Assembly: GCA_903860135.1 (NCBI GenBank)
Contig: CAIOPG010000014.1
Coordinates: 23,180-87,179, forward strand
Origin: Candidatus Omnitrophota bacterium
GTDB taxonomy: Bacteria; Omnitrophota; Gorgyraeia; Zapsychrales; Fredricksoniimonadaceae
Reading direction: 5' to 3'
DNA length: 64,000 nt
Under the pieces are notes generated by a model. The model searched no databases and had not been told where the DNA came from. It saw nothing but the letters and a program-made list of their open reading frames with translations. Of the stretch, positions 1 to 64,000 are shown one piece after another. The position numbers and the translations under genes are program-made. The stretch's first letter is position 1; every line of letters begins with the position of its first letter.

Positions 1-98
1 TTGAAAAGTAACCTGCAGCGCACTTTTACATATGTCATCTAATATACCCGGAAACAGGACCTCTGTCCAAGGCAATCTTGCCCGGGAACAGCACCGGG

Positions 99-269
99 CT
101 AATCCGGCGAACGCAGCAGGGCCAGCAGCATAAGCCCACCGACCGCAAGGACCGGGCCCAGAAGGCCTCGCAAGATCATCACCAGAAAAAGCCAGTCCTT
201 GAGTGTCAAGCTAACGCCGGCAACAACGAGCCCGAATCCGAAAATGAAAATCGCTATTTTGCTGATCAT
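99..269 (-). CDS. Small hydrophobic (two-TM) protein, hypothetical
   Basis: Part of the 99..296 ORF. The internal Met start gives about 56 aa that are almost entirely hydrophobic (FIFGFGLVVAGVSL...AVGGLMLLALL). It directly abuts the lpxL-like stop. No recognisable family. Confidence 0.3.
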   Translation of the reverse strand: MISKIAIFIFGFGLVVAGVSLTLKDWLFLVMILRGLLGPVLAVGGLMLLALLRSPD

Positions 270-1270
270 ATTTCCCCCCGTGGTTGCTCCGGGCAAGCGG
301 TCCTTGCCGCGCGTACGACATCATGTTCATTGGGCTCCGCCTTCCAGCGCCGGTGCATCCAGGACCACTGCGCGGGATAGCGTCGCGTAAAAGATTCGAC
401 ACGTGAGGTGATCTCTTGTGTCGCCTTAAGCACCGCCTCCTGCTCGGGCAAAGAACGATCCAGGATAACTGGTTCCAAAACGATCGTCCATCGACGACCG
501 CCCAAAGCTTCTTCCGGGCGGGCAAAAGCCGTTAAGAGCGGCGCCCCGGTCTTCCAGGCATAGATCGCAGGCCCTGCGGCTGTTCCCGCCTTGTGCCCGA
601 AGAAATCAACAAAGATACGCCCTGCGCCGCCATAATTCTGATCGACCGGCATCACCAGCAGCTGATTGTCTTTCAAGGCCTGAAAACAGGCCGTCACACA
701 GCCCCGTAAAGGTGTGCTGTAAATCGGCTGAGGGGCGAACCTTTGAGAATGCGCCAGGAATTCTTCCCGCCAGGCACGGCTTCGCGGGGCGCGCATAACA
801 ACCTTCACTGTGAATTCTTCATAAAGAAAACGCACGAGCATGGCCGCAAACGGCCCAAAATGAGCAATGCCAACAATCGCCCCGCGGCCGGCCGCGTGCG
901 CCGCCTTCACATGTTCCAGCCCTTCCACCCTGAACATATTCAGGCAACGGCCCGGACGGGCGATCACATACACAAACTCAGCCAGGCCAAAGAAAAGATT
1001 GAAAAATGACGCCCGCGCGATGCCCTGCTTAGCCCGCCGAGAAAGCGTGACACCGTAAGCAATGCCCAGGCTCTCCATGGCCTGCCGGCGCAATTTGCGT
1101 GAAGAAAAATACATCCCCCACGCACACGGCCACATAAACGCAAGAAAAAATAACCGGGGAAGAAACCCAAGAAAAGAAAGCAGGCCGATCAAAAAAATAT
1201 GGACAAAAAGACGTACCCCCAACTCAAACCTCCCGGGTCTCTTGATTTTGCCGGATACAAGGCACGGCAT
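266..1270 (-). CDS. lpxL: Lipid A biosynthesis lauroyl/myristoyl acyltransferase family protein (LpxL/HtrB-like)
   Basis: 334-aa ORF with an N-terminal TM anchor followed by a lysophospholipid acyltransferase-like body (HFGPFAAM..., MPVDQNYG...). It lies next to lnt. Family assignment is by eye, not by search. Confidence 0.7.
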   Translation of the reverse strand: MPCLVSGKIKRPGRFELGVRLFVHIFLIGLLSFLGFLPRLFFLAFMWPCAWGMYFSSRKLRRQAMESLGIAYGVTLSRRAKQGIARASFFNLFFGLAEFVYVIARPGRCLNMFRVEGLEHVKAAHAAGRGAIVGIAHFGPFAAMLVRFLYEEFTVKVVMRAPRSRAWREEFLAHSQRFAPQPIYSTPLRGCVTACFQALKDNQLLVMPVDQNYGGAGRIFVDFFGHKAGTAAGPAIYAWKTGAPLLTAFARPEEALGGRRWTIVLEPVILDRSLPEQEAVLKATQEITSRVESFTRRYPAQWSWMHRRWKAEPNEHDVVRAARTACPEQPRGEI

Positions 1271-2783
1271 AACGGCATTTAAAAAACACGGACAATCCCA
1301 ACACGATCAAAAAGCACAACCCCGCAAAAACATCCCCGTGCTGTGTATAAAATGTTCTCCTGTGGCTCTCCGGCACTATATCAACAACAGCAACCCCCTC
1401 GGCCATCACGGAACGCCCCGCCGCATCGACCGCGCAACCGCTGACGACGCCCGCCGGAGAAATCGCACAGGTCATGCCTGTGTTGGTCGCCCGCACGAGC
1501 GGCACCCCGTTCTCTACAGCCCGAAAAACAGCATTATTCAGATGCATCCGCGACTGCCTTGACGCCTTGAACCAGGCATCATTGGTCAGGTTGACCAAAA
1601 ACCCCGCGCCATCTTTCACGGCCAGACGGGCCAGGTCAGGCAGTGTGTCTTCAAAACAGATCAACGGTGCAAAAAAGACAGGCTCCCCGGCCGCAGCGGG
1701 CATCAACCCCATGATACCCCGCCCTGTCCCGGGTGTAAAATCATCAATGGGCACCAGTCGTTCGAGCAAAGGGAATGCCTTGCGCAACGGGATATATTCT
1801 CCCAAAAGAACAAGATGCTGTTTGCTATAAGTCGACGACAAAACTCCGTTCTCATTGATCAGGAGCGCCGAATTGAAATATTTCCCGCCATTACGCGTCA
1901 CCGCACCAGCCAGAAGCTGCACATGATTTTCCCTGGCAAAGTCACAAACCTTTTCAAAAAGAGCGGGATACTCCCAGATAAACGCCGGGAACGCGCTCTC
2001 GGGCCAAACGATCATCTGCGGCCCCTGGCGCATCGCCTCGCGGCTCAACGCCAGATGCTTTTCAACAATAGCCACTTTCAAGAGAGGATTGGCATAATCA
2101 GCCAACGCGATATTGGGCTGGATCAACGCCACCCGAAAAGACTCGCGTCCGGCCATCTTCTTGTCGCCGCCTAAAACATATTTCCAACCCATGCCTGCAA
2201 CCACCATCAACACCAGAACGAGTGTCACCCCCGCCAAAAGCCGGGGAACTTTCTCCCGACGCCAGGTCACATGCACCCATCGGGCAATCACCACATTCAC
2301 GACCAGAACAGCCCATGAAACCCCATACACACCGGTAACATTCGCCATTTGGATCAACGGGATGTTGGCGCTTTGGGTGTGCGCTAACGCCGCCCAGCCG
2401 AATCCGGTAAACAGATGGGCACGGATATATTCAAGGGCAGTCCACAGGGCAGGTAGAAAAACCAGCCGGACACCCCACGCCCACGACGAAGACCAGGCAA
2501 CACCGGCAGAAAAGAAACCCCAGTAAAGCGCCAAATAAGCAGACAACAGCAGTAAACCGATGACCGTCACATGCCCGATCCAGAAAAGGGCGGTCACAAA
2601 GAACAAAGAACCAGCAGTATAACCGCGTAAGAAAGAGCCCTTGACCGCACCCTCCTCGGCAACGAGGATCAACGGAACAAGGGCTACGAACGCAAGGCAC
2701 GCAAACTGCCCCGCAGGAAAACTGCACGCGCAGAGAGCCGCCGCCGCAACGCCCCCTGACAGCCGCTTTATTTCCCGCAACAT
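1224..2783 (-). CDS. lnt: Apolipoprotein N-acyltransferase
   Basis: Multi-TM N-terminal half plus a C-terminal carbon-nitrogen hydrolase domain (LIQPNIALADY..., VWPESAFPAF...). Length of about 520 aa is typical for Lnt. Confidence 0.85.
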   Translation of the reverse strand: MLREIKRLSGGVAAAALCACSFPAGQFACLAFVALVPLILVAEEGAVKGSFLRGYTAGSLFFVTALFWIGHVTVIGLLLLSAYLALYWGFFSAGVAWSSSWAWGVRLVFLPALWTALEYIRAHLFTGFGWAALAHTQSANIPLIQMANVTGVYGVSWAVLVVNVVIARWVHVTWRREKVPRLLAGVTLVLVLMVVAGMGWKYVLGGDKKMAGRESFRVALIQPNIALADYANPLLKVAIVEKHLALSREAMRQGPQMIVWPESAFPAFIWEYPALFEKVCDFARENHVQLLAGAVTRNGGKYFNSALLINENGVLSSTYSKQHLVLLGEYIPLRKAFPLLERLVPIDDFTPGTGRGIMGLMPAAAGEPVFFAPLICFEDTLPDLARLAVKDGAGFLVNLTNDAWFKASRQSRMHLNNAVFRAVENGVPLVRATNTGMTCAISPAGVVSGCAVDAAGRSVMAEGVAVVDIVPESHRRTFYTQHGDVFAGLCFLIVLGLSVFFKCRYAVPCIRQNQETREV

Positions 2784-5758
2784 TTCTTGTACTTTTTCCC
2801 GCTGCCACAAGGGCAATCATCATTGCGCCCGGTCTTGCGCTGACCCGCCGACGGCAAATGCGCCTCGGGCAGGCGGTATTCAGGCCGAGGTCTGGCTTCA
2901 GGAGCTTGATCGCCCGAGGAAGCCGCCTGCAATGTTCCGGTCATACCGGAAAAGTCATGGTGTACCAGCTCCTGCTGGGCGCCGAAAACACTGCGCACAT
3001 GCGGCTCGTGCTCAATGGGGCGAAGCTTGAAAATAAGTTCGGCAACATCCACATGGATGCTGTCAAACATAGCCCGGAACATATGGTACCCCTCCCGCTT
3101 GAACTCAACCAGCGGATCTCTTTGGCCCAGGGCGCGCAGACCCACGCCTTCTTTCAAATGATCCATGGCATAAAGATGTTCTTTCCACTTGGAATCAATG
3201 GTATGCAGAAGGAACATTCGCTCCAAATGCCTGATCTGGCTTATCCCCATATCCTGTTCTTTGGCCGCATACAAACGGGCTAGCTCAATGCCAACCATTT
3301 CAATGACCTCACCCACAGGGGCTGTTTCGAGCAGGGCACGATGCCTTTCAATGTCCAGCCCGAAGCGGCTATAAAGATACTGGATCAACCCCTCACCATC
3401 ACGCGCCTTGTTACCCTCTGTTATCAAATGACGACGGATCACTTCCTCAGCCGTTGACTGGAGGGCTTCCATGATCAGCTCCCGCGTGTCATCACCGTCA
3501 ATGATCGAACGGCGCATATTATAGATGACTTCGCGCTGGCGGTTCATGGTCGTATCATATTCCAGGAGCTGTTTGCGGATCTCAAAATTGTAATTCTCGA
3601 CGCGTTTCTGCGCCACTTCAAGCGCACGGCTCACCAGCGGCGACTCGATCATCTCGCCCTCGGCAAATCCAAAACGATCCATCATCATGCGGATACGGTC
3701 CCCCGCAAAGAGGCGCATGAGATCATCCTCGAGAGAAACATAGAAACGCGACGAACCCGGATCACCCTGACGGCCCGAACGGCCGCGCAGCTGATTGTCG
3801 ATACGGCGTGATTCATGACGCTCGGTACCAATGATGTGCAAGCCGCCCGCCGCTACAACCTTGTCATGCTCCTGCTTGACCTGGTCGCGGAACTGCCGGA
3901 TGAACTGATCCACCAGCTGTTCTTGCGGCAGGATCTCGGTGCGGTCTTTGGCTGCCGCCACGGTCTTTTCAGCCGCCAGCGCCCTGGCCATGAATTCCGC
4001 ATTGCCGCCGAGCATGATATCCGTCCCGCGGCCGGCCATATTGGTGGCGATCGTGACCGCCTGGTAACGCCCGGCCTGGGCCACGATCGACGCTTCAAGG
4101 CCGTGAAACTTGGCGTTCAAAACCTGATGCTTGACCCCTCGTGCTTTCAGAAGCCTGGCCAGGAATTCGGAACGTTCGATGGAAACGGTACCCACCAGGA
4201 CCGGTTGCCCTTTGGCATAACAGCCCTCGATCTCCTTGACCACGGCCTCATACTTTTCCTTGACGGTGCGAAAAATACAATCCGGATGATTGATACGGCT
4301 CAACGGTTTATTCGTCGGCAGAACAATGACTTCGAGGTTATAGATCTGTTTGAACTCGTTGGCTTCGGTGTAAGCTGTACCGGTCATGCCCGAAAGCTTC
4401 TTGTACATGCGGAAATAATTCTGGAACGTGATCGTGGCCAGCGTCTGGTTCTCGCGCTCGATCTTGATGCCCTCCCTGGCTTCGACCGCCTGGTGAAGCC
4501 CGTCCGACCAGCGCCGGCCCGGCATCATACGCCCGGTAAATTCATCCACAATGATAACCTTGCCGTCCTTGACCACATAATCCGTATCCAGATGGAAGAA
4601 TTCCTTGGCGCGCAGGGACTGCAGGATGTGATGGCGGTATTCCACGGTCTCCATATCATGAAGATTGGCGACCCCAAACATCTGCGCCCCTTTTTCCTCG
4701 CCAGCCTCGGTCAGGGAAATCGATTTCGCCTTCTCATCAGCGACATAATCATACCCCTTGCCCAAGTCCTCGCCGCGGTGCTTGGCATCGATCTCTTCCG
4801 CCTCGGTCACGCGCCGGCCTTTAAGTTCCAGCGAAATATTGTGCGCCCTGTAATACTTGTCGGTGGATTCCTCAGCTGGGCCTGAAATGATCAGCGGCGT
4901 CCGCGCCTCGTCCACAAGGATGCTGTCCACTTCGTCCACGACCGCAAAACAATGGCCGCGCTGAACCATCTCCTCCTTGAACATGACCATATTGTCACGC
5001 AGATAATCAAACCCGAATTCGTTGTTGGTCCCGTACGTGATGTCGTGCCCGTAAGCTTCCTTGCGCTGGGCAGGCTCCATGTCGTGCTGGATACACCCGA
5101 CGCTCAGGCCAAGGAATTCATACAGCGGTCCCATCCAGTCCCTGTCGCGTCTGGCCAGGTAATCGTTGACCGTCACCACATGCACACCATCGCCGGGCAG
5201 AGCGTTCAGATACGCCGGAAGGGTGGCCACCAGCGTCTTACCTTCGCCGGTGGTCATTTCCGCGATGTTGCCGTAATGGAGCGTCATGCCACCGATCATC
5301 TGCACATCGTAATGGCGCATACCCAATAGCCGCCGGCTCGCCTCACGCACCAGGGCAAACGCCTCGGGAAGAATATCGTTCAGGGCAAACTGCGTCGCTT
5401 TAAAAAGATCTTTCTCTGCCTGCTTGACCGCATCCCTTGTGCTTTGACGTTCATCGATATTCGCCGCATGCTGATGGGCGTCGATAGCCCTGGTCAGCGC
5501 GGCCTTCTCAACGGCGATCATGCCATAAAGGCGCGAGCGGAACTGAGGTGTGGCCCGTTGCAATTCCACATTCGAAAGCTTTTCCATCGTCGCTTCAAGC
5601 GCATTGATCCGGGCTACCGTCGGAGCCAGTCGCCTGACTTCGTGCACCGAAGGCAGCGGCGAATCCTCATGGATGTGCGCATTGACGGCAGGCTTCAGCC
5701 GGAGGATCGCGGCCCTGGCACTGCTGATAACAGGTTTACGGATGATCATATCGAGCAT
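2768..5758 (-). CDS. secA: Preprotein translocase ATPase SecA
   Basis: 996 aa with DEAD-like motor motifs (GEGKTLVATLPAYLNAL, TNNEFGFDYLRDNM). The C-terminal zinc-finger tail CPCGSGKKYKKCCG is diagnostic of SecA. Confidence 0.95.
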   Translation of the reverse strand: MLDMIIRKPVISSARAAILRLKPAVNAHIHEDSPLPSVHEVRRLAPTVARINALEATMEKLSNVELQRATPQFRSRLYGMIAVEKAALTRAIDAHQHAANIDERQSTRDAVKQAEKDLFKATQFALNDILPEAFALVREASRRLLGMRHYDVQMIGGMTLHYGNIAEMTTGEGKTLVATLPAYLNALPGDGVHVVTVNDYLARRDRDWMGPLYEFLGLSVGCIQHDMEPAQRKEAYGHDITYGTNNEFGFDYLRDNMVMFKEEMVQRGHCFAVVDEVDSILVDEARTPLIISGPAEESTDKYYRAHNISLELKGRRVTEAEEIDAKHRGEDLGKGYDYVADEKAKSISLTEAGEEKGAQMFGVANLHDMETVEYRHHILQSLRAKEFFHLDTDYVVKDGKVIIVDEFTGRMMPGRRWSDGLHQAVEAREGIKIERENQTLATITFQNYFRMYKKLSGMTGTAYTEANEFKQIYNLEVIVLPTNKPLSRINHPDCIFRTVKEKYEAVVKEIEGCYAKGQPVLVGTVSIERSEFLARLLKARGVKHQVLNAKFHGLEASIVAQAGRYQAVTIATNMAGRGTDIMLGGNAEFMARALAAEKTVAAAKDRTEILPQEQLVDQFIRQFRDQVKQEHDKVVAAGGLHIIGTERHESRRIDNQLRGRSGRQGDPGSSRFYVSLEDDLMRLFAGDRIRMMMDRFGFAEGEMIESPLVSRALEVAQKRVENYNFEIRKQLLEYDTTMNRQREVIYNMRRSIIDGDDTRELIMEALQSTAEEVIRRHLITEGNKARDGEGLIQYLYSRFGLDIERHRALLETAPVGEVIEMVGIELARLYAAKEQDMGISQIRHLERMFLLHTIDSKWKEHLYAMDHLKEGVGLRALGQRDPLVEFKREGYHMFRAMFDSIHVDVAELIFKLRPIEHEPHVRSVFGAQQELVHHDFSGMTGTLQAASSGDQAPEARPRPEYRLPEAHLPSAGQRKTGRNDDCPCGSGKKYKKCCGK

Positions 5759-5777
5759 AAGGGTATCCTTTTTTCGG

Positions 5778-6876
5778 TTATTTCCCGTCAGGCCTCATTT
5801 TCAGGAAAGCCTCGATGAACATATCAATATCGCCGTCCATCACCTTCTGGACATTGCTGGTCTCGGCGTCGGTGCGATGGTCCTTGACCATCTGGTAAGG
5901 TTGCATGACATAAGAACGGATCTGACTGCCCCATTCGATCTTCTGCTTCTGGCCCGACTCGGCGGCAAGCTTGTCGTCCATCGCCTGCTGTTTGAGCTCA
6001 AAAAGCTTGGCTTTCAACACCCGCATGCAGCGCGCCTTGTTCTGCAGTTGGGAACGTTCCACCTGGCTCTGCGTGACAAACCCCGTCGGCATATGGGTAA
6101 TACGCACGGCTGAATCTGCCGTATTGACGCTCTGGCCGCCGGGACCGGAAGAACGGAACACATCGACCTTGAGGTCATCGGGATTGATCTCGACCTCAAC
6201 ATCATCTTCGATCTCGGGGATCACATCAAACGAGGCAAACGACGTGTGCCGGCGCTTGTTGGAATCAAACGGAGAAATGCGCACCAGCCGGTGCACCCCT
6301 TTTTCCGTTTTCAAATAACCATAGGCTTTCGCGCCTTCGACACGGAAAGAGACATTCTTGATCCCCGCCTCTTCGCCGTGAAGGATATCAAAGACCTCGA
6401 CCTTATACCCTTTGTCCTCAGCCCAGCGCGTGTAGAGGCGGAACAGCATGCCTGTCCAATCGCACGATTCGGTGCCGCCAGCGCCGGAATTCAGGCTGAC
6501 AATGGCATTGCACTGATCGTAAGGCCCGGACAACAAGGTTTGAATTTCTAGTTTGGCCACCACCGGCACAAGGGCCGCGATATCCGCCTCGATCTGGCGC
6601 TCCATGGCCTCATCGCCCTCGGAGAGCTCCAATAACTCGCGCGCATCAGCGATCAGACGCTCGGCAGACATCAAAGGGTCAACCGACGCCTTCCAGCCCT
6701 TCAGTTCCTTGATGAGACGGTTGGCCGCATCCTGGTTGCTCCAGAAATCGGAAGCTGACATGCGGTCCTCGGCTTCACGGATACGCTGTAAAAGGACAGG
6801 CAGGTCAAAGAAACCCCCTGAGGTCGGAAACTTTCTGGTCGAGCTCCTTGATCTTGCGCAACAATAATTCGTTCAT
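5778..6876 (-). CDS. prfB: Peptide chain release factor 2, expressed through a programmed +1 frameshift
   Basis: Frame 1 (from 6876) reads MNELLLRKIKELDQKVSDLRGFL-stop. The +1 frame continues DLPVLLQRIREAEDRMSASDFW... and includes SPFDSNKRRHTSFASF and the GGQ motif (GPGGQSVNT). Confidence 0.9.
6799..6822 (-). promoter_or_regulatory. prfB autoregulatory +1 frameshift site (CTT TGA C) with upstream SD-like AGGGGG
   Basis: The minus strand reads ...CTC AGG GGG TTT CTT TGA CCT GCC... This is the canonical RF2 shift site. The in-frame UGA sits at 6805-6807. Confidence 0.85.
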
Positions 6877-6915
6877 GTTTTCTCCAGAAGACACGGAACG
6901 GTCACAGACCGTTCC

Positions 6916-7992
6916 CTACACATTAAACCTGAAATAAACGACGTCGCCTTCTTGCATCAAATAATCTTTACCCTCCAGCGTCACCTTGCGGGCTTCCTGA
7001 ACGGCCTTGTACGATCCGAGTTCAACGATGTCCTTATAACGGTAGATCTCCGCCCGGATAAAACCACGTTCAATATCCGAATGGATCTTGCCTGCGGCCT
7101 TGACCGCCCGTGTTCCCTGCGGCACGAGCCACGCCCGTGTTTCCTGATGCCCGGCGGTAAAGAAACAGGCCAGCCCCAACAGGTCACGCCCGGCCTGCGC
7201 CAGCCGCGCCAAGCCTGGGGTTCCGATGCCTGCCGCATCATAATATTCCTTACGCTCTTCGGGCGACAGCTGAACCACTTCCGCTTCAAATTTGGTGCAC
7301 AACGGCACGATCGCCGCGCCTTCTTTAGCCGCCCGCGCCCGCAACGGCGCCATCAGGGCCTCATCGGGATCACCCTCGGCCGTATTGGCCACATACATCA
7401 CAGGCTTTCCCGTAATAAACTGGAATTCCCGCGCCAGTTCCTTGTCGACATGCTGCATGCGCACCGGGATACCCTGGTCAAGCCCTTTTAATACCGCCTC
7501 GAGTACCTCGCATTTTTCCTTGGCTTCCTTATCCCCGCATTTGGCCGGACGCAGCCATTTATCATAGGCCTTCTGCGCTTGCTGAAGATCTGACAGGATA
7601 AGTTCCGTTTCAATGATGTCCGCCGCTTCGAGCGGATCGAGCGTGTTCATCACGTTAACCACATTGTCATCCCTGAAACAGCGCACCACATGCGCGATGG
7701 CATCGACCGAACGGATATTCCCCAGGAACTGGTTGCCCAGCCCCTCGCCCTTGCTGGCCCCCTTAACAAGCCCCGCGATATCCACAAACCGGATCGCCGC
7801 CGGCGTGATCTTGGTCGACCCGCCAAACTCATCGGACAGGCGCGTCAAACGCTCATCGGGAATCGGCACAACGCCGACATTGGGCTCAATGGTCGTAAAC
7901 GGAAAATTCGACGCCGCCGCCGCCGCGCCGGTCAAGGCATTAAACAACGTGGACTTACCCACATTAGGCAGTCCCACAATCCCGATCTCCAT
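6916..7992 (-). CDS. ychF: Ribosome-binding ATPase YchF (Obg-family GTPase with TGS domain)
   Basis: N-terminus MEIGIVGLPNVGKSTLFNALT. The C-terminal TGS-like end reads ...GDVVYFRFNV. Length is 358 aa. Confidence 0.95.
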   Translation of the reverse strand: MEIGIVGLPNVGKSTLFNALTGAAAAASNFPFTTIEPNVGVVPIPDERLTRLSDEFGGSTKITPAAIRFVDIAGLVKGASKGEGLGNQFLGNIRSVDAIAHVVRCFRDDNVVNVMNTLDPLEAADIIETELILSDLQQAQKAYDKWLRPAKCGDKEAKEKCEVLEAVLKGLDQGIPVRMQHVDKELAREFQFITGKPVMYVANTAEGDPDEALMAPLRARAAKEGAAIVPLCTKFEAEVVQLSPEERKEYYDAAGIGTPGLARLAQAGRDLLGLACFFTAGHQETRAWLVPQGTRAVKAAGKIHSDIERGFIRAEIYRYKDIVELGSYKAVQEARKVTLEGKDYLMQEGDVVYFRFNV

Positions 7993-8167
7993 GAAGCTCC
8001 TTTAGTATAATAGATAGAAAATTTGGTATATATTACTTGTTCGAAGGGAATCTGTCGATGTTTTTTATAAAGGTCGCTCATTGGATTAAACAGCCAATAA
8101 AAATACCCACCCTCTACAGCCACCCGTGTAACCACAACATCTTTAACAACAAGCACTTCCACCCCAA

Positions 8168-8374
8168 TCAAAACCCCTTCGCGCGCAGGGCGTCGGCGAT
8201 GGCTTTTCGCTCAGGTGTCATGAGCTTGGCATTAAAGGCCATCCGGCGCGTCATGCTTTTTAATTTCTCGATCGCCGGCACTGCCATATATTTCTTCAAC
8301 CGCTCTTCATCAATCCCGCTTTTTTGACGCATATCGCCGGATCCTTCCAATGGCTTCAAGGGCTTCAATGTCAA
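8168..8374 (-). CDS. Short ORF downstream of and out of frame with the nucleotidyltransferase gene; either an independent small protein or the frameshifted tail of that gene
   Basis: 68-aa ORF that overlaps the 3' end of the NTase gene by 65 nt in another frame. No recognisable domain. Confidence 0.25.
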   Translation of the reverse strand: MTLKPLKPLEGSGDMRQKSGIDEERLKKYMAVPAIEKLKSMTRRMAFNAKLMTPERKAIADALRAKGF

Positions 8375-8825
8375 TCATATCTGTTTTACGGCCGGCTTTC
8401 TTTTTCATCCGAATTAAATCCGGGATCGATATCAAAGATATAACCATATCTCCCGTCTTAACATCCTCACGCCGCCGATAAGCTTGGCTAAAGTTTATAT
8501 CATCAACGATCAGAATATCAACATGCTCAAACTCAAGTTCAGGATTATAAACGCTAAAAACCAGCATATTCTTTTCTTCAATCCAAACACGCCTTTTTTC
8601 AGGATCCGCGAAATCATCCAACGAAACAGGCAACCTTGGTTTAAACCCAATGACCTTGATCGCCTGAACAAGCCTCTTCACATCCGCCGTTTTCAAAGAA
8701 ACCAGAATATCCAAATCCCCTGTGGCACGATCATAACCATGCAAATTCACAGCCATGCCCCCAACAACAAGATAAGGAACCTTGCCCCGATGCAATTCTC
8801 TTAATAGCTTCTCACAATAAAACAT
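8310..8825 (-). CDS. Nucleotidyltransferase-fold protein (minimal NTase / AbiEii-like motif G-G-x9-D-x-D)
   Basis: LVVGGMAVNLHGYDRATGDLDILV matches the Pol-beta-type NTase signature GS/GG...D.D. The segment is low GC compared with its flanks. Confidence 0.6.
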   Translation of the reverse strand: MFYCEKLLRELHRGKVPYLVVGGMAVNLHGYDRATGDLDILVSLKTADVKRLVQAIKVIGFKPRLPVSLDDFADPEKRRVWIEEKNMLVFSVYNPELEFEHVDILIVDDINFSQAYRRREDVKTGDMVISLISIPDLIRMKKKAGRKTDMIDIEALEAIGRIRRYASKKRD

Positions 8826-9048
8826 ACTCGTACCTATCCCGTTTGTATAAAAACATGCACTGTTATTTCAACCGGCCTTTTGCACTCACAGCCTTATCGT
8901 CGATGAAAGACAAAGTTTAACATGCATTACCTCATGTTATTGAAAAATGCGGGTTAAGAATTCGAGAGAAAGGCACGTGTCAATTTCAACAAAATGATGT
9001 GGGAAAAACTTGACCATCAACGTTCCTTCGCTATTAATTCTTGCGCCA

Positions 9049-9312
9049 CTATCGCGAGAATCTTCTTCCCATAAATAGGCCAACCTTAACAACATAAACG
9101 ATCAGGACATCATTCTCGATCAAATATAAAATTTGGTAATTCCCGCACCGGATCCGATACTTCTCCTGCCCTGATAGTTTCTTGCCATCACCAGAACGCG
9201 GATCATTCGCCAATGACCTGATCTTTTCCAGGACGGACAGGATATCTTTTCGCGGCAATGACTCAATTTCCTTGACCGCCGCGCGCTTGATCTCAACCTT
9301 ATATTTTGCCAT
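9049..9312 (-). CDS. Type II toxin, RelE/ParE superfamily
   Basis: 87 aa. It overlaps its upstream partner by 14 nt. The C-terminal part (...YRIRCGNYQILYLIENDVLIVYVVKVG) is typical of the RelE/ParE fold. Confidence 0.75.
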   Translation of the reverse strand: MAKYKVEIKRAAVKEIESLPRKDILSVLEKIRSLANDPRSGDGKKLSGQEKYRIRCGNYQILYLIENDVLIVYVVKVGLFMGRRFSR

Positions 9313-9541
9313 CGGCCTTCAACTTCTTCAGCAAGGTTTCAAATGAAATTGCCGGTTCTTTCGCTCGCTCTTTAAACGCATTCAGGTCTTCCTGATCCTC
9401 GGCAAGTTCGTGAAGCAGGGCATCATGGATAATATCAGATACCGACTGCTCGGTTTCCAAGGCCTTAACTTTTAAAATATGATGTATCCCCGGATCGAGA
9501 TAAACCGTTGCCCTTTTTGTCAATGTCGACGCCATAAACAC
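9299..9541 (-). CDS. Cognate antitoxin (small DNA-binding protein, probably RHH/Phd-like)
   Basis: 80-aa acidic protein immediately upstream of, and overlapping, the RelE/ParE gene. A GGAGG Shine-Dalgarno sits 8 nt upstream. Confidence 0.6.
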   Translation of the reverse strand: MFMASTLTKRATVYLDPGIHHILKVKALETEQSVSDIIHDALLHELAEDQEDLNAFKERAKEPAISFETLLKKLKADGKI

Positions 9542-9583
9542 CTCCTGTGTGCATCACAATCCTAACACAACAACGTCATAACG

Positions 9584-9611
9584 TCAAGACGCCATGAGAT
9601 TCACTCAAATC
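9584..9611. repeat. Copy A of a ~30-bp element (TCAAGACGCCATGAGATTCACTCAAA) upstream of the RHH/RelE module
   Basis: Matches copy B at 26 of 27 positions. Confidence 0.6.
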
Positions 9612-9751
9612 CATTTTTATCCCTCAGCTTGCTGAGTCATCAGCTCCAAAAAATATTTTGCCTTATCGTCGCGTTATGTTAATCTACCAATGGTTTGAGC
9701 TCATGAACATTTACAATGTAATTCCAAGAATTATTCTTATCAAAAGGAAGC

Positions 9752-9985
9752 TTGATGTCACCTGCATTAAAAGACTTTGAAACACGCGCCCTTAAACTCC
9801 CGGCAAAAGACCGCGCCAAACTGGCGGTTCATTTAATAGCAAGCCTCGACAATATGGCTCCGGCTGAAAATGAACATCTCTGGGCTAAAGAAGCTGACCG
9901 CAGATACAAAGCCTATAAAGCCGGACAGATGAGCGCACGCGCCGCTGACGACGTACTTGCCGATATCCGCAAAACATTTAAATGA
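9752..9985 (+). CDS. Putative addiction-module antitoxin (TIGR02574-like small helical protein)
   Basis: 77 aa ending ...ADDVLADIRKTFK. It overlaps the downstream ParE-like gene by 4 nt (ATGA). Confidence 0.65.
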   Translation: MMSPALKDFETRALKLPAKDRAKLAVHLIASLDNMAPAENEHLWAKEADRRYKAYKAGQMSARAADDVLADIRKTFK

Positions 9986-10275
9986 AACCCATCCGTTTTT
10001 TACTTGCCGCCGAACATGACTTGTCTGCTGCAGCAACATTCTATGAAGACAGGGCTCCAGGCCTCGGCAATAAATTCATTGCCTCCGTAGAACGGATCAC
10101 CCACAACATCCACTTCCAGCCTCATCAATATCCTTCATATCAGAACCATGTCCAGCGCGCTATTATCCACGGGTTTCCTTATTCCATCCTATTTATCCAT
10201 GCACCGAAAGAAATAGCCATCGTCGCCATCATGCACGACAAGCGTCGTCCGTTGTACTGGATCAATCGTCGTTAG
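9982..10275 (+). CDS. Type II toxin, ParE/RelE family
   Basis: 97 aa. The C-terminal ...EIAIVAIMHDKRRP is a hallmark of ParE/RelE toxins. It is translationally coupled to the upstream small gene. Confidence 0.7.
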   Translation: MKPIRFLLAAEHDLSAAATFYEDRAPGLGNKFIASVERITHNIHFQPHQYPSYQNHVQRAIIHGFPYSILFIHAPKEIAIVAIMHDKRRPLYWINRR

Positions 10276-10457
10276 TCTATCATCACAATTTCATCATGAA
10301 CTGACGCAGAATACCTATGGATTTAAGTTTTCGCTCCATATAGCGCTATAACTGCAACGACCCCCAATCCCAATATGCCCATCAACACCATAGATTCAAG
10401 AATTTTACGACAATCCTGGCTGCCACGATCAAACGAGAAGACACAGTAGAAACGAAT

Positions 10458-10742
10458 TTACACATTATCTACCATTAAATATTCATCACCTGCCGGGAAT
10501 TTACCCCATGCGTCAAAATCTTCACTTGAATAATTATAAACACGTTCCGGTGCCACATTACGAATATGCCATGCCGTATTTAAATGATGATAAAGATGTG
10601 TCATGTGAACCCCATACTCAGACGCGCAATATTCCTTATTCGATTCCAGCTCCTTAATAATTTTTTCCAATTCTTCTTTGGCTTCCCTCAAATGACACAG
10701 CATCAAACCCACATTCATCAAATCACCTAAATCTTCATCCAT
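10458..10742 (-). CDS. Hypothetical 94-aa protein (His-rich, no family recognised)
   Basis: ORF preceded by a GGGAGGG Shine-Dalgarno and by the same ~30 bp upstream element found in front of the RHH/RelE module. Confidence 0.45.
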   Translation of the reverse strand: MDEDLGDLMNVGLMLCHLREAKEELEKIIKELESNKEYCASEYGVHMTHLYHHLNTAWHIRNVAPERVYNYSSEDFDAWGKFPAGDEYLMVDNV

Positions 10743-10786
10743 ATCCGCCCTCCCTGAAATTTAACTGTAAGATAAGAATATTACAA

Positions 10787-10814
10787 CATCAAGACGCCAT
10801 AAGATTCACTCAAA
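10787..10814. repeat. Copy B of the same element (TCAAGACGCCATAAGATTCACTCAAA) upstream of the orphan 94-aa gene
   Basis: Same orientation and same distance (about 45 bp) from the downstream minus-strand start codon as copy A. Confidence 0.6.
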
Positions 10815-12050
10815 CACCTTCTTCCCCCTCAACTGACGGTGATACGCTACGGCGAAGCGGTGGGCTTCGTCGCGGGTGCGTTGGAGGAGTTTTAAGGCCA
10901 AGGAATCTTTGGCAAGGATGACGGGGTCGCGCTTGCCGGGGACAAAGACTTCTTCTTCCCGCTTGGCAAGTGAAATCAGCGGGATCTGGATATCGAGTTT
11001 CTTGAGCTCGTCGGATGCGGCGGAAAGCTGGCCCTTGCCGCCATCGATGATGATCAGGTCAGGATAGGCAACACCTTCCCGCTGGAGGCGGCCATAGCGC
11101 CGGCGCACGACTTCGGCGACCATCCTGAAATCATCCATGCCCGCCACCGCCTTGATGCGGAAACGGCGATAACGGGCTTTGTCGGGCTTGCCATTTAAGA
11201 AAGACACCAGCGACCCTACGGACAGTTCCCCCATAGTCGTCGATATATCAATGCACTCCAGGCGCTCGGGCCGGCGCGCGAGGTGGAACGCGCGTTCAAG
11301 CTGTTCAGCTTCCTTGAAATAATTCGCATCCGCATTCGAGGCATACAGCGCCCCAATGGCCCGCAAGCGGTCACGCATAGCCCCTGCTTGCTCAAAGAGG
11401 CGTCCGGCTGACAAACGCTCCATGTCCTCTTGCAGCGCCCGATAAAGGTCATCTCGGCGGCCCTCAAGGATCAGCGCAATGCTTTTGATATGACGGCGAT
11501 ATTCTTCTGACGATGTTTTGCCAATACACGGCGCATCGCACAGGCCAATATTGTGATACAGGCACACCTTCTTCGGCATCACGGCACACGTACGAAACGG
11601 GAACACCTTGCGGATAAGGACCAACGCCTCACGGATCAGCGCGGCATCCACATACGGGCCGAAATAATGCGCCTTTGGCTTTCTGTCGTTGACACCTGTC
11701 AGACGCACCACCGACACCAGCGGAAATTTATCGCCAGTGACCTCGATGTAAGGATACGACTTGCCATCCTTCAGTTCGATGTTGTAGCGGGGCATGTGCT
11801 CTTTGACAAGCGCGGCTTCGAGGATCAACGCCTCGGCCTCGCTATGGGTCAGACGCACCTCGATATCAGCGATATTGTCCACTAGCAATCCGGTCTTCAG
11901 GCTTCGTGAAGCCCCGCGAAAATACGACTGCACACGCCGCCGGAGATTCACGGCCTTGCCGACATAAATGACCTTGCCGGCGCTATTTTTCATGAGATAC
12001 ACACCACTGGTCAACGGAAGGACTGCTATTTTATCAGAAAGAAAGGACAT
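10806..12050 (-). CDS. uvrC: UvrC-like excinuclease (GIY-YIG, UVR and RNase-H-like endonuclease domains) lacking the C-terminal (HhH)2 domain
   Basis: Start taken at MSFLSDKIAVLP. GIY-YIG core GVYLMKNSAGKVIYVGKAVNLRRRV. A UVR-like helix and the endonuclease region follow (...DGGKGQL...HRFAV). The protein ends right after the endonuclease region. Confidence 0.8.
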   Translation of the reverse strand: MSFLSDKIAVLPLTSGVYLMKNSAGKVIYVGKAVNLRRRVQSYFRGASRSLKTGLLVDNIADIEVRLTHSEAEALILEAALVKEHMPRYNIELKDGKSYPYIEVTGDKFPLVSVVRLTGVNDRKPKAHYFGPYVDAALIREALVLIRKVFPFRTCAVMPKKVCLYHNIGLCDAPCIGKTSSEEYRRHIKSIALILEGRRDDLYRALQEDMERLSAGRLFEQAGAMRDRLRAIGALYASNADANYFKEAEQLERAFHLARRPERLECIDISTTMGELSVGSLVSFLNGKPDKARYRRFRIKAVAGMDDFRMVAEVVRRRYGRLQREGVAYPDLIIIDGGKGQLSAASDELKKLDIQIPLISLAKREEEVFVPGKRDPVILAKDSLALKLLQRTRDEAHRFAVAYHRQLRGKKVFE

Positions 12051-12069
12051 CTCCTGCTCCAGGAAGAAA

Positions 12070-13632
12070 TCAACGCTTGAATAATTTTCCTGCCTGCCTG
12101 GCCTGGGGAAGGCCAAGGGCATACGCAACGGCAAAATATACCGCGCCGCCCAATACAGCAGCCAGGAAAAGACGCACCGCTTCCGGCACACCGGCAAACC
12201 ATTGCCATACGCCCAGGATCACAAGTCCCATCACAACACCAGCAATGAAAAGTTTCACGAAAAACGCCTGGAACGCAAGCGTCAACCCGCCGATACGGCG
12301 CTCAAGGATCATGAACAGCGACCCCACATTCACCAGCGACGCCACCGCGCTCGCCAGCGCGATCCCGGCCAGCTTCATCGGAAACATCAGGATCACATTC
12401 AGCACGACATTAACGACCAAACAAAGCACCGCCGCCTTGACCGGCGTGCGTGTGTCCTGCATGGCGTGAAACGCGGACGCCAGGATCTTCACCCCGCCAT
12501 AACCCATCAACCCTAGGCTGAAATAAAACAATACCGATGCTGTTACTGCCGTTGAGCCGGCATCAAAAACGCCCCGCTGAAAGATCACACGGATCAAGGG
12601 TTCAGCCAAAAGGCAAAGGAAGATCGTCGTAGGCAGCATCACAAAGAAAATATTCTCGAGCGCGAACACAATGGTGCGCCGAAGCTCCGCCTTATTATCC
12701 GCCACCACATGACGGGCAAATGCCGGCAAGATTGCCGCTGCCAGCGCCACACCGAACACCCCCATGGGAAAAAGGACAATGCGATTGGCATAATATATGG
12801 CCGAAATCCCGCCAGCACCAACGATCGTCGACAGAGAAGCACAGATGGTATCTACGAACACATTCAACTGATACACGGCGGAGCCGACCAGCCGCGGCAA
12901 CAAAAGCCGCCCGATCTGGCGCGCCCCCGGATGACTCAATGAACCCGGCCACCGTAGCTGAACCCCGTGTTTAACGAGCGGCCGCCACTGAAAAACAAAC
13001 TGCATCACCCCACCCACCACCACGCCCAGCGCCAGCCCGTACACCGGCTCCTTCATCCAGAACACCGCCATCAGGGTCGAGGCAATGAGCGCCACATTGA
13101 GCAGGCATGGTCCAAACGCCGGCATCATGAACGCGCCATAGGTAAACTGAATCGACGAGAAAAGCGCGGTCATCCCGATCAGGACAAGGTAAGGGAACAT
13201 GATCCGCGTCAGGTCGACCGTCGTCTGCATCTTGGCCGCATCTTCGGTGAACCCCGGTGCCATTACCCGCACAATAGCCGGCGCAAAAAGAATGCACACC
13301 AGGGTGATCGCGCACAGGATAATGAACGCCCAGGCCGCGGCCGCATTGAGAAAACCCGCCAGTTCAGCCGGCTTTCTATCCTTATATTCAGTCATGACCG
13401 GAACGAACGAGGAATTCGCCGCACCTTCACCGATAATATCCCGGAAAAGATTGGGCAGACGAAAAGCCAGCACAAAAGCATCGGCCACAGCCGCTGTCCC
13501 AAAAAACCGCGCGAAGATAATATCGCGCACAAAACCCAGCACCCGGCTGGCCAATGTCCCCAAGGACATGATGGAGGTTGAACGCAGAATGGCCTTGAGC
13601 GAGTGAAGCGGTGCTATTTTATCGGTTGACAT
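12070..13632 (-). CDS. murJ: Lipid II flippase MurJ (MviN)
   Basis: 520-aa polytopic protein with the typical MurJ N-terminus (SLGTLASRVLGFVRDIIFARFFG...RLPNLFR). Confidence 0.9.
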   Translation of the reverse strand: MSTDKIAPLHSLKAILRSTSIMSLGTLASRVLGFVRDIIFARFFGTAAVADAFVLAFRLPNLFRDIIGEGAANSSFVPVMTEYKDRKPAELAGFLNAAAAWAFIILCAITLVCILFAPAIVRVMAPGFTEDAAKMQTTVDLTRIMFPYLVLIGMTALFSSIQFTYGAFMMPAFGPCLLNVALIASTLMAVFWMKEPVYGLALGVVVGGVMQFVFQWRPLVKHGVQLRWPGSLSHPGARQIGRLLLPRLVGSAVYQLNVFVDTICASLSTIVGAGGISAIYYANRIVLFPMGVFGVALAAAILPAFARHVVADNKAELRRTIVFALENIFFVMLPTTIFLCLLAEPLIRVIFQRGVFDAGSTAVTASVLFYFSLGLMGYGGVKILASAFHAMQDTRTPVKAAVLCLVVNVVLNVILMFPMKLAGIALASAVASLVNVGSLFMILERRIGGLTLAFQAFFVKLFIAGVVMGLVILGVWQWFAGVPEAVRLFLAAVLGGAVYFAVAYALGLPQARQAGKLFKR

Positions 13633-13687
13633 AAAAAATTCCGTTTGTTATACTTCAAATTCAACTTTATAAACAAGGAGTTTCAAC

Positions 13688-13960
13688 GTGCCTCAACGCA
13701 AGACAGCTGTAAAAGACCTCAAGAAAAACCGTGCGCGCCAGATGCATAACCTTGACATTAAATCCGCCCTGCGGAAAACCGTCAAGGAATTCGTCGCAAC
13801 CACCGCATCTGACGAAAAGAAAGCCAAAGAATTGTTGCCGCTTGTCTACAAGAAGTTTGACAAAGCCGCCAAAGGCAACATCATGCACAAAAAGACCGCC
13901 GCGCGCCGCAAATCGCGTTACGCTAAACTTTTGAACGCCGCGCAAGCTCCGAAAGCTTGA
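13688..13960 (+). CDS. rpsT: 30S ribosomal protein S20
   Basis: GTG start with an AAGGAG Shine-Dalgarno. Sequence MPQRKTAVKDLKKNRARQMHNLDIKSALRKTVK... is the classic S20. Confidence 0.95.
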   Translation: MPQRKTAVKDLKKNRARQMHNLDIKSALRKTVKEFVATTASDEKKAKELLPLVYKKFDKAAKGNIMHKKTAARRKSRYAKLLNAAQAPKA

Positions 13961-14579
13961 TTGACGCGACTTCAATGATCTGTTCACGCGTGAGCAACTT
14001 TGATAATTTTATTCTCTCATCGGCCTCCTGGATCACCAGGAGGCCTTTTTTGTAATTATCCGCCGGGATTGTACCCTTAACCTTCACACACCACCACCAG
14101 CGCAACGCCCCCAGTACATTTTCAGCCACATCATCAGCCAAAAACGTTTGAAGCTCCAGAAGAAACCCGGCACGGTCAGACAAAACCGCATTGAATAAAT
14201 CAAAAATTATTTTCTTGTCACCATCGCCGGACACCTTAAGTTTGCCAGCAATGCGCTTGCGCAACGCATGACGGCGATCCCAGGCCGGAGCCTCGAGGAT
14301 GATCACACAGCCATCGGTCTTTTGATCCAAAACATGTTCAATGAGCTCGAGATTCCGGTCATCCAGTTTATCGGCACCGCTGATCAAAACGACACGCCGC
14401 CACGCCACAATCGGCACCGTTAGAAGCGCTGTTTTCAGGTCATTGAAATCAAGCTCTTTGGCATCCAGACGGGAAAAATCGAGCTTGACGATATCAGAAG
14501 TCTTGAAGAAACGGGATTGGATCTCGTGCAGGATCTTGTCGCGCAGGGTGGTATCGGTCCCGAGGATCAACTGGTGCAT
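13923..14579 (-). CDS. holA: DNA polymerase III delta subunit (HolA)-like, short form
   Basis: N-terminal HolA-like pattern (LILGTD..L....I......DI..LD, VVLISGADKLDD). It conserves the lptE-holA synteny. Only 218 aa. Confidence 0.55.
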   Translation of the reverse strand: MHQLILGTDTTLRDKILHEIQSRFFKTSDIVKLDFSRLDAKELDFNDLKTALLTVPIVAWRRVVLISGADKLDDRNLELIEHVLDQKTDGCVIILEAPAWDRRHALRKRIAGKLKVSGDGDKKIIFDLFNAVLSDRAGFLLELQTFLADDVAENVLGALRWWWCVKVKGTIPADNYKKGLLVIQEADERIKLSKLLTREQIIEVASIKLSELARRSKV

Positions 14580-14610
14580 CGCGCGTTAACCCCCGTCAGT
14601 CTTAAAGCCG

Positions 14611-15117
14611 TTACCAGGCCTCGACCGTGCGTGCCACCACGCGCAACGCGAGGTCTTTGAGCGCGGCATCCATAGCCGCAGATTCAGGCGTGGATGTATA
14701 ATAAGTAGCCTCTCCCACAAAAGAAGGCTCTTCCCAGACAACCTTGTTGGTAACCGGATCCCAAAGCGTCAGGGCCACCGTCACACGGATACGGTATTCC
14801 TTAACAGTAGCATTCTGGTCAAGGCGCAGCTCCTCGCGTTCAAATCCCAACAACTGCCCCTTGAGCACAAGGTCAGCGGTATCCTCGGCCGCAAGGCGCA
14901 GATTGCCATCAAACAAATAACGATCCACAATAACTTCGCGCGCCTTCCCCTCAAGTCCCGGCACATAAACACGGCGAGTGTCCTGGGCCATATAATTGAT
15001 CTTGTTTTCAAACGGCGCCACAAATATCGTACGGTATTGATCAGAAACAAGCGAACGTGTGGAATAACCACAGCCGGCCACCACCACCGCCATCAGCAGA
15101 AGGAACATTTTTTTCAT
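14611..15117 (-). CDS. lptE: LPS-assembly lipoprotein LptE-like
   Basis: Lipoprotein signal with lipobox VVAGC at the start MKKMFLL... Position between the leuS side and holA matches the leuS-lptE-holA arrangement known from other diderms. Confidence 0.6.
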   Translation of the reverse strand: MKKMFLLLMAVVVAGCGYSTRSLVSDQYRTIFVAPFENKINYMAQDTRRVYVPGLEGKAREVIVDRYLFDGNLRLAAEDTADLVLKGQLLGFEREELRLDQNATVKEYRIRVTVALTLWDPVTNKVVWEEPSFVGEATYYTSTPESAAMDAALKDLALRVVARTVEAW

Positions 15118-16076
15118 GGCGCATCCCCCGGGAGGCTCTTCAGTTTTTCCGTTGCCCGGGCAGCCCACGCGGTTGCGGCATATTTGTCGACAACCACCTG
15201 CCAGTACAACCGGGCAGACTTGTATCGCTTGTGCTTGGCGTAAAACTCACCGATAACAAAGTTATTCTCCGCTTCTTTCGCCGTCAACTTCTGAACCTCG
15301 GCCTTGGCCGCAGGTGAAAGTTCGGAATCAGGATTCATCTTCACATAATCCTCAAAGCCGCTCACCGCGATCGACGTGGTCTTCTGGTCATACTGCGCCC
15401 CGACAGAACGCTTGGCATCGGCCACCGCGATCTGATAACGCGCCGAATCCGCCCATTTGGAATCAGGATAATCACTGATCGTCTTTTCAAACGCATCGCG
15501 TGCCTGCTGGTAATCTGCTTTCTCAAGATAAAAAAGCCCGATCTTATATTGGGACGCCGGCGCATTGGGGCCGTAAGGGTCATTCTTGATGATCTTCAGA
15601 AAAACTTCCGGGATCTGATAATCCGTACCAAAGAGCGACCGGGCAAATTCCTTGTCACTGGCCTTGCCTTCAAGGAAAAGATTCACAATAAAATATTGGT
15701 GCTCAACAACTTTCGGCCCTAGATCGCTAAAGGGATAGCGATCAACAACCTTCTGGTATTCCCCCACCGCGCGCCAATACTTCTTCAATGCTTCCCAGGC
15801 ACGGCCAATGCCAAACTGCGCCAGTGCCGCTTCCCGCGCCTTGGGGTAATGCGTGAGCAACTTCTTATACTCCCGCATCGCATCCTGGTACTTCTTGATT
15901 TTGAAGAATTCATCGGCATACACCAGCTGTTCGGCCGGAGATGGTTTGACGCTGTATTTAGGATTGACCCATTTGCCTGACTCCGGCGTCCATATCCAGA
16001 ACGCAGAAGCCGGCACAGGCACAGAAACAAGCGCTGCGGCAACAAGGAGATATATAAAGAAAGGTTTGATTTGCAT
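15114..16076 (-). CDS. Secreted TPR-repeat protein (BamD/YfiO- or CpoB/YbgF-like)
   Basis: Signal peptide (cleavage ...PASA-FW). Repeated TPR-like helices follow (YQDAMREYKKLLTHYP, YQQARDAFEKTISDYP, YKSARLYWQVVVDKYA). Confidence 0.65.
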   Translation of the reverse strand: MQIKPFFIYLLVAAALVSVPVPASAFWIWTPESGKWVNPKYSVKPSPAEQLVYADEFFKIKKYQDAMREYKKLLTHYPKAREAALAQFGIGRAWEALKKYWRAVGEYQKVVDRYPFSDLGPKVVEHQYFIVNLFLEGKASDKEFARSLFGTDYQIPEVFLKIIKNDPYGPNAPASQYKIGLFYLEKADYQQARDAFEKTISDYPDSKWADSARYQIAVADAKRSVGAQYDQKTTSIAVSGFEDYVKMNPDSELSPAAKAEVQKLTAKEAENNFVIGEFYAKHKRYKSARLYWQVVVDKYAATAWAARATEKLKSLPGDAP

Positions 16077-16154
16077 AGGCTATTAATTAGTTCGGACACT
16101 TTATCATAGGGGGGGGGCTTTGTCAATCAGGGGGCAAGCAAGATCGAAAAGCAC

Positions 16155-16559
16155 TCACAAGAAAACAGCCGGACTGACATTGAAGCGTTCGCTTAATCGT
16201 TGTATCTGCCCGACATTCAACTGACGCTTGCCATGCAAGACCTCAGAAACTACGCCCTGGGAACCTATTTCCGGCAAGTCATTCTGATGAAGGCCGTGTT
16301 CATTCATGAGATATTTAAGCGCCTCTACGCCAGAAACATCCTTCAAGGCATGATGTTCGGCTTCATAATTTTCGATCACGATCCCGAATACTTTCAGAAA
16401 ATTATATAAAGGATGCTTTTCATTATCGCCCACCTCATCGAGCAATGGATGCAGGATATTAATAGCCGCGCTGTAATCACGCGGCGTGCGGATAGAAAAA
16501 TAATCCGCCACCGCAGGCCAGGATCTTTCAAGGATCGGAGCATCCATTGTCTTAAGCAT
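16155..16559 (-). CDS. higA: HigA-family antitoxin (XRE-type HTH)
   Basis: C-terminal HTH ...VSEVLHGKRQLNVGQIQRLSERFNVSPAVFL. It lies downstream of, and overlaps, the HigB-like gene (toxin first, antitoxin second). Confidence 0.7.
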   Translation of the reverse strand: MLKTMDAPILERSWPAVADYFSIRTPRDYSAAINILHPLLDEVGDNEKHPLYNFLKVFGIVIENYEAEHHALKDVSGVEALKYLMNEHGLHQNDLPEIGSQGVVSEVLHGKRQLNVGQIQRLSERFNVSPAVFL

Positions 16560-16857
16560 TTTTCCACCTCTGCTGGTCATATTCCTGATGCGTCATAATA
16601 TGACGCACGTAAATAGTCCCGTAATTGAAATGAATCACAGCCACTAACCGATATTTGTTACCGCCAATATTAAATACAACCTTATCCTTTACCTTGTCGG
16701 CTGTCCTGAATGTCCGGCGCAGATCATTGAATGAAGCATACGTCGACACTTTAAGGATCTTAAACCAAACCCTCAACGGCATTTCGCTGTCCGGATGCTT
16801 TTCCCAAAAATCTGTTAAGGCCTTCCTTGAAATGATCCGCATAGGAACTTTCTCCAT
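16552..16857 (-). CDS. higB: HigB-family toxin (RelE/ParE-fold mRNA interferase)
   Basis: 101 aa. Resembles HigB (...NIGGNKYRLVAVIHFNYGTIYVRHIMTHQEYD). Confidence 0.7.
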   Translation of the reverse strand: MEKVPMRIISRKALTDFWEKHPDSEMPLRVWFKILKVSTYASFNDLRRTFRTADKVKDKVVFNIGGNKYRLVAVIHFNYGTIYVRHIMTHQEYDQQRWKNA

Positions 16858-16886
16858 TTAAAGAATATCTCATATTGAGATTATTG

Positions 16887-18398
16887 TCAAGGCCGATAAC
16901 CTTGCCGGTCAGATGAATAAGACCACCCCAATAGACATCCCAGCACCCCGTAATAAGCGGCGAGGATCCAGATGGACATGGCGGGGCAGGGGATCACAGG
17001 CACCTGGCTGGCGGCGACAAGGATGGCGACAGATATATTCAACACAACTTTCAACGCTAAGGCAAATGGCGGGGCCAGCACAGGGCACATAAAACCTGCG
17101 GCCAATAGCACAGCCCCAAGGCCGGTGACAAGCGCCATCAACGGGATCACAGGCAGATTGACCAGAAGGCCGACGGGCGGCAGATAACCAAAGTCATACG
17201 CCAGGATACCGGCCGAACCAATGAAGGCCGCGAGGGTAACCGCCGCGCTTTCGACCAAAAACCACAGCACCGGACGCTCCTTCCATCCCCGCGCTTCAAA
17301 CGGGGCAAGGAACAAAGGCGCCATGCTGATCAATGAGGCCACACACACGAAGGAAAGCTGAAAACCGATATCATGCAGTTGTCCGGGATCAGCCGCCAGA
17401 ATAACAAGGGCCGCCAATGCCAGGCTGTTGACCATGTCGGACTCGCGTTCGACAACAAAACTCACAATGACCGCACCGGCCATCAACGCCGCCCGCAGGA
17501 CAGGCGCACTATTGCCCGCCATCAAAGAATACGCACCAAGGATCACCGCCGCCAGGATGGCACGCGGCGCGCGCGGGATACGCATCACCCCTAGAATTAA
17601 CACAACCCCGGCGGCTGTGAGCGTCATGTTCATCCCACTGATGGCAATGATGTGCGCGGTACCGGTCTTGCGGAATACATCATACACATACCCCGGGATC
17701 CCGCCGCGCGGCCCCAAGAGCATCGCATTCATGAGGCCTGCCTCGCCTGGCGACAAATAACGCCGAAACACATCTTCCAGGGAATGCCGCACCATCATTA
17801 ACGCAGCATCCAACGACCATGCCGGATGCAAACTTGATAATTCCCTGCGTGATGCCTTGGAAACATGCAAGACAACCCGGGTGTCCGCAATCTCTTGAGA
17901 CGCCGATAGAAGTTTCTTGATACCTAACGTCCCCTGAAAAGGGCGTGACAATTTACCCGTCAATCTGACACGATCCCCCTGAACAAAGCCTGCACCTCCG
18001 TAAAGATGCACCACGATCGTGCCAGAACGACAGATCCCTTTGTGCGGATCAAGAGCACAGGCAAAGATCGTCCTCGGGATAAAGCCCTTGCCTTTTATTT
18101 CAGGAATCGACGCAATCTGGCACACCACCTCAACCTTACGCCCCCGCGCTTCTTCGAGCACCCGGCTCACATGATCAAGCGGCACAAGCCCCTTGGACCA
18201 CGCGGCAAACATCCCGCATAAGACCAGGAAAAGAAACACCGCCGGTTTAAAGAACACCCGGCGGATCCTGCCCATAACAAGCAAAACCACCATGCCTGCC
18301 AATAAAAACCAAACAAGCGGTAATACCCCACAAACATTCTCGAGCACAATGCCCATCGTGAATGCCACAGCCAATAAAACGCCAGGCCGATGCCTCAC
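16887..18398 (-). CDS. comEC: ComEC/Rec2-family DNA-internalization channel protein (no metallo-beta-lactamase domain)
   Basis: 503-aa polytopic protein with the competence-domain core (...AHIIAISGMNMTL...). Confidence 0.8.
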   Translation of the reverse strand: MRHRPGVLLAVAFTMGIVLENVCGVLPLVWFLLAGMVVLLVMGRIRRVFFKPAVFLFLVLCGMFAAWSKGLVPLDHVSRVLEEARGRKVEVVCQIASIPEIKGKGFIPRTIFACALDPHKGICRSGTIVVHLYGGAGFVQGDRVRLTGKLSRPFQGTLGIKKLLSASQEIADTRVVLHVSKASRRELSSLHPAWSLDAALMMVRHSLEDVFRRYLSPGEAGLMNAMLLGPRGGIPGYVYDVFRKTGTAHIIAISGMNMTLTAAGVVLILGVMRIPRAPRAILAAVILGAYSLMAGNSAPVLRAALMAGAVIVSFVVERESDMVNSLALAALVILAADPGQLHDIGFQLSFVCVASLISMAPLFLAPFEARGWKERPVLWFLVESAAVTLAAFIGSAGILAYDFGYLPPVGLLVNLPVIPLMALVTGLGAVLLAAGFMCPVLAPPFALALKVVLNISVAILVAASQVPVIPCPAMSIWILAAYYGVLGCLLGWSYSSDRQGYRP

Positions 18399-18748
18399 GG
18401 CGCCCCCAGCATCAGTCCTGACAATGCCCGATCAAAACTCTTGCGCGAAAACCCCTTAATCTTGCGCAGTTCCTCCAAAGACGTAAAACGCCCCTTGGCC
18501 TCACGCGCATAAATGATCCGTGCCGCCGTCGACGAACCAATGCCGGGAACAGATACAAGCTGCTCATATGACGCTTTATTAATATCAACTTTAATGCGGG
18601 GCGCTGGCGTATCGAGCACTTTTAACGTCGCATACACCGGGGGGTGCAGTTTCCCGATAATATCCAGGCAGATTCCGCAGAAGAACGCCGCGCCAACAAA
18701 GATAATGGCCCGGCGTTCATGAGGTGTCAACAACAACATCGCACGCAT
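18395..18748 (-). CDS. comEA: ComEA-family helix-hairpin-helix DNA-binding protein
   Basis: N-terminal TM anchor followed by tandem HhH (VDINKASYEQLVSVPGIGSSTAARII). Confidence 0.8.
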   Translation of the reverse strand: MRAMLLLTPHERRAIIFVGAAFFCGICLDIIGKLHPPVYATLKVLDTPAPRIKVDINKASYEQLVSVPGIGSSTAARIIYAREAKGRFTSLEELRKIKGFSRKSFDRALSGLMLGAP

Positions 18749-18850
18749 CCTGTATTAAGGATCGCGCTTTTAAAGACGGGGGCGGGAAAACTTCAAGGGT
18801 GAATCGATAATAACAATGAAAACGCAATTTGTCAAAAAATCAAATTCTCT

Positions 18851-21328
18851 TCACACCACAATGCTCACCAGCTTATTAGGAATCACAATGAACTTCCTGA
18901 CCTCTTTGCCGGCGATATGACGCTGGACAGCTTCATCAGCGAGGACGAGCGGGCGAAGGAGTTTTTCATCGGCGTCGCGCGGGACCACGAACTCGGCGCG
19001 CACCTTGCCATTGACCTGGGCGGCGATCCTGACCGTATCGGTCCTGAGCGCATCCTCGACATAGACCGGCCACGGGATAAAGGCAATGGATGTGACCGCC
19101 TTACCCATCATCTGCCAAAGCTCTTCGGCGGCATGCGGGATAAAGGGCGCTAAAAGAAGAACAGCGGTCTCAAGGGCTTCGTTGAGAATGGACTGCTTAT
19201 ACTGAATATCAATAGAGAATTTATATTTATCTACCGCGTTCATCAGAACCATCACCGCCGAGATCGCGGTATTGAACTTGAACCCGCCCTCCATGCTTTC
19301 CGTGACTTTCTTGACGGCCGTATGCCGTTCAAACTGCAACACTTTATCATCAGCGTCCATCACAGCACCCGCGGCGACATTGGTAGCCTTGTAACGCGTT
19401 TCCACAGCTCCCCAGACGCGATTAATAAACTTCCAGCTTCCCTCAAGCCCCGACGGATTCCATTCGAGCTGATCTTCCGGCGGGGCGACAAACAAAATAA
19501 ATAGACGCAAGGTGTCAGCGCCGAAACGGGCAATGACCTCGTCGGGATCAACGATGTTCCCGCGCGATTTGGACATGACCTCGCCGTCTTTTAATACCAT
19601 CCCCTGCGTCAACAGGCGGTCAAAGGGTTCATCGACCGCAACCAGGCCGATATCCCGGAGGAATTTCGTGAAGAACCTGGAATACAGCAAATGCAAGATC
19701 GCATGCTCGATGCCGCCGACATACTGATCAACGGGCATCCAGTAGGCCGCTTCTTTCACATCGAAGATTTCTTTATCATTATGCGCTGAGCAATAACGCA
19801 GGAAATACCATGACGAATCAAAGAATGTGGCCATCGTATCCGTCTCACGGCGCGCCGCTTTGCCGCACGCCGGGCATGCCACTTCAACGAAAGCCTTGAC
19901 CTTGGCCAAAGGACTGCCACCCTCCCCGGTGATCGGCGCATCGACCGGCAGTCGGACCGGCAATTGATCCACAGGCACCGGCACCACCCCGCACGCCGGG
20001 CAATAGATCATGGGGATCGGCGTACCCCAATAACGCTGACGGGAAATAAGCCAGTCGCGCAAGCGCCAGTGAACACTCACCCGCCCCATGCCCTTATCGC
20101 TCATCCAGGCCGCGATCTTGCCCTTAGCTTCCTCATTGGGTATGCCATCAAAATCACCCGAACCCGTCAACTTGCCCTCGCTCTCATGGGCCGCAGACAT
20201 TTGCTCCGGCGTCATACCCGGATGCGTCGCATCTTCAATCACCACCCGCATCGCCAGGCCATGCGCCCGCGCAAATTCAAAGTCACGCTGGTCATGCGTC
20301 GGGACCGCCATGATCGCACCCGTGCCATAAGCCATGAGGACATAATCCCCGATCCACACCGGGATCGTTGCCCCATTGACCGGATTAACCGCATATGCCC
20401 CCGTAAAAACACCTTCCTTGCGCTCCTCGCCGGACATGCGCGGTGATTTTGAAACCTGAATAGATTTGTCAATGAACGCCGTCACCGCCGCTTCCTGGGC
20501 AGTACCCAACGATAACTTGCGTGCCAGAGGATGCTCGGGTGCCAGCGTCACATACGTTGCCCCGAAAATAGTATCCGGGCGCGTCGTGAAGACCGTGATC
20601 ACATCGTCCCCGCCCTTGACCTTGAAAAATATCTCACAACCGTAACTCTTGCCGATCCAGTTTTCCTGCATGGCCACCACACGGGCAGGCCAATTATTTA
20701 GTGTCTTTAAATCCGCAAGAAGCTCCTCGGCATAATGCGTGATCTTCAGATACCACTGGTTCAGGTCTTTCTGAACAACCGCTTCTTTGCAACGCCAGCA
20801 GGCGCCGTCGATGACTTCTTCATTGGCCAGCGTCGTTGCACAGGACGGGCACCAGTTGACCGGCGAGCTTTTCTTGTACGCCAGCCCTTGCTCGACCATC
20901 TTCAAGAATATCCACTGGTTCCATTTATAATAGGTATCATCACACGTCGCGAACTCACGGTCCCAGTCATACGAAAAACCCATCTTCCGCAATCCCGCAC
21001 GCATGTCATCGATGCACTTGTACGTCCATTCCGACGGCGATGTGTTGCGTTTTATCGCCGCGTTCTCGGCCGGCTGGCCAAAGGCGTCATAGCCCATCGG
21101 ATGCAGGACATTGTGCCCGCGCATCATCTTGTACCGCGCGATAACATCCGTGATCGTATAATTACGCACATGCCCCATGTGGATCTTCCCCGACGGATAA
21201 GGGAACATCTCAAGGACATAATATTTCTTTTTAGCGGGATCCGGCACGGCCCTGAAAATCTTGTTCACTGCCCAGTAAGCCTGCCATTTTTCTTCAACAC
21301 GCCTGATATCATTGGTTGTATACGGCAT
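18851..21328 (-). CDS. leuS: Leucine--tRNA ligase
   Basis: HIGH (PYPSGKIHMGHVRNY) and KMSKS (VMSKS) motifs. Start taken at MPYTTNDIRR. Confidence 0.95.
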   Translation of the reverse strand: MPYTTNDIRRVEEKWQAYWAVNKIFRAVPDPAKKKYYVLEMFPYPSGKIHMGHVRNYTITDVIARYKMMRGHNVLHPMGYDAFGQPAENAAIKRNTSPSEWTYKCIDDMRAGLRKMGFSYDWDREFATCDDTYYKWNQWIFLKMVEQGLAYKKSSPVNWCPSCATTLANEEVIDGACWRCKEAVVQKDLNQWYLKITHYAEELLADLKTLNNWPARVVAMQENWIGKSYGCEIFFKVKGGDDVITVFTTRPDTIFGATYVTLAPEHPLARKLSLGTAQEAAVTAFIDKSIQVSKSPRMSGEERKEGVFTGAYAVNPVNGATIPVWIGDYVLMAYGTGAIMAVPTHDQRDFEFARAHGLAMRVVIEDATHPGMTPEQMSAAHESEGKLTGSGDFDGIPNEEAKGKIAAWMSDKGMGRVSVHWRLRDWLISRQRYWGTPIPMIYCPACGVVPVPVDQLPVRLPVDAPITGEGGSPLAKVKAFVEVACPACGKAARRETDTMATFFDSSWYFLRYCSAHNDKEIFDVKEAAYWMPVDQYVGGIEHAILHLLYSRFFTKFLRDIGLVAVDEPFDRLLTQGMVLKDGEVMSKSRGNIVDPDEVIARFGADTLRLFILFVAPPEDQLEWNPSGLEGSWKFINRVWGAVETRYKATNVAAGAVMDADDKVLQFERHTAVKKVTESMEGGFKFNTAISAVMVLMNAVDKYKFSIDIQYKQSILNEALETAVLLLAPFIPHAAEELWQMMGKAVTSIAFIPWPVYVEDALRTDTVRIAAQVNGKVRAEFVVPRDADEKLLRPLVLADEAVQRHIAGKEVRKFIVIPNKLVSIVV

Positions 21329-21335
21329 ACGATCC

Positions 21336-21881
21336 TTAGATTGAATTGATACAATAAAGTCGATTATCATCGAGTTTATAATAAAATGGCGCGACCTTCA
21401 CCTTCGGGTAACGCTTGCGCAGGCGCTGGGCCTCGCTGTAAACGAACTCGATCCCGTTCTCAATCTCGTGCATGAGCGCGAGGTTCATGAAATGTTCCTG
21501 CGCCCGTTCGCGCGTCCAGCCCGCCCTTTCGACAAGGCCGTCGATAAATTCCTGTTTGCGCGCCACAATATTGACCATGCCGCAATTGGTGTGCGCAATG
21601 AGCGCAATATGCCCGACCTTGCCGACGGCAATGGCATACGAAACCTTGAACTCACTGTAACGCAAATTTGCCCCGCCCGAACGGATGATAAACGCAAAAT
21701 TATCCGGCATATGCAGGTGCTTGCGATTATCCATGCACATCCCGATCAACAGCTTGGCCTCGGCATAAGTCTCAAACTTGCGGTCAAGGTTATGATACTC
21801 CAGCAAGTCCGCAAAAGGCGTCCGGCGCATTGCCGCAGGGATATCTTTTTTGGTATTTACAGGAACAAGTTTTAATTGCAT
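21336..21881 (-). CDS. Beta-class carbonic anhydrase
   Basis: Zinc-ligand motifs CMDNR and HTNCG at the spacing expected for beta-CA. Confidence 0.7.
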   Translation of the reverse strand: MQLKLVPVNTKKDIPAAMRRTPFADLLEYHNLDRKFETYAEAKLLIGMCMDNRKHLHMPDNFAFIIRSGGANLRYSEFKVSYAIAVGKVGHIALIAHTNCGMVNIVARKQEFIDGLVERAGWTRERAQEHFMNLALMHEIENGIEFVYSEAQRLRKRYPKVKVAPFYYKLDDNRLYCINSI

Positions 21882-21900
21882 ACATACCCTTTTGGAATTG

Positions 21901-22167
21901 TTAAAAACTCGACAGCACAAATGCCGCCAGGATAATGATCCCCACCGTCACCCACACCCATTTCATCCCCGCACTGCGCATAACCCCCAACACCCCGCCC
22001 GATGAATGACGGTTCAAGCTGTTGCCGCAAAAATGACACAACAACGCATCTTCGTCATAAACCGAATTCTTGCAGTGAGGGCAAATGATGTCGGACATGG
22101 GGGGTATATTAGCATACCAATAGAGGAACGGACAAGCTAAACCAACGTCAATATAGGACGACGACAA
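21901..22167 (-). CDS. Zinc-ribbon membrane protein
   Basis: CPHCKN...CHFCGN zinc ribbon followed by one C-terminal TM helix. The true start may be the internal Met (MSDIICPHC, about 22098). Confidence 0.45.
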   Translation of the reverse strand: MSSSYIDVGLACPFLYWYANIPPMSDIICPHCKNSVYDEDALLCHFCGNSLNRHSSGGVLGVMRSAGMKWVWVTVGIIILAAFVLSSF

Positions 22168-23298
22168 CTATGAGCGGAATTTCTTCCAACTGAAGATAAT
22201 ACACCCCGCCATCACCCCACTCGAAATATAATTAACCCATACCGGCATCCCGGCCATATGGTGCGGGAGCATGAAGAGCGTTCCGGGTGTTCCCCAAAAC
22301 CCCCATGCCACGTTGAAAAGGGCGCCCATGGCCAGTGCCGCCAGCGCAAGGGACACCATAAAGATGAGCATGGACTTGATGCCAAATTCCCGGGCCATGA
22401 CAGCAAAAGAAACCGCATTCGTCGCCGGCCCCGTGATCAGAAATACAAAAGCAGCACCCGGATTAAGGCCCTTCATCATCAGGGCCGCCACAACAGGGAT
22501 AGAACCGGTAGAACACACATACATCGGGATGCCAATGACCAGCATGATCAGCATGGACAACCAGGGTTTGCCGAGATAATGCTCAACCAGTGACGCCGGC
22601 ACAAAATATGTGATCACCCCACCAATAAAAATGCCCAGCACGATGGAGCGACCGGAATCTTTCAGGAGGTCATAAAAACCATACTGCAGGGCCTGGCGTA
22701 ACTTCGCCCCCACGCTCGCCTTGTGCGCCGCGCAGCAGGCCTTTTCCTCAGGAGGCTTCTCCGCGCAACAACAGCCATCCGCCTCAGTCCCTTCTTTTTC
22801 ACCGTCACGACGAACATCCGGCACCAGCAGCGCAGCCGCCCCCACGATCATGGCCACCAGGAATGTCGCCAGCACACGAAACCCCGCAAAGAATCCGCCG
22901 AGCAACGCGAATGTTGCCAGGATTGAATCCACCCCCGTTGTCGGCGTTGATATCATAAATGAACACAAGGCCGCCTTCGATGCGCCCTGCTTCCTTAATC
23001 CTAGCATCATCGGAATCACGCCGCACGAGCACACCGGCAAGGGTATCCCCAACAACGACGCCTTAATGATCGCCTTAAAATCATGCCGCCCCAAATGCCG
23101 CGCCACCAGATCTTCGCGCAAAAAGACCTTGAGCAGTCCCGCCGCCAGGAAGCCAAAAACCAGGTACGGCGACATGTCATTAATAAGCCCAAGTGAAGCC
23201 GTCATGAGACCGGTGAATGTATGCACAATAACCTCCTGGAAGTAATGCATAACTATAACACAACTATCCCAGATGAAAAATAGAATGGATGGCAACAC
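22168..23298 (-). CDS. Predicted permease of the DUF318/ArsP-like family with a Cys-rich cytoplasmic loop
   Basis: Polytopic protein with an LPVCSCGVIP motif (compare the TPFCSC motif of ArsP-type permeases). A CAEKPPEEKACCAAHKA metal-binding-like loop sits mid-protein. Confidence 0.65.
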   Translation of the reverse strand: MLPSILFFIWDSCVIVMHYFQEVIVHTFTGLMTASLGLINDMSPYLVFGFLAAGLLKVFLREDLVARHLGRHDFKAIIKASLLGIPLPVCSCGVIPMMLGLRKQGASKAALCSFMISTPTTGVDSILATFALLGGFFAGFRVLATFLVAMIVGAAALLVPDVRRDGEKEGTEADGCCCAEKPPEEKACCAAHKASVGAKLRQALQYGFYDLLKDSGRSIVLGIFIGGVITYFVPASLVEHYLGKPWLSMLIMLVIGIPMYVCSTGSIPVVAALMMKGLNPGAAFVFLITGPATNAVSFAVMAREFGIKSMLIFMVSLALAALAMGALFNVAWGFWGTPGTLFMLPHHMAGMPVWVNYISSGVMAGCIIFSWKKFRS

Positions 23299-23302
23299 TA
23301 AT

Positions 23303-23335
23303 AAAAAAACCTGGCTTTAGGCCAGGCTTTTTTAT
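23303..23335. terminator. Bidirectional intrinsic terminator (A-run, GC hairpin CCTGGC-ttta-GCCAGG, T-run)
   Basis: A perfect palindrome flanked by A7 and T7, lying between the tRNA-Asp 3' end and the permease gene. Confidence 0.7.
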
Positions 23336-23338
23336 TAA

Positions 23339-23415
23339 TGGCGGGGTCGACGGGACTTGAACCCGCGATCTCCAGCGTGACAAGCTGATATGTTAACCAA
23401 CTACACCACGACCCC
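23339..23415 (-). tRNA. tRNA-Asp (anticodon GTC)
   Basis: Cloverleaf folded by eye. Acceptor GGGGTCG/CGACCCC, anticodon loop TTGTCAC, T-loop GGTTCAAGTCC, CCA encoded. Confidence 0.85.
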
Positions 23416-23501
23416 ATAAAGTGCTTGAAAGTGAAGCTAGTTTAGCGGTGGATATTTTCTTTGTCAAACAATTTCTCGGATCCGCCAGCTAAATTAAAAA
23501 A

Positions 23502-23576
23502 TGGTCGGTGCAGGGCTCGAACCTGCGGCCTGTTGAATGTAAATCAACTGCTCTAACCAACTGAGCTAACCGACCA
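23502..23576 (-). tRNA. tRNA-Val (anticodon TAC)
   Basis: Acceptor GGTCGGT/ACCGACC, D-arm GCTCAGTTGGTTAGAGC, anticodon loop TTTACAT, T-loop GGTTCGAGCCC. Confidence 0.85.
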
Positions 23577-23598
23577 AAATTTTCAGATGTGTATTGTA

Positions 23599-24351
23599 TC
23601 AGACACTGGCGATCTCGTCCAGAATTGACTTTGCCGCGGCCTTGGGGTCTTTGGCTTTAACAATAGGCCGTCCGATAACAAGGTAGCTTGAACCATTCCT
23701 GATCGCTGCTGACGGCGTCTCTACCCGTTTCTGGTCACCGGCATCCGCCTCAGCCGGTCTGATCCCCGGCGTCACGATCACAAAATCCTTACCCATCTGC
23801 CGGCGCAGCGCCGCCGCTTCCTGGGCCGATGCCACCACGCCGTCAAGCCCGGCTTCTTGCGCCTGCCTGGCACGCGCAAGCACCAGGGCCGGCACATCCA
23901 CACCGCCCGCATCGCTGGTCAAGACCGTCACGCCGACGATCAGAGGACGCGCTACACCCAATTCCTGACTGCGTTTCTTTGCCGCTTCGGCCGCCGCTCG
24001 CATCATCTCAACCCCGCCCTGGGTATGCACCGTGAGCATGAATAATGGCGCGAAACGCTTATCCTTGTTACCGGATGCATCAAGCGGATCATGCATTGGC
24101 ACGCTCAGCCCGACAGCCGATGCCACACCACTGGCTACCGTATTAGGAATGTCATGGAATTTCAGATCCAGAAAAACCTTTTTCCCCTGTGCCTGAAGAT
24201 AGCGCACCATGAACGGCCCATACGCCGTAAACAGCTGAAACCCGACCTTGTACACCTCCACGGCATCACCCAGCGTTTCAACAATCACCCGCGCCTCTTC
24301 AAACGTCGGCACATCCAGCGCCAGGATCAATTTCCCTTTAACGTCTTTCAT
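23599..24351 (-). CDS. pyrF: Orotidine 5'-phosphate decarboxylase
   Basis: Active-site region LILALDV...KVGFQLF...FLDLKFHDIPNTV. Confidence 0.9.
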   Translation of the reverse strand: MKDVKGKLILALDVPTFEEARVIVETLGDAVEVYKVGFQLFTAYGPFMVRYLQAQGKKVFLDLKFHDIPNTVASGVASAVGLSVPMHDPLDASGNKDKRFAPLFMLTVHTQGGVEMMRAAAEAAKKRSQELGVARPLIVGVTVLTSDAGGVDVPALVLARARQAQEAGLDGVVASAQEAAALRRQMGKDFVIVTPGIRPAEADAGDQKRVETPSAAIRNGSSYLVIGRPIVKAKDPKAAAKSILDEIASV

Positions 24352-25253
24352 CTTTGTATACTCCCAATAAGTTCCCGGATATCCGTCATCTTGTTTTCTT
24401 TCATATACACCCGGATACCCTCGAGGATTTCCAGGGGGGCGCGCGGATTGATGAAATTGTAAGTGCCGACGGCGACCATGGTGGCGCCGGCGATCAGGAA
24501 TTCAAGAGCATCGTTAGTGCAGGTGATGCCGCCCATGCCGATGATGGGGATCTTAACACGGGCAGCGGTTTCACAGACCATGCGCACGGCGATCGGGCGT
24601 ATGGCAGGACCGGAAAGGCCACCGGTGAAGTTGCCGATCTTTGACCGGCGCTTTTTAACATCAATGGCCATGGCCGCGAAGGTATTGACCATGCTTAGGG
24701 CGTCGGCGCCGGAAGACTCCGCCGCGAGGGCAATATCAACAATGCTCGTCACATTGGGCGACAATTTGGCGATCAGCGGATACCGTGTCACAGCTTTCAC
24801 CTGACGGATCACCGCCGCCGTGGCCTCGGCATCTTGGGCGACCAGGACTTTTTTCTGCAGGTTCGGGCAGGACAGGTTCAGCTCAACCGCCGCCACCCCG
24901 TCGGCCACATTCAACTTCTCGGCCATGAGCACAAAATCCTCCGCGCTGTGGGCTGAAATGCTCACGATCAGCGGCACGCCGATCTTTTTGAGCTTGGGCA
25001 ATTTTGTGGCGATAAAAGCATCGATCCCGGGATTCTCGATGCCGATGGCATTGATCATGCCCGCGGCAACTTCGCACATACGTCGGGGCGGATTGCCCTG
25101 CTGGGCATGGAGCGTCACGGTCTTGGGAACGATCGCACCCAGACAACGCACTTCTTTGGCCTGATACATTTCTTCACTGTGGCCGAACGTGCCCGAGGCA
25201 ACGGTCACAGGATTCGCCAACACAACATTACCGATCTTGACAGAAATATTCAT
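24348..25253 (-). CDS. pyrD: Dihydroorotate dehydrogenase, class 1B catalytic subunit
   Basis: Motif NPVTVASGTFG...GAIVPKTVTL...ENPGIDAF. Paired with the pyrK-like gene upstream. Confidence 0.9.
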   Translation of the reverse strand: MNISVKIGNVVLANPVTVASGTFGHSEEMYQAKEVRCLGAIVPKTVTLHAQQGNPPRRMCEVAAGMINAIGIENPGIDAFIATKLPKLKKIGVPLIVSISAHSAEDFVLMAEKLNVADGVAAVELNLSCPNLQKKVLVAQDAEATAAVIRQVKAVTRYPLIAKLSPNVTSIVDIALAAESSGADALSMVNTFAAMAIDVKKRRSKIGNFTGGLSGPAIRPIAVRMVCETAARVKIPIIGMGGITCTNDALEFLIAGATMVAVGTYNFINPRAPLEILEGIRVYMKENKMTDIRELIGSIQR

Positions 25254-26023
25254 CAGAACACCAATTCGTTAAGGCCGAATACCGGCCCGTCGTGGCAGAC
25301 CGTCCGGTACCCGTGCACTGTTGGAATAGAACACCCCAGGCACGCGCCCAGGCCGCACGCCATGACTTCCTCGCACGACGCCTCGCCGCGCAAATCATGC
25401 ACTTTGGCAAAGGCCTGCACCGCCGCCATCATGGGCCGCGGGCCGCAGGTGTAGATCATGGTCGCTGGGGCAAGGCGGATCTCCTTAAAAAGCTCTGATA
25501 CACGCCCTTTCACGCCCACAGATCCGTCATCGGTCGCAGTCAACACCCGAACACCATTCTTTTTAAAGTCCGTCATCGAAAATGTGTGTGCCTTGGAACG
25601 CCCACCGTAAAGGAGTAATTTCTCCGCCTTATGCACCTTGATCCTGTCGGAAAACAGCATGAACGGCGCCGCCCCGATGCCGCCACCGATAAAAACGATC
25701 TGCTTAATCCCTGCCGCCGGTGGCGTGAACGGTTTCCCCAAAGGACCAAGCACATCCAGGGTGTCGCCCCTTTTCTTCGACGTCAATAGGCGCGATCCCT
25801 TGCCCACCGGCTCAAAGAAGATCTCAACGATCCCGTCGTGCGCCCGATATACACTAAACGGCCGACGGAAAAACGGCTCAAATCCTTCCGACACCTTGAT
25901 GTGAATGAATTGCCCCGGCTTAACCACCCTGGCCAACCCCGGCGCTGCAAATGCCAGACGGAAATAAACCGGACTGACCTGCTTGAGCGCGACGACTGGA
26001 TAAGATTTTAATATGTCAGACAT
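25253..26023 (-). CDS. pyrK: Dihydroorotate dehydrogenase electron-transfer subunit (FAD/NAD(P) and 2Fe-2S)
   Basis: Ferredoxin-reductase-like fold with a C-terminal Cys cluster (CGLGACLGC). Start taken at MSDILKSY. Confidence 0.85.
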   Translation of the reverse strand: MSDILKSYPVVALKQVSPVYFRLAFAAPGLARVVKPGQFIHIKVSEGFEPFFRRPFSVYRAHDGIVEIFFEPVGKGSRLLTSKKRGDTLDVLGPLGKPFTPPAAGIKQIVFIGGGIGAAPFMLFSDRIKVHKAEKLLLYGGRSKAHTFSMTDFKKNGVRVLTATDDGSVGVKGRVSELFKEIRLAPATMIYTCGPRPMMAAVQAFAKVHDLRGEASCEEVMACGLGACLGCSIPTVHGYRTVCHDGPVFGLNELVF

Positions 26024-26092
26024 ACAAGATACCTTTGCCCCCTCCCCAACCCTCCCCACAGAGGGGGAGGGAGTTTTATTTTAGACTGCATA

Positions 26093-27379
26093 TCAATGAA
26101 CATCCTGATAAACCACTTTCCCGCCACAGATAGTCGTGTCGACACAACCTTTGAGGATCCAGCCGATGAAAGGGGAGTTCTTGGATTTTGATACAAAGTC
26201 GTCGCGGCGTACCAGCCATTCTTTTTCAAGATCCATGATAACGATATCCGCATCGCGGCCTTCGGCGATAACACCCTTGCCGGTCAAGCCGATGATGCGT
26301 GCGGGCGCGGCGGATAATTTATCAACAGCTTGCGGCAAGGTGAGAATACCAGGGATCACAAGTTCTTTCATCACAAGGCCGAAAGCAGTTTCAAGGCCGA
26401 TCAGGCCCGGCGGGGCCGCGTCAAAATCAAGTTCCTTGTCTTCCTGGGTGTGCGGGGCGTGATCGGTGGCGATGCAGTCGATCGTGCCGTCCTTAAGGCC
26501 TTCTTTAATGGCGGCCACATCGCGCGCACTGCGCAACGGCGGGGCCACCTTGGTCGCGGTATCAAAACCTTTTACGGCCTCATCGGTCAGACTAAAATGA
26601 TGCGGAGCGGCCTCGGCGGTCACCTTGAGGCCTTCATTCTTCGCCCGGCGGATAAGCTCGACCGAACGCGCGGTGCTGATGTGCATGAAATGCACCGCGG
26701 CCCCCAGATAATGCGCCAACTCAATGTCGCGCGCCACAATGACTGTTTCAGCCACCGTCGGGTCACCCTTTAATCCCAATTTCGTACAGACCAGACTTTC
26801 ATTCATCACCCCGGCCCCGGTCAACGTCGGATCCTGGCAATGCTGCATCACCAAGAGCTCCGCCATACGCGCATATTCGAGTGCCCGGCGCATCAGGCCA
26901 GCGTTCATGACCGCATTGCCGTCGTCGGTCACCGCCAGGCATCCGGCACGTTTTAGATCCATCATTTCGGTCAACTGTTCACCGCCGCGATTCTTGGTGA
27001 TCGCACCGACCGGATAAACATTCACGAGCCCGACCTTCTTCGCCTGATCAAACACAAACTGCACCACCTGCGCGGTATCCATGGCCGGCTTGGTGTTGGG
27101 CATGGCAAAGATCGACGTGAATCCGCCCTTGACCGCCGCGCGGCTGCCCGAAGCAATGGTTTCCTTGTCCTCACGCCCTGGTTCGCGCAAATGCACATGC
27201 AAGTCAATGAATCCCGGCAGGACGGCTTTGCCCGCCGCATCAATGACAACCGACCCTGCACCGGTAAGCCCCTGCCCGATCCTGGTGACCTTGCCGTCTT
27301 CAATGAGAATATCCTTGAGCCCCGGCACTTCTCCGGCGGCATTGATGATCCTGGCATTTCTGATAAGCAACATAGACAA
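26093..27379 (-). CDS. pyrC: Dihydroorotase
   Basis: Metal-binding PGFIDLHVHLREPG, and an amidohydrolase body. Confidence 0.9.
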   Translation of the reverse strand: MSMLLIRNARIINAAGEVPGLKDILIEDGKVTRIGQGLTGAGSVVIDAAGKAVLPGFIDLHVHLREPGREDKETIASGSRAAVKGGFTSIFAMPNTKPAMDTAQVVQFVFDQAKKVGLVNVYPVGAITKNRGGEQLTEMMDLKRAGCLAVTDDGNAVMNAGLMRRALEYARMAELLVMQHCQDPTLTGAGVMNESLVCTKLGLKGDPTVAETVIVARDIELAHYLGAAVHFMHISTARSVELIRRAKNEGLKVTAEAAPHHFSLTDEAVKGFDTATKVAPPLRSARDVAAIKEGLKDGTIDCIATDHAPHTQEDKELDFDAAPPGLIGLETAFGLVMKELVIPGILTLPQAVDKLSAAPARIIGLTGKGVIAEGRDADIVIMDLEKEWLVRRDDFVSKSKNSPFIGWILKGCVDTTICGGKVVYQDVH

Positions 27380-27393
27380 CCCTCGATGATGTG

Positions 27394-28886
<1,493 letters not shown>

Positions 28887-28887
28887 C

Positions 28888-28928
28888 TAAACCAAAAATC
28901 CTTCCCCCCGCGGCCGCGGAAAGAAGGA
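28888..28928 (-). terminator. pyr-operon leader attenuator terminator (GC-rich hairpin UCCUUCUUUCCGCGG/CCGCGGGGGGAAGGA followed by UUUUUGGUUU)
   Basis: The hairpin and U-run were read on the minus strand, 20-30 nt upstream of the pyrR SD (GGGAGG) and ATG. Confidence 0.7.
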
Positions 28929-28968
28929 TGTTGTTTGCCTCAATCGTTCTTATCTTCATAAGTTCCTT

Positions 28969-28994
28969 ACCGGCCTCACAGAGCCAGCTTAAAG
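28969..28994 (-). promoter_or_regulatory. Candidate PyrR-binding loop in the pyr leader (CUGGCUCUGUGAGGCC resembles the ...UCCAGAGAGGCU... consensus)
   Basis: Partial match to the PyrR box, upstream of the attenuator hairpin in transcript orientation. Confidence 0.4.
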
Positions 28995-29037
28995 GCGTTT
29001 AAAGCTGAAAGAACTATACACGGCTACCGGATGGTTG

Positions 29038-32000
29038 TCAAGGAATGGGAATGGCACACTCCACCCCCGGCATGGCCCAAGACGCGGCGGGGGCCAGGGC
29101 AACGGGGAGACCGACATGCGGGATAAAGCCCTCGATGGGAATATTTACCAGGACTGGCATCATGCCGCTGACATCAGACGGACTTCCCTGTTCTACGATG
29201 ACTATACGACGGCTGTTAAAATCAATACCACCCGGCTTTAAGGTCGCGGTCTGGTCAGCCACAGCGACTCCCGCCCCCGCCAGGATCTCGGCGGCGCGCG
29301 GCGTAACCCCGGTGGGTGTGGGTGTGGTGTGCACCCCCGCCCGGCTCCAGCTTTCACCGGGATTCCACAACCGCCCGTCAAAACTGGCGCGCATGCTCAT
29401 CGTAACCCCGATAACCTTTGCCGCCAGCATCAGGCCAAACTGCCCGAGGGTGGCGTCAACAAGGAACTGTTCCTGCGCATCACGCATTTCAGGTACATTG
29501 ACCACCACATCTTCATGACCCGCCCGGCCTTTCAGCCAGGCCAATCCGCCCAGCGCACCGGTTTTAGGAAATGTCGCCTGTTTTAAACTCATCGCCCCGT
29601 GATGCTTCACATGCACCAGCGTAAGGTTCAGAAAAATATCACCGCGCGCCACATCCGATGCATGTTCCGTGACCAAATCTTTAGCCGGATCAGCTTCATA
29701 AATAGCCGCCGGTGACGTTGAGGCCAGTCCGTTGGCAAAAAGGCGCGAGAAGAAATTTCTTTGTGTCTTGGCAATGTGCGATGGCGCAGAAACAAACAAT
29801 TTACGTGCACCGATCCGCCCATTCTTGGGAAGCCCCCGCCAGCTGGAAACGCCTTCCGAAGCAAGAAATGGAAAAATATATTTAGTGAACAACCAGTCAA
29901 GCGAGGCTGTAACACCCCATAACCCTGCGACGGTCGGCACAGCAACCATCCCGCCGCTGGCCAGCGCGATCAATCCCGCCATGGGTGCTCCGATCTTAAA
30001 AACACTCCAGACAAAAATATCGCTCATTCTGTTAACCAGAAAAGGCCTCAGAAAATTCCAGCCCAAATTATCCCCGGTCGCCCGCAACGCTTTCCCCCAG
30101 GTATCCGGATAAACACGGCCCCGTTCATCCCGTCCAACGGACTCCCGCATATCTTCGCTTATTCCATCGACGATCAAGGTTGAAAGCCTCTCCAACTGCG
30201 ATGACGGCATCGTGACTTGCAGCGGATTCCCCGGCACGGCCAGAAGGTCTTTAGCCAGTTGAAGCACCAGATGGATCTGCTGGTACAAAAGCAACTGTTC
30301 GGAAATAACCGGCGCCTCGGAAGGATAAAAATCGCCTGTCAGGAATATCCGCCGGGTGAACGGATCGTCCATGCGCAACCCCTGCCCCAGGGCCGTATTC
30401 AATACCGAATCAATACGCGCTGTCATCCCGAAAACATTCTGCGGCTCAGCCAGTTTCATCAATAGCTTGGCCGACAAATTCGACGGGAACGTCGCGCCGG
30501 ACTTGCTGATCACAAGGACTACGGTATCCTGGCCGATCTTGAAATTGTCCGGAGCTTTAATGAAATCATTGGAATCCACACTTTCCACCTCGACCCCTGC
30601 CACAAGGCCGGAAAGGACAGGCTTCAGCATATCCGCAATCGTGTATGAATTGTCATATCCGACGATCAGCAGACGTGCCTTCCCGGACAACTTTTTAACC
30701 GCCACCAGCCGTTCGGCCAGATAAGCCGTAGACTGACGGTTAAATGAGCGCGCATTCCCCCACGCCAACCGGGCCTTGTTAAGGACGACCGGAATATCTT
30801 CAAGGTCCTCTTTCACCATTTCACGGCGGTTTTTGTATTTCACCGGCGGCGGAGCATAATACGGGTTCACCGTACCAAAAACATCCTGACGGACAGGATA
30901 GACCCTCGCCGTTACCTGCTCATCGGAAAGAACACCTTCTTCTTTTCTCCAAACACCCATCATGAATTTCCCCCGCGATGTGAATCGAAGGTCCGCCACC
31001 TCTCCGTCGCGCAAATGCAATACATCTGTCAAATGTTCCCCGTTGGGGCCTTGTGTTTTTAACGCACGCGGGTCAGAAGCAAAAGCAAAAACATCCAGGT
31101 CACGGTTAAATCCGATCGCCACATCCTGCTGGTCACACAAGACTGTCACACCGTCATCCCCGACCGACGCACGGACAAATACCCCGTAAGTCCCGTCAGA
31201 ACGCAAGGCAAGTTCTCTCACGGCATGTTCCCGGTCTGCGGTAAAAAACTTACGCACCATGGTCGCTATAAAGAGACCCCGCCCCTTGTCAGCATCACCA
31301 TAAACCTCCTGCCAGCGCGTTTCCCAACGGCTGAAAATCTGCCCTGCCACGGAATTGGCTTTAATTTCCTGACGCATCCGTATCGCCAGTAATTCCTCAA
31401 ATTTATCCAGGATCAGGCGCTGAGCTCCGGCACCGGCACGCCGGGCACTTTCTTCATCGGCAAACCAGCAGTCACGCCAATACTTTTCATCCCGCCCGGG
31501 CTTATATGACGGACGGACAAGATACGCCTTGGCTTCATCAAAAACACGCTCTATCACAGTGCCGGCCAGCACTTGCTCGTCCTTATACAGAAGATCTTCC
31601 TGAAGGCCTTTCCCATCAGGATGCCCGACCATATAATGCGCATAACGCAAGGAAGAATCCCAATCCCCCTGGGTCATGAAGAATCGCGCCTCCAGCGGCA
31701 ATACCGGAGAATCGCCCGGCGGCAACCCGTACAAGGCAGATTCAATCAAAGAGAATAAAATATTATCATAACCGATAAACTGCTTTCGCCAGACATGATC
31801 CAGTCCTTTAAACCGGCAGGACACCCGATTCCCCATCACATAGCCCGCCGCCTCCAGCTCCCGCAATATCCACCTGTAGTCCACCCGCGGATAATGTTCC
31901 GGCAACAGTTCCGCAATATGCTTCTTCAGATACCGCGCTGTCACCGGCCCTTCATAACGCATATACACCGCCGCCGGAAAAAACCGCCGCATCCCGGCAA

Positions 32001-34536
32001 CATCCATGACATCACCATCAGCATTCCCCATGCGCACGCCGTTATTATCCCCGTTATGCCCGGCGACCACCTGCACCGGCAACATGGCGCTGACAAGATT
32101 GCCCTCCACGTCAAAATTATAGATCTTCTTCACTTCCATGGGGCTCTTGTGCGGGTGCGCCGCATTCTGAACGATCTCCCCGCCGGTAGCAAAACGCACA
32201 TGGGCGACAAATCCGGCCACCGCGCCGCGTCCAAAATTATAAAGAGACCTCGCCTTAAACGGGAGCCTTGCCACAGCCTTCTTCACCATCGTACCGACCA
32301 CATCAGGATAAAAAACAAAACTTCCATTCCTGAAAAAAAGACCCCTCTTGTTCTTTAACACCTTAACGCCATGCAAAACCTCAGCCTTTTTATTCGCCCT
32401 GGCAAACGTGAACATCCCCATCTGCTGTCCGCCCCGGTCTTCGAGCGTCCCTGCCATCGATTCCATCCATCCGGTAAACTTGCCACCCGTATCCCGGACC
32501 GGCTCACCTTGCGGCGTGAATTTGAGCAAGCCTAAAATGCCGCAACGCAGAATACCCTGCTCTTGCGGCGACCCTGACCCTAGCCAACTGAGCAAAAGCC
32601 CACCGATCATGGCCCCCGCCTGCCAGATGCCGCCAAGGTCTGCCGTCCAAAACCCCATAAGAAGCGCATTAAACAAATTGTTCATCGTAAATAATGATTT
32701 AATACCCTTCTTGATACCTACTGCCGGCAAGGTTCCGCCGGCGCCAGAAATAGTGCCATCCAATTGTTTCTCGGCGCGCTTTAACAAATCATCCATCGCC
32801 ATCAGCTCGGTAGCCGGCGGTTCTCCTTTAGCATCTGCCACCATCTGACGCATCGCTTCATGAAGATCAACCGTATCTAGAATCTCTGTGTGTTTAACAG
32901 GCTTAACTTCAGAAACAACATTTTTCCCCCGACGAAAAACACCCCATCCGACAGCACCTAAAGCACCCAGGACCCCGGCCGCAATCCAGGCTGTCTTATA
33001 ATCTGCCCTGCCCGGCACCCCCGACTGCCCGCCGGATAAGTCCTGCGGTATAGACGCCTTGATCAACACGGTTGTCCCTGCAGCCACATGCCTCACATCC
33101 TGACCGCCGGACACACGGCTAACCACACCATCTTTTCCCCACATAGCTCCGGCCAACGACGATTGACTGTACGCCTGCGGATCAACTTCCTTAAAAGCCA
33201 CCCGCATCTGCTCGATGGCCTGCCCGTACGTTTCACCGGCCGCCAGCTGGACCAGGGTCGATCGCCCGTCAGCCGACGGGGTAAATACAGCGGCCTCCGA
33301 TGCCTGTGGCAGGGAGGCAAGCCCGCCCAGCGCTAAAAGCACCGCCAGAACGCCTGTCTTTAAGAAACGCCGCAAACGCCCTGTTTTCCCCGGCAAGGCA
33401 GAAGCTGGTTTTGCAGGCATCAGCTCCAGCGGCGCACGGACCATATCCATTCCGACATCGATCACGGCGCTTCCGCTCGTCTCAACATAAATCCCCGGGG
33501 CTGATACCCCACTCAAAACAACCCCGCCAGAAAAATATTTCCGCGGCAACAGCCCTCCATCGACAGGGTCTTCTTCTTCACGTATATACGCGTACACCCC
33601 GTCGTGCATGGAACGGACATAGCGGTTAAATAATTTCTCGCGCCAGGCGAGCGGCACATCATCGATCCCCGCCACCTTGTTACGCCCGACATACCCCGTC
33701 CCCAATGCCCCCTGCGCCCAATGCCGCTTGTACCACGTCGCCAGGACAAGGGCGGTATACACCTGCCGGACCGGCGCGAACAATCTGTCCTCATTCACCT
33801 GCCGGCGCAATTCAGGCAGGATGATTTCACGAAAAACATCCGTATAGATCCGGGAAACACCTTCTGCGCCGGACGTCCCGGCATGACGCCATGCTTGATA
33901 ATCCGCATCGGTCAAAACATCCAGGGCGGTGTTGGTGATAAAAACGCTGTCCGCGCGTGTATACACCCCCGCTGCTGCCGGAACAATCCAAACCCTGTTG
34001 GCCATATCCATGGGCACATCACGGGTCCCGTATTTTTCATACACCCGACGATACACCTCTTTCCAGAACCGCGCCCCCAGAGGCTTTTCCGGGTACGTCA
34101 GCGTGGCCGCCGCCTGTTTGAGCCAGTAATCCTGCTCGAGCAGGACCTTGCCCATGTCCGTGGTCGCAAACACATCCGGGATGATCCTGTCTTTCTCATA
34201 CGGCGACAAATTGACCCACAAATCCTCATCAGGCACCGCCAAAGACGCCACAAAGAAACGGCTCAGCCGTGTGATCGCGTGCTGAAGGACGCTCCCCGAC
34301 AATCCGCTATCCCCTTTATCGACCAGAAGATCAAACTTAAACGGCTCTTTCGCGTAAACCCGTATCCCTTTCATCATCAATGGTTTAAATGCGGGCGACG
34401 GTGCCACCATCAACCCTGATACAGGCATATCCGCCAGCAGCTGCGCACGGGCCGACCCCGTCCCACCGATCGTGTTCAAGGCAAACGCCATCAAAACGAT
34501 CCAGCAAAGCCCCCTCAGCCGCGTAAAATATCCCAT
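29038..34536 (-). CDS. Giant (~1,830 aa) membrane protein with an embedded GlmS-like core (class-II glutamine amidotransferase-like domain plus SIS domain) and large unknown periplasmic and C-terminal domains
   Basis: Uninterrupted ORF. Start MGYFTRLRGLCW has a GGGAGG Shine-Dalgarno and encodes a signal peptide. Hydrophobic segments lie at about aa 435-450, 566-585, 665-694 and 1566-1595 (ORF numbering from 34659). aa 706-880 parallel the local glmS and purF N-termini: RCGILGLL (compare MCGIIGYVGG), HVRFATGGEIVQNAAHPH (compare HTRWATHG...SHPH), VVAGHNGDNNG (compare VVHNGIIEN). aa 1328-1420 parallel GlmS SIS1: LLIVGYDNSYTIA...VEVESVDSNDF...VVLVISKSGATFPSNL. Confidence 0.8.
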   Translation of the reverse strand: MGYFTRLRGLCWIVLMAFALNTIGGTGSARAQLLADMPVSGLMVAPSPAFKPLMMKGIRVYAKEPFKFDLLVDKGDSGLSGSVLQHAITRLSRFFVASLAVPDEDLWVNLSPYEKDRIIPDVFATTDMGKVLLEQDYWLKQAAATLTYPEKPLGARFWKEVYRRVYEKYGTRDVPMDMANRVWIVPAAAGVYTRADSVFITNTALDVLTDADYQAWRHAGTSGAEGVSRIYTDVFREIILPELRRQVNEDRLFAPVRQVYTALVLATWYKRHWAQGALGTGYVGRNKVAGIDDVPLAWREKLFNRYVRSMHDGVYAYIREEEDPVDGGLLPRKYFSGGVVLSGVSAPGIYVETSGSAVIDVGMDMVRAPLELMPAKPASALPGKTGRLRRFLKTGVLAVLLALGGLASLPQASEAAVFTPSADGRSTLVQLAAGETYGQAIEQMRVAFKEVDPQAYSQSSLAGAMWGKDGVVSRVSGGQDVRHVAAGTTVLIKASIPQDLSGGQSGVPGRADYKTAWIAAGVLGALGAVGWGVFRRGKNVVSEVKPVKHTEILDTVDLHEAMRQMVADAKGEPPATELMAMDDLLKRAEKQLDGTISGAGGTLPAVGIKKGIKSLFTMNNLFNALLMGFWTADLGGIWQAGAMIGGLLLSWLGSGSPQEQGILRCGILGLLKFTPQGEPVRDTGGKFTGWMESMAGTLEDRGGQQMGMFTFARANKKAEVLHGVKVLKNKRGLFFRNGSFVFYPDVVGTMVKKAVARLPFKARSLYNFGRGAVAGFVAHVRFATGGEIVQNAAHPHKSPMEVKKIYNFDVEGNLVSAMLPVQVVAGHNGDNNGVRMGNADGDVMDVAGMRRFFPAAVYMRYEGPVTARYLKKHIAELLPEHYPRVDYRWILRELEAAGYVMGNRVSCRFKGLDHVWRKQFIGYDNILFSLIESALYGLPPGDSPVLPLEARFFMTQGDWDSSLRYAHYMVGHPDGKGLQEDLLYKDEQVLAGTVIERVFDEAKAYLVRPSYKPGRDEKYWRDCWFADEESARRAGAGAQRLILDKFEELLAIRMRQEIKANSVAGQIFSRWETRWQEVYGDADKGRGLFIATMVRKFFTADREHAVRELALRSDGTYGVFVRASVGDDGVTVLCDQQDVAIGFNRDLDVFAFASDPRALKTQGPNGEHLTDVLHLRDGEVADLRFTSRGKFMMGVWRKEEGVLSDEQVTARVYPVRQDVFGTVNPYYAPPPVKYKNRREMVKEDLEDIPVVLNKARLAWGNARSFNRQSTAYLAERLVAVKKLSGKARLLIVGYDNSYTIADMLKPVLSGLVAGVEVESVDSNDFIKAPDNFKIGQDTVVLVISKSGATFPSNLSAKLLMKLAEPQNVFGMTARIDSVLNTALGQGLRMDDPFTRRIFLTGDFYPSEAPVISEQLLLYQQIHLVLQLAKDLLAVPGNPLQVTMPSSQLERLSTLIVDGISEDMRESVGRDERGRVYPDTWGKALRATGDNLGWNFLRPFLVNRMSDIFVWSVFKIGAPMAGLIALASGGMVAVPTVAGLWGVTASLDWLFTKYIFPFLASEGVSSWRGLPKNGRIGARKLFVSAPSHIAKTQRNFFSRLFANGLASTSPAAIYEADPAKDLVTEHASDVARGDIFLNLTLVHVKHHGAMSLKQATFPKTGALGGLAWLKGRAGHEDVVVNVPEMRDAQEQFLVDATLGQFGLMLAAKVIGVTMSMRASFDGRLWNPGESWSRAGVHTTPTPTGVTPRAAEILAGAGVAVADQTATLKPGGIDFNSRRIVIVEQGSPSDVSGMMPVLVNIPIEGFIPHVGLPVALAPAASWAMPGVECAIPIP

Positions 34537-34760
34537 CACAAACCTCCCGTAATAAAAATGCCCAACGCTTTCCTTCCGACGGAAAACGCTGGGCCTCATT
34601 GTCCAGAAAATAGAACAGCCCAATTCGCCGTTAAGGGAGAATTGGGCCTCTGCGTCCAACCTGACGCCGCATCAACAACACTGTCCATGCGGCACGTCAA
34701 GACTTCTTAAATATACCCGATGAAACTGCGCGTGTCAAGGGGGAGAGCTATTTACTAAAC

Positions 34761-35426
34761 CTACGACGGAAAACTGAGCAAAAGGACGAACTCGCCCATG
34801 GGGGCGTGGGCGGTGAAGCGGGCGTGGAGGGCGCTGGCTTTAGCTTCAAGGCGTTCTTCGAATTTTTTAGTTATCTCGCGGGTGACGACGATCACGGGGT
34901 CGCCCAGGACTTCTTCAATATCTTTCAAGGATTTTAACAGGCGGTGCGGGGATTCATAAAAAATAACCGTCCCGCCGATACGCGCGGCTTCCTCGATCTT
35001 GCGCCGACGGGCACCGGGCTTGACCGGCATGAAGCCCATGAACGCAAAACGATCCGTGGGCAAGCCGGACAATGACAAGGCGGCAATGCAGGCGCAGGCG
35101 CCGGGAATAACTGTTACCTCTACCCCGTTTTCGCGTGCTGAACGCACCAGGCGAAACCCCGGATCGCTGATCCCCGGCGTCCCGGCATCTGAAATCAGGG
35201 CGATGTTCTTGCCAGCCTTAAGCAGTTCCAGGATATACGCCACGCGTGACGTTTCATTGTGTTCGAAACAGCTGATCAACGGTGCTGTGATGCCATACTC
35301 CTTACACAAAATACCACTATGCCGCGTGTCTTCCGCCGCAATGAGATCAACGGACTTCAAGACCTCAATGGCGCGTAATGTTATATCTTTAAGATTGCCG
35401 ATAGGGGTTGAAACAATATACAACAT
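34761..35426 (-). CDS. rsmI: 16S rRNA (cytidine1402-2'-O)-methyltransferase
   Basis: MLYIVSTPIGNLKDITLRAIEVLK...AAEDTR: tetrapyrrole-methylase-fold RsmI signature. Confidence 0.9.
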   Translation of the reverse strand: MLYIVSTPIGNLKDITLRAIEVLKSVDLIAAEDTRHSGILCKEYGITAPLISCFEHNETSRVAYILELLKAGKNIALISDAGTPGISDPGFRLVRSARENGVEVTVIPGACACIAALSLSGLPTDRFAFMGFMPVKPGARRRKIEEAARIGGTVIFYESPHRLLKSLKDIEEVLGDPVIVVTREITKKFEERLEAKASALHARFTAHAPMGEFVLLLSFPS

Positions 35427-35444
35427 CAGCAGACCACCGGAGGA

Positions 35445-37277
35445 TTATTCAACAGTCACAGACTTGGCAAGGTTGCGCGGCTGATCCACGTCGCAGCCGC
35501 GGTTGACCGCAATGTAATACGCCAAAAACTGCAACGGCAGTGCCGCCAGGAGCGGTGTCAGTAATTTGTGGGTCGACGGGATCGAAATAACATGCGTGGC
35601 ATGATGCGCGATAGACTGATCGCCCTCGGTGGCAATGACAATGACCTTGCCTTTGCGCGACAGGATCTCCTGCATATTGGAGATCATCTTTTCATAAAAG
35701 TCCGACTGCGGGGCAAGGCAAACAACCGCACGATACTCGTCGATGAGCGCGATGGGACCATGTTTCATCTCGCCTGCCGCATACCCTTCAGCCGGGATAT
35801 ACGAAATTTCCTTGAGCTTCAAGGCCCCTTCGAGCGCCGAAGGATAATTGATATTGCGCCCCAGATACAGGAAACACCCAAAATGAGAGAAATCCTTGGC
35901 CACCGCCTCGATGGCCGCATGACCTTTGAGGATCTGGCGATACAAAGCCGGAATTTCCGCCAGTTCCTTAACCAGGAACGCACGACTTTTCGGCGCCAGG
36001 CTCTTGTGCGCCCAGGCGAGCTTCAGCGCCAGGATATAAAACATCATGAGCTGAGCCGTATACGCCTTGGTCGACGCCACCCCGATCTCGGGGCCTGCAT
36101 GCGTATAAAGGACACCGTCCGCTTCGCGCGCCAGCGACGACCCGATCACATTGCAGATCGCAACGATTCTGGCACCCAGAGCCTTGGCCGCACGCACCGC
36201 CGCCAGCGTATCGGCCGTTTCACCCGACTGGCTGACCGCGATAATAAGCGTCTTTTTATCAACCAGCAAAGTCCGGTAACGGAATTCGCTCGATACATCC
36301 ACCTCTACCGGGACTCGCGCCAGTTCCTCGATAATATAGCGCCCGACCAGCCCCGCATGATACGCCGTGCCGCACGCCACGATCTTGATGCGCGTCATCC
36401 CTTTAAGGACTGCATCCGAAAGCCCCAGACCCTCGAGCACCGAGGCACCGCCCTTCAGGCGCGCCTTGAGCATCTTGGCCAGCACCTCCGGCTGTTCGTG
36501 AATTTCCTTGAGCATGAAATGCGGATACCCCTGCTTCTGGGCCGCATCCATCTGGAACGTCACACGGTCAACCTTCGGCTTGCGGGCTTTCCCGTCGAAC
36601 GACATGACCTTGACACCATCGCGGCGCAAGACCGCGATCTCGCCATCCTTTAGATAAATAACATCGCGCGTATGCCGGATGATCGCCGGCACATCCGAAG
36701 CAATAAAATTTTCGCCCTTCCCCACACCAATAATCAGCGGACTACCAACACGCGCCGCCACAAGTGTCGCCGGGTCATCGGAAGACATCACGCCAATGGC
36801 AAAGGCACCTTCCAAATCCTTGATCGCCCGCTGTACCGCTTTGACAAGGTCACCGCCAAAATATTCCTGCACCAGATGGACAATAACTTCCGTATCCGTT
36901 TCAGAAAGGAATTTGTACCCCTTGCGGATGAGCGCGGCCTTGAGTGTTTGGTAATTTTCAATGATACCGTTATGGACAACGGCAATGGTGTGTTCCGCAT
37001 TAGGATGCGGATGTGAATTCTTGCGGCAAGGAGCGCCGTGCGTGGCCCAGCGGGTATGCGCGATCCCTACATGCGCTGACGGCAGAGGGTTGCCGGCAAT
37101 ATGCTCTTCCAAGCAACGGATCTTGCCCTGCTCCTTGCGGATCTCGAGCTTTCCGCCCGCCACCGGGAGAAGGCAAACACCACTCGAATCATATCCGCGA
37201 TATTCGAGGTTCTTCAACCCTTCAAGAAGGAGCGGAAGCGCCTCTTTGCCGCCGACATATCCGATGATCCCGCACAT
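35445..37277 (-). CDS. glmS: Glutamine--fructose-6-phosphate aminotransferase
   Basis: MCGIIGYVGG N-terminal nucleophile. Two SIS domains. C-terminal ...LAKSVTVE. Confidence 0.95.
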   Translation of the reverse strand: MCGIIGYVGGKEALPLLLEGLKNLEYRGYDSSGVCLLPVAGGKLEIRKEQGKIRCLEEHIAGNPLPSAHVGIAHTRWATHGAPCRKNSHPHPNAEHTIAVVHNGIIENYQTLKAALIRKGYKFLSETDTEVIVHLVQEYFGGDLVKAVQRAIKDLEGAFAIGVMSSDDPATLVAARVGSPLIIGVGKGENFIASDVPAIIRHTRDVIYLKDGEIAVLRRDGVKVMSFDGKARKPKVDRVTFQMDAAQKQGYPHFMLKEIHEQPEVLAKMLKARLKGGASVLEGLGLSDAVLKGMTRIKIVACGTAYHAGLVGRYIIEELARVPVEVDVSSEFRYRTLLVDKKTLIIAVSQSGETADTLAAVRAAKALGARIVAICNVIGSSLAREADGVLYTHAGPEIGVASTKAYTAQLMMFYILALKLAWAHKSLAPKSRAFLVKELAEIPALYRQILKGHAAIEAVAKDFSHFGCFLYLGRNINYPSALEGALKLKEISYIPAEGYAAGEMKHGPIALIDEYRAVVCLAPQSDFYEKMISNMQEILSRKGKVIVIATEGDQSIAHHATHVISIPSTHKLLTPLLAALPLQFLAYYIAVNRGCDVDQPRNLAKSVTVE

Positions 37278-37357
37278 AAAGACTCCCTGTCAACCCTCGC
37301 CTGAAGAATCTGCCTGTGGCACGCGCAGATCTTTGCCCCCGCCTTATCGCGCTACAC

Positions 37358-37621
37358 TTATGCGGCTTTGACAGCCTCAAGCGGACGGATATGAATATAG
37401 GAAGAACGCTTGCCCTGACGACTGCGCTTCTGGGTGAAGTAAACCTCGCCCTCGCACGCCGCTGAAAGATGCATACGGCCGCGCACATTAAGACCCGGCT
37501 TCCACTGATCGCCTTCACGCGTCAGAACTGTGCCTTCTTTGACCTTCTGCCCGCCTGAAACCTTCATGCCCAGTGTTTCAGCGTAAATCTTGTGGGACAA
37601 ACCCCCGACTTTACCACCCAT
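37358..37621 (-). CDS. rpmA: 50S ribosomal protein L27
   Basis: MGGKVGGLS...LGMKVSGGQKVKEGTVLTREGDQWKPGLNVG matches the L27 pattern (AHKKGGGS...LGVKRFGG...VRQRGTKFHPG.NVG). Confidence 0.8.
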   Translation of the reverse strand: MGGKVGGLSHKIYAETLGMKVSGGQKVKEGTVLTREGDQWKPGLNVRGRMHLSAACEGEVYFTQKRSRQGKRSSYIHIRPLEAVKAA

Positions 37622-37752
37622 GATAACCAGCCTCGTTAATGATTGATCTGACTTGCCTGCACATTTTCCTAAGAACACATCAACTGCATAGAAAATGAAG
37701 ACAAAAATATACTACATTTTTCATCTTTCGCAAAGGAATTTCTTTAAGCGCC

Positions 37753-38574
37753 CTACTTTTTCAACAATGGCTCTATGGCTGACTTCCATCCGGTCAGATC
37801 ACGCACCCGGACTTTCTTGCCATTCAGGAAATACGTAGGGGTACCGCGCACATCCGCCTTCTTGGCTTCTTCCATATCTGCCGCGATCTTCTTTTCAAAC
37901 ACAGCATCCTGATCTTTCAGATCCTTTAAGAACTGATCCACCTTAAGCCCCGCCTTAACCGCAAGCTCCTTATATTTAGCATCGCTTAACTCTTTGGAAT
38001 TCTCCATCAACAACGCGACCATGGGATAATATTTACCCTGCAACCCGGCCGCAAGCGCCGCCTTGGCCGCCGGGCGCGCATGCTGATGGAAAGGCAAAGG
38101 ATAATTTTTCAATACCACTTTCACATCTTTGGGAAACGCCTTGATGACTTCCTGCAATACCGGATGAAACACGGCGCAATACGGGCACTGAAAATCCGAG
38201 AACTCGACGATCGTAACCGGCGCATCAGGATTGCCGTTGACATACGAATCCCCCACCGGAATGTCATAAACACGGTCAAAGTCTTCCTGCGGTTCCGACG
38301 GTACTGCCGATGAGGGACGGTTCTTTAACAACTTGATTTCCGTCTCAAGCGCCGTCATGCGCGTCAGTATGGCCGTCAAATTCCCGGCATTCTCTGTCGT
38401 CGCCTTGTTCATATCCTTCTGCGTCTGCGCCAGCTCTCTAACCGCCGCCACCATGGGTTGCATGGCTGTCCCGACCGACAGCGTCACACAAAAAATAATA
38501 GTCGCCACAAACAAAAGCCCCATCAACACCATCGCCGTAAACCTGACCGTTTTATTACCGCATTCCATACACAC
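37753..38574 (-). CDS. DsbA-family thiol:disulfide oxidoreductase (membrane-anchored)
   Basis: N-terminal TM, coiled-coil region, then a thioredoxin fold with a CPYC active site. Confidence 0.75.
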   Translation of the reverse strand: MCMECGNKTVRFTAMVLMGLLFVATIIFCVTLSVGTAMQPMVAAVRELAQTQKDMNKATTENAGNLTAILTRMTALETEIKLLKNRPSSAVPSEPQEDFDRVYDIPVGDSYVNGNPDAPVTIVEFSDFQCPYCAVFHPVLQEVIKAFPKDVKVVLKNYPLPFHQHARPAAKAALAAGLQGKYYPMVALLMENSKELSDAKYKELAVKAGLKVDQFLKDLKDQDAVFEKKIAADMEEAKKADVRGTPTYFLNGKKVRVRDLTGWKSAIEPLLKK

Positions 38575-38645
38575 CCCCTGATTGTTTCTTCAATAATATA
38601 AAACAGCCTACCGCGCGCGTCCTGCCTGCGCAAGTATTTTCCTGC

Positions 38646-39506
38646 TTAAAGATCGACCCCGCCATAATGCTCAATGAGGAACTTAATGTCATCCCAGCGC
38701 TTCTGACAACCAAAAACAGCTATGACATATTCTTTGCCTTGTCGCTCGAAATAACCCACAAAGCATGACTGCGCCGCCCGCGTATAACCTGTCTTGCCGC
38801 AAACATCCTTTTTCCACCCCTTGAACAAACACTTGTTGTGCGAACGTAAAAGAGCGACCTTGCCTTTCTGCGAAATAATCTTCTTATACCGATGCTGAAT
38901 GACCTCGCGGAAGAAGGGCTTCTGCATGGCCTCGCGAAAGATCAGCGCCATATCTTGCGCCGTGGAATATTGCGGGTCATCACCGGGAAGGCCGTGCGGA
39001 TTGGCAAAAAGAGTAGCCTTTGCACCGATCTGCGCCGCCCGGGCGTTCATCATCACCACAAACTGCTCCACGGACCCAGCTGTCGCTTCGGCCAGTGCCG
39101 TGGTGGCATCATTGGCAGAGTTTAATAATGACGCGTACAAAAGATCCCGCACACGGTAGCTGTCACCTGCCTCGGCGGAGATCTTGCTGGGCAGTTCCGC
39201 CGCCGCTCGGGGGCTTATCGTCACAACATCATCCAGACCGAGTTTTTCAAGGACCAGGATCGCCGTCAAGACTTTTGTTGTGCTCGCCGGCAGGATCTTG
39301 CGGGCGATATCACCGGCATAAACCATGCGCCCAGCGGTCATCTCCATCACCAGCGCCGCCTTGGCCGAAACCCTGTAAGAGCCGGAGGGTGCTTTTTTCT
39401 GTGCCTGTTTATGTTTATGCGTATGCCGCCGTGCCTCGGCATCGGCACCACCTACAGTAACCACCAGAAAGACAGCCGCGACCACAGAAAAGAATACCCG
39501 GCGCAT
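38646..39506 (-). CDS. D-alanyl-D-alanine carboxypeptidase (S11 / PBP5-like)
   Basis: Signal peptide. SxxK (ASTTK), SxN-like (LNSAND) and KTG (GKTGYT) motifs. Confidence 0.8.
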   Translation of the reverse strand: MRRVFFSVVAAVFLVVTVGGADAEARRHTHKHKQAQKKAPSGSYRVSAKAALVMEMTAGRMVYAGDIARKILPASTTKVLTAILVLEKLGLDDVVTISPRAAAELPSKISAEAGDSYRVRDLLYASLLNSANDATTALAEATAGSVEQFVVMMNARAAQIGAKATLFANPHGLPGDDPQYSTAQDMALIFREAMQKPFFREVIQHRYKKIISQKGKVALLRSHNKCLFKGWKKDVCGKTGYTRAAQSCFVGYFERQGKEYVIAVFGCQKRWDDIKFLIEHYGGVDL

Positions 39507-40438
39507 TATACGGCACTCGCCCTGACGGCCTGCGCCACAAGATCAATCGCTTTTTGCGCCCCTTCGGTCGGCAACACCACCGTTCCGCCCGCAGGGCACA
39601 CACACCAGCCCTTGGCCGTATGGATCACCACGATCCAGATGTGCTGGGCACGATCGTCCTCGCTCACAACCGCATCAACCACCGCCTTCCTGATCCTGGG
39701 GTCATACAGCCATTCACCGAACTTGATGGTCAAGGGACCCCATACATTCTCCAGCTGGACATTCAGGCAATCCGCCTGATCGATAAAATATGTCTTCATC
39801 GCGTAAACTCCTGGTTGCGGGAACTCCTGATGCGCTGCTTGTGTCAATGCCATTTCAAAAAACTCGCTCTGCCCCGCCGCCGACCATTTGCGCTCAAACT
39901 TGGTATCAAACGTGGGCGGGATGATCCGCGTGTTCAGGTCAAACCCGGAGCCGGGAATATTCTCAGCGATCCACGCCGCATACGGCGCGTGATCTGTGAC
40001 AATATAAAGCTCAGCGCCATCAACCAGGCGATTGTTGACAAGCCGCAGGAAACCCGTTGAGAACAGACGATGGCGGGCATGATGCTTCTTTGGCCAGGGG
40101 CAAGGGAAAAGGCAATGCACACGTGCCAGGGAGCGTGCCGTTAAGAGATACTGCAGTGCCCAGACAACATCCATGCGCATCACCCGCACATTGGTCAGCC
40201 GGGCTTCGTGGATCTTTCTCAATGTTTTGATCACCCGCCGGGCGCACTGCTCAAATCCCAGAAAATTCTTCTCCGGTGCTGCGGCTGCCATGCGCACCAG
40301 GTATTCTCCCGTACCAAAACCAATCTCAACTTCGAGTGGTGCCTGCCGCCCGAAAATGGCGGCCGGGTCAAATGGAAAAAGCCGGGGTTCCAGCGGCAAG
40401 AAAGCCGCCAGTGAACCATACGCATAATTATTTTTCAT
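39506..40438 (-). CDS. trmB: tRNA (guanine46-N7)-methyltransferase TrmB with an extra ~100-aa C-terminal domain
   Basis: SAM-binding EIGFGTGEYL core in the first ~210 aa. About 100 additional residues follow. Confidence 0.75.
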   Translation of the reverse strand: MKNNYAYGSLAAFLPLEPRLFPFDPAAIFGRQAPLEVEIGFGTGEYLVRMAAAAPEKNFLGFEQCARRVIKTLRKIHEARLTNVRVMRMDVVWALQYLLTARSLARVHCLFPCPWPKKHHARHRLFSTGFLRLVNNRLVDGAELYIVTDHAPYAAWIAENIPGSGFDLNTRIIPPTFDTKFERKWSAAGQSEFFEMALTQAAHQEFPQPGVYAMKTYFIDQADCLNVQLENVWGPLTIKFGEWLYDPRIRKAVVDAVVSEDDRAQHIWIVVIHTAKGWCVCPAGGTVVLPTEGAQKAIDLVAQAVRASAV

Positions 40439-40835
40439 TGGCCATGATACCCGCCAGCCCGTCGCGCCCCTTGGCCGTCAAGATCCCGTCTTTGTATACC
40501 ACCGGGAACAAAATATCTAAGTCCACCGGCGTGCCCGGCGCGGGCTCACGGACGATGTAGCGATCCACCTGGTACGTCGTTCCCTTGACCGTGATAAGTT
40601 CCGCCGAATAAAGATTCTGCGCCTTGACCGGCTTGAAAACACCTGAAGCCGGATCCGCCTCATAACCAACAACAACCTGCGCGGCCATAACAGCCACCGC
40701 TTCAGCGCGCGTCATGCCGGGCGTAAGCTGCTCTTGCGGCAGGGCAATGACAGGCGTCATCGCCACCGGTACTGATAACGTAGCGCAACCAGCACCAACA
40801 AAGACCAACAACATCAGCATAAGAAATTTTCGCAT
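40428..40835 (-). CDS. Lipoprotein with SmpA/OmlA (BamE)-like domain
   Basis: Lipobox VGAGC. LTPGMTRAEAVAVM resembles the BamE motif. Confidence 0.5.
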   Translation of the reverse strand: MRKFLMLMLLVFVGAGCATLSVPVAMTPVIALPQEQLTPGMTRAEAVAVMAAQVVVGYEADPASGVFKPVKAQNLYSAELITVKGTTYQVDRYIVREPAPGTPVDLDILFPVVYKDGILTAKGRDGLAGIMANEK

Positions 40836-41044
40836 AAAAACCTCCTGATAGAGCCGAACTTTTTATTAAAGAAATACACCAGCCAATGCCACACTGGCAA
40901 TTTTTATTTATTGCTGGCGCGTATATTAACACCTGTCCCCAAGGATGTCCAGCACCCCGCCCTCATTCTGAACCCAGATTTCACAGGTTTGCATGGACGC
41001 GCCGGCCAGCGTTTGCTAGGATGCCTCCAACCTAAGGAGACACC

Positions 41045-41866
41045 ATGTTTGAACAGATCATTCTCGGCACCATCCAGGGCATCACGGAATGGATCCCTGT
41101 CAGTTCCAAGGCCTGCGTCATTGCGGCCAAAGTCTATCTCTTCCATAGCCAAAGCACTTACAATGACCTTATCAGCTACGCGCTTTTCCTGCATCTGGGG
41201 ACGCTCGGCGCGGCCATCATCTATTTTCGCAAAGACATCAGCCTTATTTTTGAATCTGTCATCCGGCCATCTGATAAAAATCAAGATAGCACCAAGATCC
41301 TGATGTTCCTGCTCATCACAACGGCCCTCACAGGGCTGGGCCTGATCCTGACCAGAAAAGTTGACGCGCTGACCCACGCCGCCCCCAACGCCAAGCTCGC
41401 CATCACCCTCGTCATCGGACTTGCCCTGATCATCGCCGGCATCCTTCAGCTAAAAACATCCTCCTCCGGCCGACGCACCCCGCGAGATCTGAACATTCTT
41501 GACGGCATCCTGCTGGGGTTAACCCAGGCCATCGCCACCCTGCCCGGCCTTTCCCGCGCCGGCACCACCATGGCCATGCTTTCCCTGCGCGGCTTTGAAA
41601 AAGAGAATATGCTCAAACTCAGCTTCCTCATGAGCATGCCCGTGATCTTCATCGGCAATATCGTGATGAATTATAAATCATTCCTCCATACCGGCGTGGA
41701 ATGGGTCGGCGCCCTCACCGCGTTTGCCGTCGGCATGCTCAGCATCAGTGCCCTGATGACCATCGCCCGGCGCGTCAACTTTGGCAAATTCCTGGTCTTC
41801 ATCGGGATCATCCTGATCGTCTCCGTAGCCGTCACCTTCTACAGCCCGATGAAATTCATCGATTGA
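41045..41866 (+). CDS. uppP: Undecaprenyl-diphosphatase
   Basis: GITEWIPVSSKA N-terminal motif and ...PGLSRAG... second motif. AAGGAGA Shine-Dalgarno. Confidence 0.9.
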   Translation: MFEQIILGTIQGITEWIPVSSKACVIAAKVYLFHSQSTYNDLISYALFLHLGTLGAAIIYFRKDISLIFESVIRPSDKNQDSTKILMFLLITTALTGLGLILTRKVDALTHAAPNAKLAITLVIGLALIIAGILQLKTSSSGRRTPRDLNILDGILLGLTQAIATLPGLSRAGTTMAMLSLRGFEKENMLKLSFLMSMPVIFIGNIVMNYKSFLHTGVEWVGALTAFAVGMLSISALMTIARRVNFGKFLVFIGIILIVSVAVTFYSPMKFID

Positions 41867-41885
41867 AATAATTTCCGAACTTCAA

Positions 41886-41923
41886 ATAAAAAGCCCCTCC
41901 AGGACACGAGGGGCTTTTTGTTG
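41886..41923 (+). terminator. Intrinsic terminator after uppP (AGCCCCTC-loop-GAGGGGCT followed by T5)
   Basis: GC hairpin with a T-run 25 nt after the uppP stop. Confidence 0.75.
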
Positions 41924-42049
41924 TTAATGAATTCTTAATATTTCATTAATACCTGCTTCATGACTTGCGCCTAGAATTAATGCGTAATAAATCGAACAGC
42001 CAACGCGGGTTATCTGAACCGCAACAACAATAGGAAAGGAGGTAAATGT

Positions 42050-42370
42050 ATGCGTAAAATAATTTTGACATCCCTAGCCCTCATCGCCGGTTTATCCATA
42101 GCAACGGCAAGTTTTGCGGCAACACCCAAGAAAACCGTAGCTGCCCCTAAGCATGAAGCCGTCAATACAGTCAAAGGCAAGATCACGGCCGTTAACACTG
42201 CTGCCAATCAGGTCACCATCGAACAGGATGGATCAAAGGTCGCTGTCACGATCACAACCAGCGATGCTGCTTTTTTAAAAGAAGGCCAGCATGTGAAAAT
42301 CACGCTTAAAGCCGGCACCACCGATCAGGCCGAAAGCGTTAAGGTCATTACCCACAAAAAGAAGAAATAA
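42050..42370 (+). CDS. Small secreted protein, paralogue 1 (beta-rich, OB/CusF-like size; function unknown)
   Basis: Signal peptide (...ASFA-ATP) and a good Shine-Dalgarno (GGAAAGGAGG). Shares the G-K-I-x-A-V...V-x-I...DG...K-x-x-V... pattern with the next ORF. Confidence 0.6.
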   Translation: MRKIILTSLALIAGLSIATASFAATPKKTVAAPKHEAVNTVKGKITAVNTAANQVTIEQDGSKVAVTITTSDAAFLKEGQHVKITLKAGTTDQAESVKVITHKKKK

Positions 42371-42388
42371 CAACGAAAGGACATCATC

Positions 42389-42745
42389 ATGAAACGTTAT
42401 ATCTTATCGGCAGCCATTGTTCTTGTCAGCGGAGGTTTTGCCTTTGCCCAGAACGCTGCCCCTGTTAAAACAACTGCCCCGGCTACTGCCCTAAAGTCTG
42501 TGGCTGGAAAGATCAAGGCTGTCACCGAAGCGGATGCGGCCAAAGGTACAAAATCTGAAATCATCATCATCGGTGTTGATGGCGTTGAAAAAGCCTTCCT
42601 TGTCAAAGCCAGAACCACCATCTATGACATTGCCGGCAAAGCCCTAACACTGAAGGATCTTAAGGCGGATGAACAAGTTTCTGTTAAATTCAAAACATCA
42701 GCTGAAGGGGTGCTCGAAGCCCTTGCGGTTTATCAAACAAAATAA
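42389..42745 (+). CDS. Small secreted protein, paralogue 2
   Basis: Signal peptide (...AFA-QNA). Same sequence pattern as paralogue 1. Confidence 0.6.
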   Translation: MKRYILSAAIVLVSGGFAFAQNAAPVKTTAPATALKSVAGKIKAVTEADAAKGTKSEIIIIGVDGVEKAFLVKARTTIYDIAGKALTLKDLKADEQVSVKFKTSAEGVLEALAVYQTK

Positions 42746-42773
42746 GATCATCTTTAATGTTAAGGGTACAAAC

Positions 42774-42803
42774 GGGAGCCAGCTATTGGCTCCCGTCTTT
42801 TAT
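42774..42803. terminator. Bidirectional terminator hairpin (GGGAGCCA-loop-TGGCTCCC + T-run) between the convergent secreted-protein genes and the histidine kinase gene
   Basis: Perfect 8-bp stem immediately after the 42745 stop and overlapping the 42800 stop. Confidence 0.6.
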
Positions 42804-44278
42804 CCATGCAAAGGAAGCTGTATCGACAACACCGTCCCGCCTTGGGACGGACACGCGATCGAAATGCGCCCATGATGCGCAACCACGATCGATTTGACCA
42901 AGCTTAACCCCAAACCAAACCCTTTTTCCTTAATGCCCGGACCATCGGCCCTGTAAAAACGCTCAAATACATGCGGAATATCTTTATCAGCAATACCGAT
43001 ACCGGTATCCTTGATCTCTAGGCATGCCATAGCCCCATGGCTTCCGATAGAAAGGCTTACCGCTCCTCCGACCGGTGTATATTTCACCGCATTATCCAGA
43101 AGGTTCAGTAAAAGATTCTTGATCTGAGCCTCATCAGCCTCAATTTCCACAGGCATTGCCGCACGGCAATCCATGACAATATGCTTTTCATCAGCCAACA
43201 CGCGAATATCCTCCATCACACGCTGGGCGGTTTCATGAAGATCGAACCTCCCAATTTGCAAGGCCACCTCATGGTTATCAAACCGCGCCAGGACCAGCAG
43301 TGTCTCAACGATCCGGGTCATGCGCGCGATCTGCTCAAGGCTGTCCTGCAGGATCTTTTCATACCGTTGCTGATCCCTCGCTTTCTTGAGCGCGACTTCC
43401 ATGCTGCCCCGCATGATCGTCAGCGGCGTCTTGATCTCGTGCGAAATATCTTGAATGAACCGCTGGCGAGCAAGAAAATCATCGTTGACCCGATCAAGCA
43501 TCGCATTAAAAGTTGTAGCAAGGCGTTCGATCTCATCGCCGGTCGCAGGCACATCGATATGCGTTCGCAAATTCTTCGACGTGATCCTGTTGATCGCTAC
43601 GATCATCCGGGAAATCGGATCGAATGACACCCCGGCCAAGAAAACGCCGACGATCCCGATCACGAGGATAACAAGCGGCAAAACACAAAAAAGAATGACC
43701 TTCAGCTGAACAAGATGGGCCATGACATCAGACAAAGGCGTGATCAAACGTATGGTGTAGGCAATCTGCCCACTTTCGTGTACCGGAATAATGAATGACC
43801 GCATATTGACTTGCTGACCTGGGCGCGTAGCAATATGGACATCCTCAAATCGCCCGTCAATCGGCACGCGCAAGCCCGGCGATAACGGTACGATCCCGGG
43901 CCATTTAGCGGCATCAGCGGAAGACACCAGCAAGGTTCCTTGACCGTCAAAGATCTGGACAATAATATTCAACAGCTCAGGCTTATCAGACTCTACCTCG
44001 ACCCAGTGCCGGGCAATCCTGGTAAAATTGATATTGTTGATCTTACTGAAAGCGCCGGGATGCACCCCCTTGTCGAGTGCTTCCTGTTTTTCTATTTCCC
44101 AATAAGTTTCAACGGACGCTCTTATGCCGGTAGCACGCGACATCAGGAGATCATCCAGGTTTCGATAGAGGTTCCACTTTAAGGATTTATACGCGAGGGT
44201 GCCGCAAACAACAAGCGCCAGCGTCAAAAGGATGGCGTTCCAAAATACAATCTTAAAACGTATCGAACGAAAGATCAT
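42800..44278 (-). CDS. Sensor histidine kinase (2 TM, HAMP, HisKA, HATPase_c)
   Basis: H-box ISHEIKTPLT; N and G boxes (LLDNAVKYT, GFGLGLSLV). Confidence 0.85.
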   Translation of the reverse strand: MIFRSIRFKIVFWNAILLTLALVVCGTLAYKSLKWNLYRNLDDLLMSRATGIRASVETYWEIEKQEALDKGVHPGAFSKINNINFTRIARHWVEVESDKPELLNIIVQIFDGQGTLLVSSADAAKWPGIVPLSPGLRVPIDGRFEDVHIATRPGQQVNMRSFIIPVHESGQIAYTIRLITPLSDVMAHLVQLKVILFCVLPLVILVIGIVGVFLAGVSFDPISRMIVAINRITSKNLRTHIDVPATGDEIERLATTFNAMLDRVNDDFLARQRFIQDISHEIKTPLTIMRGSMEVALKKARDQQRYEKILQDSLEQIARMTRIVETLLVLARFDNHEVALQIGRFDLHETAQRVMEDIRVLADEKHIVMDCRAAMPVEIEADEAQIKNLLLNLLDNAVKYTPVGGAVSLSIGSHGAMACLEIKDTGIGIADKDIPHVFERFYRADGPGIKEKGFGLGLSLVKSIVVAHHGRISIACPSQGGTVLSIQLPLHG

Positions 44279-44279
44279 A

Positions 44280-44948
44280 TCAAGCCCTGATCATATAGCC
44301 CCGACCATGGAGCGTTGAGATAAGTTTACGGGAATGATCCCTGTCAATCTTCCGGCGAAGATGATTGATAAACACATCGATGACATTGGTGTCCGTCTTG
44401 TAATTGATATCCCATACATGCTCGATGATCATCGATCGGGAAAGAACACGCCCGGGATTACGCATCAGGTATTCAAGCAAGGCAATTTCCCGCGTGGTCA
44501 ATAGAATCTCCGTGTCCGCTCGCCTGACAGCATGCGTTTGCAGATCCAGGGAAAGATCTCCGACCGTCAGCGTATTGGTCACAAGATTATCTTTCTTGCG
44601 GAGCTGGGCACGGATACGGGCCAAGAGTTCCTCGAACGCAAATGGCTTGGTCAAATAATCGTCCGCGCCCGCATCCAATCCGGCCACCTTGTTCTTGACC
44701 CCCATTTTCGCCGTCAGCATGATAACCGGAACCCGCAGCCCCTCATCGCGCCATCGCCGGCAAAGGGTGACGCCATCGATCTTGGGGATCATCAGGTCAA
44801 GGATAACAAGATCATACTCATTGGTCGTTGCCAGAAAATACCCCTCTTCCCCGTCAGCCGCCTGATCAACGGCAAACCCCTCCTCCTGAAGCCCGTCGCG
44901 CAGGAATTCCGATATTTTTTCTTCGTCTTCAATGATAAGGATCCGCAT
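44280..44948 (-). CDS. OmpR-family response regulator
   Basis: Receiver (ILIIEDEE...DLVILDLMIP) plus winged-helix output (...LHGRGYMIRA). Confidence 0.9.
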   Translation of the reverse strand: MRILIIEDEEKISEFLRDGLQEEGFAVDQAADGEEGYFLATTNEYDLVILDLMIPKIDGVTLCRRWRDEGLRVPVIMLTAKMGVKNKVAGLDAGADDYLTKPFAFEELLARIRAQLRKKDNLVTNTLTVGDLSLDLQTHAVRRADTEILLTTREIALLEYLMRNPGRVLSRSMIIEHVWDINYKTDTNVIDVFINHLRRKIDRDHSRKLISTLHGRGYMIRA

Positions 44949-45146
44949 AATGTTTTTCTTTCTGTCCCAATCTCTTCAATATATCACACCGTCATCTTTT
45001 CTTTGCGCCTATCCACATCCTCACCCAACTCAGCCTCTATCTCTTCGATCGTCGGCAGGCTTGATTGCAATTCTTTGGGCAAGCTTCTGGTTATTTGTGT
45101 TTCCCATTGCGCCACACCCATGGGTTTTGACAGCGTCAGCACAATT

Positions 45147-45668
45147 TTATCCTGTCTTTTTAAGCGATTCTTGATATATTTTCTCCAACTCCGGGTCAGG
45201 CCCTGTGTATTCATAAATCTTTCTTACGCGTTTTGTGGGCCCAGCGTTGCAATCTCCCTCTTGATGAACATACATATCAACGATCACATTGCCGTCTTTT
45301 TCTGTAACCGAATTGACTTCTGCCCAAACATCCAGCCCCAACGATGCTTTATGAATCAATTTTTTACCGTCATTAATTAGAAATGCCAGTTCATACAAGT
45401 CAGCGTTGCCACCCGTGTTCTCACTGATAATAACGGCGGCATCTTTGAGTCCATCATGGTTGAAATCGCCATAAACATACTTGTTTTCATAGCAAACGCC
45501 AAGATTCTCATCTTGAAAAACGCCATTCACCAAGGTAGCCACCTGAGTATCAGACTCATCCGCAAAAAAATACGTCCTATTCCCGAATCGCTTAAACGCC
45601 TCATCTGAAGCGCATCCGGTAAGGACAAAACAACCGATCACTAATATGAGCCCAAGGATTATTCGCAT
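45147..45668 (-). CDS. Lipoprotein, hypothetical
   Basis: MRIILGLILVIGCFVLTGC lipobox. Low-GC DNA. Confidence 0.45.
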   Translation of the reverse strand: MRIILGLILVIGCFVLTGCASDEAFKRFGNRTYFFADESDTQVATLVNGVFQDENLGVCYENKYVYGDFNHDGLKDAAVIISENTGGNADLYELAFLINDGKKLIHKASLGLDVWAEVNSVTEKDGNVIVDMYVHQEGDCNAGPTKRVRKIYEYTGPDPELEKIYQESLKKTG

Positions 45669-46330
45669 ATAAAAATATGATGATGGTCTTTTGTGATCCA
45701 GTGTCCCTTGGTGCATTGGATCTTGGGTTTGAAAACTTTTCTATCTTTAGCGCTGGCATCAGCCGGAGATTTCTTTACAAACTCATCCTGATACCGCAGG
45801 GTCTTTGTGACGTAGTTTTTAATCTCGATAATTCTTTCTGCTTTAACCCCGGCTGCTTTCAAAAAGGTTTTAACATCATCCCAAAAAGCCGAATTCTTTC
45901 CGGCCTTTTGCGTGAGTTGTTGAGCTTTGGCAATAGGTGTGGGGCCAGCGTTATATGCGGCAAGATCAAATTTCTCACGTTCAACAAGATCAGCCACCGG
46001 GACTGTGCGTACTTTTGCTGTCAGGATCGTTTCTTTGGAGAATCCATAATCAATATCAAAACGCTGGTCGTTTGCTTTAGACACAGTTAAACCGTATCGT
46101 TCCGCCGTTACTTTGTCAAAATGGAATTCTCCGGCAGCCTTGATAGTACCTCGGGTTCTTAATGAATCACCAAAGTTGCTTTCTTTCGCGTAAACAGCTT
46201 CCAATGTATGAACATCCAAAGCATCATTATGGTCAAAATAGGTGGAAGCATTCTCAAGAGCCTGACGAATATGCTCGTTTTTATTTTCCCGGTCAATCCA
46301 AATGTCAACATCGCTTGGTTTCTTGGGCAT
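45659..46330 (-). CDS. Lytic transglycosylase (SLT-domain)-like protein
   Basis: EAVYAKESNFGD...AAGEFHF resembles the SLT catalytic ES-x-F and AxG[LM]MQ motifs. Low GC. Confidence 0.5.
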   Translation of the reverse strand: MPKKPSDVDIWIDRENKNEHIRQALENASTYFDHNDALDVHTLEAVYAKESNFGDSLRTRGTIKAAGEFHFDKVTAERYGLTVSKANDQRFDIDYGFSKETILTAKVRTVPVADLVEREKFDLAAYNAGPTPIAKAQQLTQKAGKNSAFWDDVKTFLKAAGVKAERIIEIKNYVTKTLRYQDEFVKKSPADASAKDRKVFKPKIQCTKGHWITKDHHHIFICE

Positions 46331-46345
46331 AGAGGAAATCCTTTC

Positions 46346-47077
46346 TTATTTAAGAAGTCTTAGATAATCCATCTGCGTTTCCAGAACAGCCCGGGCGATC
46401 AATGTAATGAAGTCTTTGTCGTCAGTGTGCGCCTTTTCCAGCGAAGCGATGTAATCCCGGCGAATAACTGGTGGAATAATGACGATGTTGTAACCTTCCT
46501 GAACTAACAGCAAATTCGTGAGGAAGCGGGCCACGCGGCCATTGCCATCCACAAACGGATGAATGAATACAAACTCCTTATGCGCCAGCGCGGCCACCTC
46601 CACCGGATGCTTGTCCTTGCGCCATTTCTTGATCTTGGGCATAAGACCCTTCATGAGCGCTGGGATCTGGTCTGGCGTTGGGAGCGGATACTTTGAGCCG
46701 GTGATCAGGGCCCGGACCTTCCGATAAACGCCAGCATTCTTCTCATCGATCCGCTTGTAGAACAACTTGTGAAGGTTCTTGATATCGCCCTCTCCAACGC
46801 TCTTGGCCTTGGCGAGAGTGTACAGGAAATCATAAGCCTCAGCATGGCCGAGGGCTTCGTAATGGTCCTTGAGCGGCTTGCCACCGATCGTGATACCGTC
46901 CTCAAGGATGACCTTGGTTTCGGTCTCGGTGAGGGAATTACCCTCAAGCGCATTACTGCTATAAGTAAGGCCAACCTTGTAATACGCCCGGATCTGCGTC
47001 ACCAGCTCCTTGGGCAAAGGACGCATGGCGTTGATTCGTTTTTGATGCTGGTCTATGTCGTTAAAAATGTTATTCAT
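46346..47077 (-). CDS. Fic-family protein (AMPylator / Doc-like)
   Basis: Canonical Fic motif HPFVDGNGRVARFL. Confidence 0.85.
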   Translation of the reverse strand: MNNIFNDIDQHQKRINAMRPLPKELVTQIRAYYKVGLTYSSNALEGNSLTETETKVILEDGITIGGKPLKDHYEALGHAEAYDFLYTLAKAKSVGEGDIKNLHKLFYKRIDEKNAGVYRKVRALITGSKYPLPTPDQIPALMKGLMPKIKKWRKDKHPVEVAALAHKEFVFIHPFVDGNGRVARFLTNLLLVQEGYNIVIIPPVIRRDYIASLEKAHTDDKDFITLIARAVLETQMDYLRLLK

Positions 47078-47111
47078 ATCTCTTCTCCTAAATGTCTTTA
47101 ATGCCCCCAGC

Positions 47112-47651
47112 TTAAAACCGCTTTAAGCAATTACGACACATGGTTTGCCGCTTATCCTTAATTGGCTCGCCACAATGGGGGCAGAGTCCTGTTGAATCAG
47201 AAGACTTTTCACTTGCGTTTGATTCTACATTTACGCCAAAACGCGCTGAACAGTGTTTGCAGACCGCCGCCGATTGTGGGACAACGGATTGACACTGTGA
47301 GCATTTAAATGATGGCTTAGACCAAATATCGTTACTGCTAACAAACGCAATTATAATAGCAGCAATGCCGAAGGTGAAAGCTCCCAAAATAATAGCTAAT
47401 AAAAGGAATATAAACCCTTTGCCTACCTCTCCTTTTATCATATGCCCTGCGCCAGGAATAAAGAAAGAAATCAAAACGAGACCACATCCTGCGCGCTCTT
47501 CAATTTTATTAGCGCTTCTTTTTTCCGTTTCTGTCGAAGCTACTTGTTTCACCTCAAGGGGCTCTTTTGGTTTATTTAACATCTCTCCACAGTATCTACA
47601 CTTTATCGCCTCATCTTGAATTTCTTCAGCACACATTGGACACTTTTTCAT
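47112..47651 (-). CDS. Membrane protein with an N-terminal zinc ribbon, a TM2-like domain and C-terminal zinc ribbons
   Basis: Start [10 protein letters not shown] is preceded by a GGAGGG Shine-Dalgarno. CPMC...CRYCGE and later CSQC...CKHC / CPHCGE...CRNC cysteine pairs. Two TM helices with a GxGHxxxG TM2-like signature. Confidence 0.5.
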
Positions 47652-47695
47652 AATCCCTCCATTACGTTGGTTCTTAGGGTTTCGTTTTTCAATTT

Positions 47696-48421
47696 TTAAA
47701 ATAAGAAACTGAGACAATTCTCAATCTTTGAATCAACTGCATTTTTAAAGTTCTTCGTTTTGCCGAGCATACAGATGTTTTCAATTGAGCCTATGTTTAA
47801 TATGAATGGTTCGTCATTTTCTTGAGCGGTTTGAATAGCTAGCCGCCATTCCCTCTGGTGAGCATATTGAAGGGTTTTTCTGAATGGGCCAACTTCTCCG
47901 TCGTAAGAGTCCTCGTCAAAATAACGCACTCTGCGGGCGTCAGACGTTTCAATTTTACTATCGAGATGCAAATTCTTTAAAGAACAGCTTAATTTCCTAA
48001 AGAAACCTTTGATGTCCATGATGACGATAAAAGCGTCTCCAAAGTCCTTAATTCTATGATCAAATATCTCATCCGTTTTTACCTCGTCGTTATTCCAAAG
48101 AGCAGAAGCGCAGAAAATCTTTGTCTTCTTGTCAAAAAAAGCTACGGTTGCGTTTAATGTTCCGCCTTCCCGAGACAATATACGATCAGCAATCAAGATT
48201 CTTGTTTTACTTGGATTAATGCAAAAGTGAACACCCTCATTCGTGTCCGTTCTTTCGTCATGCTTTTCACAAGCTTTAAAGTATTGCCATGAATTCATGT
48301 ACAATTTGCCCTGTTGTAGCATTCTCAAGTGTTCTTCTGCCCCAAACTTTATAAGAAATCGGGGAGGTATTCGTTCTGTAATAAACTCGTTACTAATAGA
48401 ATCTTTGATTTCAGAAATCAT
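47696..48421 (-). CDS. Hypothetical protein (241 aa), no family recognised
   Basis: AT-rich ORF in the island. Confidence 0.4.
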
Positions 48422-48598
48422 TTATTCCCTTGTAGAATCTACCGTCTTTGTCTTTGCTGGCATTGACTGTGTCGATGGTTCGCAAGCAATATCATGGACC
48501 GGGGTGTCCCCGATCGGTAGAGGTCCTGCTTTCGAGCGGGACTTTCTACTTTATCCGACATTTATCAGACATTTTGCCGGGCTATCCGACAACGTCCT

Positions 48599-48826
48599 TT
48601 AATCTTCTCGTTCCTCTCCAACGATCACAACTGCCTTGACAGCCTGTTGATCTCTGGTATCGGCCTCTTCATGCCGACCGTAATACCATTCTTTGTTGGC
48701 GTCTTTTTGAAGCCGGATCTCCCGCGCACCGGTTACATCAGCGAACCCGCCTTCATAGCCGGGCACAACGATATTGGCGTCTGGAGGGAAAGTCGAAAGC
48801 TTTAGACTCAATTCTTTTACTGTCAT
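48599..48826 (-). CDS. Hypothetical small protein (75 aa)
   Basis: ORF only. Confidence 0.3.
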   Translation of the reverse strand: MTVKELSLKLSTFPPDANIVVPGYEGGFADVTGAREIRLQKDANKEWYYGRHEEADTRDQQAVKAVVIVGEERED

Positions 48827-48931
48827 GTTGTTATTCCCCGAATTTTAAAGTTGCCAACCATATCTTTCCGTGGCATATTTGGATTGCGGGACTAGGGCTT
48901 TCCTGGGCCCGTTTTTTTATCCGCCATCAAA

Positions 48932-50038
48932 CTACATCTGCGCTTCCAAGAATTTCTGAATCTCTTCCTTCTTGGGCAACTCCAGTTGGTACTTCTTCAC
49001 AAACAGTTTGTTGTCCATCCCGGCCAACGCATATTCTATCTTTGCGTGATTCTTGCTCGTACATAGTAAAATGCCGACCGGCGGATTATCGCCGGTGGTC
49101 ATGGCGTTCTTCCAGTACCAATTAACATAAGTATTAAGCTGGCCCACATGCTCATGCTTAAACTCATCTGCCTTCAGTTCAATAAGCACGTGGCATTTCA
49201 GAATGCGGTGATAGAAAACGAGATCGACAAAAGCATGTTCGTCGTCGAGAAGAATGCGTTTCTGGCGCGCTTCAAAACAGAAACCGTGTCCAAGCTCCAG
49301 TAAAAATTCCTGTAAACGATCCAGAAGTGCGTCTTCAAGGTGGGACTCGCCCATAACCTCTTGGGGCTTTAACCCGAGGAATTCAAATACATACGGATCC
49401 CGGACGGTAAATTCCGGTTTATCTGTCTGTGCTTTCTCGGCCACTAATGCCGCGAGCTTCTTTTTGTTTTTTGATAAGCCGGAACGTTCAAAGTATAGCG
49501 TCACAATTTGACGTTTGAGTTCCCGCACCGACCAATTGCCACGCAGACACTCATGCTCATAAAAGGTCCGCTTAAGAGGATCGTCGGTTTCAAACAACAT
49601 TTCAAAATGGCTATACGATAAGCATGAAAGCAGTTTTTCCGGATCGGTTTCCAATTGTGCGGACGGTGTCCGCACTTTCTCAAGCGACTTTATCGTCGAC
49701 AAAGACAACTGTTTAAATTGTGCGGACACTGTCCGCACAATTTGAGGATATGCCCTATAAAAAGTCATGTAGTTATAAAGTTGCCTGCGTCCACAGCCGC
49801 TAATTTTATAATCCACAAGCTTGAGAGTTAACTCATCGACCAGACGTTGTCCATACTTAGCCCTATCGGCTCCTCGCAATTCAAATTCTGCAATATACAT
49901 TCCAATAAGCCAATTACGCAACGTGAGGCTTATATTGACCGCTTTGGCGGCTTGAGCTGAAAAGGTTTCATTCACTGAACAGATGGATTGAACCAGTTGA
50001 TCAAATGTGAACTGTTTTGTCTTCGGAGAACTGCTCAT
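48932..50038 (-). CDS. YhcG-like protein (DUF1016 N-domain plus PD-(D/E)xK nuclease domain)
   Basis: C-terminal FVDLVFYHRILKCHVLIELKADEFKHEHVGQLNTYVNWY is the characteristic YhcG/PDDEXK_10 region. Confidence 0.75.
   Translation of the reverse strand: MSSSPKTKQFTFDQLVQSICSVNETFSAQAAKAVNISLTLRNWLIGMYIAEFELRGADRAKYGQRLVDELTLKLVDYKISGCGRRQLYNYMTFYRAYPQIVRTVSAQFKQLSLSTIKSLEKVRTPSAQLETDPEKLLSCLSYSHFEMLFETDDPLKRTFYEHECLRGNWSVRELKRQIVTLYFERSGLSKNKKKLAALVAEKAQTDKPEFTVRDPYVFEFLGLKPQEVMGESHLEDALLDRLQEFLLELGHGFCFEARQKRILLDDEHAFVDLVFYHRILKCHVLIELKADEFKHEHVGQLNTYVNWYWKNAMTTGDNPPVGILLCTSKNHAKIEYALAGMDNKLFVKKYQLELPKKEEIQKFLEAQM
49653..49742. repeat. Two in-frame copies of a 24-bp palindrome (AATTGTGCGGAC-nnn-GTCCGCACAATT) inside the yhcG-like gene
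   Basis: Copies at 49653-49675 and 49716-49742. Each encodes VRT(V/P)SAQ. Confidence 0.6.
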
Positions 50039-50220
50039 ATTAAATGCCCTCATTCTTTAAACTATTCAATAATTTTGACGCATTTTAATAAACGCTTCGA
50101 GATCCGCCGGTTTCACGTCCCAGCGGCCGATTTTAATCCAATGTAAGAATAAATTCTTTTGTTCCCTGCGTCAAGGGATGATTGCGCACGATTGTGTGGG
50201 GGGCGCCAGGATTAAATGAA

Positions 50221-50252
50221 GAAAGACCGCCATAAAGCGGTCTTTCTTGTTA
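50221..50252. terminator. Hairpin terminator (AAGACCGC-loop-GCGGTCTT + T-run) downstream of tRNA-Glu
   Basis: Perfect 8-bp stem 3 nt after the tRNA 3' end. Confidence 0.6.
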
Positions 50253-50254
50253 TT

Positions 50255-50331
50255 TGGTAGCCCCAACCGGATTTGAACCGGTGTTTGCTGGCTGAGAACC
50301 AGCCGTCCTGACCAGGCTAGACGATGGGGCC
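50255..50331 (-). tRNA. tRNA-Glu (anticodon CTC)
   Basis: Acceptor GGCCCCA/TGGGGCT, anticodon stem GCTGG/CCAGC with loop TTCTCAG, T-loop GGTTCAAATCC, CCA encoded. Confidence 0.8.
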
Positions 50332-50402
50332 AAAAGAGGTCATGAATATAACATAGAAACTTTTTTTTGCAAAAACCTTTTTTCGAGTCGCAGTCGAAAG
50401 CC

Positions 50403-50431
50403 TTGACATTTATCCCCCGCGCAGGTATTAT
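50403..50431 (+). promoter_or_regulatory. sigma70-type promoter for amtB (TTGACA-17 nt-TATTAT)
   Basis: Consensus -35 and near-consensus -10 with a 17-nt spacer, 130 nt upstream of the ATG. Confidence 0.6.
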
Positions 50432-50440
50432 TTCAAAATT

Positions 50441-50545
50441 CCGGATCAACAACGGCGTTGATCCGGATCGCAATGTTGCTTTCTTTCGGGCACTGATGCC
50501 CGGTTCTCCAATCTTCCATTGGTGAGCCGGGCTTTTTTATTTTCA
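50441..50545 (+). promoter_or_regulatory. Structured amtB leader: hairpin 1 (50441-50466), hairpin 2 (50487-50502) mutually exclusive with an intrinsic terminator (50498-50545)
   Basis: CCGGATCAAC..GTTGATCCGG; CGGGC-actgat-GCCCG; GCCCGGTTCTCCAAT-cttcc-ATTGGTGAGCCGGGC followed by TTTTTTATTTT. The SD AGGAGG follows only 6 nt after the T-run. Confidence 0.55.
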
Positions 50546-50562
50546 ATAACAGGAGGTCGCAC

Positions 50563-51801
50563 ATGCATCAACCGCTGATGATCAACGCCGGAGATACCGC
50601 CTGGGTTCTGCTGTGCGCAGGGCTTGTCCTTCTCATGACGCCCGCCCTGGCCTTTTTTTACGGCGGTATGGTGCGGCGCAAGAATATCCTCGCCATCCTG
50701 ATGAAATGTTTCGCGTGCCTGGGCATCATCCTCCTGGCCTGGGCCATCTACGGTTATTCGCTCGCCTTCGGCCGCGGCAACGGCTTCATCGGCGGACTCG
50801 AATGGGCCTGGCTCAAAGGTGTCGGTGCCGCTCCCAATCCAAACTACGCACCGTCAATCCCCCACAGCGCCTTCATGATCTTTCAAGCTATGTTCGCGGT
50901 CATCACACCTGCCGTTATCATCGGGTCGCTGGTCGAGCGCATCAAATTCTCCGCTTTCCTGATCTTCGCCATTCTGTGGCTGACGCTGGTCTATATCCCG
51001 ATCTGCCATATGGTCTGGAGCACCGACGGCTGGCTGCGCGCGATGGGCGTCCTGGACTTTGCCGGCGGCTGTGTCGTTGAGATCAACTGCGGTGTGGCCG
51101 GGCTTGTCAGCGCCCTCATCCTCGGCAAACGCATCGGCCTCACCCGGCCAACCCTGCACAACCTCCCCTTTGTCGTCCTGGGCGGAGGGCTGTTATGGTT
51201 CGGCTGGCTTGGCTTTAACGCCGGATCCGCCCTCGCGGCCAACGGGATCGCGGCCAATGCCTTCGTAAACACCAACCTTGCGGCAGCGGCGGCAGCCGTC
51301 AGCTGGGCGACGATTGAATGGCTCATAACAGGAAAACCCACCATGTTCGGCACGATCTCAGGCGTGATTGCCGGCCTTGTGGCCATAACGCCGGCCTGCG
51401 GCTTTGTGGAACCGTGGGCCGCCATGGTCATCGGATTTGTCGTCGGGCCTTTAAGCTTCTTTGCCGTCAGCACCATCAAACACAAATTCGGCTACGATGA
51501 TTCTCTCGATGCGTTCGGCGTGCACGGCGTGGGCGGTTTCTGGGGCATGATCGCCACAGGTCTTTTTGCGACCACCGCTGTCAACTCTTCGGGTAACAAC
51601 GGGCTTCTTCTGGGGAATATGGCTCTGCTCAAAACGCAACTTTTCGCAGCGTGCTTTACCGTCGCCTACTGTGCCGGTGCCACCGCCCTGATCGCCCTGG
51701 CCGTCAACAAACTGGTGGGCTTGAGGGTTTCTCCCGAAGAGGAAATTATGGGGCTGGATATCACCCAGCACTACGAACGCGCCTACACCATGCTGGAATA
51801 A
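50563..51801 (+). CDS. amtB: Ammonium transporter
   Basis: Amt/MEP family. About 11 TM. Motifs DFAGG and GxxxGR. Confidence 0.95.
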   Translation: MHQPLMINAGDTAWVLLCAGLVLLMTPALAFFYGGMVRRKNILAILMKCFACLGIILLAWAIYGYSLAFGRGNGFIGGLEWAWLKGVGAAPNPNYAPSIPHSAFMIFQAMFAVITPAVIIGSLVERIKFSAFLIFAILWLTLVYIPICHMVWSTDGWLRAMGVLDFAGGCVVEINCGVAGLVSALILGKRIGLTRPTLHNLPFVVLGGGLLWFGWLGFNAGSALAANGIAANAFVNTNLAAAAAAVSWATIEWLITGKPTMFGTISGVIAGLVAITPACGFVEPWAAMVIGFVVGPLSFFAVSTIKHKFGYDDSLDAFGVHGVGGFWGMIATGLFATTAVNSSGNNGLLLGNMALLKTQLFAACFTVAYCAGATALIALAVNKLVGLRVSPEEEIMGLDITQHYERAYTMLE

Positions 51802-51816
51802 CGAAAGGACATTGCC

Positions 51817-52158
51817 ATGCGCCTCATCACCGCCATCATCCAACCCCACCGCCTTGAAGAGGTCAAAAAAGAACTCTACGCCGCCGAGGTCAACCTGATC
51901 ACGGTCTCTGAGGCACTCGGCCATGGCCGGCAATTCGGCATCGATGAGTTCTATCGCGGCGTGAAAGAGACCGGTAATCTCCTGCGAAAAATACGCATCG
52001 ATATCGCCGTCAATGAAGCCTATGAAGAACGCACGGTCGCCGCCATCATCAAGGGCGCCAGGACCGGCAAGATCGGTGACGGTAAGATATTTGTTACCGA
52101 CCTTAAACGCTGCATCCGTATCCGTACCGGTGAAGAAGGGTCCAGTGCCATCGGCTAA
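51817..52158 (+). CDS. glnK: Nitrogen regulatory protein P-II (GlnK-type, cotranscribed with amtB)
   Basis: C-terminal P-II signature TGKIGDGKIFVTDLKRCIRIRTGEEG. Confidence 0.9.
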   Translation: MRLITAIIQPHRLEEVKKELYAAEVNLITVSEALGHGRQFGIDEFYRGVKETGNLLRKIRIDIAVNEAYEERTVAAIIKGARTGKIGDGKIFVTDLKRCIRIRTGEEGSSAIG

Positions 52159-52192
52159 ATAGCATCCGGTTTTTTATTCCGGGCGTCTCGAG

Positions 52193-52221
52193 TTGACACC
52201 GGCGAAAGAGTACAATACAAT
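52193..52221 (+). promoter_or_regulatory. sigma70-type promoter (TTGACA-17 nt-TACAAT) ending 6 nt before the FIST gene ATG
   Basis: Consensus hexamers. No Shine-Dalgarno between the -10 and the ATG, which suggests a leaderless or near-leaderless transcript. Confidence 0.5.
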
Positions 52222-52227
52222 AAATGA

Positions 52228-53415
52228 ATGTCTACCCAGATTGCGATCGGTTTTTCAAAAAACAGTGACCCTGTTGCCGCCTTTAAAGACGCGGCCATTC
52301 AGGTTAAAAATAAACTCAACGCTGTCCGCATCAATGCAGCGCTGGTTTTTGCCACAGAAGCCTACATGAACACCGAAGGCCTGGCAACCCTTCACAGCAT
52401 CCTTCAGCCCGAACACCTCATCGGATCACTCACACCGGGCATTCTCCTGGCTGACAAAGCCGAAACGCGCGGCGTTGGCATCCTGGGGATCATCTCCGAC
52501 GAATGGCATTTTGGGACCGCGGGCATCGACAAACTCAACCTGATCCCCGCGCGTGAGGCCGGCTTTAACTTGGCCAGACTCCTTGTTGCTGATCACAACA
52601 CGTCCAACCGCAATGCCGCCATTTGCTTTTACGACGGACTGCGCAAAAACAATACCCTTATCTGCGCCGGCATACGGGAAAGCCTCGGGCTTGCCATCCC
52701 TCTGTGCGGCGGCATCGGCCTCGACAGCGCTCATATAAAATACACCCGTCATTTTTTTCAGACCCGCATCCTGGACGACGCTGCGGTCGGTCTGATCATC
52801 GGCGGTGCCAGCATAACAGCGATCACCTCCCGGCAAAACTGGAAACCGCTGGGGAAACCCCGCATCATTGATGGAGCCAAAGCCAATATCATCCAGACCA
52901 TTGATAAACATCCGGCCATCAGCCTCTACGAAAATTACTTCCTTGAAAATGCAACCACACTGGAACAAACCCGGATCAACGATATCCGCCTACTTTATCC
53001 GCTGGGCATCGGCACCTCCAAAGCCAGGGAATACTTAATCCGCAACCCCATTGACATCCAAGCAGACGGTAGTATCGTATGTCAGGGAGAAATACCGGCA
53101 GGGAGTCCCGTGCACCTGATGATCACAGACAAAACAGCCTGCCGCCAGAGCATCCATGACGCCGCGCTTGATTTGCGCGAACAGCTTTTGGGGAAGACAC
53201 CAAAATTTGTGCTGGTCCTGGAGTCGTTTATCCGGCGCAAAGCCATGGGAGGCATTGACATCCCAACCATAAGCGCGATCCGTGATGTTCTGGGCAACAC
53301 CATCCCTATCTTTGGTATGTACACCCTCGGCGAGATCGCACCGCCAGGATCACTGAAAAATGTGCAAGCAACCCAGATGCTCAACGCGAGCCTTGTCCTC
53401 CTGGCGATCGGATAA
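52228..53415 (+). CDS. FIST-domain (FIST_N/FIST_C) sensory protein
   Basis: N-terminus IAIGFSKNSDPVAAFKDAAIQVKNKL...AALVFAT follows the FIST N-domain pattern. Confidence 0.7.
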   Translation: MSTQIAIGFSKNSDPVAAFKDAAIQVKNKLNAVRINAALVFATEAYMNTEGLATLHSILQPEHLIGSLTPGILLADKAETRGVGILGIISDEWHFGTAGIDKLNLIPAREAGFNLARLLVADHNTSNRNAAICFYDGLRKNNTLICAGIRESLGLAIPLCGGIGLDSAHIKYTRHFFQTRILDDAAVGLIIGGASITAITSRQNWKPLGKPRIIDGAKANIIQTIDKHPAISLYENYFLENATTLEQTRINDIRLLYPLGIGTSKAREYLIRNPIDIQADGSIVCQGEIPAGSPVHLMITDKTACRQSIHDAALDLREQLLGKTPKFVLVLESFIRRKAMGGIDIPTISAIRDVLGNTIPIFGMYTLGEIAPPGSLKNVQATQMLNASLVLLAIG

Positions 53416-53418
53416 CAT

Positions 53419-54978
53419 ATGCCCGGAATCAGCTACCCCATGCACCCGTTTGATATCACACCATTACTGTTAGGCTTAAATGTCACCCTTATCATTATAA
53501 GTAGCGTGCTCGCCTATTTCTTCATCGGCAAATCAGAAGATCTCAAAGACCTCCAATCCTCTTTCAAAAAGATTATAAACTCCTTCAATGAACTCGATGA
53601 ACAGGCCAAGCTTATTGTGAAAACCGACTTGGAACTTAACAAAGCCCAAGAAGAGCTCGACCGTCGCTTGATAGGACTAAGCACCTTGCAAACCCTGTCC
53701 CGCACCATCAGCAGAACCCTTGACGAACAAGAAATATTTCGAAAGATCGACAAAACCATCGCCACCGAGCTTGGCTTCACCCACCTGCTGGTTCTGTCTT
53801 ACGATGAAACCAACGGCTTTACCATACGCACCAATCTCGGCATTGACCCAGTCAAGATCGAACAGGCCCGCACGGAGCTCGGGCTGGATTTACAATTTCT
53901 CAGTGCACTCAAAGATGGCATGATCTTTTCATCCTTGAACTCATCTCAAAAAACAAAATCCCGCATCATCCAACTTTTAGAGAACGAACATTTTATCCTT
54001 TCCCCTCTATTGACCCAACGCGGTGTCGGCGGACTTCTTTTTGTGGGCAACCGTTACAGCGCCCCTGCCGTAACAGCCGGCGATGAAGAGCTGATCTCGA
54101 TCCTCGCCAGCCAACTGGCCCAGGCGCTGGAAAATTCACAGCTTTTTGAACAGGCCTACCACGCCAGTCAGACACTGGAAAGCAAGGTTGCCGAACGCAC
54201 CAAGGAACTTTCCATGGCCCTCAAGGATGTTGAGGATATTTCCAAGAAAAAGTCTGAATTCATCTCGGCGGTCTCCCATGAGCTCCGCACGCCCCTGACA
54301 TCCATTAAAGGCTATGCTTCGATCCTCATGACAGGCAAGGTTGGCGACATCCCCGACGCGGTCAAGGAACGCCTGGGCAAGATCAATACCCACTCCGACA
54401 ACCTTGTCAAACTCATCAATGACCTTCTGGATATTTCACGCATCGAATCCGGTCGTGTTGAAATGAAAACAACGCCCCATAACATCCGCCCGATGCTCGA
54501 CACCATTGCCGACCTGCTCACGCCTCAGCTTAACAATAAAGAGATATCGCTCAAGATCAACCTGCCGGTTGAGATGCCGGCCATTGAGTACGATACAACC
54601 CAGATGGATCGTGTCTTCATTAACCTTGTCAGCAACGCGATCAAATTCACCCCTGCAGGTGGCTTGATCACGATCAATGCCCAGCTGAACATGATGCGGG
54701 AAGAGGCAATCTTTGAAGTCGCCGATACCGGCATTGGGATCAACAAAGAAGATCTCCAGCGCATCTTCGACGAATTTTACCGTGTCGACAACGAGATCAA
54801 CCTAAAGGTCAAAGGCACAGGGCTTGGCCTTGCCCTCGCCAAAAACATTGTCGAAGCGCATTACGGTCACATATGGGTCACAAGCACCGTCGGACAAGGC
54901 ACGATCTTTCACTTCACCCTGCCTTTCCAACATAAAAATAAAGACCCCAAACAAAAAAATACCAGGTGGCATCCATGA
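53419..54978 (+). CDS. Histidine kinase with N-terminal TM, coiled coil and GAF-like domain
   Basis: H-box VSHELRTPLTSIKG; N, G1 and G2 boxes (LVSNAIKFT, DTGIGI, GTGLGLALAK). Confidence 0.85.
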   Translation: MPGISYPMHPFDITPLLLGLNVTLIIISSVLAYFFIGKSEDLKDLQSSFKKIINSFNELDEQAKLIVKTDLELNKAQEELDRRLIGLSTLQTLSRTISRTLDEQEIFRKIDKTIATELGFTHLLVLSYDETNGFTIRTNLGIDPVKIEQARTELGLDLQFLSALKDGMIFSSLNSSQKTKSRIIQLLENEHFILSPLLTQRGVGGLLFVGNRYSAPAVTAGDEELISILASQLAQALENSQLFEQAYHASQTLESKVAERTKELSMALKDVEDISKKKSEFISAVSHELRTPLTSIKGYASILMTGKVGDIPDAVKERLGKINTHSDNLVKLINDLLDISRIESGRVEMKTTPHNIRPMLDTIADLLTPQLNNKEISLKINLPVEMPAIEYDTTQMDRVFINLVSNAIKFTPAGGLITINAQLNMMREEAIFEVADTGIGINKEDLQRIFDEFYRVDNEINLKVKGTGLGLALAKNIVEAHYGHIWVTSTVGQGTIFHFTLPFQHKNKDPKQKNTRWHP

Positions 54979-55919
54979 AACGACCGAGCATCCTCATCAT
55001 CGACGATGACGAAGACATCCTTGATGTCCTGGAACTGACCTTGTCAGAAAAGTTCGATGTGGTCAAGGCAACCAATGGTCGAGATGGCCTCCAGCTTGCC
55101 CGCACGCACACGCCCGACATCATCATCACGGATTACATGATGCCGGTCATGAACGGGCCTGATTTCTGCAAGGAACTGCGCAAGGACCTCCTGCTCACAC
55201 ACATTCCCATTATCATGCTCACGGGGAAAGGGGATATTCGGGATATGGTCCTAGGGATCAACGCCGGCGCCGACGATTACCTTATAAAACCATTCGAACC
55301 TGAGAGCCTTCTGGCACGCATCAACATGATCGTTATGCGCACGATCAGAAACCTCGACGCCAACCCCCTTACCCACCTTCCGGGCAACGCCTCCATCATG
55401 GAAGAGATCCAGAACCGGATACAGAGCGGTGAAATCTTCGCGGTCGGTTACTGCGACCTGGACAAGTTTAAACTCTATAACGATAAATACGGTTTTGAAA
55501 AAGGCGATGATATCATCAAGGCGACTGCCCGCATCATCATCCAGGCGGCCAAAGAACACGGCAGGACCAACAGCTTCGTGGGGCATATTGGCGGCGACGA
55601 CTTCGTTTTTATCTGCGCTGACGCAATCGCCGATGCCATCAGCCAGAAGATCATCGACACCTTCAATGCAGTAACCCCGGAATTTTACAACGAAACAGAC
55701 CGAAAAGAAGGCTTTGTCATGGGCAAAGACCGGCAGGGGAATATCACCAAAGCCGGACTCCTATCCATTTCCATCGGAATTGTTTCCAATGCCTTCACTA
55801 AAATTACCCATACGGCACAAATCGGGGAAATCGGCGCAGAACTCAAGAAATTCGCCAAGGCACAGGACAAAAGCAACTACGTCCGTGATAAACGCAAGCG
55901 AGAAAGCCAAGAATCCTGA
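54966..55919 (+). CDS. Response regulator with receiver domain fused to a GGDEF-type domain carrying a GGDDF variant motif
   Basis: REC (ILIIDDDEDIL...IIITDYMMP...). The output domain aligns to diguanylate cyclases (LTHLPGN compared with LTGLPNR; CDLDKFKLYNDKYGFEKGD; HIGGDDFVFI compared with RYGGEEFVV). No RxxD I-site. Confidence 0.8.
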   Translation: MASMKRPSILIIDDDEDILDVLELTLSEKFDVVKATNGRDGLQLARTHTPDIIITDYMMPVMNGPDFCKELRKDLLLTHIPIIMLTGKGDIRDMVLGINAGADDYLIKPFEPESLLARINMIVMRTIRNLDANPLTHLPGNASIMEEIQNRIQSGEIFAVGYCDLDKFKLYNDKYGFEKGDDIIKATARIIIQAAKEHGRTNSFVGHIGGDDFVFICADAIADAISQKIIDTFNAVTPEFYNETDRKEGFVMGKDRQGNITKAGLLSISIGIVSNAFTKITHTAQIGEIGAELKKFAKAQDKSNYVRDKRKRESQES

Positions 55920-55932
55920 CACCAAAAGAAAA

Positions 55933-56274
55933 TTACATCATGGCAGTGCCCGTACACGGCAATCCCCCAAAAGCCGGCCGGGGGCAAGCACATTCTCTCA
56001 CCTTGACCCCATTAACAATTTTAGTATAATTGCACCATCCGCCATTGACTGGCGCGGGATTTACTTCTACATATTTTGATCCATCGTAATAACCACCCAT
56101 AATAGCCGTAGCACCCGTATCAAAATACTCTTTACCTTTATCATGGACTTGAGACAGGAACGCATATTTTGTGCCTGCAAGCGCCCCCAAGGTAATAAAG
56201 ACAACAACAACCATAACCAAAAGATACTCCATCATGCTCTGGGCTTTGGTATTTATATATTGGGGTATCAACAT
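55933..56274 (-). CDS. Type IV pilin-like protein with prepilin-type N-terminal cleavage/methylation motif and a Cys-rich C-terminus
   Basis: AGGAGA Shine-Dalgarno. The leader ...TKA is followed by QSMMEYLLVMVVVVFITLGALAG (Glu at +5, hydrophobic helix). Five Cys in the last 35 aa. Confidence 0.5.
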   Translation of the reverse strand: MLIPQYINTKAQSMMEYLLVMVVVVFITLGALAGTKYAFLSQVHDKGKEYFDTGATAIMGGYYDGSKYVEVNPAPVNGGWCNYTKIVNGVKVRECACPRPAFGGLPCTGTAMM

Positions 56275-56340
56275 TTTTCTCCTATGGTCTTATAAAAATC
56301 ACGCCATAACAATAATATAACATATCCATTTTATATTTGC

Positions 56341-57048
56341 TCAGAACAAGCGTTTCAAGCCAGCCACAACAGCAGTTGGATCATTGTTAGTAAAAAAATA
56401 ACTCGCCGTGATCAGGACATTCGCCCCAGCCCGAACAACTCCGGGTGCAGTTTCAGCATTCACACCGCCATCGACGCCGATATCGCCTTTGAACCCGGCA
56501 CCTCGCAACCATTCGATCTTGGGCAATGCTTCGGGAATGAACTTCTGTCCTGAGAAACCAGGCTGAACCGACATGACCAGCACCGCATCCATTTCACCCA
56601 AGATATCTTTAAGGCAAGCCACAGGAGTGCCAGGATTGATCGCCACACAGGCCTGCCGGCCTTGAGCACGGATCCGGCGCAGGTCAGCCGTTAATTGCCC
56701 CGCATCGAGCGTGTCAACCTCTTTGGGATACTGGCCATACGCCCGGCACGATGAACGCCGCGCGCCATAACACTCGGCATGAACCGCAATGGCACTGACC
56801 CCCGCCTCCATAAAAGCATCCAGGTAATCCCAAGGATGTTCGATCATCAGGTGGGCCACAACAGGAAGCCGTGTGTGACGGCAGGCAGCGGCCGCGACCA
56901 CCGGACCGATCGTAATATTAGGAACAAAATGCCCGTCCATCACATCCACATGGATACGATCAACCCCCGACCGTTCGCATAACTGAAGCGCCTCAGCGAT
57001 CTTCCCAAAATCTGCTGACAAAATACTGACACTAACCTCGGTTGCCAT
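56341..57048 (-). CDS. rpe: Ribulose-phosphate 3-epimerase
   Basis: ILSADF...DVMDGHFVPNITIGP and ...VMSVQPGFSGQKF. Somewhat longer than usual. Confidence 0.9.
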   Translation of the reverse strand: MATEVSVSILSADFGKIAEALQLCERSGVDRIHVDVMDGHFVPNITIGPVVAAAACRHTRLPVVAHLMIEHPWDYLDAFMEAGVSAIAVHAECYGARRSSCRAYGQYPKEVDTLDAGQLTADLRRIRAQGRQACVAINPGTPVACLKDILGEMDAVLVMSVQPGFSGQKFIPEALPKIEWLRGAGFKGDIGVDGGVNAETAPGVVRAGANVLITASYFFTNNDPTAVVAGLKRLF

Positions 57049-57111
57049 AACATTCTCCTGCCAATGAATATGTTCAGCGCAAATGATCTTTCACCTGCCT
57101 TATTTTGATAA

Positions 57112-57150
57112 TGAAAAAACCCGCACCATTAAGGGTTGCGGGTTTTGCCA
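57112..57150. terminator. Hairpin with flanking A-run and T-run after tRNA-Leu
   Basis: AAAAAACCCGCACC-attaa-GGGTTGCGGGTTTT. Confidence 0.5.
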
Positions 57151-57161
57151 TGGGACTTTAA

Positions 57162-57245
57162 TGGTGCGCGGGGTGGGACTTGAACCCACACGGGTTACCC
57201 CATACGCCCCTCAAACGTAAGTGTCTACCATTTCACCACCCGCGC
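57162..57245 (-). tRNA. tRNA-Leu (anticodon GAG)
   Basis: Acceptor GCGCGGG/CCCGCGC, anticodon loop TTGAGGG, long variable arm, T-loop GGTTCAAGTCC, CCA encoded. Confidence 0.8.
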
Positions 57246-57344
57246 AAAGCTTGCTTCAAAAAACAGAGGGAACGATCAAATTTAAGAACGAAATGATAGC
57301 ACGTTTCATTCCGGTGTCAAACTAAAATCTGCCAGGCAAAAAGT

Positions 57345-58952
<1,608 letters not shown>

Positions 58953-59014
58953 TTATCCATAAGAAAGAAGAAACCTTCACCGAAATACTCCGCAAACCCA
59001 ACAACAATTGTAGT

Positions 59015-60397
59015 TTAGGCGGACTTCCCTTCCAACAGATATTTACTTTTGTTTTTAGGAATATCGACAGGGTACTGGCCCGAATAACAGGCGTGACAAA
59101 ACCCCTTGCCATCTTTCATGACCGACAGCATCCCCTCAAGGCTCAAGAACTGAAGGGAATCAACCTCGATAAAGTCCGCGATCTCCTGGATCGTCTTGCC
59201 ATGAGCCAGCAGTTCGCCAACCGACGGGAAATCAATGCCGTAGAAACACGGGGCAATGATCGGCGGACAGGTGATGCGCATATGGATCTCTTTGGCTCCA
59301 GCCGCGCGGATCTCACGCACACGGCTGCGGCTGGTTGTGCCGCGCACGATCGAATCCTCGACGACAACGATCTTCCGGCCCCGGATCACATCACGGATAG
59401 GATTCAGCTTCACCCGCACACGAAAATCCCTTAGGAACTGCGATGGCTGAATGAACGTGCGCCCGATATAATGATTACGGATCATCCCTACTTCATAAGG
59501 GAGCTTTAATTCCCCGGCGTACCCGAGTGCCGCGGAGACTCCGGAATCAGGGATCGGCATGACAAAATCAACACCCGGCACCGGTGCTTCCTTGGCCAGC
59601 TGAGCCCCCAGGCGCTTTCTGACCAGATAGACATTATCATCAAAAATATGACTGTCCGGACGGGCAAAATAAACATTTTCAAAGACACACTGGGCTTTTT
59701 TTGCTGTGGCCTGCCCAGGCAAAAAAACCGACTCCAGCTTACTGCCCCGGATAATGACCACCTCGCCCGGCGCGATCTCGCGAACAAACTCCGCCTTGAT
59801 CAAGTCTAGCGCGCACGTTTCGCTCGCCAGGACATAACCGTCACCCAGCTTCCCCAGCACAAGCGGACGAAAACCCTGCGGATCACGGGCACCGACTAGC
59901 GTATCCTCGATCATAAAAATAACAGAGAATGATCCCTGCAGCTGCGCCAGGACATCCACAAACCATTTCTTGTAATCACCATTGGGCGTCTTGACAAGGA
60001 GATGGACCAGGATCTCGGAATCCATCGACGTCTGAAAAATAGAACCACCGTCTTCAAGTCGGCGATACAGGTCTTCGGTGTTGGTCAAATTGCCGTTATG
60101 CGCAACCGCGATGGGACGATTACGGTGCGTGACAAGGAACGGCTGGCAATTCTTGATATTGCTGGAACCGGTGGTGGAATAACGGGTGTGCGCAATGGCG
60201 GTGCGGCCCTTGAGCGAATTGAGGGCCTCCTCGCCAAAAACATCAAACACCAGCCCGCGGTCCTTAATGATATGCACATTGCCGTCATACGTGGCGATAC
60301 CCGAAGCCTCTTCACCGCGGTGCTGCAGGGCATACAACCCCAAGTACGCGATCTTGGATGCTTCAGGATGATCGGAAATACCAATGATGCCGCACAT
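59015..60397 (-). CDS. purF: Amidophosphoribosyltransferase
   Basis: MCGIIGI N-terminal nucleophile and a PRTase domain. Confidence 0.95.
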   Translation of the reverse strand: MCGIIGISDHPEASKIAYLGLYALQHRGEEASGIATYDGNVHIIKDRGLVFDVFGEEALNSLKGRTAIAHTRYSTTGSSNIKNCQPFLVTHRNRPIAVAHNGNLTNTEDLYRRLEDGGSIFQTSMDSEILVHLLVKTPNGDYKKWFVDVLAQLQGSFSVIFMIEDTLVGARDPQGFRPLVLGKLGDGYVLASETCALDLIKAEFVREIAPGEVVIIRGSKLESVFLPGQATAKKAQCVFENVYFARPDSHIFDDNVYLVRKRLGAQLAKEAPVPGVDFVMPIPDSGVSAALGYAGELKLPYEVGMIRNHYIGRTFIQPSQFLRDFRVRVKLNPIRDVIRGRKIVVVEDSIVRGTTSRSRVREIRAAGAKEIHMRITCPPIIAPCFYGIDFPSVGELLAHGKTIQEIADFIEVDSLQFLSLEGMLSVMKDGKGFCHACYSGQYPVDIPKNKSKYLLEGKSA

Positions 60398-60460
60398 AAA
60401 CAAGGGCCTTTTTATCCCGGGGAAAAACCTTGCCGCCGGGAGGATCGCGGAGAATCGGGA

Positions 60461-63400
60461 TTAACTGCGACTGTAATACGCTTGTAATGACTCGACGGTA
60501 AAACCTTCTTTTAAACTTGCCTCAATGCCGTGCACCGCCGCCCACGCGCCCTGAAGGGTCGTGATGCAGGGGATCGCGTGACGGATCGCGGTCGAACGGA
60601 TCCGGCGCATATCCGACTGGCTCTTTTTGCCCGAAGGCGTATTGATAACCAGGTTGATCTCGCTCTTTTCAAGAAGGGTCAGCACATTGCGCTCCCCCTC
60701 GCCTGTCTTGTCCAGAATAAGCGCCGCCACCCCGCTGGAACGCAAGACCTTGGCTGTTCCCTTGGTCGCATAGATCTTGAACCCAAGATCATGCAGCCTT
60801 TTGGCCATGAAAGCAATGTGCCGCTTGTCATTTTCATTAACACTGATAAAGACCGAACCTTTTTTAGGCAGCGCCTGATTGGCCGCGATCTGACTCTTGG
60901 CAAACGCCGCACCGAAAGTCGGCGCCATGCCCATGACCTCGCCCGTCGATTTCATCTCGGGACCAAGGATAATGTCAACACCCGAGAAGCGCGAAAACGG
61001 CAGGACACATTCCTTAACAGAGACAAGCTTCAGGTGCTCAATATCAGGCAGGGCAGGAAAATGGCTCAACTTCTCGCCGGCCATGATGCGCGCCGCTATC
61101 TTGGCCAAGGGCACGCCGATAGCCTTGGACACAAACGGCACCGTGCGCGACGCCCGCGGGTTCACTTCAAGCACAAAAACCTTCTCGCCCTTGACAGCAA
61201 ACTGAATATTGAGCAGTCCGACCACATTCAGGGCCAGCGCGATACGCCGGGTGCTTGCCTTGATCTCGGCGAGAATGTCCTCACTCAAGGTGTGCGGCGG
61301 CAAGACGCAGGCGGAATCACCGGAATGAATGCCGGCATTCTCAATGTGCTCCATGATCCCGGCAACAAACACATCCTTGCCATCACAGATCGCGTCAACA
61401 TCAACTTCCATCGCATCTTCGATGAATTTATCAATAAGGATCGGATGGCCGCGCGACACATCCGCGACCTCGTCAATGAACGTCAACAGGGTCTCTTCGT
61501 CAAAAACAATACGCATGGCGCGTCCGCCTAGGACATAAGAAGGGCGCACCAGAACAGGATAGCCGACGCGCGATGCCGCGGCAATGGCATCATCGACCGA
61601 GGCGGCGATCTCATTCGATGGCTGGGCGATCTTAAGCTGATTTAAAAGGGCCGAAAAACGTTCGCGGTTTTCCGCCACATCAATGGCGTCAACACTGGTG
61701 CCAATGATCGGCACCCCTGCCTGCTGAAGGCGGCGCGCCAGGTTGAGCGGTGTCTGTCCGCCGAACTGGACGATGACCCCGTCGGGCTTTTCGACATCCA
61801 CGATATTCATTACATCTTCAAACGTAAGCGGCTCAAAATACAAACGGTCAGAAGTATCATAATCGGTCGAGACAGTTTCAGGATTGGAATTGACCATGAT
61901 CGTCTCAAAGCCGCGTTCTTTCAGCGCAAAAGCCGCGTGACAACAGCAATAATCAAACTCGATGCCCTGACCGATCCGGTTAGGACCACCACCGAGGATC
62001 ATGATCTTCCGGCGCGGGCCCTTGGTAGCCTTGCTGAGCTTTTCATTCTGAAGGATCGCTTCATCTTCAGTCTCATACGTCGAATAGAAATAAGGGGTGT
62101 ACGCCTCAAACTCGGCGGCGCAAGTATCCACCGCCTTGAACGTGGCCACCACACCGGCCTCTTTGCGCCACTGGCGGACATCGCCCTCGCTCAGGCTGGT
62201 AATGTCAGCCAGCTGAACATCGGAGAAGCCCCATTCCTTGGCCTTGCGCAGCGTTTTAATATCAAGCTTCCGGTCGGCCGCGACCAGCGCGATCATTTCA
62301 CGCTCGAATTCGACCAACTGCAACATCTGGGCAACAAACCATTTATCCACACGGGTCGCTGTCACCACCTGGTCAACGGTAAGTCCTTTTTGAAGCGCGT
62401 ACTTCATATAAAAAATACGCGACGCATTGGGCTCGCGCAGGCGCAACATCATTTTCTCATCATCGACAAAGCGGTAATCCATTTTATTATCCAACCCGGC
62501 GTGATGGATCTCAAGGCCACGCAGACCCTTTTGCAGGGCTTCCTTGAACGTGCGCCCGATGGCCATGGTCTCACCCACAGATTTCATCTGCACACCCAGG
62601 ATATCCTTGGCTTCGGGGAACTTTTCAAAAGTGAAGCGCGGGATCTTGATCACGCAATAATCAATGACGGGCTCAAAAGACGCCGGGGTCTCGCGCGTGA
62701 TATCGTTCTGGATCTCGTCGAGCGTATAACCGACTGCAAGCTTGGCCGCAAACTTGGCGATAGGGAACCCCGTGGCCTTGGAAGCCAGGGCCGAGGAACG
62801 CGACACGCGCGGATTCATTTCAATGACGACCACACGCCCGCTCTGGGGGTGCACGGCAAACTGTATATTCGACCCGCCCGTTTCAACGCCGATCTCACGA
62901 ATCAAGGTCAGGGCCTGGTCGCGCATATTCTGGTATTCACGGTCCGTCAACGTTTGCGCTGGGGCCACCGTGATCGAATCACCTGTATGCACGCCCATCG
63001 CATCAAAATTTTCAATGGAACACACAATGACAACATTGTCTTTCTTGTCGCGCATGAGCTCAAGCTCATACTCTTTCCAGCCCTCGATGGACTCTTCGAT
63101 AAGGATCTCGCTAATCATACTGCTTTCAATGCCAAGTTTAGCTTTGGCTTCAAATTCCTCACGGCTGTAAACAATAGACCCGCCCGTACCGCCGAGGGTA
63201 AAACTCGAACGAATAATGCACGGGAACCCGATCTCGCCGGCAGCAACAAACGCCTCTTCCATCGTGTGCGCGAAAGTACTCTTGGGCAGGTCAAGCCCTA
63301 CCCGCTGGCAGGCCTGTTTGAACAGACGGCGATCTTCCGCTTTCTTGATGACTTCGTATTTGGCGCCGAGCATCTCAACCTTGTACTTTTCGAGGACACC

Positions 63401-63715
63401 TTTTTCCCAAAGCTCAACAGCAAGATTCAGCCCCGTCTGGCCGCCCAATGTCGGCAGGATGGCATCAGGCCGCTCCTTGGCGATAATCTGTTCTAGGAAC
63501 TCAACGTTCAGCGGTTCAATGTATGTTTGGTCGGCGGTTTCAGGGTCGGTCATGATCGTGGCTGGATTAGAATTGACCAGCACGATAGAGTAACCTTCCT
63601 CACGCAGGGCCTTGCACGCCTGAGTGCCGGAATAATCGAATTCGCAAGCCTGTCCGATAACGATCGGACCAGAACCAATCAGGAGGATCTTCTTGATGTC
63701 GGTGCGTTTAGGCAT
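60461..63715 (-). CDS. carB: Carbamoyl-phosphate synthase large subunit
   Basis: 1084 aa. Duplicated ATP-grasp halves and an MGS-like C-terminus. Confidence 0.95.
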
Positions 63716-64000
63716 GTTTTTTATGTTTATCCATCATAGAGGTGAACGTATTGAACAGATACTGGGCGTCGCGCGGCCCGGGAGCGGCTTCAGGATGATA
63801 CTGAACCGAAAAGAGAGGGTGTTTCTTGTGGCGTAGCCCCTCGACCGTCCGGTCATTCAAATTAATGTGCGCGGCTTCGACGTCAGCCGCGTTGAGGCTC
63901 TGGATATCCACACAAAAACCATGATTTTGCGACGTGATACTGATGCGGCCGGTCTCAAGGTCCTTAACCGGATGATTACTGCCATGATGCCCGAACTTAA
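63708..64000 (-). CDS. carA: Carbamoyl-phosphate synthase small subunit, 3' portion only (gene continues beyond the window edge)
   Basis: C-terminal GATase-1 region ...[21 protein letters not shown]... overlapping the carB start. The reading frame is open to position 64000. Confidence 0.85.

What the first reader, a model, noticed from the sequence alone, without database searches (positions are those of the whole stretch)
29038..34536. GlmS-like amidotransferase/SIS core embedded in a ~1,830-aa membrane protein, two genes from canonical glmS
A single uninterrupted ORF encodes, in order: a signal peptide, a ~380-aa predicted periplasmic domain, three hydrophobic segments, and then a cytoplasmic region whose motifs track the GlmS N-terminal Ntn-amidotransferase domain. 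The tracking motifs are RCGILGLL, HVRFATGG...NAAHPH and AGHNGDNNG, and they align motif-for-motif with the local glmS and purF. About 330 aa later comes a SIS domain that aligns block-for-block with GlmS SIS1 (LLIVGYDNSYTIA / VEVESVDSNDF / VVLVISKSGATFPSNL / ARIDSVLNTAL). Two more TM helices and a ~280-aa C-terminal domain follow. In every known class-II amidotransferase the catalytic Cys must be the free N-terminal residue. Here it is internal (aa ~706), directly after a hydrophobic segment. So this is either an autoproteolytically matured enzyme tethered to the membrane, or a non-catalytic sugar-phosphate or glutamine sensing module built on the GlmS scaffold. I do not recognise a described family with this architecture. 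Its placement between the pyr operon and rsmI-glmS suggests a link to envelope amino-sugar supply. This is the strongest candidate in the window for an undescribed function.
Basis: partly seen in the sequence, partly recalled or inferred. Interest (0 to 1): 0.85.

Follow-up and report, generated by a model that had tools for sequence, protein, structure and literature searches.

The report
Membrane-embedded GlmS-like amidotransferase, Omnitrophota
A 1,832-residue protein of an uncultured Omnitrophota bacterium contains a highly diverged copy of the sugar-amine enzyme GlmS whose catalytic cysteine is buried 664 residues into the chain. The enzyme part sits inside an N-terminal domain plus C-terminal tail that well over a thousand other proteins of this phylum share, so it is a real, unannotated variant of a known enzyme type.

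Summary
The ORF is on the minus strand (29038..34536), uninterrupted and 1,832 aa long. The same sequence occurs on 4 public contigs, and full-length orthologues come from independent datasets.

Across 35 homologues down to about 25% identity, 17 core positions are invariant. Thirteen of them lie in the five class-II amidotransferase motifs, including Cys665-Gly.

The Cys is always internal and follows a roughly 40-aa hydrophobic stretch, also in relatives with unrelated N-termini. Best reading (about 0.45): a membrane-held, cytoplasm-facing proenzyme that needs cleavage before Cys665. It would transfer glutamine nitrogen to a phosphorylated acceptor bound by the SIS domain.

Not supported:
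- a functional link to glmS or pyr. The gene has its own promoter, and the neighbourhood is kept only in close relatives.

New:
- The N-terminal ~310-aa domain and a C-terminal ~60-aa 'GGIDL...GFxPVI' tail form a frame shared with more than 1,400 Omnitrophota proteins carrying unrelated enzyme domains.
- Pfam, NCBIfam and the papers I searched do not describe the core family or the frame.

The membrane topology and the identity of the C-terminal domain remain unresolved.

The parts
34710..34738 (-). sigma70-like promoter (TTGACA-17-TATATT) upstream of the big ORF
   Evidence: 11 of 12 matches. This is a consensus match only; function was not tested.
34560..34594 (-). 14-bp stem-loop followed by ATTTTTATTA in the 5' leader, just upstream of the GGGAGG ribosome-binding site
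   Evidence: No Rfam family matches there. Role unknown.
29038..34536 (-). complete ORF, 1,832 aa plus stop
   Evidence: The exact sequence is on 4 public contigs.
34444..34536 (-). aa 1-31: N-terminal signal-peptide-like segment ending in the conserved A-x-A|Q
   Evidence: A31 and Q32 conserved in at least 90% of sequences; hydrophobicity.
33502..34443 (-). aa 32-345: N-module shared with more than 1,400 Omnitrophota proteins (WVNLSPYE, DY..KQ, RQ..ILATWYK and YFSGG motifs)
33298..33375 (-). aa 388-413: hydrophobic segment H1. It resembles an internal signal peptide: RLRRFLK, then a hydrophobic core, then ASEAA.
   Evidence: The family consensus has A-x-A-A after it.
33037..33294 (-). aa 415-500: small domain that weakly resembles LysM
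32932..32997 (-). aa 514-535: hydrophobic segment H2, followed by RRGK
32581..32703 (-). aa 612-652: moderately hydrophobic 41-aa stretch directly before the Cys, probably a helical hairpin
   Evidence: The equivalent stretch in P0001-P0004 is 44-52 aa long.
32542..32544 (-). codon of Cys665, the predicted N-terminal nucleophile after cleavage
   Evidence: C665-G666 is invariant in 35 of 35 sequences. In the model the first beta-strand starts right after it and the 10 residues before it are disordered.
30967..32544 (-). aa 665-1190: class-II (Ntn) glutamine amidotransferase domain
31201..32001 (-). aa ~846-1112: mainly helical insertion inside the GATase domain. It contains the conserved G941-D942 (GlmS Asp123 motif). 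GlmS has no such insertion.
   Evidence: Secondary structure of the model. hhalign resumes at aa 1092, aligned to GlmS residue 134.
30037..30828 (-). aa ~1237-1500: one SIS domain with the phosphate loop S-K-S-G-A-T, plus trailing helices
29899..30018 (-). aa 1507-1546: 40-aa hydrophobic stretch, probably a membrane hairpin
   Evidence: Present in most of the 35 homologues.
29257..29898 (-). aa 1547-1760: C-terminal domain of the GlmS-like subfamily, identity unknown
   Evidence: No Pfam hit. hhalign against GlmS SIS2 is not significant (E 0.64).
29059..29241 (-). aa 1766-1826: C-terminal tag PGGIDFN...IEGFIPHVGLPVALAP, shared with the N-module proteins
   Evidence: 104 of the 120 top hits have GGI[DN][LFMIV] within the last 120 aa.

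Best explanation
The ORF encodes a membrane-embedded, highly diverged paralogue of GlmS. It sits as 'cargo' inside an Omnitrophota-specific frame made of an N-terminal module and a C-terminal tag.

Shown:
- The core has the class-II (Ntn) glutamine amidotransferase fold followed by one SIS domain, in GlmS order.
- The nucleophile Cys-Gly is invariant or nearly so across the family. So are the Arg-Gly motif, the glutamine-carboxylate Arg (GlmS R73), the oxyanion Asn-Gly (N98-G99) and the glutamine-amine Asp (D123).
- The SIS phosphate loop S-x-S-G-x-T is kept in most members.

Inferred:
- Class-II amidotransferases need the Cys alpha-amino group free. The protein is therefore a proenzyme that must be cut between residue 664 and Cys665.
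- The cut is most likely an intramolecular N-to-S acyl shift, as in other Ntn hydrolases. The residue before the Cys is not conserved, which argues against a sequence-specific protease.
- Cleavage would leave an N-terminal fragment (N-module, LysM-like domain, membrane segments). It would also leave a C-terminal enzyme held at the membrane by the hydrophobic hairpins that flank the core.
- Charge distribution around the hydrophobic segments places the core and the C-terminal domain on the cytoplasmic side.
- There the enzyme would hydrolyse glutamine and pass ammonia to a phosphorylated acceptor, probably a sugar phosphate, bound by the SIS domain.
- The acceptor and product are unknown. The enzyme is not the housekeeping GlmS, which is encoded two genes away.
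For: Fold:
- AF2 model pLDDT 90.4.
- Foldseek: GlmS 2j6h at E 3e-13.

Sequence:
- Family profile against PDB: GFAT1 at E 1.6e-6 with two collinear stretches.
- hhalign aligns aa 1092-1186 to GlmS 134-220.

Conservation:
- Only 17 of 846 core positions are invariant in 35 sequences. Thirteen fall in the motifs C-G, R-G..G, H-x-R....G, N-G-D and G-D.
- The SKSGAT loop is conserved in most members.

The internal Cys after hydrophobic segments is a family trait. It also occurs in relatives without the Omnitrophota N-module (CGN.G / HYRYGTSSAP / HNGDFD / GDSPK).

The model leaves the 10 residues before the Cys disordered and starts strand 1 right after it.

Topology: Lys+Arg counts are high before H1, after H2, before the pre-Cys stretch and around the 1507-1546 hairpin.

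A canonical glmS is present in the same window (816 bits), so this protein is an extra paralogue.

Propeptide removal before Cys1 is established for B. subtilis PurF and for glutamate synthase (my own knowledge, not checked here).
Against: - No evidence of cleavage exists. A 664-residue 'propeptide' has no precedent among amidotransferases.
- The side of the membrane is not settled. The N-terminus looks like a cleavable Sec signal, which puts the N-module outside. H1 then has its positive flank on the wrong side unless there is one more membrane crossing. Crude counts of hydrophobic segments before the Cys vary from 1 to 6 among homologues.
- Many frame paralogues have no hydrophobic segment after the signal peptide (38 of 84). 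This suggests the frame exports its cargo.
- The GlmS isomerase catalytic residues (K485, E488, H504, K603) lie in SIS2 and the C-tail. These parts could not be identified here.
- Some family members have a degenerate phosphate loop.
Confidence: 0.45

Rival explanations
1. Exported cargo or effector. The N-module and C-tag frame is an export, sorting or surface-display system, and the GlmS-like core works outside the cytoplasm. That could be in the periplasm, on the cell surface, or in or on a prey or host cell of this presumably predatory or parasitic phylum. Ntn self-cleavage would then release the cargo.
For: - The N-terminus has Sec-signal features with a conserved A-x-A|Q.
- 38 of 84 frame paralogues carry no further hydrophobic segment, yet carry kinase, HATPase, GNAT, methyltransferase and similar domains.
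- Type II secretion genes lie directly downstream of the 66%-identical orthologue.
- The literature reports secretion and pilus genes next to Omnitrophota giant genes and proposes host-directed roles (10.1101/2023.11.21.568195, 10.64898/2026.06.07.730766, PMC10066038).
Against: - Glutamine and sugar phosphates are cytoplasmic metabolites.
- All 35 GlmS-like members have hydrophobic segments between the N-module and the core, and most have a hairpin after SIS. These would stop Sec transfer.
- Flank charges favour a cytoplasmic core.
- No secretion genes lie next to the gene in this window.
Confidence: 0.22
2. Non-catalytic sensor or pseudoenzyme. The uncleaved GlmS scaffold binds glutamine and/or a sugar phosphate and signals through the membrane segments.
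For: - The Cys is internal, so the unprocessed protein cannot be an Ntn catalyst.
Against: - The invariant residues are exactly the catalytic set: nucleophile, oxyanion hole and substrate-binding Arg and Asp. Pseudoenzymes usually lose these.
- No recognisable output domain is present.
Confidence: 0.15
3. Operon-linked helper of GlmS or pyrimidine metabolism that supplies envelope amino sugars, as its position between rsmI-glmS and the pyr operon might suggest.
For: The same glmS-rsmI-[big gene] order occurs in a 66%-identical relative.
Against: - The gene has its own promoter-like site, and pyrR has its own promoter and leader hairpin.
- The downstream genes differ even in the close relative.
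- Relatives at 48% identity and below lie next to unrelated genes: purH and mur ligase, Nramp, xanthine-dehydrogenase-type genes.
Confidence: 0.05
4. Artefact: a mis-assembled or frameshift-fused ORF.
For: None found.
Against: - The identical 1,832-aa product is on 4 contigs.
- Orthologues with the same architecture cover 97-99% of the length in NCBI, JGI, ENA and Logan data.
- GC content is even across the gene.
Confidence: 0.01

Closest known systems
GlmS / GFAT (glutamine--fructose-6-phosphate aminotransferase, TIGR01135)
   Same: - Same domain order, class-II GATase then SIS.
- Conserved equivalents of Cys1, Arg26-Gly27, Arg73, Thr76, His86, Asn98-Gly99 and Asp123.
- Conserved SIS phosphate loop S-x-S-G-x-T.
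   Different: - The Cys is residue 665 of the ORF, not residue 2.
- Sequence identity is about 15-22%, and the TIGR01135 score is 20.5 bits against a cut-off of 418.
- The GATase domain carries a ~250-aa helical insertion.
- Only one SIS domain could be shown. The isomerase residues of SIS2 and the C-tail were not found.
- Hydrophobic hairpins flank the core, and the protein has N- and C-terminal extra modules.
- The genome also has a normal glmS.
Class-II amidotransferases made with a propeptide (B. subtilis PurF, glutamate synthase large subunit) and self-processing Ntn hydrolases in general
   Different: Known propeptides are about 11-36 residues (my own knowledge). Here the preceding part is 664 residues with folded domains and membrane segments. 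Cleavage has not been shown.
SIS-domain phosphosugar isomerases and binding proteins (KpsF/API, GmhA, FraB/FrlB, MurR/RpiR)
   Different: Here the SIS domain is fused behind a GATase domain and followed by a membrane hairpin. Pfam SIS scores below its cut-off (14.8 against 25 bits).
C-terminal sorting tags with an N-terminal signal peptide (type IX secretion CTD, PEP-CTERM and similar)
   Same: The concept only: a conserved short C-terminal element plus an N-terminal export signal framing highly variable cargo.
   Different: - There is no sequence or profile similarity.
- A ~310-aa conserved N-module is also part of the frame.
- No cognate machinery has been identified.
- This comparison is an analogy from memory, not a test.

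Membership tests
Class-II (Ntn, PurF-type) glutamine amidotransferase domain | Four-layer alpha-beta-beta-alpha Ntn fold | tested here: met
Class-II (Ntn, PurF-type) glutamine amidotransferase domain | Nucleophilic Cys at the start of strand 1, plus the oxyanion Asn-Gly and the substrate-binding Arg and Asp | tested here: met
   C665-G666, R781, N828-G829 and D942 are invariant in 35 sequences.
Class-II (Ntn, PurF-type) glutamine amidotransferase domain | The Cys is the free N-terminal residue of the mature protein | not testable with these tools
   In the ORF the Cys is residue 665, and in homologues it lies at 600-1079. Whether cleavage occurs needs protein data.
Class-II (Ntn, PurF-type) glutamine amidotransferase domain | Match to Pfam GATase_2/6/7 above the gathering score | tested here: not met
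   No GATase hit for the query or for 5 homologues.
GlmS (TIGR01135 / PRK00331) | Curated HMM score above the cut-off | tested here: not met
   20.5 bits against 418; 18.2 bits against 381.
GlmS (TIGR01135 / PRK00331) | GATase domain followed by an isomerase domain made of two SIS subdomains plus a C-tail with the catalytic Lys | tested here: inconclusive
   GATase plus one SIS are shown. For the C-terminal domain aa 1547-1760, hhalign against GlmS SIS2 gives E 0.64.
GlmS (TIGR01135 / PRK00331) | Sugar-phosphate loop S347-Q-S349-G-E-T352 | tested here: met
   The query has S-K-S-G-A-T. The loop is conserved in most of the 35 sequences and degenerate in a few (P0022, P0023, P0035).
GlmS (TIGR01135 / PRK00331) | Soluble cytosolic ~600-aa enzyme starting Met-Cys | tested here: not met
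   The protein has 1,832 aa with at least 4 hydrophobic segments. The listed top 150 of 169 representative relatives show no free-standing, full-length core: most are long proteins with the core internal, and the short entries cover only part of it.
SIS domain (PF01380) | Flavodoxin-like SIS fold with a phosphate loop | tested here: met
Omnitrophota N-module / C-tag frame (not described in Pfam, NCBIfam or the papers searched) | Signal peptide plus the ~310-aa module with WVNLSPYE, ILATWYK and YFSGG motifs | tested here: met
   40-48% identity over aa ~8-340 to P0037-P0120.
Omnitrophota N-module / C-tag frame (not described in Pfam, NCBIfam or the papers searched) | C-terminal GGID[LFM]...GF.P.I..I.P tag within the last ~120 aa | tested here: met
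   The query has it at aa 1769-1815. 104 of the 120 hits carry it.
LysM domain | beta-alpha-alpha-beta fold and a match to the LysM profile | tested here: inconclusive

The most novel reading that the evidence does not exclude
The N-module plus 'GGIDL...GFxPVI' C-tag is a phylum-wide, undescribed sorting, export or membrane-tethering system of Omnitrophota. It frames hundreds of different cytoplasmic-type enzymes. In the GlmS-like subfamily the Ntn amidotransferase doubles as a built-in self-cleaving switch: it separates the frame's head from an enzyme that is thereby activated at the membrane, or after delivery to a host cell.
Probability: 0.2. Interest if true: 0.85.

Novelty: new variant of a known kind. 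Interest (0 to 1): 0.62.

Why it matters
Class-II amidotransferases are textbook examples of enzymes that need a free N-terminal cysteine. This family has about 170 sequence clusters in which that cysteine always lies hundreds of residues inside a membrane protein. It would be either the largest 'propeptide' known for the class or a new non-Ntn use of the scaffold. Both outcomes can be tested with one expression construct.

The family also gives a concrete, enzyme-like handle on the many long, unannotated membrane proteins of Omnitrophota, an uncultured and probably host-dependent phylum. The shared N-module and C-tag frame, with more than 1,400 proteins and at least 592 genomic matches, points to an unrecognised organising principle for those proteins. 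Routine annotation calls all of them 'hypothetical'.

Tried and rejected
- Pfam and NCBIfam on the whole protein, on its N-module, LysM-like part and C-terminal domain, and on 9 homologues. Only sub-threshold SIS and glmS hits appeared.
- Idea that aa 1547-1760 is the second SIS subdomain of GlmS. hhalign against GlmS SIS2, GlmS SIS1 and the family's own SIS1 gave E 0.35-0.73, so it is not supported by sequence.
- Larger alignments for the N-module model failed on the size limit and with an internal error. A 49-sequence alignment was used instead.
- Rfam on the whole window found only 4 tRNAs. Nothing matched the 5' leader of the gene or the pyrR leader.
- Topology from hydrophobicity and the positive-inside rule. 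It is internally consistent from H1 onward but conflicts with the Sec-like N-terminus, and segment counts vary among homologues. Left unresolved.
- HExxH metalloprotease idea for the stretch upstream of the Cys. The spacing is inconsistent (HExxH in some homologues, HExxxH in others), and the stretch is absent from the query and its closest relatives. Not pursued.
- Lipoprotein-type Cys: there is no lipobox before the Cys.
- Source names for frame-less relatives: none are on record.
- Literature searches for the frame and for membrane GlmS-like proteins found no description.
Full report
1. THE OBSERVATION

The ORF is real, but it lies on the minus strand. The longest frame is 29038..34659, starting at a TTG. 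The ATG at 34536 is preceded by GGGAGG and gives 1,832 aa.

Exactly this product is recorded in NCBI and ENA on four contigs, the longest 104,917 bp. A cluster mate is labelled 'hypothetical protein, partial [Candidatus Omnitrophota bacterium]'. Orthologues with 57-66% identity and the same end-to-end architecture come from NCBI, JGI, ENA and Logan assemblies. GC content is even across the gene. An assembly or frameshift artefact can be dismissed.

The Cys is residue 665 counted from the ATG.

The neighbours are as described, all on the minus strand:
- trmB, a D-Ala-D-Ala carboxypeptidase and a DsbA-like protein;
- glmS at 35445-37277 (816 bits to TIGR01135);
- rsmI;
- the big ORF;
- pyrR, pyrB, pyrC, pyrK and pyrD.

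A purF-type ORF starts at 60397.

2. IS THE CORE GlmS-LIKE?

Routine profiles barely detect it. Pfam SIS scores E 0.025, below its cut-off, and there is no GATase hit. NCBIfam glmS scores 20.5 bits against a cut-off of 418. Five homologues gave the same picture.

Sensitive methods agree on the homology.
- A profile of 35 family members finds human GFAT1 in the PDB sequences at E 1.6e-6. It has two collinear stretches, GATase residues 16-119 and SIS residues 306-442.
- hhalign adds aa 1092-1186 aligned to GlmS 134-220.
- An AlphaFold2 model of aa 655-1500 is confident (pLDDT 90.4, pTM 0.90).
- Foldseek ranks E. coli GlmS and human GFAT1 first, at E about 1e-13 to 1e-11.

The modelled region contains one SIS domain. 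The GATase domain carries a helical insertion of about 250 aa (roughly aa 846-1112) that GlmS lacks.

3. CONSERVATION POINTS TO CATALYSIS

The 35 sequences go down to about 25% identity. Only 17 of the 846 core positions are invariant: C665-G666, R701-G702, G707, H779, R781, G786, N828-G829-D830, G941-D942, F1098, G1118, S1154 and Q1385.

Thirteen of them lie in the five signature motifs of class-II amidotransferases. By the alignment and the known GlmS residues, these correspond to:
- Cys1;
- Arg26-Gly27;
- the H-T-R73-W-A-T76 block;
- Asn98-Gly99, the oxyanion hole;
- Asp123, which binds the glutamine amino group.

The SIS phosphate loop reads S-K-S-G-A-T (GlmS has S-Q-S-G-E-T). It is kept in most members and degenerate in a few. 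This pattern fits an enzyme, not a decayed scaffold.

4. THE INTERNAL CYS IS A FAMILY TRAIT

In all 35 homologues the Cys lies at residue 600-1079. It follows a hydrophobic stretch within about 5-20 residues, and the residue before it is not conserved.

A full phmmer scan of 1.84 billion representative proteins with the core found only 169 relatives at E up to 1e-3, 96 of them at E up to 1e-10. Among the 150 listed, most are long proteins with the core internal. The short entries cover only part of it, so no full-length free-standing form was seen.

Of the 132 newly retrieved representatives, 118 lack the Omnitrophota N-module. They still show hydrophobic segments, then 'CGN.G', 'RGEQAAG', 'HYRYGTSSAP..ETHPH', 'HNGDFD' and 'GDSPK'. 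The membrane-to-Cys junction is therefore older than the frame and probably matters for function.

The AF2 model leaves the ten residues before the Cys disordered and starts strand 1 right after it, as in mature Ntn enzymes.

5. THE REST OF THE PROTEIN: A PHYLUM-WIDE FRAME

The first homology search returned at least 1,450 hits. Beyond the roughly 36 full-architecture relatives, the hits share only aa ~8-340 with the query, at 37-46% identity. They carry quite different middle parts: HATPase, Ser/Thr kinase plus PP2C, GNAT, SAM methyltransferases, metallophosphoesterase, glycosyltransferase, subtilase, NDK and others.

An alignment of 49 of them also revealed a shared C-terminal element, 'GGID[LFM] ...~30 aa... 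GF.P.I..I.P...L..LG'. It is present within the last 120 residues of 104 of the 120 hits, and in the query at aa 1769-1815.

The four loci that also encode the core are labelled Omnitrophota, except one labelled 'uncultured Planctomycetales'.

The papers I could search describe Omnitrophota long and giant proteins as mostly signal-peptide and/or TM proteins with regulatory and sugar-metabolism Pfam modules, flanked by secretion and pilus genes. I found no description of this frame or of a membrane GlmS-like protein.

6. TOPOLOGY IS UNRESOLVED

The N-terminus looks like a cleavable Sec signal, with a basic n-region, a hydrophobic core and a conserved A-x-A|Q.

Flank charges give a consistent path from H1 onward:
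- H1 (aa 388-413, itself like a signal peptide, with A-x-A after it) runs in to out;
- the LysM-like domain lies outside;
- H2 (514-535, followed by RRGK) runs out to in;
- the 41-aa pre-Cys stretch and the 40-aa stretch at 1507-1546 form hairpins with cytoplasmic flanks.

That path puts the GlmS-like core and the C-terminal domain in the cytoplasm, where glutamine and sugar phosphates are. It conflicts with an exported N-module unless there is one more crossing.

Two further points add to the uncertainty. First, 38 of 84 frame paralogues have no hydrophobic segment after the signal peptide. Their 'cytoplasmic-type' cargo would then be exported. Second, crude counts of segments before the Cys vary from 1 to 6. 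I rate a cytoplasmic core at about 0.65.

7. GENOMIC CONTEXT

A near-consensus promoter (34738-34710) and a stem-loop with a U-tract (34594-34560) precede the gene. pyrR has its own promoter (29041-29013), which overlaps the big ORF's stop codon, and a leader hairpin. No Rfam family matches either leader.

The glmS-(DUF5674)-rsmI-(170 aa)-[big gene] order recurs in a 66%-identical relative, but there gspD/E/F/G follow downstream. Relatives at 48%, about 37% and about 28% identity lie among unrelated genes. The proximity to glmS is therefore local synteny, not evidence of function.

8. MECHANISM AND RIVALS

Best explanation (0.45): a proenzyme that becomes a membrane-held Ntn glutamine amidotransferase after cleavage before Cys665, with a SIS-bound phosphorylated acceptor. 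The fold, the motifs and the family-wide junction are shown. Cleavage, sidedness, substrate and product are inferred.

Rivals:
- exported cargo or effector of the frame (0.22);
- uncleaved ligand sensor (0.15);
- operon partner of glmS or pyr (0.05);
- artefact (0.01).

The remainder is 'something else'.

9. VERDICT

On membership: the protein has the class-II GATase and SIS folds and catalytic signatures. It fails the curated GlmS and Pfam thresholds, lacks a demonstrable second SIS domain and C-tail, and is not soluble. I therefore file it as a new variant derived from GlmS, not as a GlmS.

The family and the frame are absent from the annotation libraries and the literature I could reach. 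Interest is 0.62. The most novel reading still open is that the frame is a new sorting or tethering system with Ntn self-cleavage as a switch (probability about 0.2).

Noticed in passing
window 33502-34443 (-) and 29059-29241 (-); P0037-P0120: The N-terminal ~310-aa module and the C-terminal 'GGIDL...GFxPVIxNIxP' tag co-occur in more than 100 of the 120 top hits. They frame unrelated enzyme domains: HATPase, kinase plus PP2C, GNAT, methyltransferases, metallophosphoesterase, glycosyltransferase, subtilase and NDK. At least 592 pattern matches occur in GTDB representatives. There is no Pfam or NCBIfam model and no PDB fold neighbour.
   Followed up: partly
P0037-P0120: 38 of 84 frame paralogues have no hydrophobic segment after the signal peptide. 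Cofactor-dependent 'cytoplasmic' enzymes would then be exported whole, which is unexplained.
   Followed up: partly
window 33298-33375 (-), aa 388-413: The internal hydrophobic segment looks like a second Sec signal peptide: RLRRFLK, a hydrophobic core, then ASEAA. The family consensus has A-x-A-A after it. This could mean a second signal-peptidase cut or an in-to-out anchor.
   Followed up: no
homologues P0005, P0008-P0035, about 120-135 aa upstream of the Cys; absent from the query and P0001-P0004: Most of the more distant homologues have a conserved 'HE(x)xxH' motif between hydrophobic segments just upstream of the Cys. The spacing is inconsistent (HExxH or HExxxH), so a zincin protease is not established.
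   Followed up: partly
P0138-P0175 and others: A sister clade of 1,900-2,900-aa proteins has the same TM-then-Cys GlmS-like core (CGN.G, HYRYGTSSAP, HNGDFD, GDSPK). It lacks the Omnitrophota N-module and tag. Its taxonomy is unknown, because the sources give no names.
   Followed up: partly
window 34560-34594 (-) and 34710-34738 (-): A near-consensus promoter is followed by a ~165-nt leader. The leader ends in a 14-bp hairpin with a U-tract immediately before the ribosome-binding site of the big ORF. This may be an attenuator. No Rfam family matches it.
   Followed up: no
window 28898-28929 (-) and 29013-29041 (-): The pyrR promoter-like site overlaps the stop codon of the big ORF. A 14-bp hairpin with a T-tract lies in the pyrR leader, as expected for PyrR-type attenuation. 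Rfam reported nothing there.
   Followed up: no
L001 16099-25910: In the 66%-identical relative, the genes downstream of the orthologue are a 422-aa protein (weak BNR hit), a 161-aa ORF, then gspD, gspE, gspF, gspG-like pseudopilins and pilM (type II secretion or type IV pilus).
   Followed up: no
L006 118-4953: A 1,611-aa ORF without any Pfam hit ends 4 nt inside the start of the GlmS-like orthologue (P0012). It may be translationally coupled. I did not check it for the N-module.
   Followed up: no
window 37753-38574 (-): A DsbA-like protein matches the 'Rcas_1661 family thioredoxin-like (seleno)lipoprotein' model below its cut-off (64.8 against 190 bits).
   Followed up: no
window 2768-5758, 18851-21370, 60461-63715, ~59015-60397 (all -): The other long ORFs of the window are housekeeping genes: secA, leuS, carB and a purF-type amidotransferase starting MCGIIG. 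The window holds only one copy of the N-module.
   Followed up: yes

Follow-up and report, generated by a model that had tools for sequence, protein, structure and literature searches.

Integrative islands of the P4-integrase type lie immediately 3' of a tRNA gene and combine low GC with accessory cargo. Defence islands and variable hotspots are atypical, strain-variable clusters of genes for stand-alone nucleases, Fic proteins and unknowns, with alternative cargo between conserved anchors and gene families that adjoin RM/TA modules elsewhere. Among the families concerned, YhcG/DUF1016 is known inside RM loci and is enriched beside RM and inversion loci (PMC9881135), and the PADLOC candidate PDC-S02, to which it belongs, is a predicted system. 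PDC-S04, a candidate with a Fic protein, gave no protection in one native-host study. Aristaios/DUF2971 is a predicted H-Y-E-clade ADP-ribosyltransferase (ART) that acts as single-gene abortive infection (PMC11381338, PMC12522546).

Here we describe a region of a Candidatus Omnitrophota genome that shares these features of tRNA-associated islands and of defence islands. Unlike the former, it has no integrase, att direct repeat or mobility genes, and its adjacency to a tRNA gene is not kept in its relatives. Unlike the latter, it has no gene that matches a validated defence system, and its anchors (a 75-aa gene, an SLT-like/lipoprotein pair and a YhcG gene) are low in GC, non-syntenic and not core housekeeping genes. 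We consider it probable that 44952-50254 is a lineage-specific, horizontally exchanged, non-self-mobile mosaic accessory region of this genome.

The window, i.e., the whole stretch of 64,000 nucleotides that was analysed, is a scaffold from an Omnitrophota MAG and contains an AT-rich block at 44950-50331 with 44.3% GC, compared with 53.3% for the remainder. The block is real, but the contrast of about 40% against 58% given in the original prediction was too large. The GC minimum of the window (5.4-kb segments across 64 kb) starts at 44900 and lies approximately 2.9 SD under the mean, and tetranucleotide distance peaks at 47001-50000 (z = 4.15); the composition is thus non-uniform, with the lowest GC and the most deviant tetranucleotides in this block. 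Relative to 40 host genes (GC3 of 0.638 +/- 0.049), six island genes and a YhcG remnant have GC3 values 2.0-5.7 SD under the host (seven of eight features). The sole feature that is not low is the Fic gene, with a host-like GC3 of 0.643 (z = +0.1); its native composition speaks against a foreign origin. The features observed are as follows.

44987-45163, minus strand: dYhcG', C-terminal remnant of an older gene for a YhcG-type nuclease, ~55 codons (PADLOC, Pfam)
45147-45668, minus strand: lipoprotein gene, 173 aa, lipobox LTGC (sequence reading)
45659-46330, minus strand: SLT-like lytic transglycosylase, 223 aa, no evident signal peptide (Pfam SLT, motifs)
46346-47077, minus strand: class II-type Fic protein, 243 aa, host-like composition (PF02661, PADLOC, motifs)
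46388-48464, minus strand: variable module of the 241-aa, zinc-ribbon and Fic genes (nucleotide similarity to contig L096 stops at 46387 and 48465)
47112-47651, minus strand: membrane protein, 179 aa, with N-terminal zinc ribbon, DUF6677 TM segment and C-terminal double zinc ribbon (Pfam)
47696-48421, minus strand: 241-aa protein of a large uncharacterised family, phrog_26561-like and possibly DUF2971/ART-like (homologue and PHROG searches)
48465-48605, minus strand: conserved non-coding element, ~140 nt, three predicted hairpins (similarity to L096, RNA folding)
48599-48826, minus strand: 75-aa protein, conserved backbone gene (homologues in Omnitrophota assemblies)
48932-50053, minus strand: full-length YhcG/DUF1016 PD-(D/E)xK nuclease, 373 aa (Pfam, PADLOC, PHROG)
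50219-50248, no strand assigned: terminator-like hairpin, 12-bp stem, directly after the tRNA
50255-50331, minus strand: tRNA-Glu(CTC) with encoded CCA, 3' end towards the island (ARAGORN; Rfam tRNA, 57.8 bits)

The nuclease gene nearest the tRNA encodes both domains above their Pfam gathering scores (YhcG_C, 1.6e-54, 184.5 bits; DUF1016_N, 3.2e-26, 92.5 bits) and the D...ExK core (FVDLVFY...VLIELK), as expected of the YhcG PD-(D/E)xK nuclease that had been predicted. It resembles other YhcG/DUF1016 nucleases in its full two-domain architecture and very strong HMM matches (PDC-S02, 3e-125; phrog_22762, 5e-92), and it is unlike them in that its N-terminal domain contains an in-frame insertion (~30 aa) with a 63-nt palindromic duplication. 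The dYhcG' remnant, absent from the original prediction, adjoins the response-regulator gene, and the final codons of the lipoprotein gene overlap it in another frame. It matched PDC-S02 (1.7e-8) and profile positions 130-157 of YhcG_C. The remnant shares 52% identity (E = 2e-15) with the C-terminal end of the nuclease YhcG' of L096, whereas identity between YhcG' and the window's complete YhcG is only 39%.

The lipoprotein call rests on the lipobox LTGC; the protein has no Pfam family and is 53% identical to the product of L096 3515-4144. The start of its gene overlaps the stop of the SLT-like gene by 10 nt. The SLT-like product scored 20.6 bits against Pfam SLT, just below the cut-off of 21.3, but it has the ES (AKES) and AYNAG (AAYNAG) motifs, and the L096 orthologue (75% aa identity) scored 31.9 bits. 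The predicted "multi-zinc-ribbon TM2 protein" was right as to its zinc ribbons (Zn_ribbon_3, DZR) and wrong as to TM2: none of the 15 Pfam hits at E <= 0.1 belonged to this family, and the membrane segment matched DUF6677 instead (28.4 bits, cut-off 24.3). The protein is 146, 156 or 179 aa long depending on the strain.

Fic matched PF02661 (9e-22, 78.2 bits against a cut-off of 24) and has an intact HPFx(D/E)GNGR motif, as predicted (HPFVDGNGR at residue 173). Together with the cis inhibitory [S/T]xxxE[G/N] motif, here SNALEG at residue 41 and N-terminal to the core, this places it in class II of the Fic/DOC proteins. It is like SoFic and other class II Fic AMP-transferases in having the HPFxDGNGR core and an N-terminal SxxxEG, and it matched the PADLOC models PDC-S04 (6.5e-29) and SoFic (1.6e-22). 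Unlike SoFic, it is 243 aa long rather than ~361 aa and aligns to model positions 63-266 only. Identity with SoFic itself was rejected: the NCBIfam equivalog NF046030 scored 30.6 bits against a cut-off of 550, and the PADLOC model was covered at 63-266 of 361 only. The PADLOC check suggested by the original prediction hence returned candidate families for YhcG (PDC-S02) and Fic (PDC-S04), both predicted and unvalidated, and no match for the 241-aa protein. At family cut-offs, no island gene matched any defence system that has been validated by experiment.

The 241-aa and 75-aa proteins had been presented as unknowns; neither is an orphan, as both have homologues. The 241-aa family comprises 2063 representative clusters at E <= 1e-3 (>2,000 clusters at 50% identity), and the protein matched phrog_26561 (1.1e-23). 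Searches for Pfam, PADLOC and PDB sequence matches found none, and its AF2 model (pLDDT 90.4) had no Foldseek match in PDB or BFVD. DUF2971 was the sole Pfam family that recurred among sub-threshold matches (8 of 149 members), none of which reached the cut-off. Like Aristaios/DUF2971, the 241-aa family is stand-alone, ~220-240 aa long, and located on plasmids and in defence neighbourhoods (type I RM, type II RM, HigBA, YhaV/PrlF, and an integrase with AbiJ-NTD4); the recurrent DUF2971 matches and an invariant Tyr plus Q-x-E motif, whose placement on an ART core with its H/R - Y/STS - [QE]xE motifs is putative, add to the likeness. Unlike it, no member reaches the PF11185 cut-off, and Foldseek gives no ART structure. 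The 241-aa protein remains only a candidate for a new defence component, as originally suggested.

The 75-aa protein has copies that are 81% (L096) and 87% (L105) identical in other Omnitrophota assemblies. The adjacent 140-nt element is 83% identical to L096 676-817 without conservation of a reading frame; its RNA fold z-scores are -2.9 (window copy) and -7.3 (L096 copy). It has no Rfam match, and it occurs once per locus with no repeat elsewhere in the window. We regard as doubtful the combined proposal that the 241-aa family is a new ART-like abortive-infection or conflict effector, sister to DUF2971/Aristaios and spread across many phyla, and that the backbone's 140-nt element is a new RNA, either small or cis-regulatory.

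The distant homologues of the 75-aa protein (72-77 aa) are found in phage-like contigs with RNR, holin, endolysin and ThyA genes, not in defence loci. This is consistent with the region being a remnant of a prophage or phage satellite, as are the PHROG matches of all seven products bar the lipoprotein and the 75-aa protein, and the SLT-like protein, which has no signal peptide and shows a weak match to an endolysin PHROG. Yet the matched families have no assigned function and are likewise present on chromosomes and plasmids, the region is just 5.3 kb long without structural, replication, packaging or lysogeny genes, and a tblastn search with the 241-aa protein returned nothing from 50,697 phage records, all of which makes a phage origin very improbable.

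The seven island genes are co-oriented on the minus strand and mostly small, and their intergenic space sums to <500 nt. Such an array of small accessory genes, with a structured 140-nt intergenic element beside a small gene of variable position, would also be compatible with integron-like cassettes without an integrase (CALIN). However, of the seven spacers, five measure <=44 nt or are overlaps, too short for attC (at least ~55 nt, with imperfect inverted repeats), and the single element per locus provides no repeated intergenic sequence. We judge this origin extremely improbable.

The tRNA-Glu(CTC) gene at 50255-50331 on the minus strand borders the island, as predicted, and the original prediction took the region for a probably degraded island. 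On this reading a tyrosine integrase would have placed an element into the tRNA-Glu 3' end, with later loss of the integrase and the distal att repeat. The distance from the tRNA 3' end to the region is 0-200 nt on the downstream side, the orientation is the classical one, the composition is atypical, and the truncation of YhcG' at the far edge reveals past deletion or decay. On the other hand, no partial tRNA-Glu copy was found in 44000-50170 at >=11 nt exact or at 14, 17 and 20 nt with 1, 2 and 3 mismatches; the sole matches were to downstream spacer sequence, at 47449-47470. The att direct repeat is therefore absent, as had been stated, and so is any integrase or recombinase domain in the eight ORFs searched with Pfam and NCBIfam. 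The intergenic space is too small to conceal an integrase remnant. In the closest relatives amtB has no tRNA-Glu next to it, and the tRNA could therefore have come with the rearrangement rather than been the target, and the mosaic of GC classes speaks against a single element. Integration at the tRNA is thus unlikely, and the prediction is unsupported beyond adjacency, while the accessory or foreign nature of the region is supported; of its observations, the low-GC block and most gene calls hold.

The sequences used for comparison are all MAG or metagenome contigs. L003 is collinear with 36449-44951 at 76% nucleotide identity and continues with GntR/ABC genes, and L012 is collinear with 50581-58652, with CheV/MCP genes upstream and no tRNA-Glu. 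Synteny of the flanks with the two relatives ends exactly at the island borders, but the flanks are not adjacent in either, and tRNA-Glu is not beside amtB there. The presence/absence comparison proposed earlier found no relative with an empty site and adjoining flanks, so insertion at this position is hypothetical; the synteny breakpoint could come from a rearrangement unrelated to the island.

L096 belongs to the same MAG as L003 but has 41.5% GC, compared with 50.4% for L003. It carries YhcG', the 140-nt element, the 75-aa gene, an uncharacterised 285-aa gene, SLT and the lipoprotein. In that MAG the backbone is not beside the response-regulator gene, a further point against a tRNA-integrated island, although L096 breaks inside YhcG' and so does not fix the chromosomal position of the backbone. 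A 285/295-aa unknown takes the place of the 241-aa, zinc-ribbon and Fic genes in L096, and L105, a third allele, has genes for a Zn_ribbon_Top1 protein and an Mrr_cat nuclease after the 75-aa gene. Because the same backbone surrounds different middle modules in related assemblies, this segment is a swappable slot. Simple slot-swapping is insufficient, since the order of the 75-aa gene and the 140-nt element in the window is the reverse of that in L096.

The backbone genes have diverged to a core-like degree (SLT gene, 74.6% nucleotide identity; core, 76%), which argues against horizontal exchange and would also fit an old, vertically inherited locus. A native, vertically inherited low-GC locus that evolves fast within this clade and involves no horizontal transfer would likewise account for the host GC3 of Fic. 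It is nevertheless quite improbable, as the block is non-syntenic in the relative and has three different cargo alleles, GC3 of most features is well under that of host genes, the families of its genes occur widely across phages and plasmids from unrelated phyla, and the 75-aa gene (86% nucleotide identity) and the element (83%) exceed core similarity. Atypical composition, synteny stopping at both borders and different alleles of the middle module together support an accessory or foreign region.

The region that we favour as a horizontally exchanged mosaic sits where synteny breaks, with a heavy-metal-type two-component system on one side and tRNA-Glu/amtB on the other, and would have been assembled through at least three separate recombination events. 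Its low-GC backbone, which a related Omnitrophota lineage also has, consists of a YhcG-type nuclease, the 140-nt element, the 75-aa gene and the SLT-like and lipoprotein genes, a translationally coupled pair. It frames a slot holding the 241-aa, zinc-ribbon membrane and Fic proteins here, and the 285-aa unknown or a Zn-ribbon protein with an Mrr-type nuclease elsewhere. We infer that cargo is exchanged by recombination, with the conserved backbone genes as homology anchors, and that the earlier YhcG' may have been truncated as the present block joined the response-regulator flank.

The slot and YhcG genes probably encode stand-alone conflict proteins: a putative cis-auto-inhibited AMP-transferase (Fic), a DUF2971-like putative ADP-ribosyltransferase (241 aa) and a putative PD-(D/E)xK nuclease (YhcG). 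The anatomy, the composition and the pattern across relatives are observed, while any anti-phage role is conjectural. The 5.3-kb stretch is a genuine patchwork: an accessory region, of an ordinary genomic-island kind, whose conflict-type genes are swappable. As a mosaic, immobile accessory hotspot of Candidatus Omnitrophota, it is a plausible candidate for a role in defence.

The block between the response-regulator gene and tRNA-Glu (44950-50331) has a GC content of 44.3%, against 53.3% in the remainder of the window, and the lowest-GC 5.4-kb segment of all 64 kb begins at 44900 (5.4-kb windows: mean 52.4%, SD 2.9%). The AT-rich character claimed in the original prediction is therefore real, but the values it gave (about 40% in the island, about 58% elsewhere) exaggerate the contrast. 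The tetranucleotide comparison that it proposed was carried out, and the distance to the window average is maximal within the island (z = 4.15 at 47001-50000). The sole other tetranucleotide outlier (z = 2.4, 8.0-11.0 kb) is a second low-GC patch of 43% GC at 8000-10800, placed between ychF-like and uvrC-like genes; as read by eye from the translations, it contains two pairs of small ORFs (87+80 aa and 77+97 aa) that resemble toxin-antitoxin modules, and a 171-aa ORF. A moderately low-GC stretch (46-49%) at 41750-43000, where two small proteins of 106 and 118 aa look secreted, is, unlike the island, kept and syntenic in contig L003 of the relative described below, so low GC alone is no mark of foreign DNA here. 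Every island feature lies on the minus strand, and the features are listed in transcription order.

Features of the island, with GC3 z-scores relative to 40 host genes (0.638 +/- 0.049)
50331-50255 (-): tRNA-Glu(CTC), CCA encoded
between tRNA-Glu and YhcG (-): hairpin with a 12-bp stem
50053-48932 (-): YhcG, DUF1016_N + YhcG_C; GC3 z -2.9
48826-48599 (-): 75-aa gene; GC3 z -3.7
48605-48465 (-): conserved non-coding element, ~140 nt
48421-47696 (-): 241-aa gene; GC3 z -5.1
47651-47112 (-): zinc-ribbon membrane protein (ZnR), Pfam DUF6677; GC3 z -5.7
47077-46346 (-): Fic, HPFVDGNGR and N-terminal SNALEG; GC3 z +0.1, not distinguishable from host genes
46330-45659 (-): SLT-like, Pfam SLT 20.6 bits, ES and AYNAG motifs; GC3 z -5.1
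45668-45147 (-): lipoprotein gene, 10-nt overlap with the SLT-like stop; GC3 z -4.4
45163-44987 (-): dYhcG', 3' end (~55 codons) of another, distinct YhcG gene, PADLOC PDC-S02 1.7e-8, Pfam YhcG_C positions 130-157; GC3 z -2.0
35 nt beyond dYhcG': response-regulator gene

The spread of GC3 z-scores from -5.7 to +0.1 makes the block compositionally heterogeneous. Most of the gene assignments made from the sequence alone held. The YhcG nuclease call is borne out by both domains and by the PADLOC match (PDC-S02, 3e-125), and the Fic motif is intact; together with the N-terminal SNALEG, we take it to denote a class II, cis-auto-inhibited Fic and not a toxin paired with a separate antitoxin (for the classes of Fic, see Engel et al. 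2012). The SLT-like call is marginal by score (20.6 vs 21.3 bits) but is favored by the ES and AYNAG motifs and by a 75%-identical orthologue scoring 31.9 bits. The TM2 label of the ZnR protein was wrong, its Pfam match being DUF6677, and dYhcG' had been overlooked. In otherwise near-identical contigs from other samples, the ZnR gene (window 47112-47717) is called at 179, 156 and 146 aa, which suggests strain-level indels in the gene. The YhcG ORF contains a palindrome in two copies 63 nt apart (49650-49745), one arm pair forming a perfect 14+14-nt inverted repeat (AAATTGTGCGGACA/TGTCCGCACAATTT). The copies encode IVRTVSAQ and KVRTPSAQ and coincide with an insertion of ~30 aa, 161 residues being aligned to 130 positions of the DUF1016_N profile. 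A 19-nt similarity of 45129-45147 to this palindrome was taken as chance, as we estimate that several 16/19 matches are expected per 7 kb on both strands.

The window has a match in a metagenomic scaffold of 104.7 kb (ENA ERZ18667937, BUCK21-1 scaffold_34). Its closest genome relative is the Candidatus Omnitrophota MAG ELA167, the contig L003 of which is collinear with window 36449-44951 at 76% nt identity up to the exact start of the response-regulator gene. Beyond that point L003 has GntR and ABC-ATPase genes, and neither a tRNA nor the island. A histidine kinase query against genome contigs returned one true relative, L003, where the island is absent next to the response regulator. On the amtB side, window 50581-58652, tRNA-Leu included, is collinear with metagenome contig L012 (AmtB 86% identical), which carries CheV and MCP genes upstream of amtB, while panC occupies this position in L013 (77%). 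A tRNA scan of the 12 closest of 80 AmtB metagenome loci found tRNA-Glu upstream of amtB in none. Both island borders are thus synteny breaks, and tRNA-Glu itself is part of the non-syntenic segment. The proposed comparison for island presence or absence therefore gave absence beside the response regulator in L003 and breaks at both borders but no clean empty site, the two flanks being adjacent in no relative compared. A purely native locus fits less well and is quite improbable.

The original prediction also proposed a degraded island of the classical type, integrated at the tRNA. Its report that no integrase and no att repeat are visible was confirmed: the domain search found no recombinase domain in the island, and no copy of the tRNA 3' end was present even at 3 mismatches in 20. 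Comparing the tRNA and its flanks with the island, by k-mers and with mismatches allowed, gave nothing meaningful, a generic repeat search returned only short matches at chance level, and Rfam matched the tRNA only. Nothing but adjacency to the tRNA speaks for such an integration, which we consider unlikely; an integron-like array fits less well too and has a very slight probability.

The 75-aa protein led us to a second ELA167 contig, L096, which is also low in GC (41.5% vs 50.4% for L003) and carries YhcG' (incomplete, as the contig ends within it), the 140-nt element, the 75-aa gene, a 285/295-aa protein with no family match, SLT, a lipoprotein-like gene, and DUF1963 and further genes; two further assemblies (L097 and L098) have the same arrangement. 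Identity between the window and L096 is 83% nt for the element, 81% aa and 86% nt for the 75-aa gene, 75% aa and 74.6% nt for SLT, and 53% aa for the lipoprotein-like gene. Past this shared backbone, L096 4240-7361 encodes a DUF1963 protein, a 154-aa membrane protein and a 425-aa protein without a family, all absent from the window. Nucleotide similarity ends at window 48465 and restarts at 46387, indicating that the 2.1-kb segment of 241-aa, ZnR and Fic genes is a slot where the relative has another gene. L105 1-1668 (ENA ERZ19031962, GROS21-1 scaffold_68250) holds a third allele, in which the 75-aa gene (87% identical) is followed by genes for a 138-aa Zn_ribbon_Top1 protein and a coiled-coil protein with a C-terminal Mrr_cat restriction-endonuclease-like domain. 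Because dYhcG' is 52% identical to YhcG' (E = 2e-15), against only 39% for the intact window YhcG, dYhcG' is the orthologue, and the intact YhcG, a distinct paralogue, came in on its own and joins the backbone ~11 nt upstream of where the 75-aa gene starts.

The 140-nt element (window 48465-48605, minus strand; L096 676-817; L097 576-717), shared by two Omnitrophota lineages, contains a ATGTCNGATAA repeat in tandem and is predicted to form three hairpins, with RNA fold z-scores of -2.9 and -7.3. It had no Rfam match, and a scan for its core gave no match. Each locus has a single copy, but the order is rearranged: in the window the element lies downstream of the 75-aa gene, in L096 upstream.

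The 75-aa protein, listed in the original prediction as an unknown, belongs to a family of 72-77-aa proteins. Distant homologues (38-50% identity) occur in phage-like JGI and ENA metagenome contigs (L099-L103), in runs of small overlapping early-type ORFs; these contigs encode RNR with intein and GIY-YIG insertions, holin, M15 endolysin, Cpn60 and ThyA (thymidylate synthase). That the block is a prophage remnant fits less well and is highly improbable.

The 241-aa protein, another presumed unknown, also belongs to a family, and a large one. A word-indexed search gave only three close homologues, while a profile search of 1.84 billion representatives gave 2063 clusters at E <= 1e-3, with 851 at E <= 1e-10; most are stand-alone proteins, 210-245 aa long. 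The family is covered by no Pfam model, DUF2971 being the only Pfam family recurring among sub-threshold matches (1/70 and 7/79 members). All 70 sampled members match phrog_26561 (unknown function), the window protein at 1.1e-23; searches of phage records with two members gave no match. PADLOC did not match the window protein, and among the 70 it gave no more than weak matches to PDC-S31, for 4 members. Residues D59, E62, Y167, K182, Q189, E191 and R193 are invariant or near-invariant. The AF2 model (70-sequence alignment) has a pLDDT of 90.4 and a pTM of 0.85; Foldseek against PDB and BFVD found nothing, nor did the profile against PDB sequences even at E <= 10. Family members neighbor HigBA, type I RM, a tyrosine recombinase with an AbiJ-NTD4 protein, BsuBI/PstI-type RM with Tn3, or YhaV/PrlF, and lie in plasmid accessory regions, where all homologues are annotated merely as 'hypothetical protein'. 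A functional link among the slot genes was rejected: 241-aa homologues elsewhere never neighbor ZnR or Fic, so the three genes are independent.

The best-supported reading, which we hold to be probable, is that the island is an accessory hotspot, mosaic and immobile. Its low-GC backbone, which circulates or persists in this Omnitrophota clade, would frame a slot with exchanged cargo, the exchange proceeding most simply by recombination via conserved backbone genes. No fewer than three events can be made out, namely the truncation of YhcG', the arrival of a second YhcG beside tRNA-Glu and the replacement of the slot content; the changed order of element and 75-aa gene is additional. The original observation was real but overstated in its figures, and its interpretation half right. 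The cargo is of "conflict" type, and DUF1016 is statistically enriched beside RM and programmed-inversion loci (PMC9881135). PDC-S02 and PDC-S04 are candidate systems only, the latter giving no protection in one native-host test, and that one or more of the block's genes act against phages is a tentative possibility.

Taken as a whole, the island is nothing unusual; it is one more genomic or defence-type island, here from a phylum that has been little studied. To our knowledge, Omnitrophota remain uncultured, with pools of mobile and defence genes that have barely been described. The widespread, uncharacterised 241-aa (phrog_26561-like) family is the most interesting by-product of the analysis: its confident predicted structure, the lack of a detectable solved neighbor and its consistent defence-island setting make it a reasonable candidate for phage-defence screening. 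The backbone-plus-slot layout, with three alleles, offers a concrete place to seek strain-level conflict genes in Omnitrophota.
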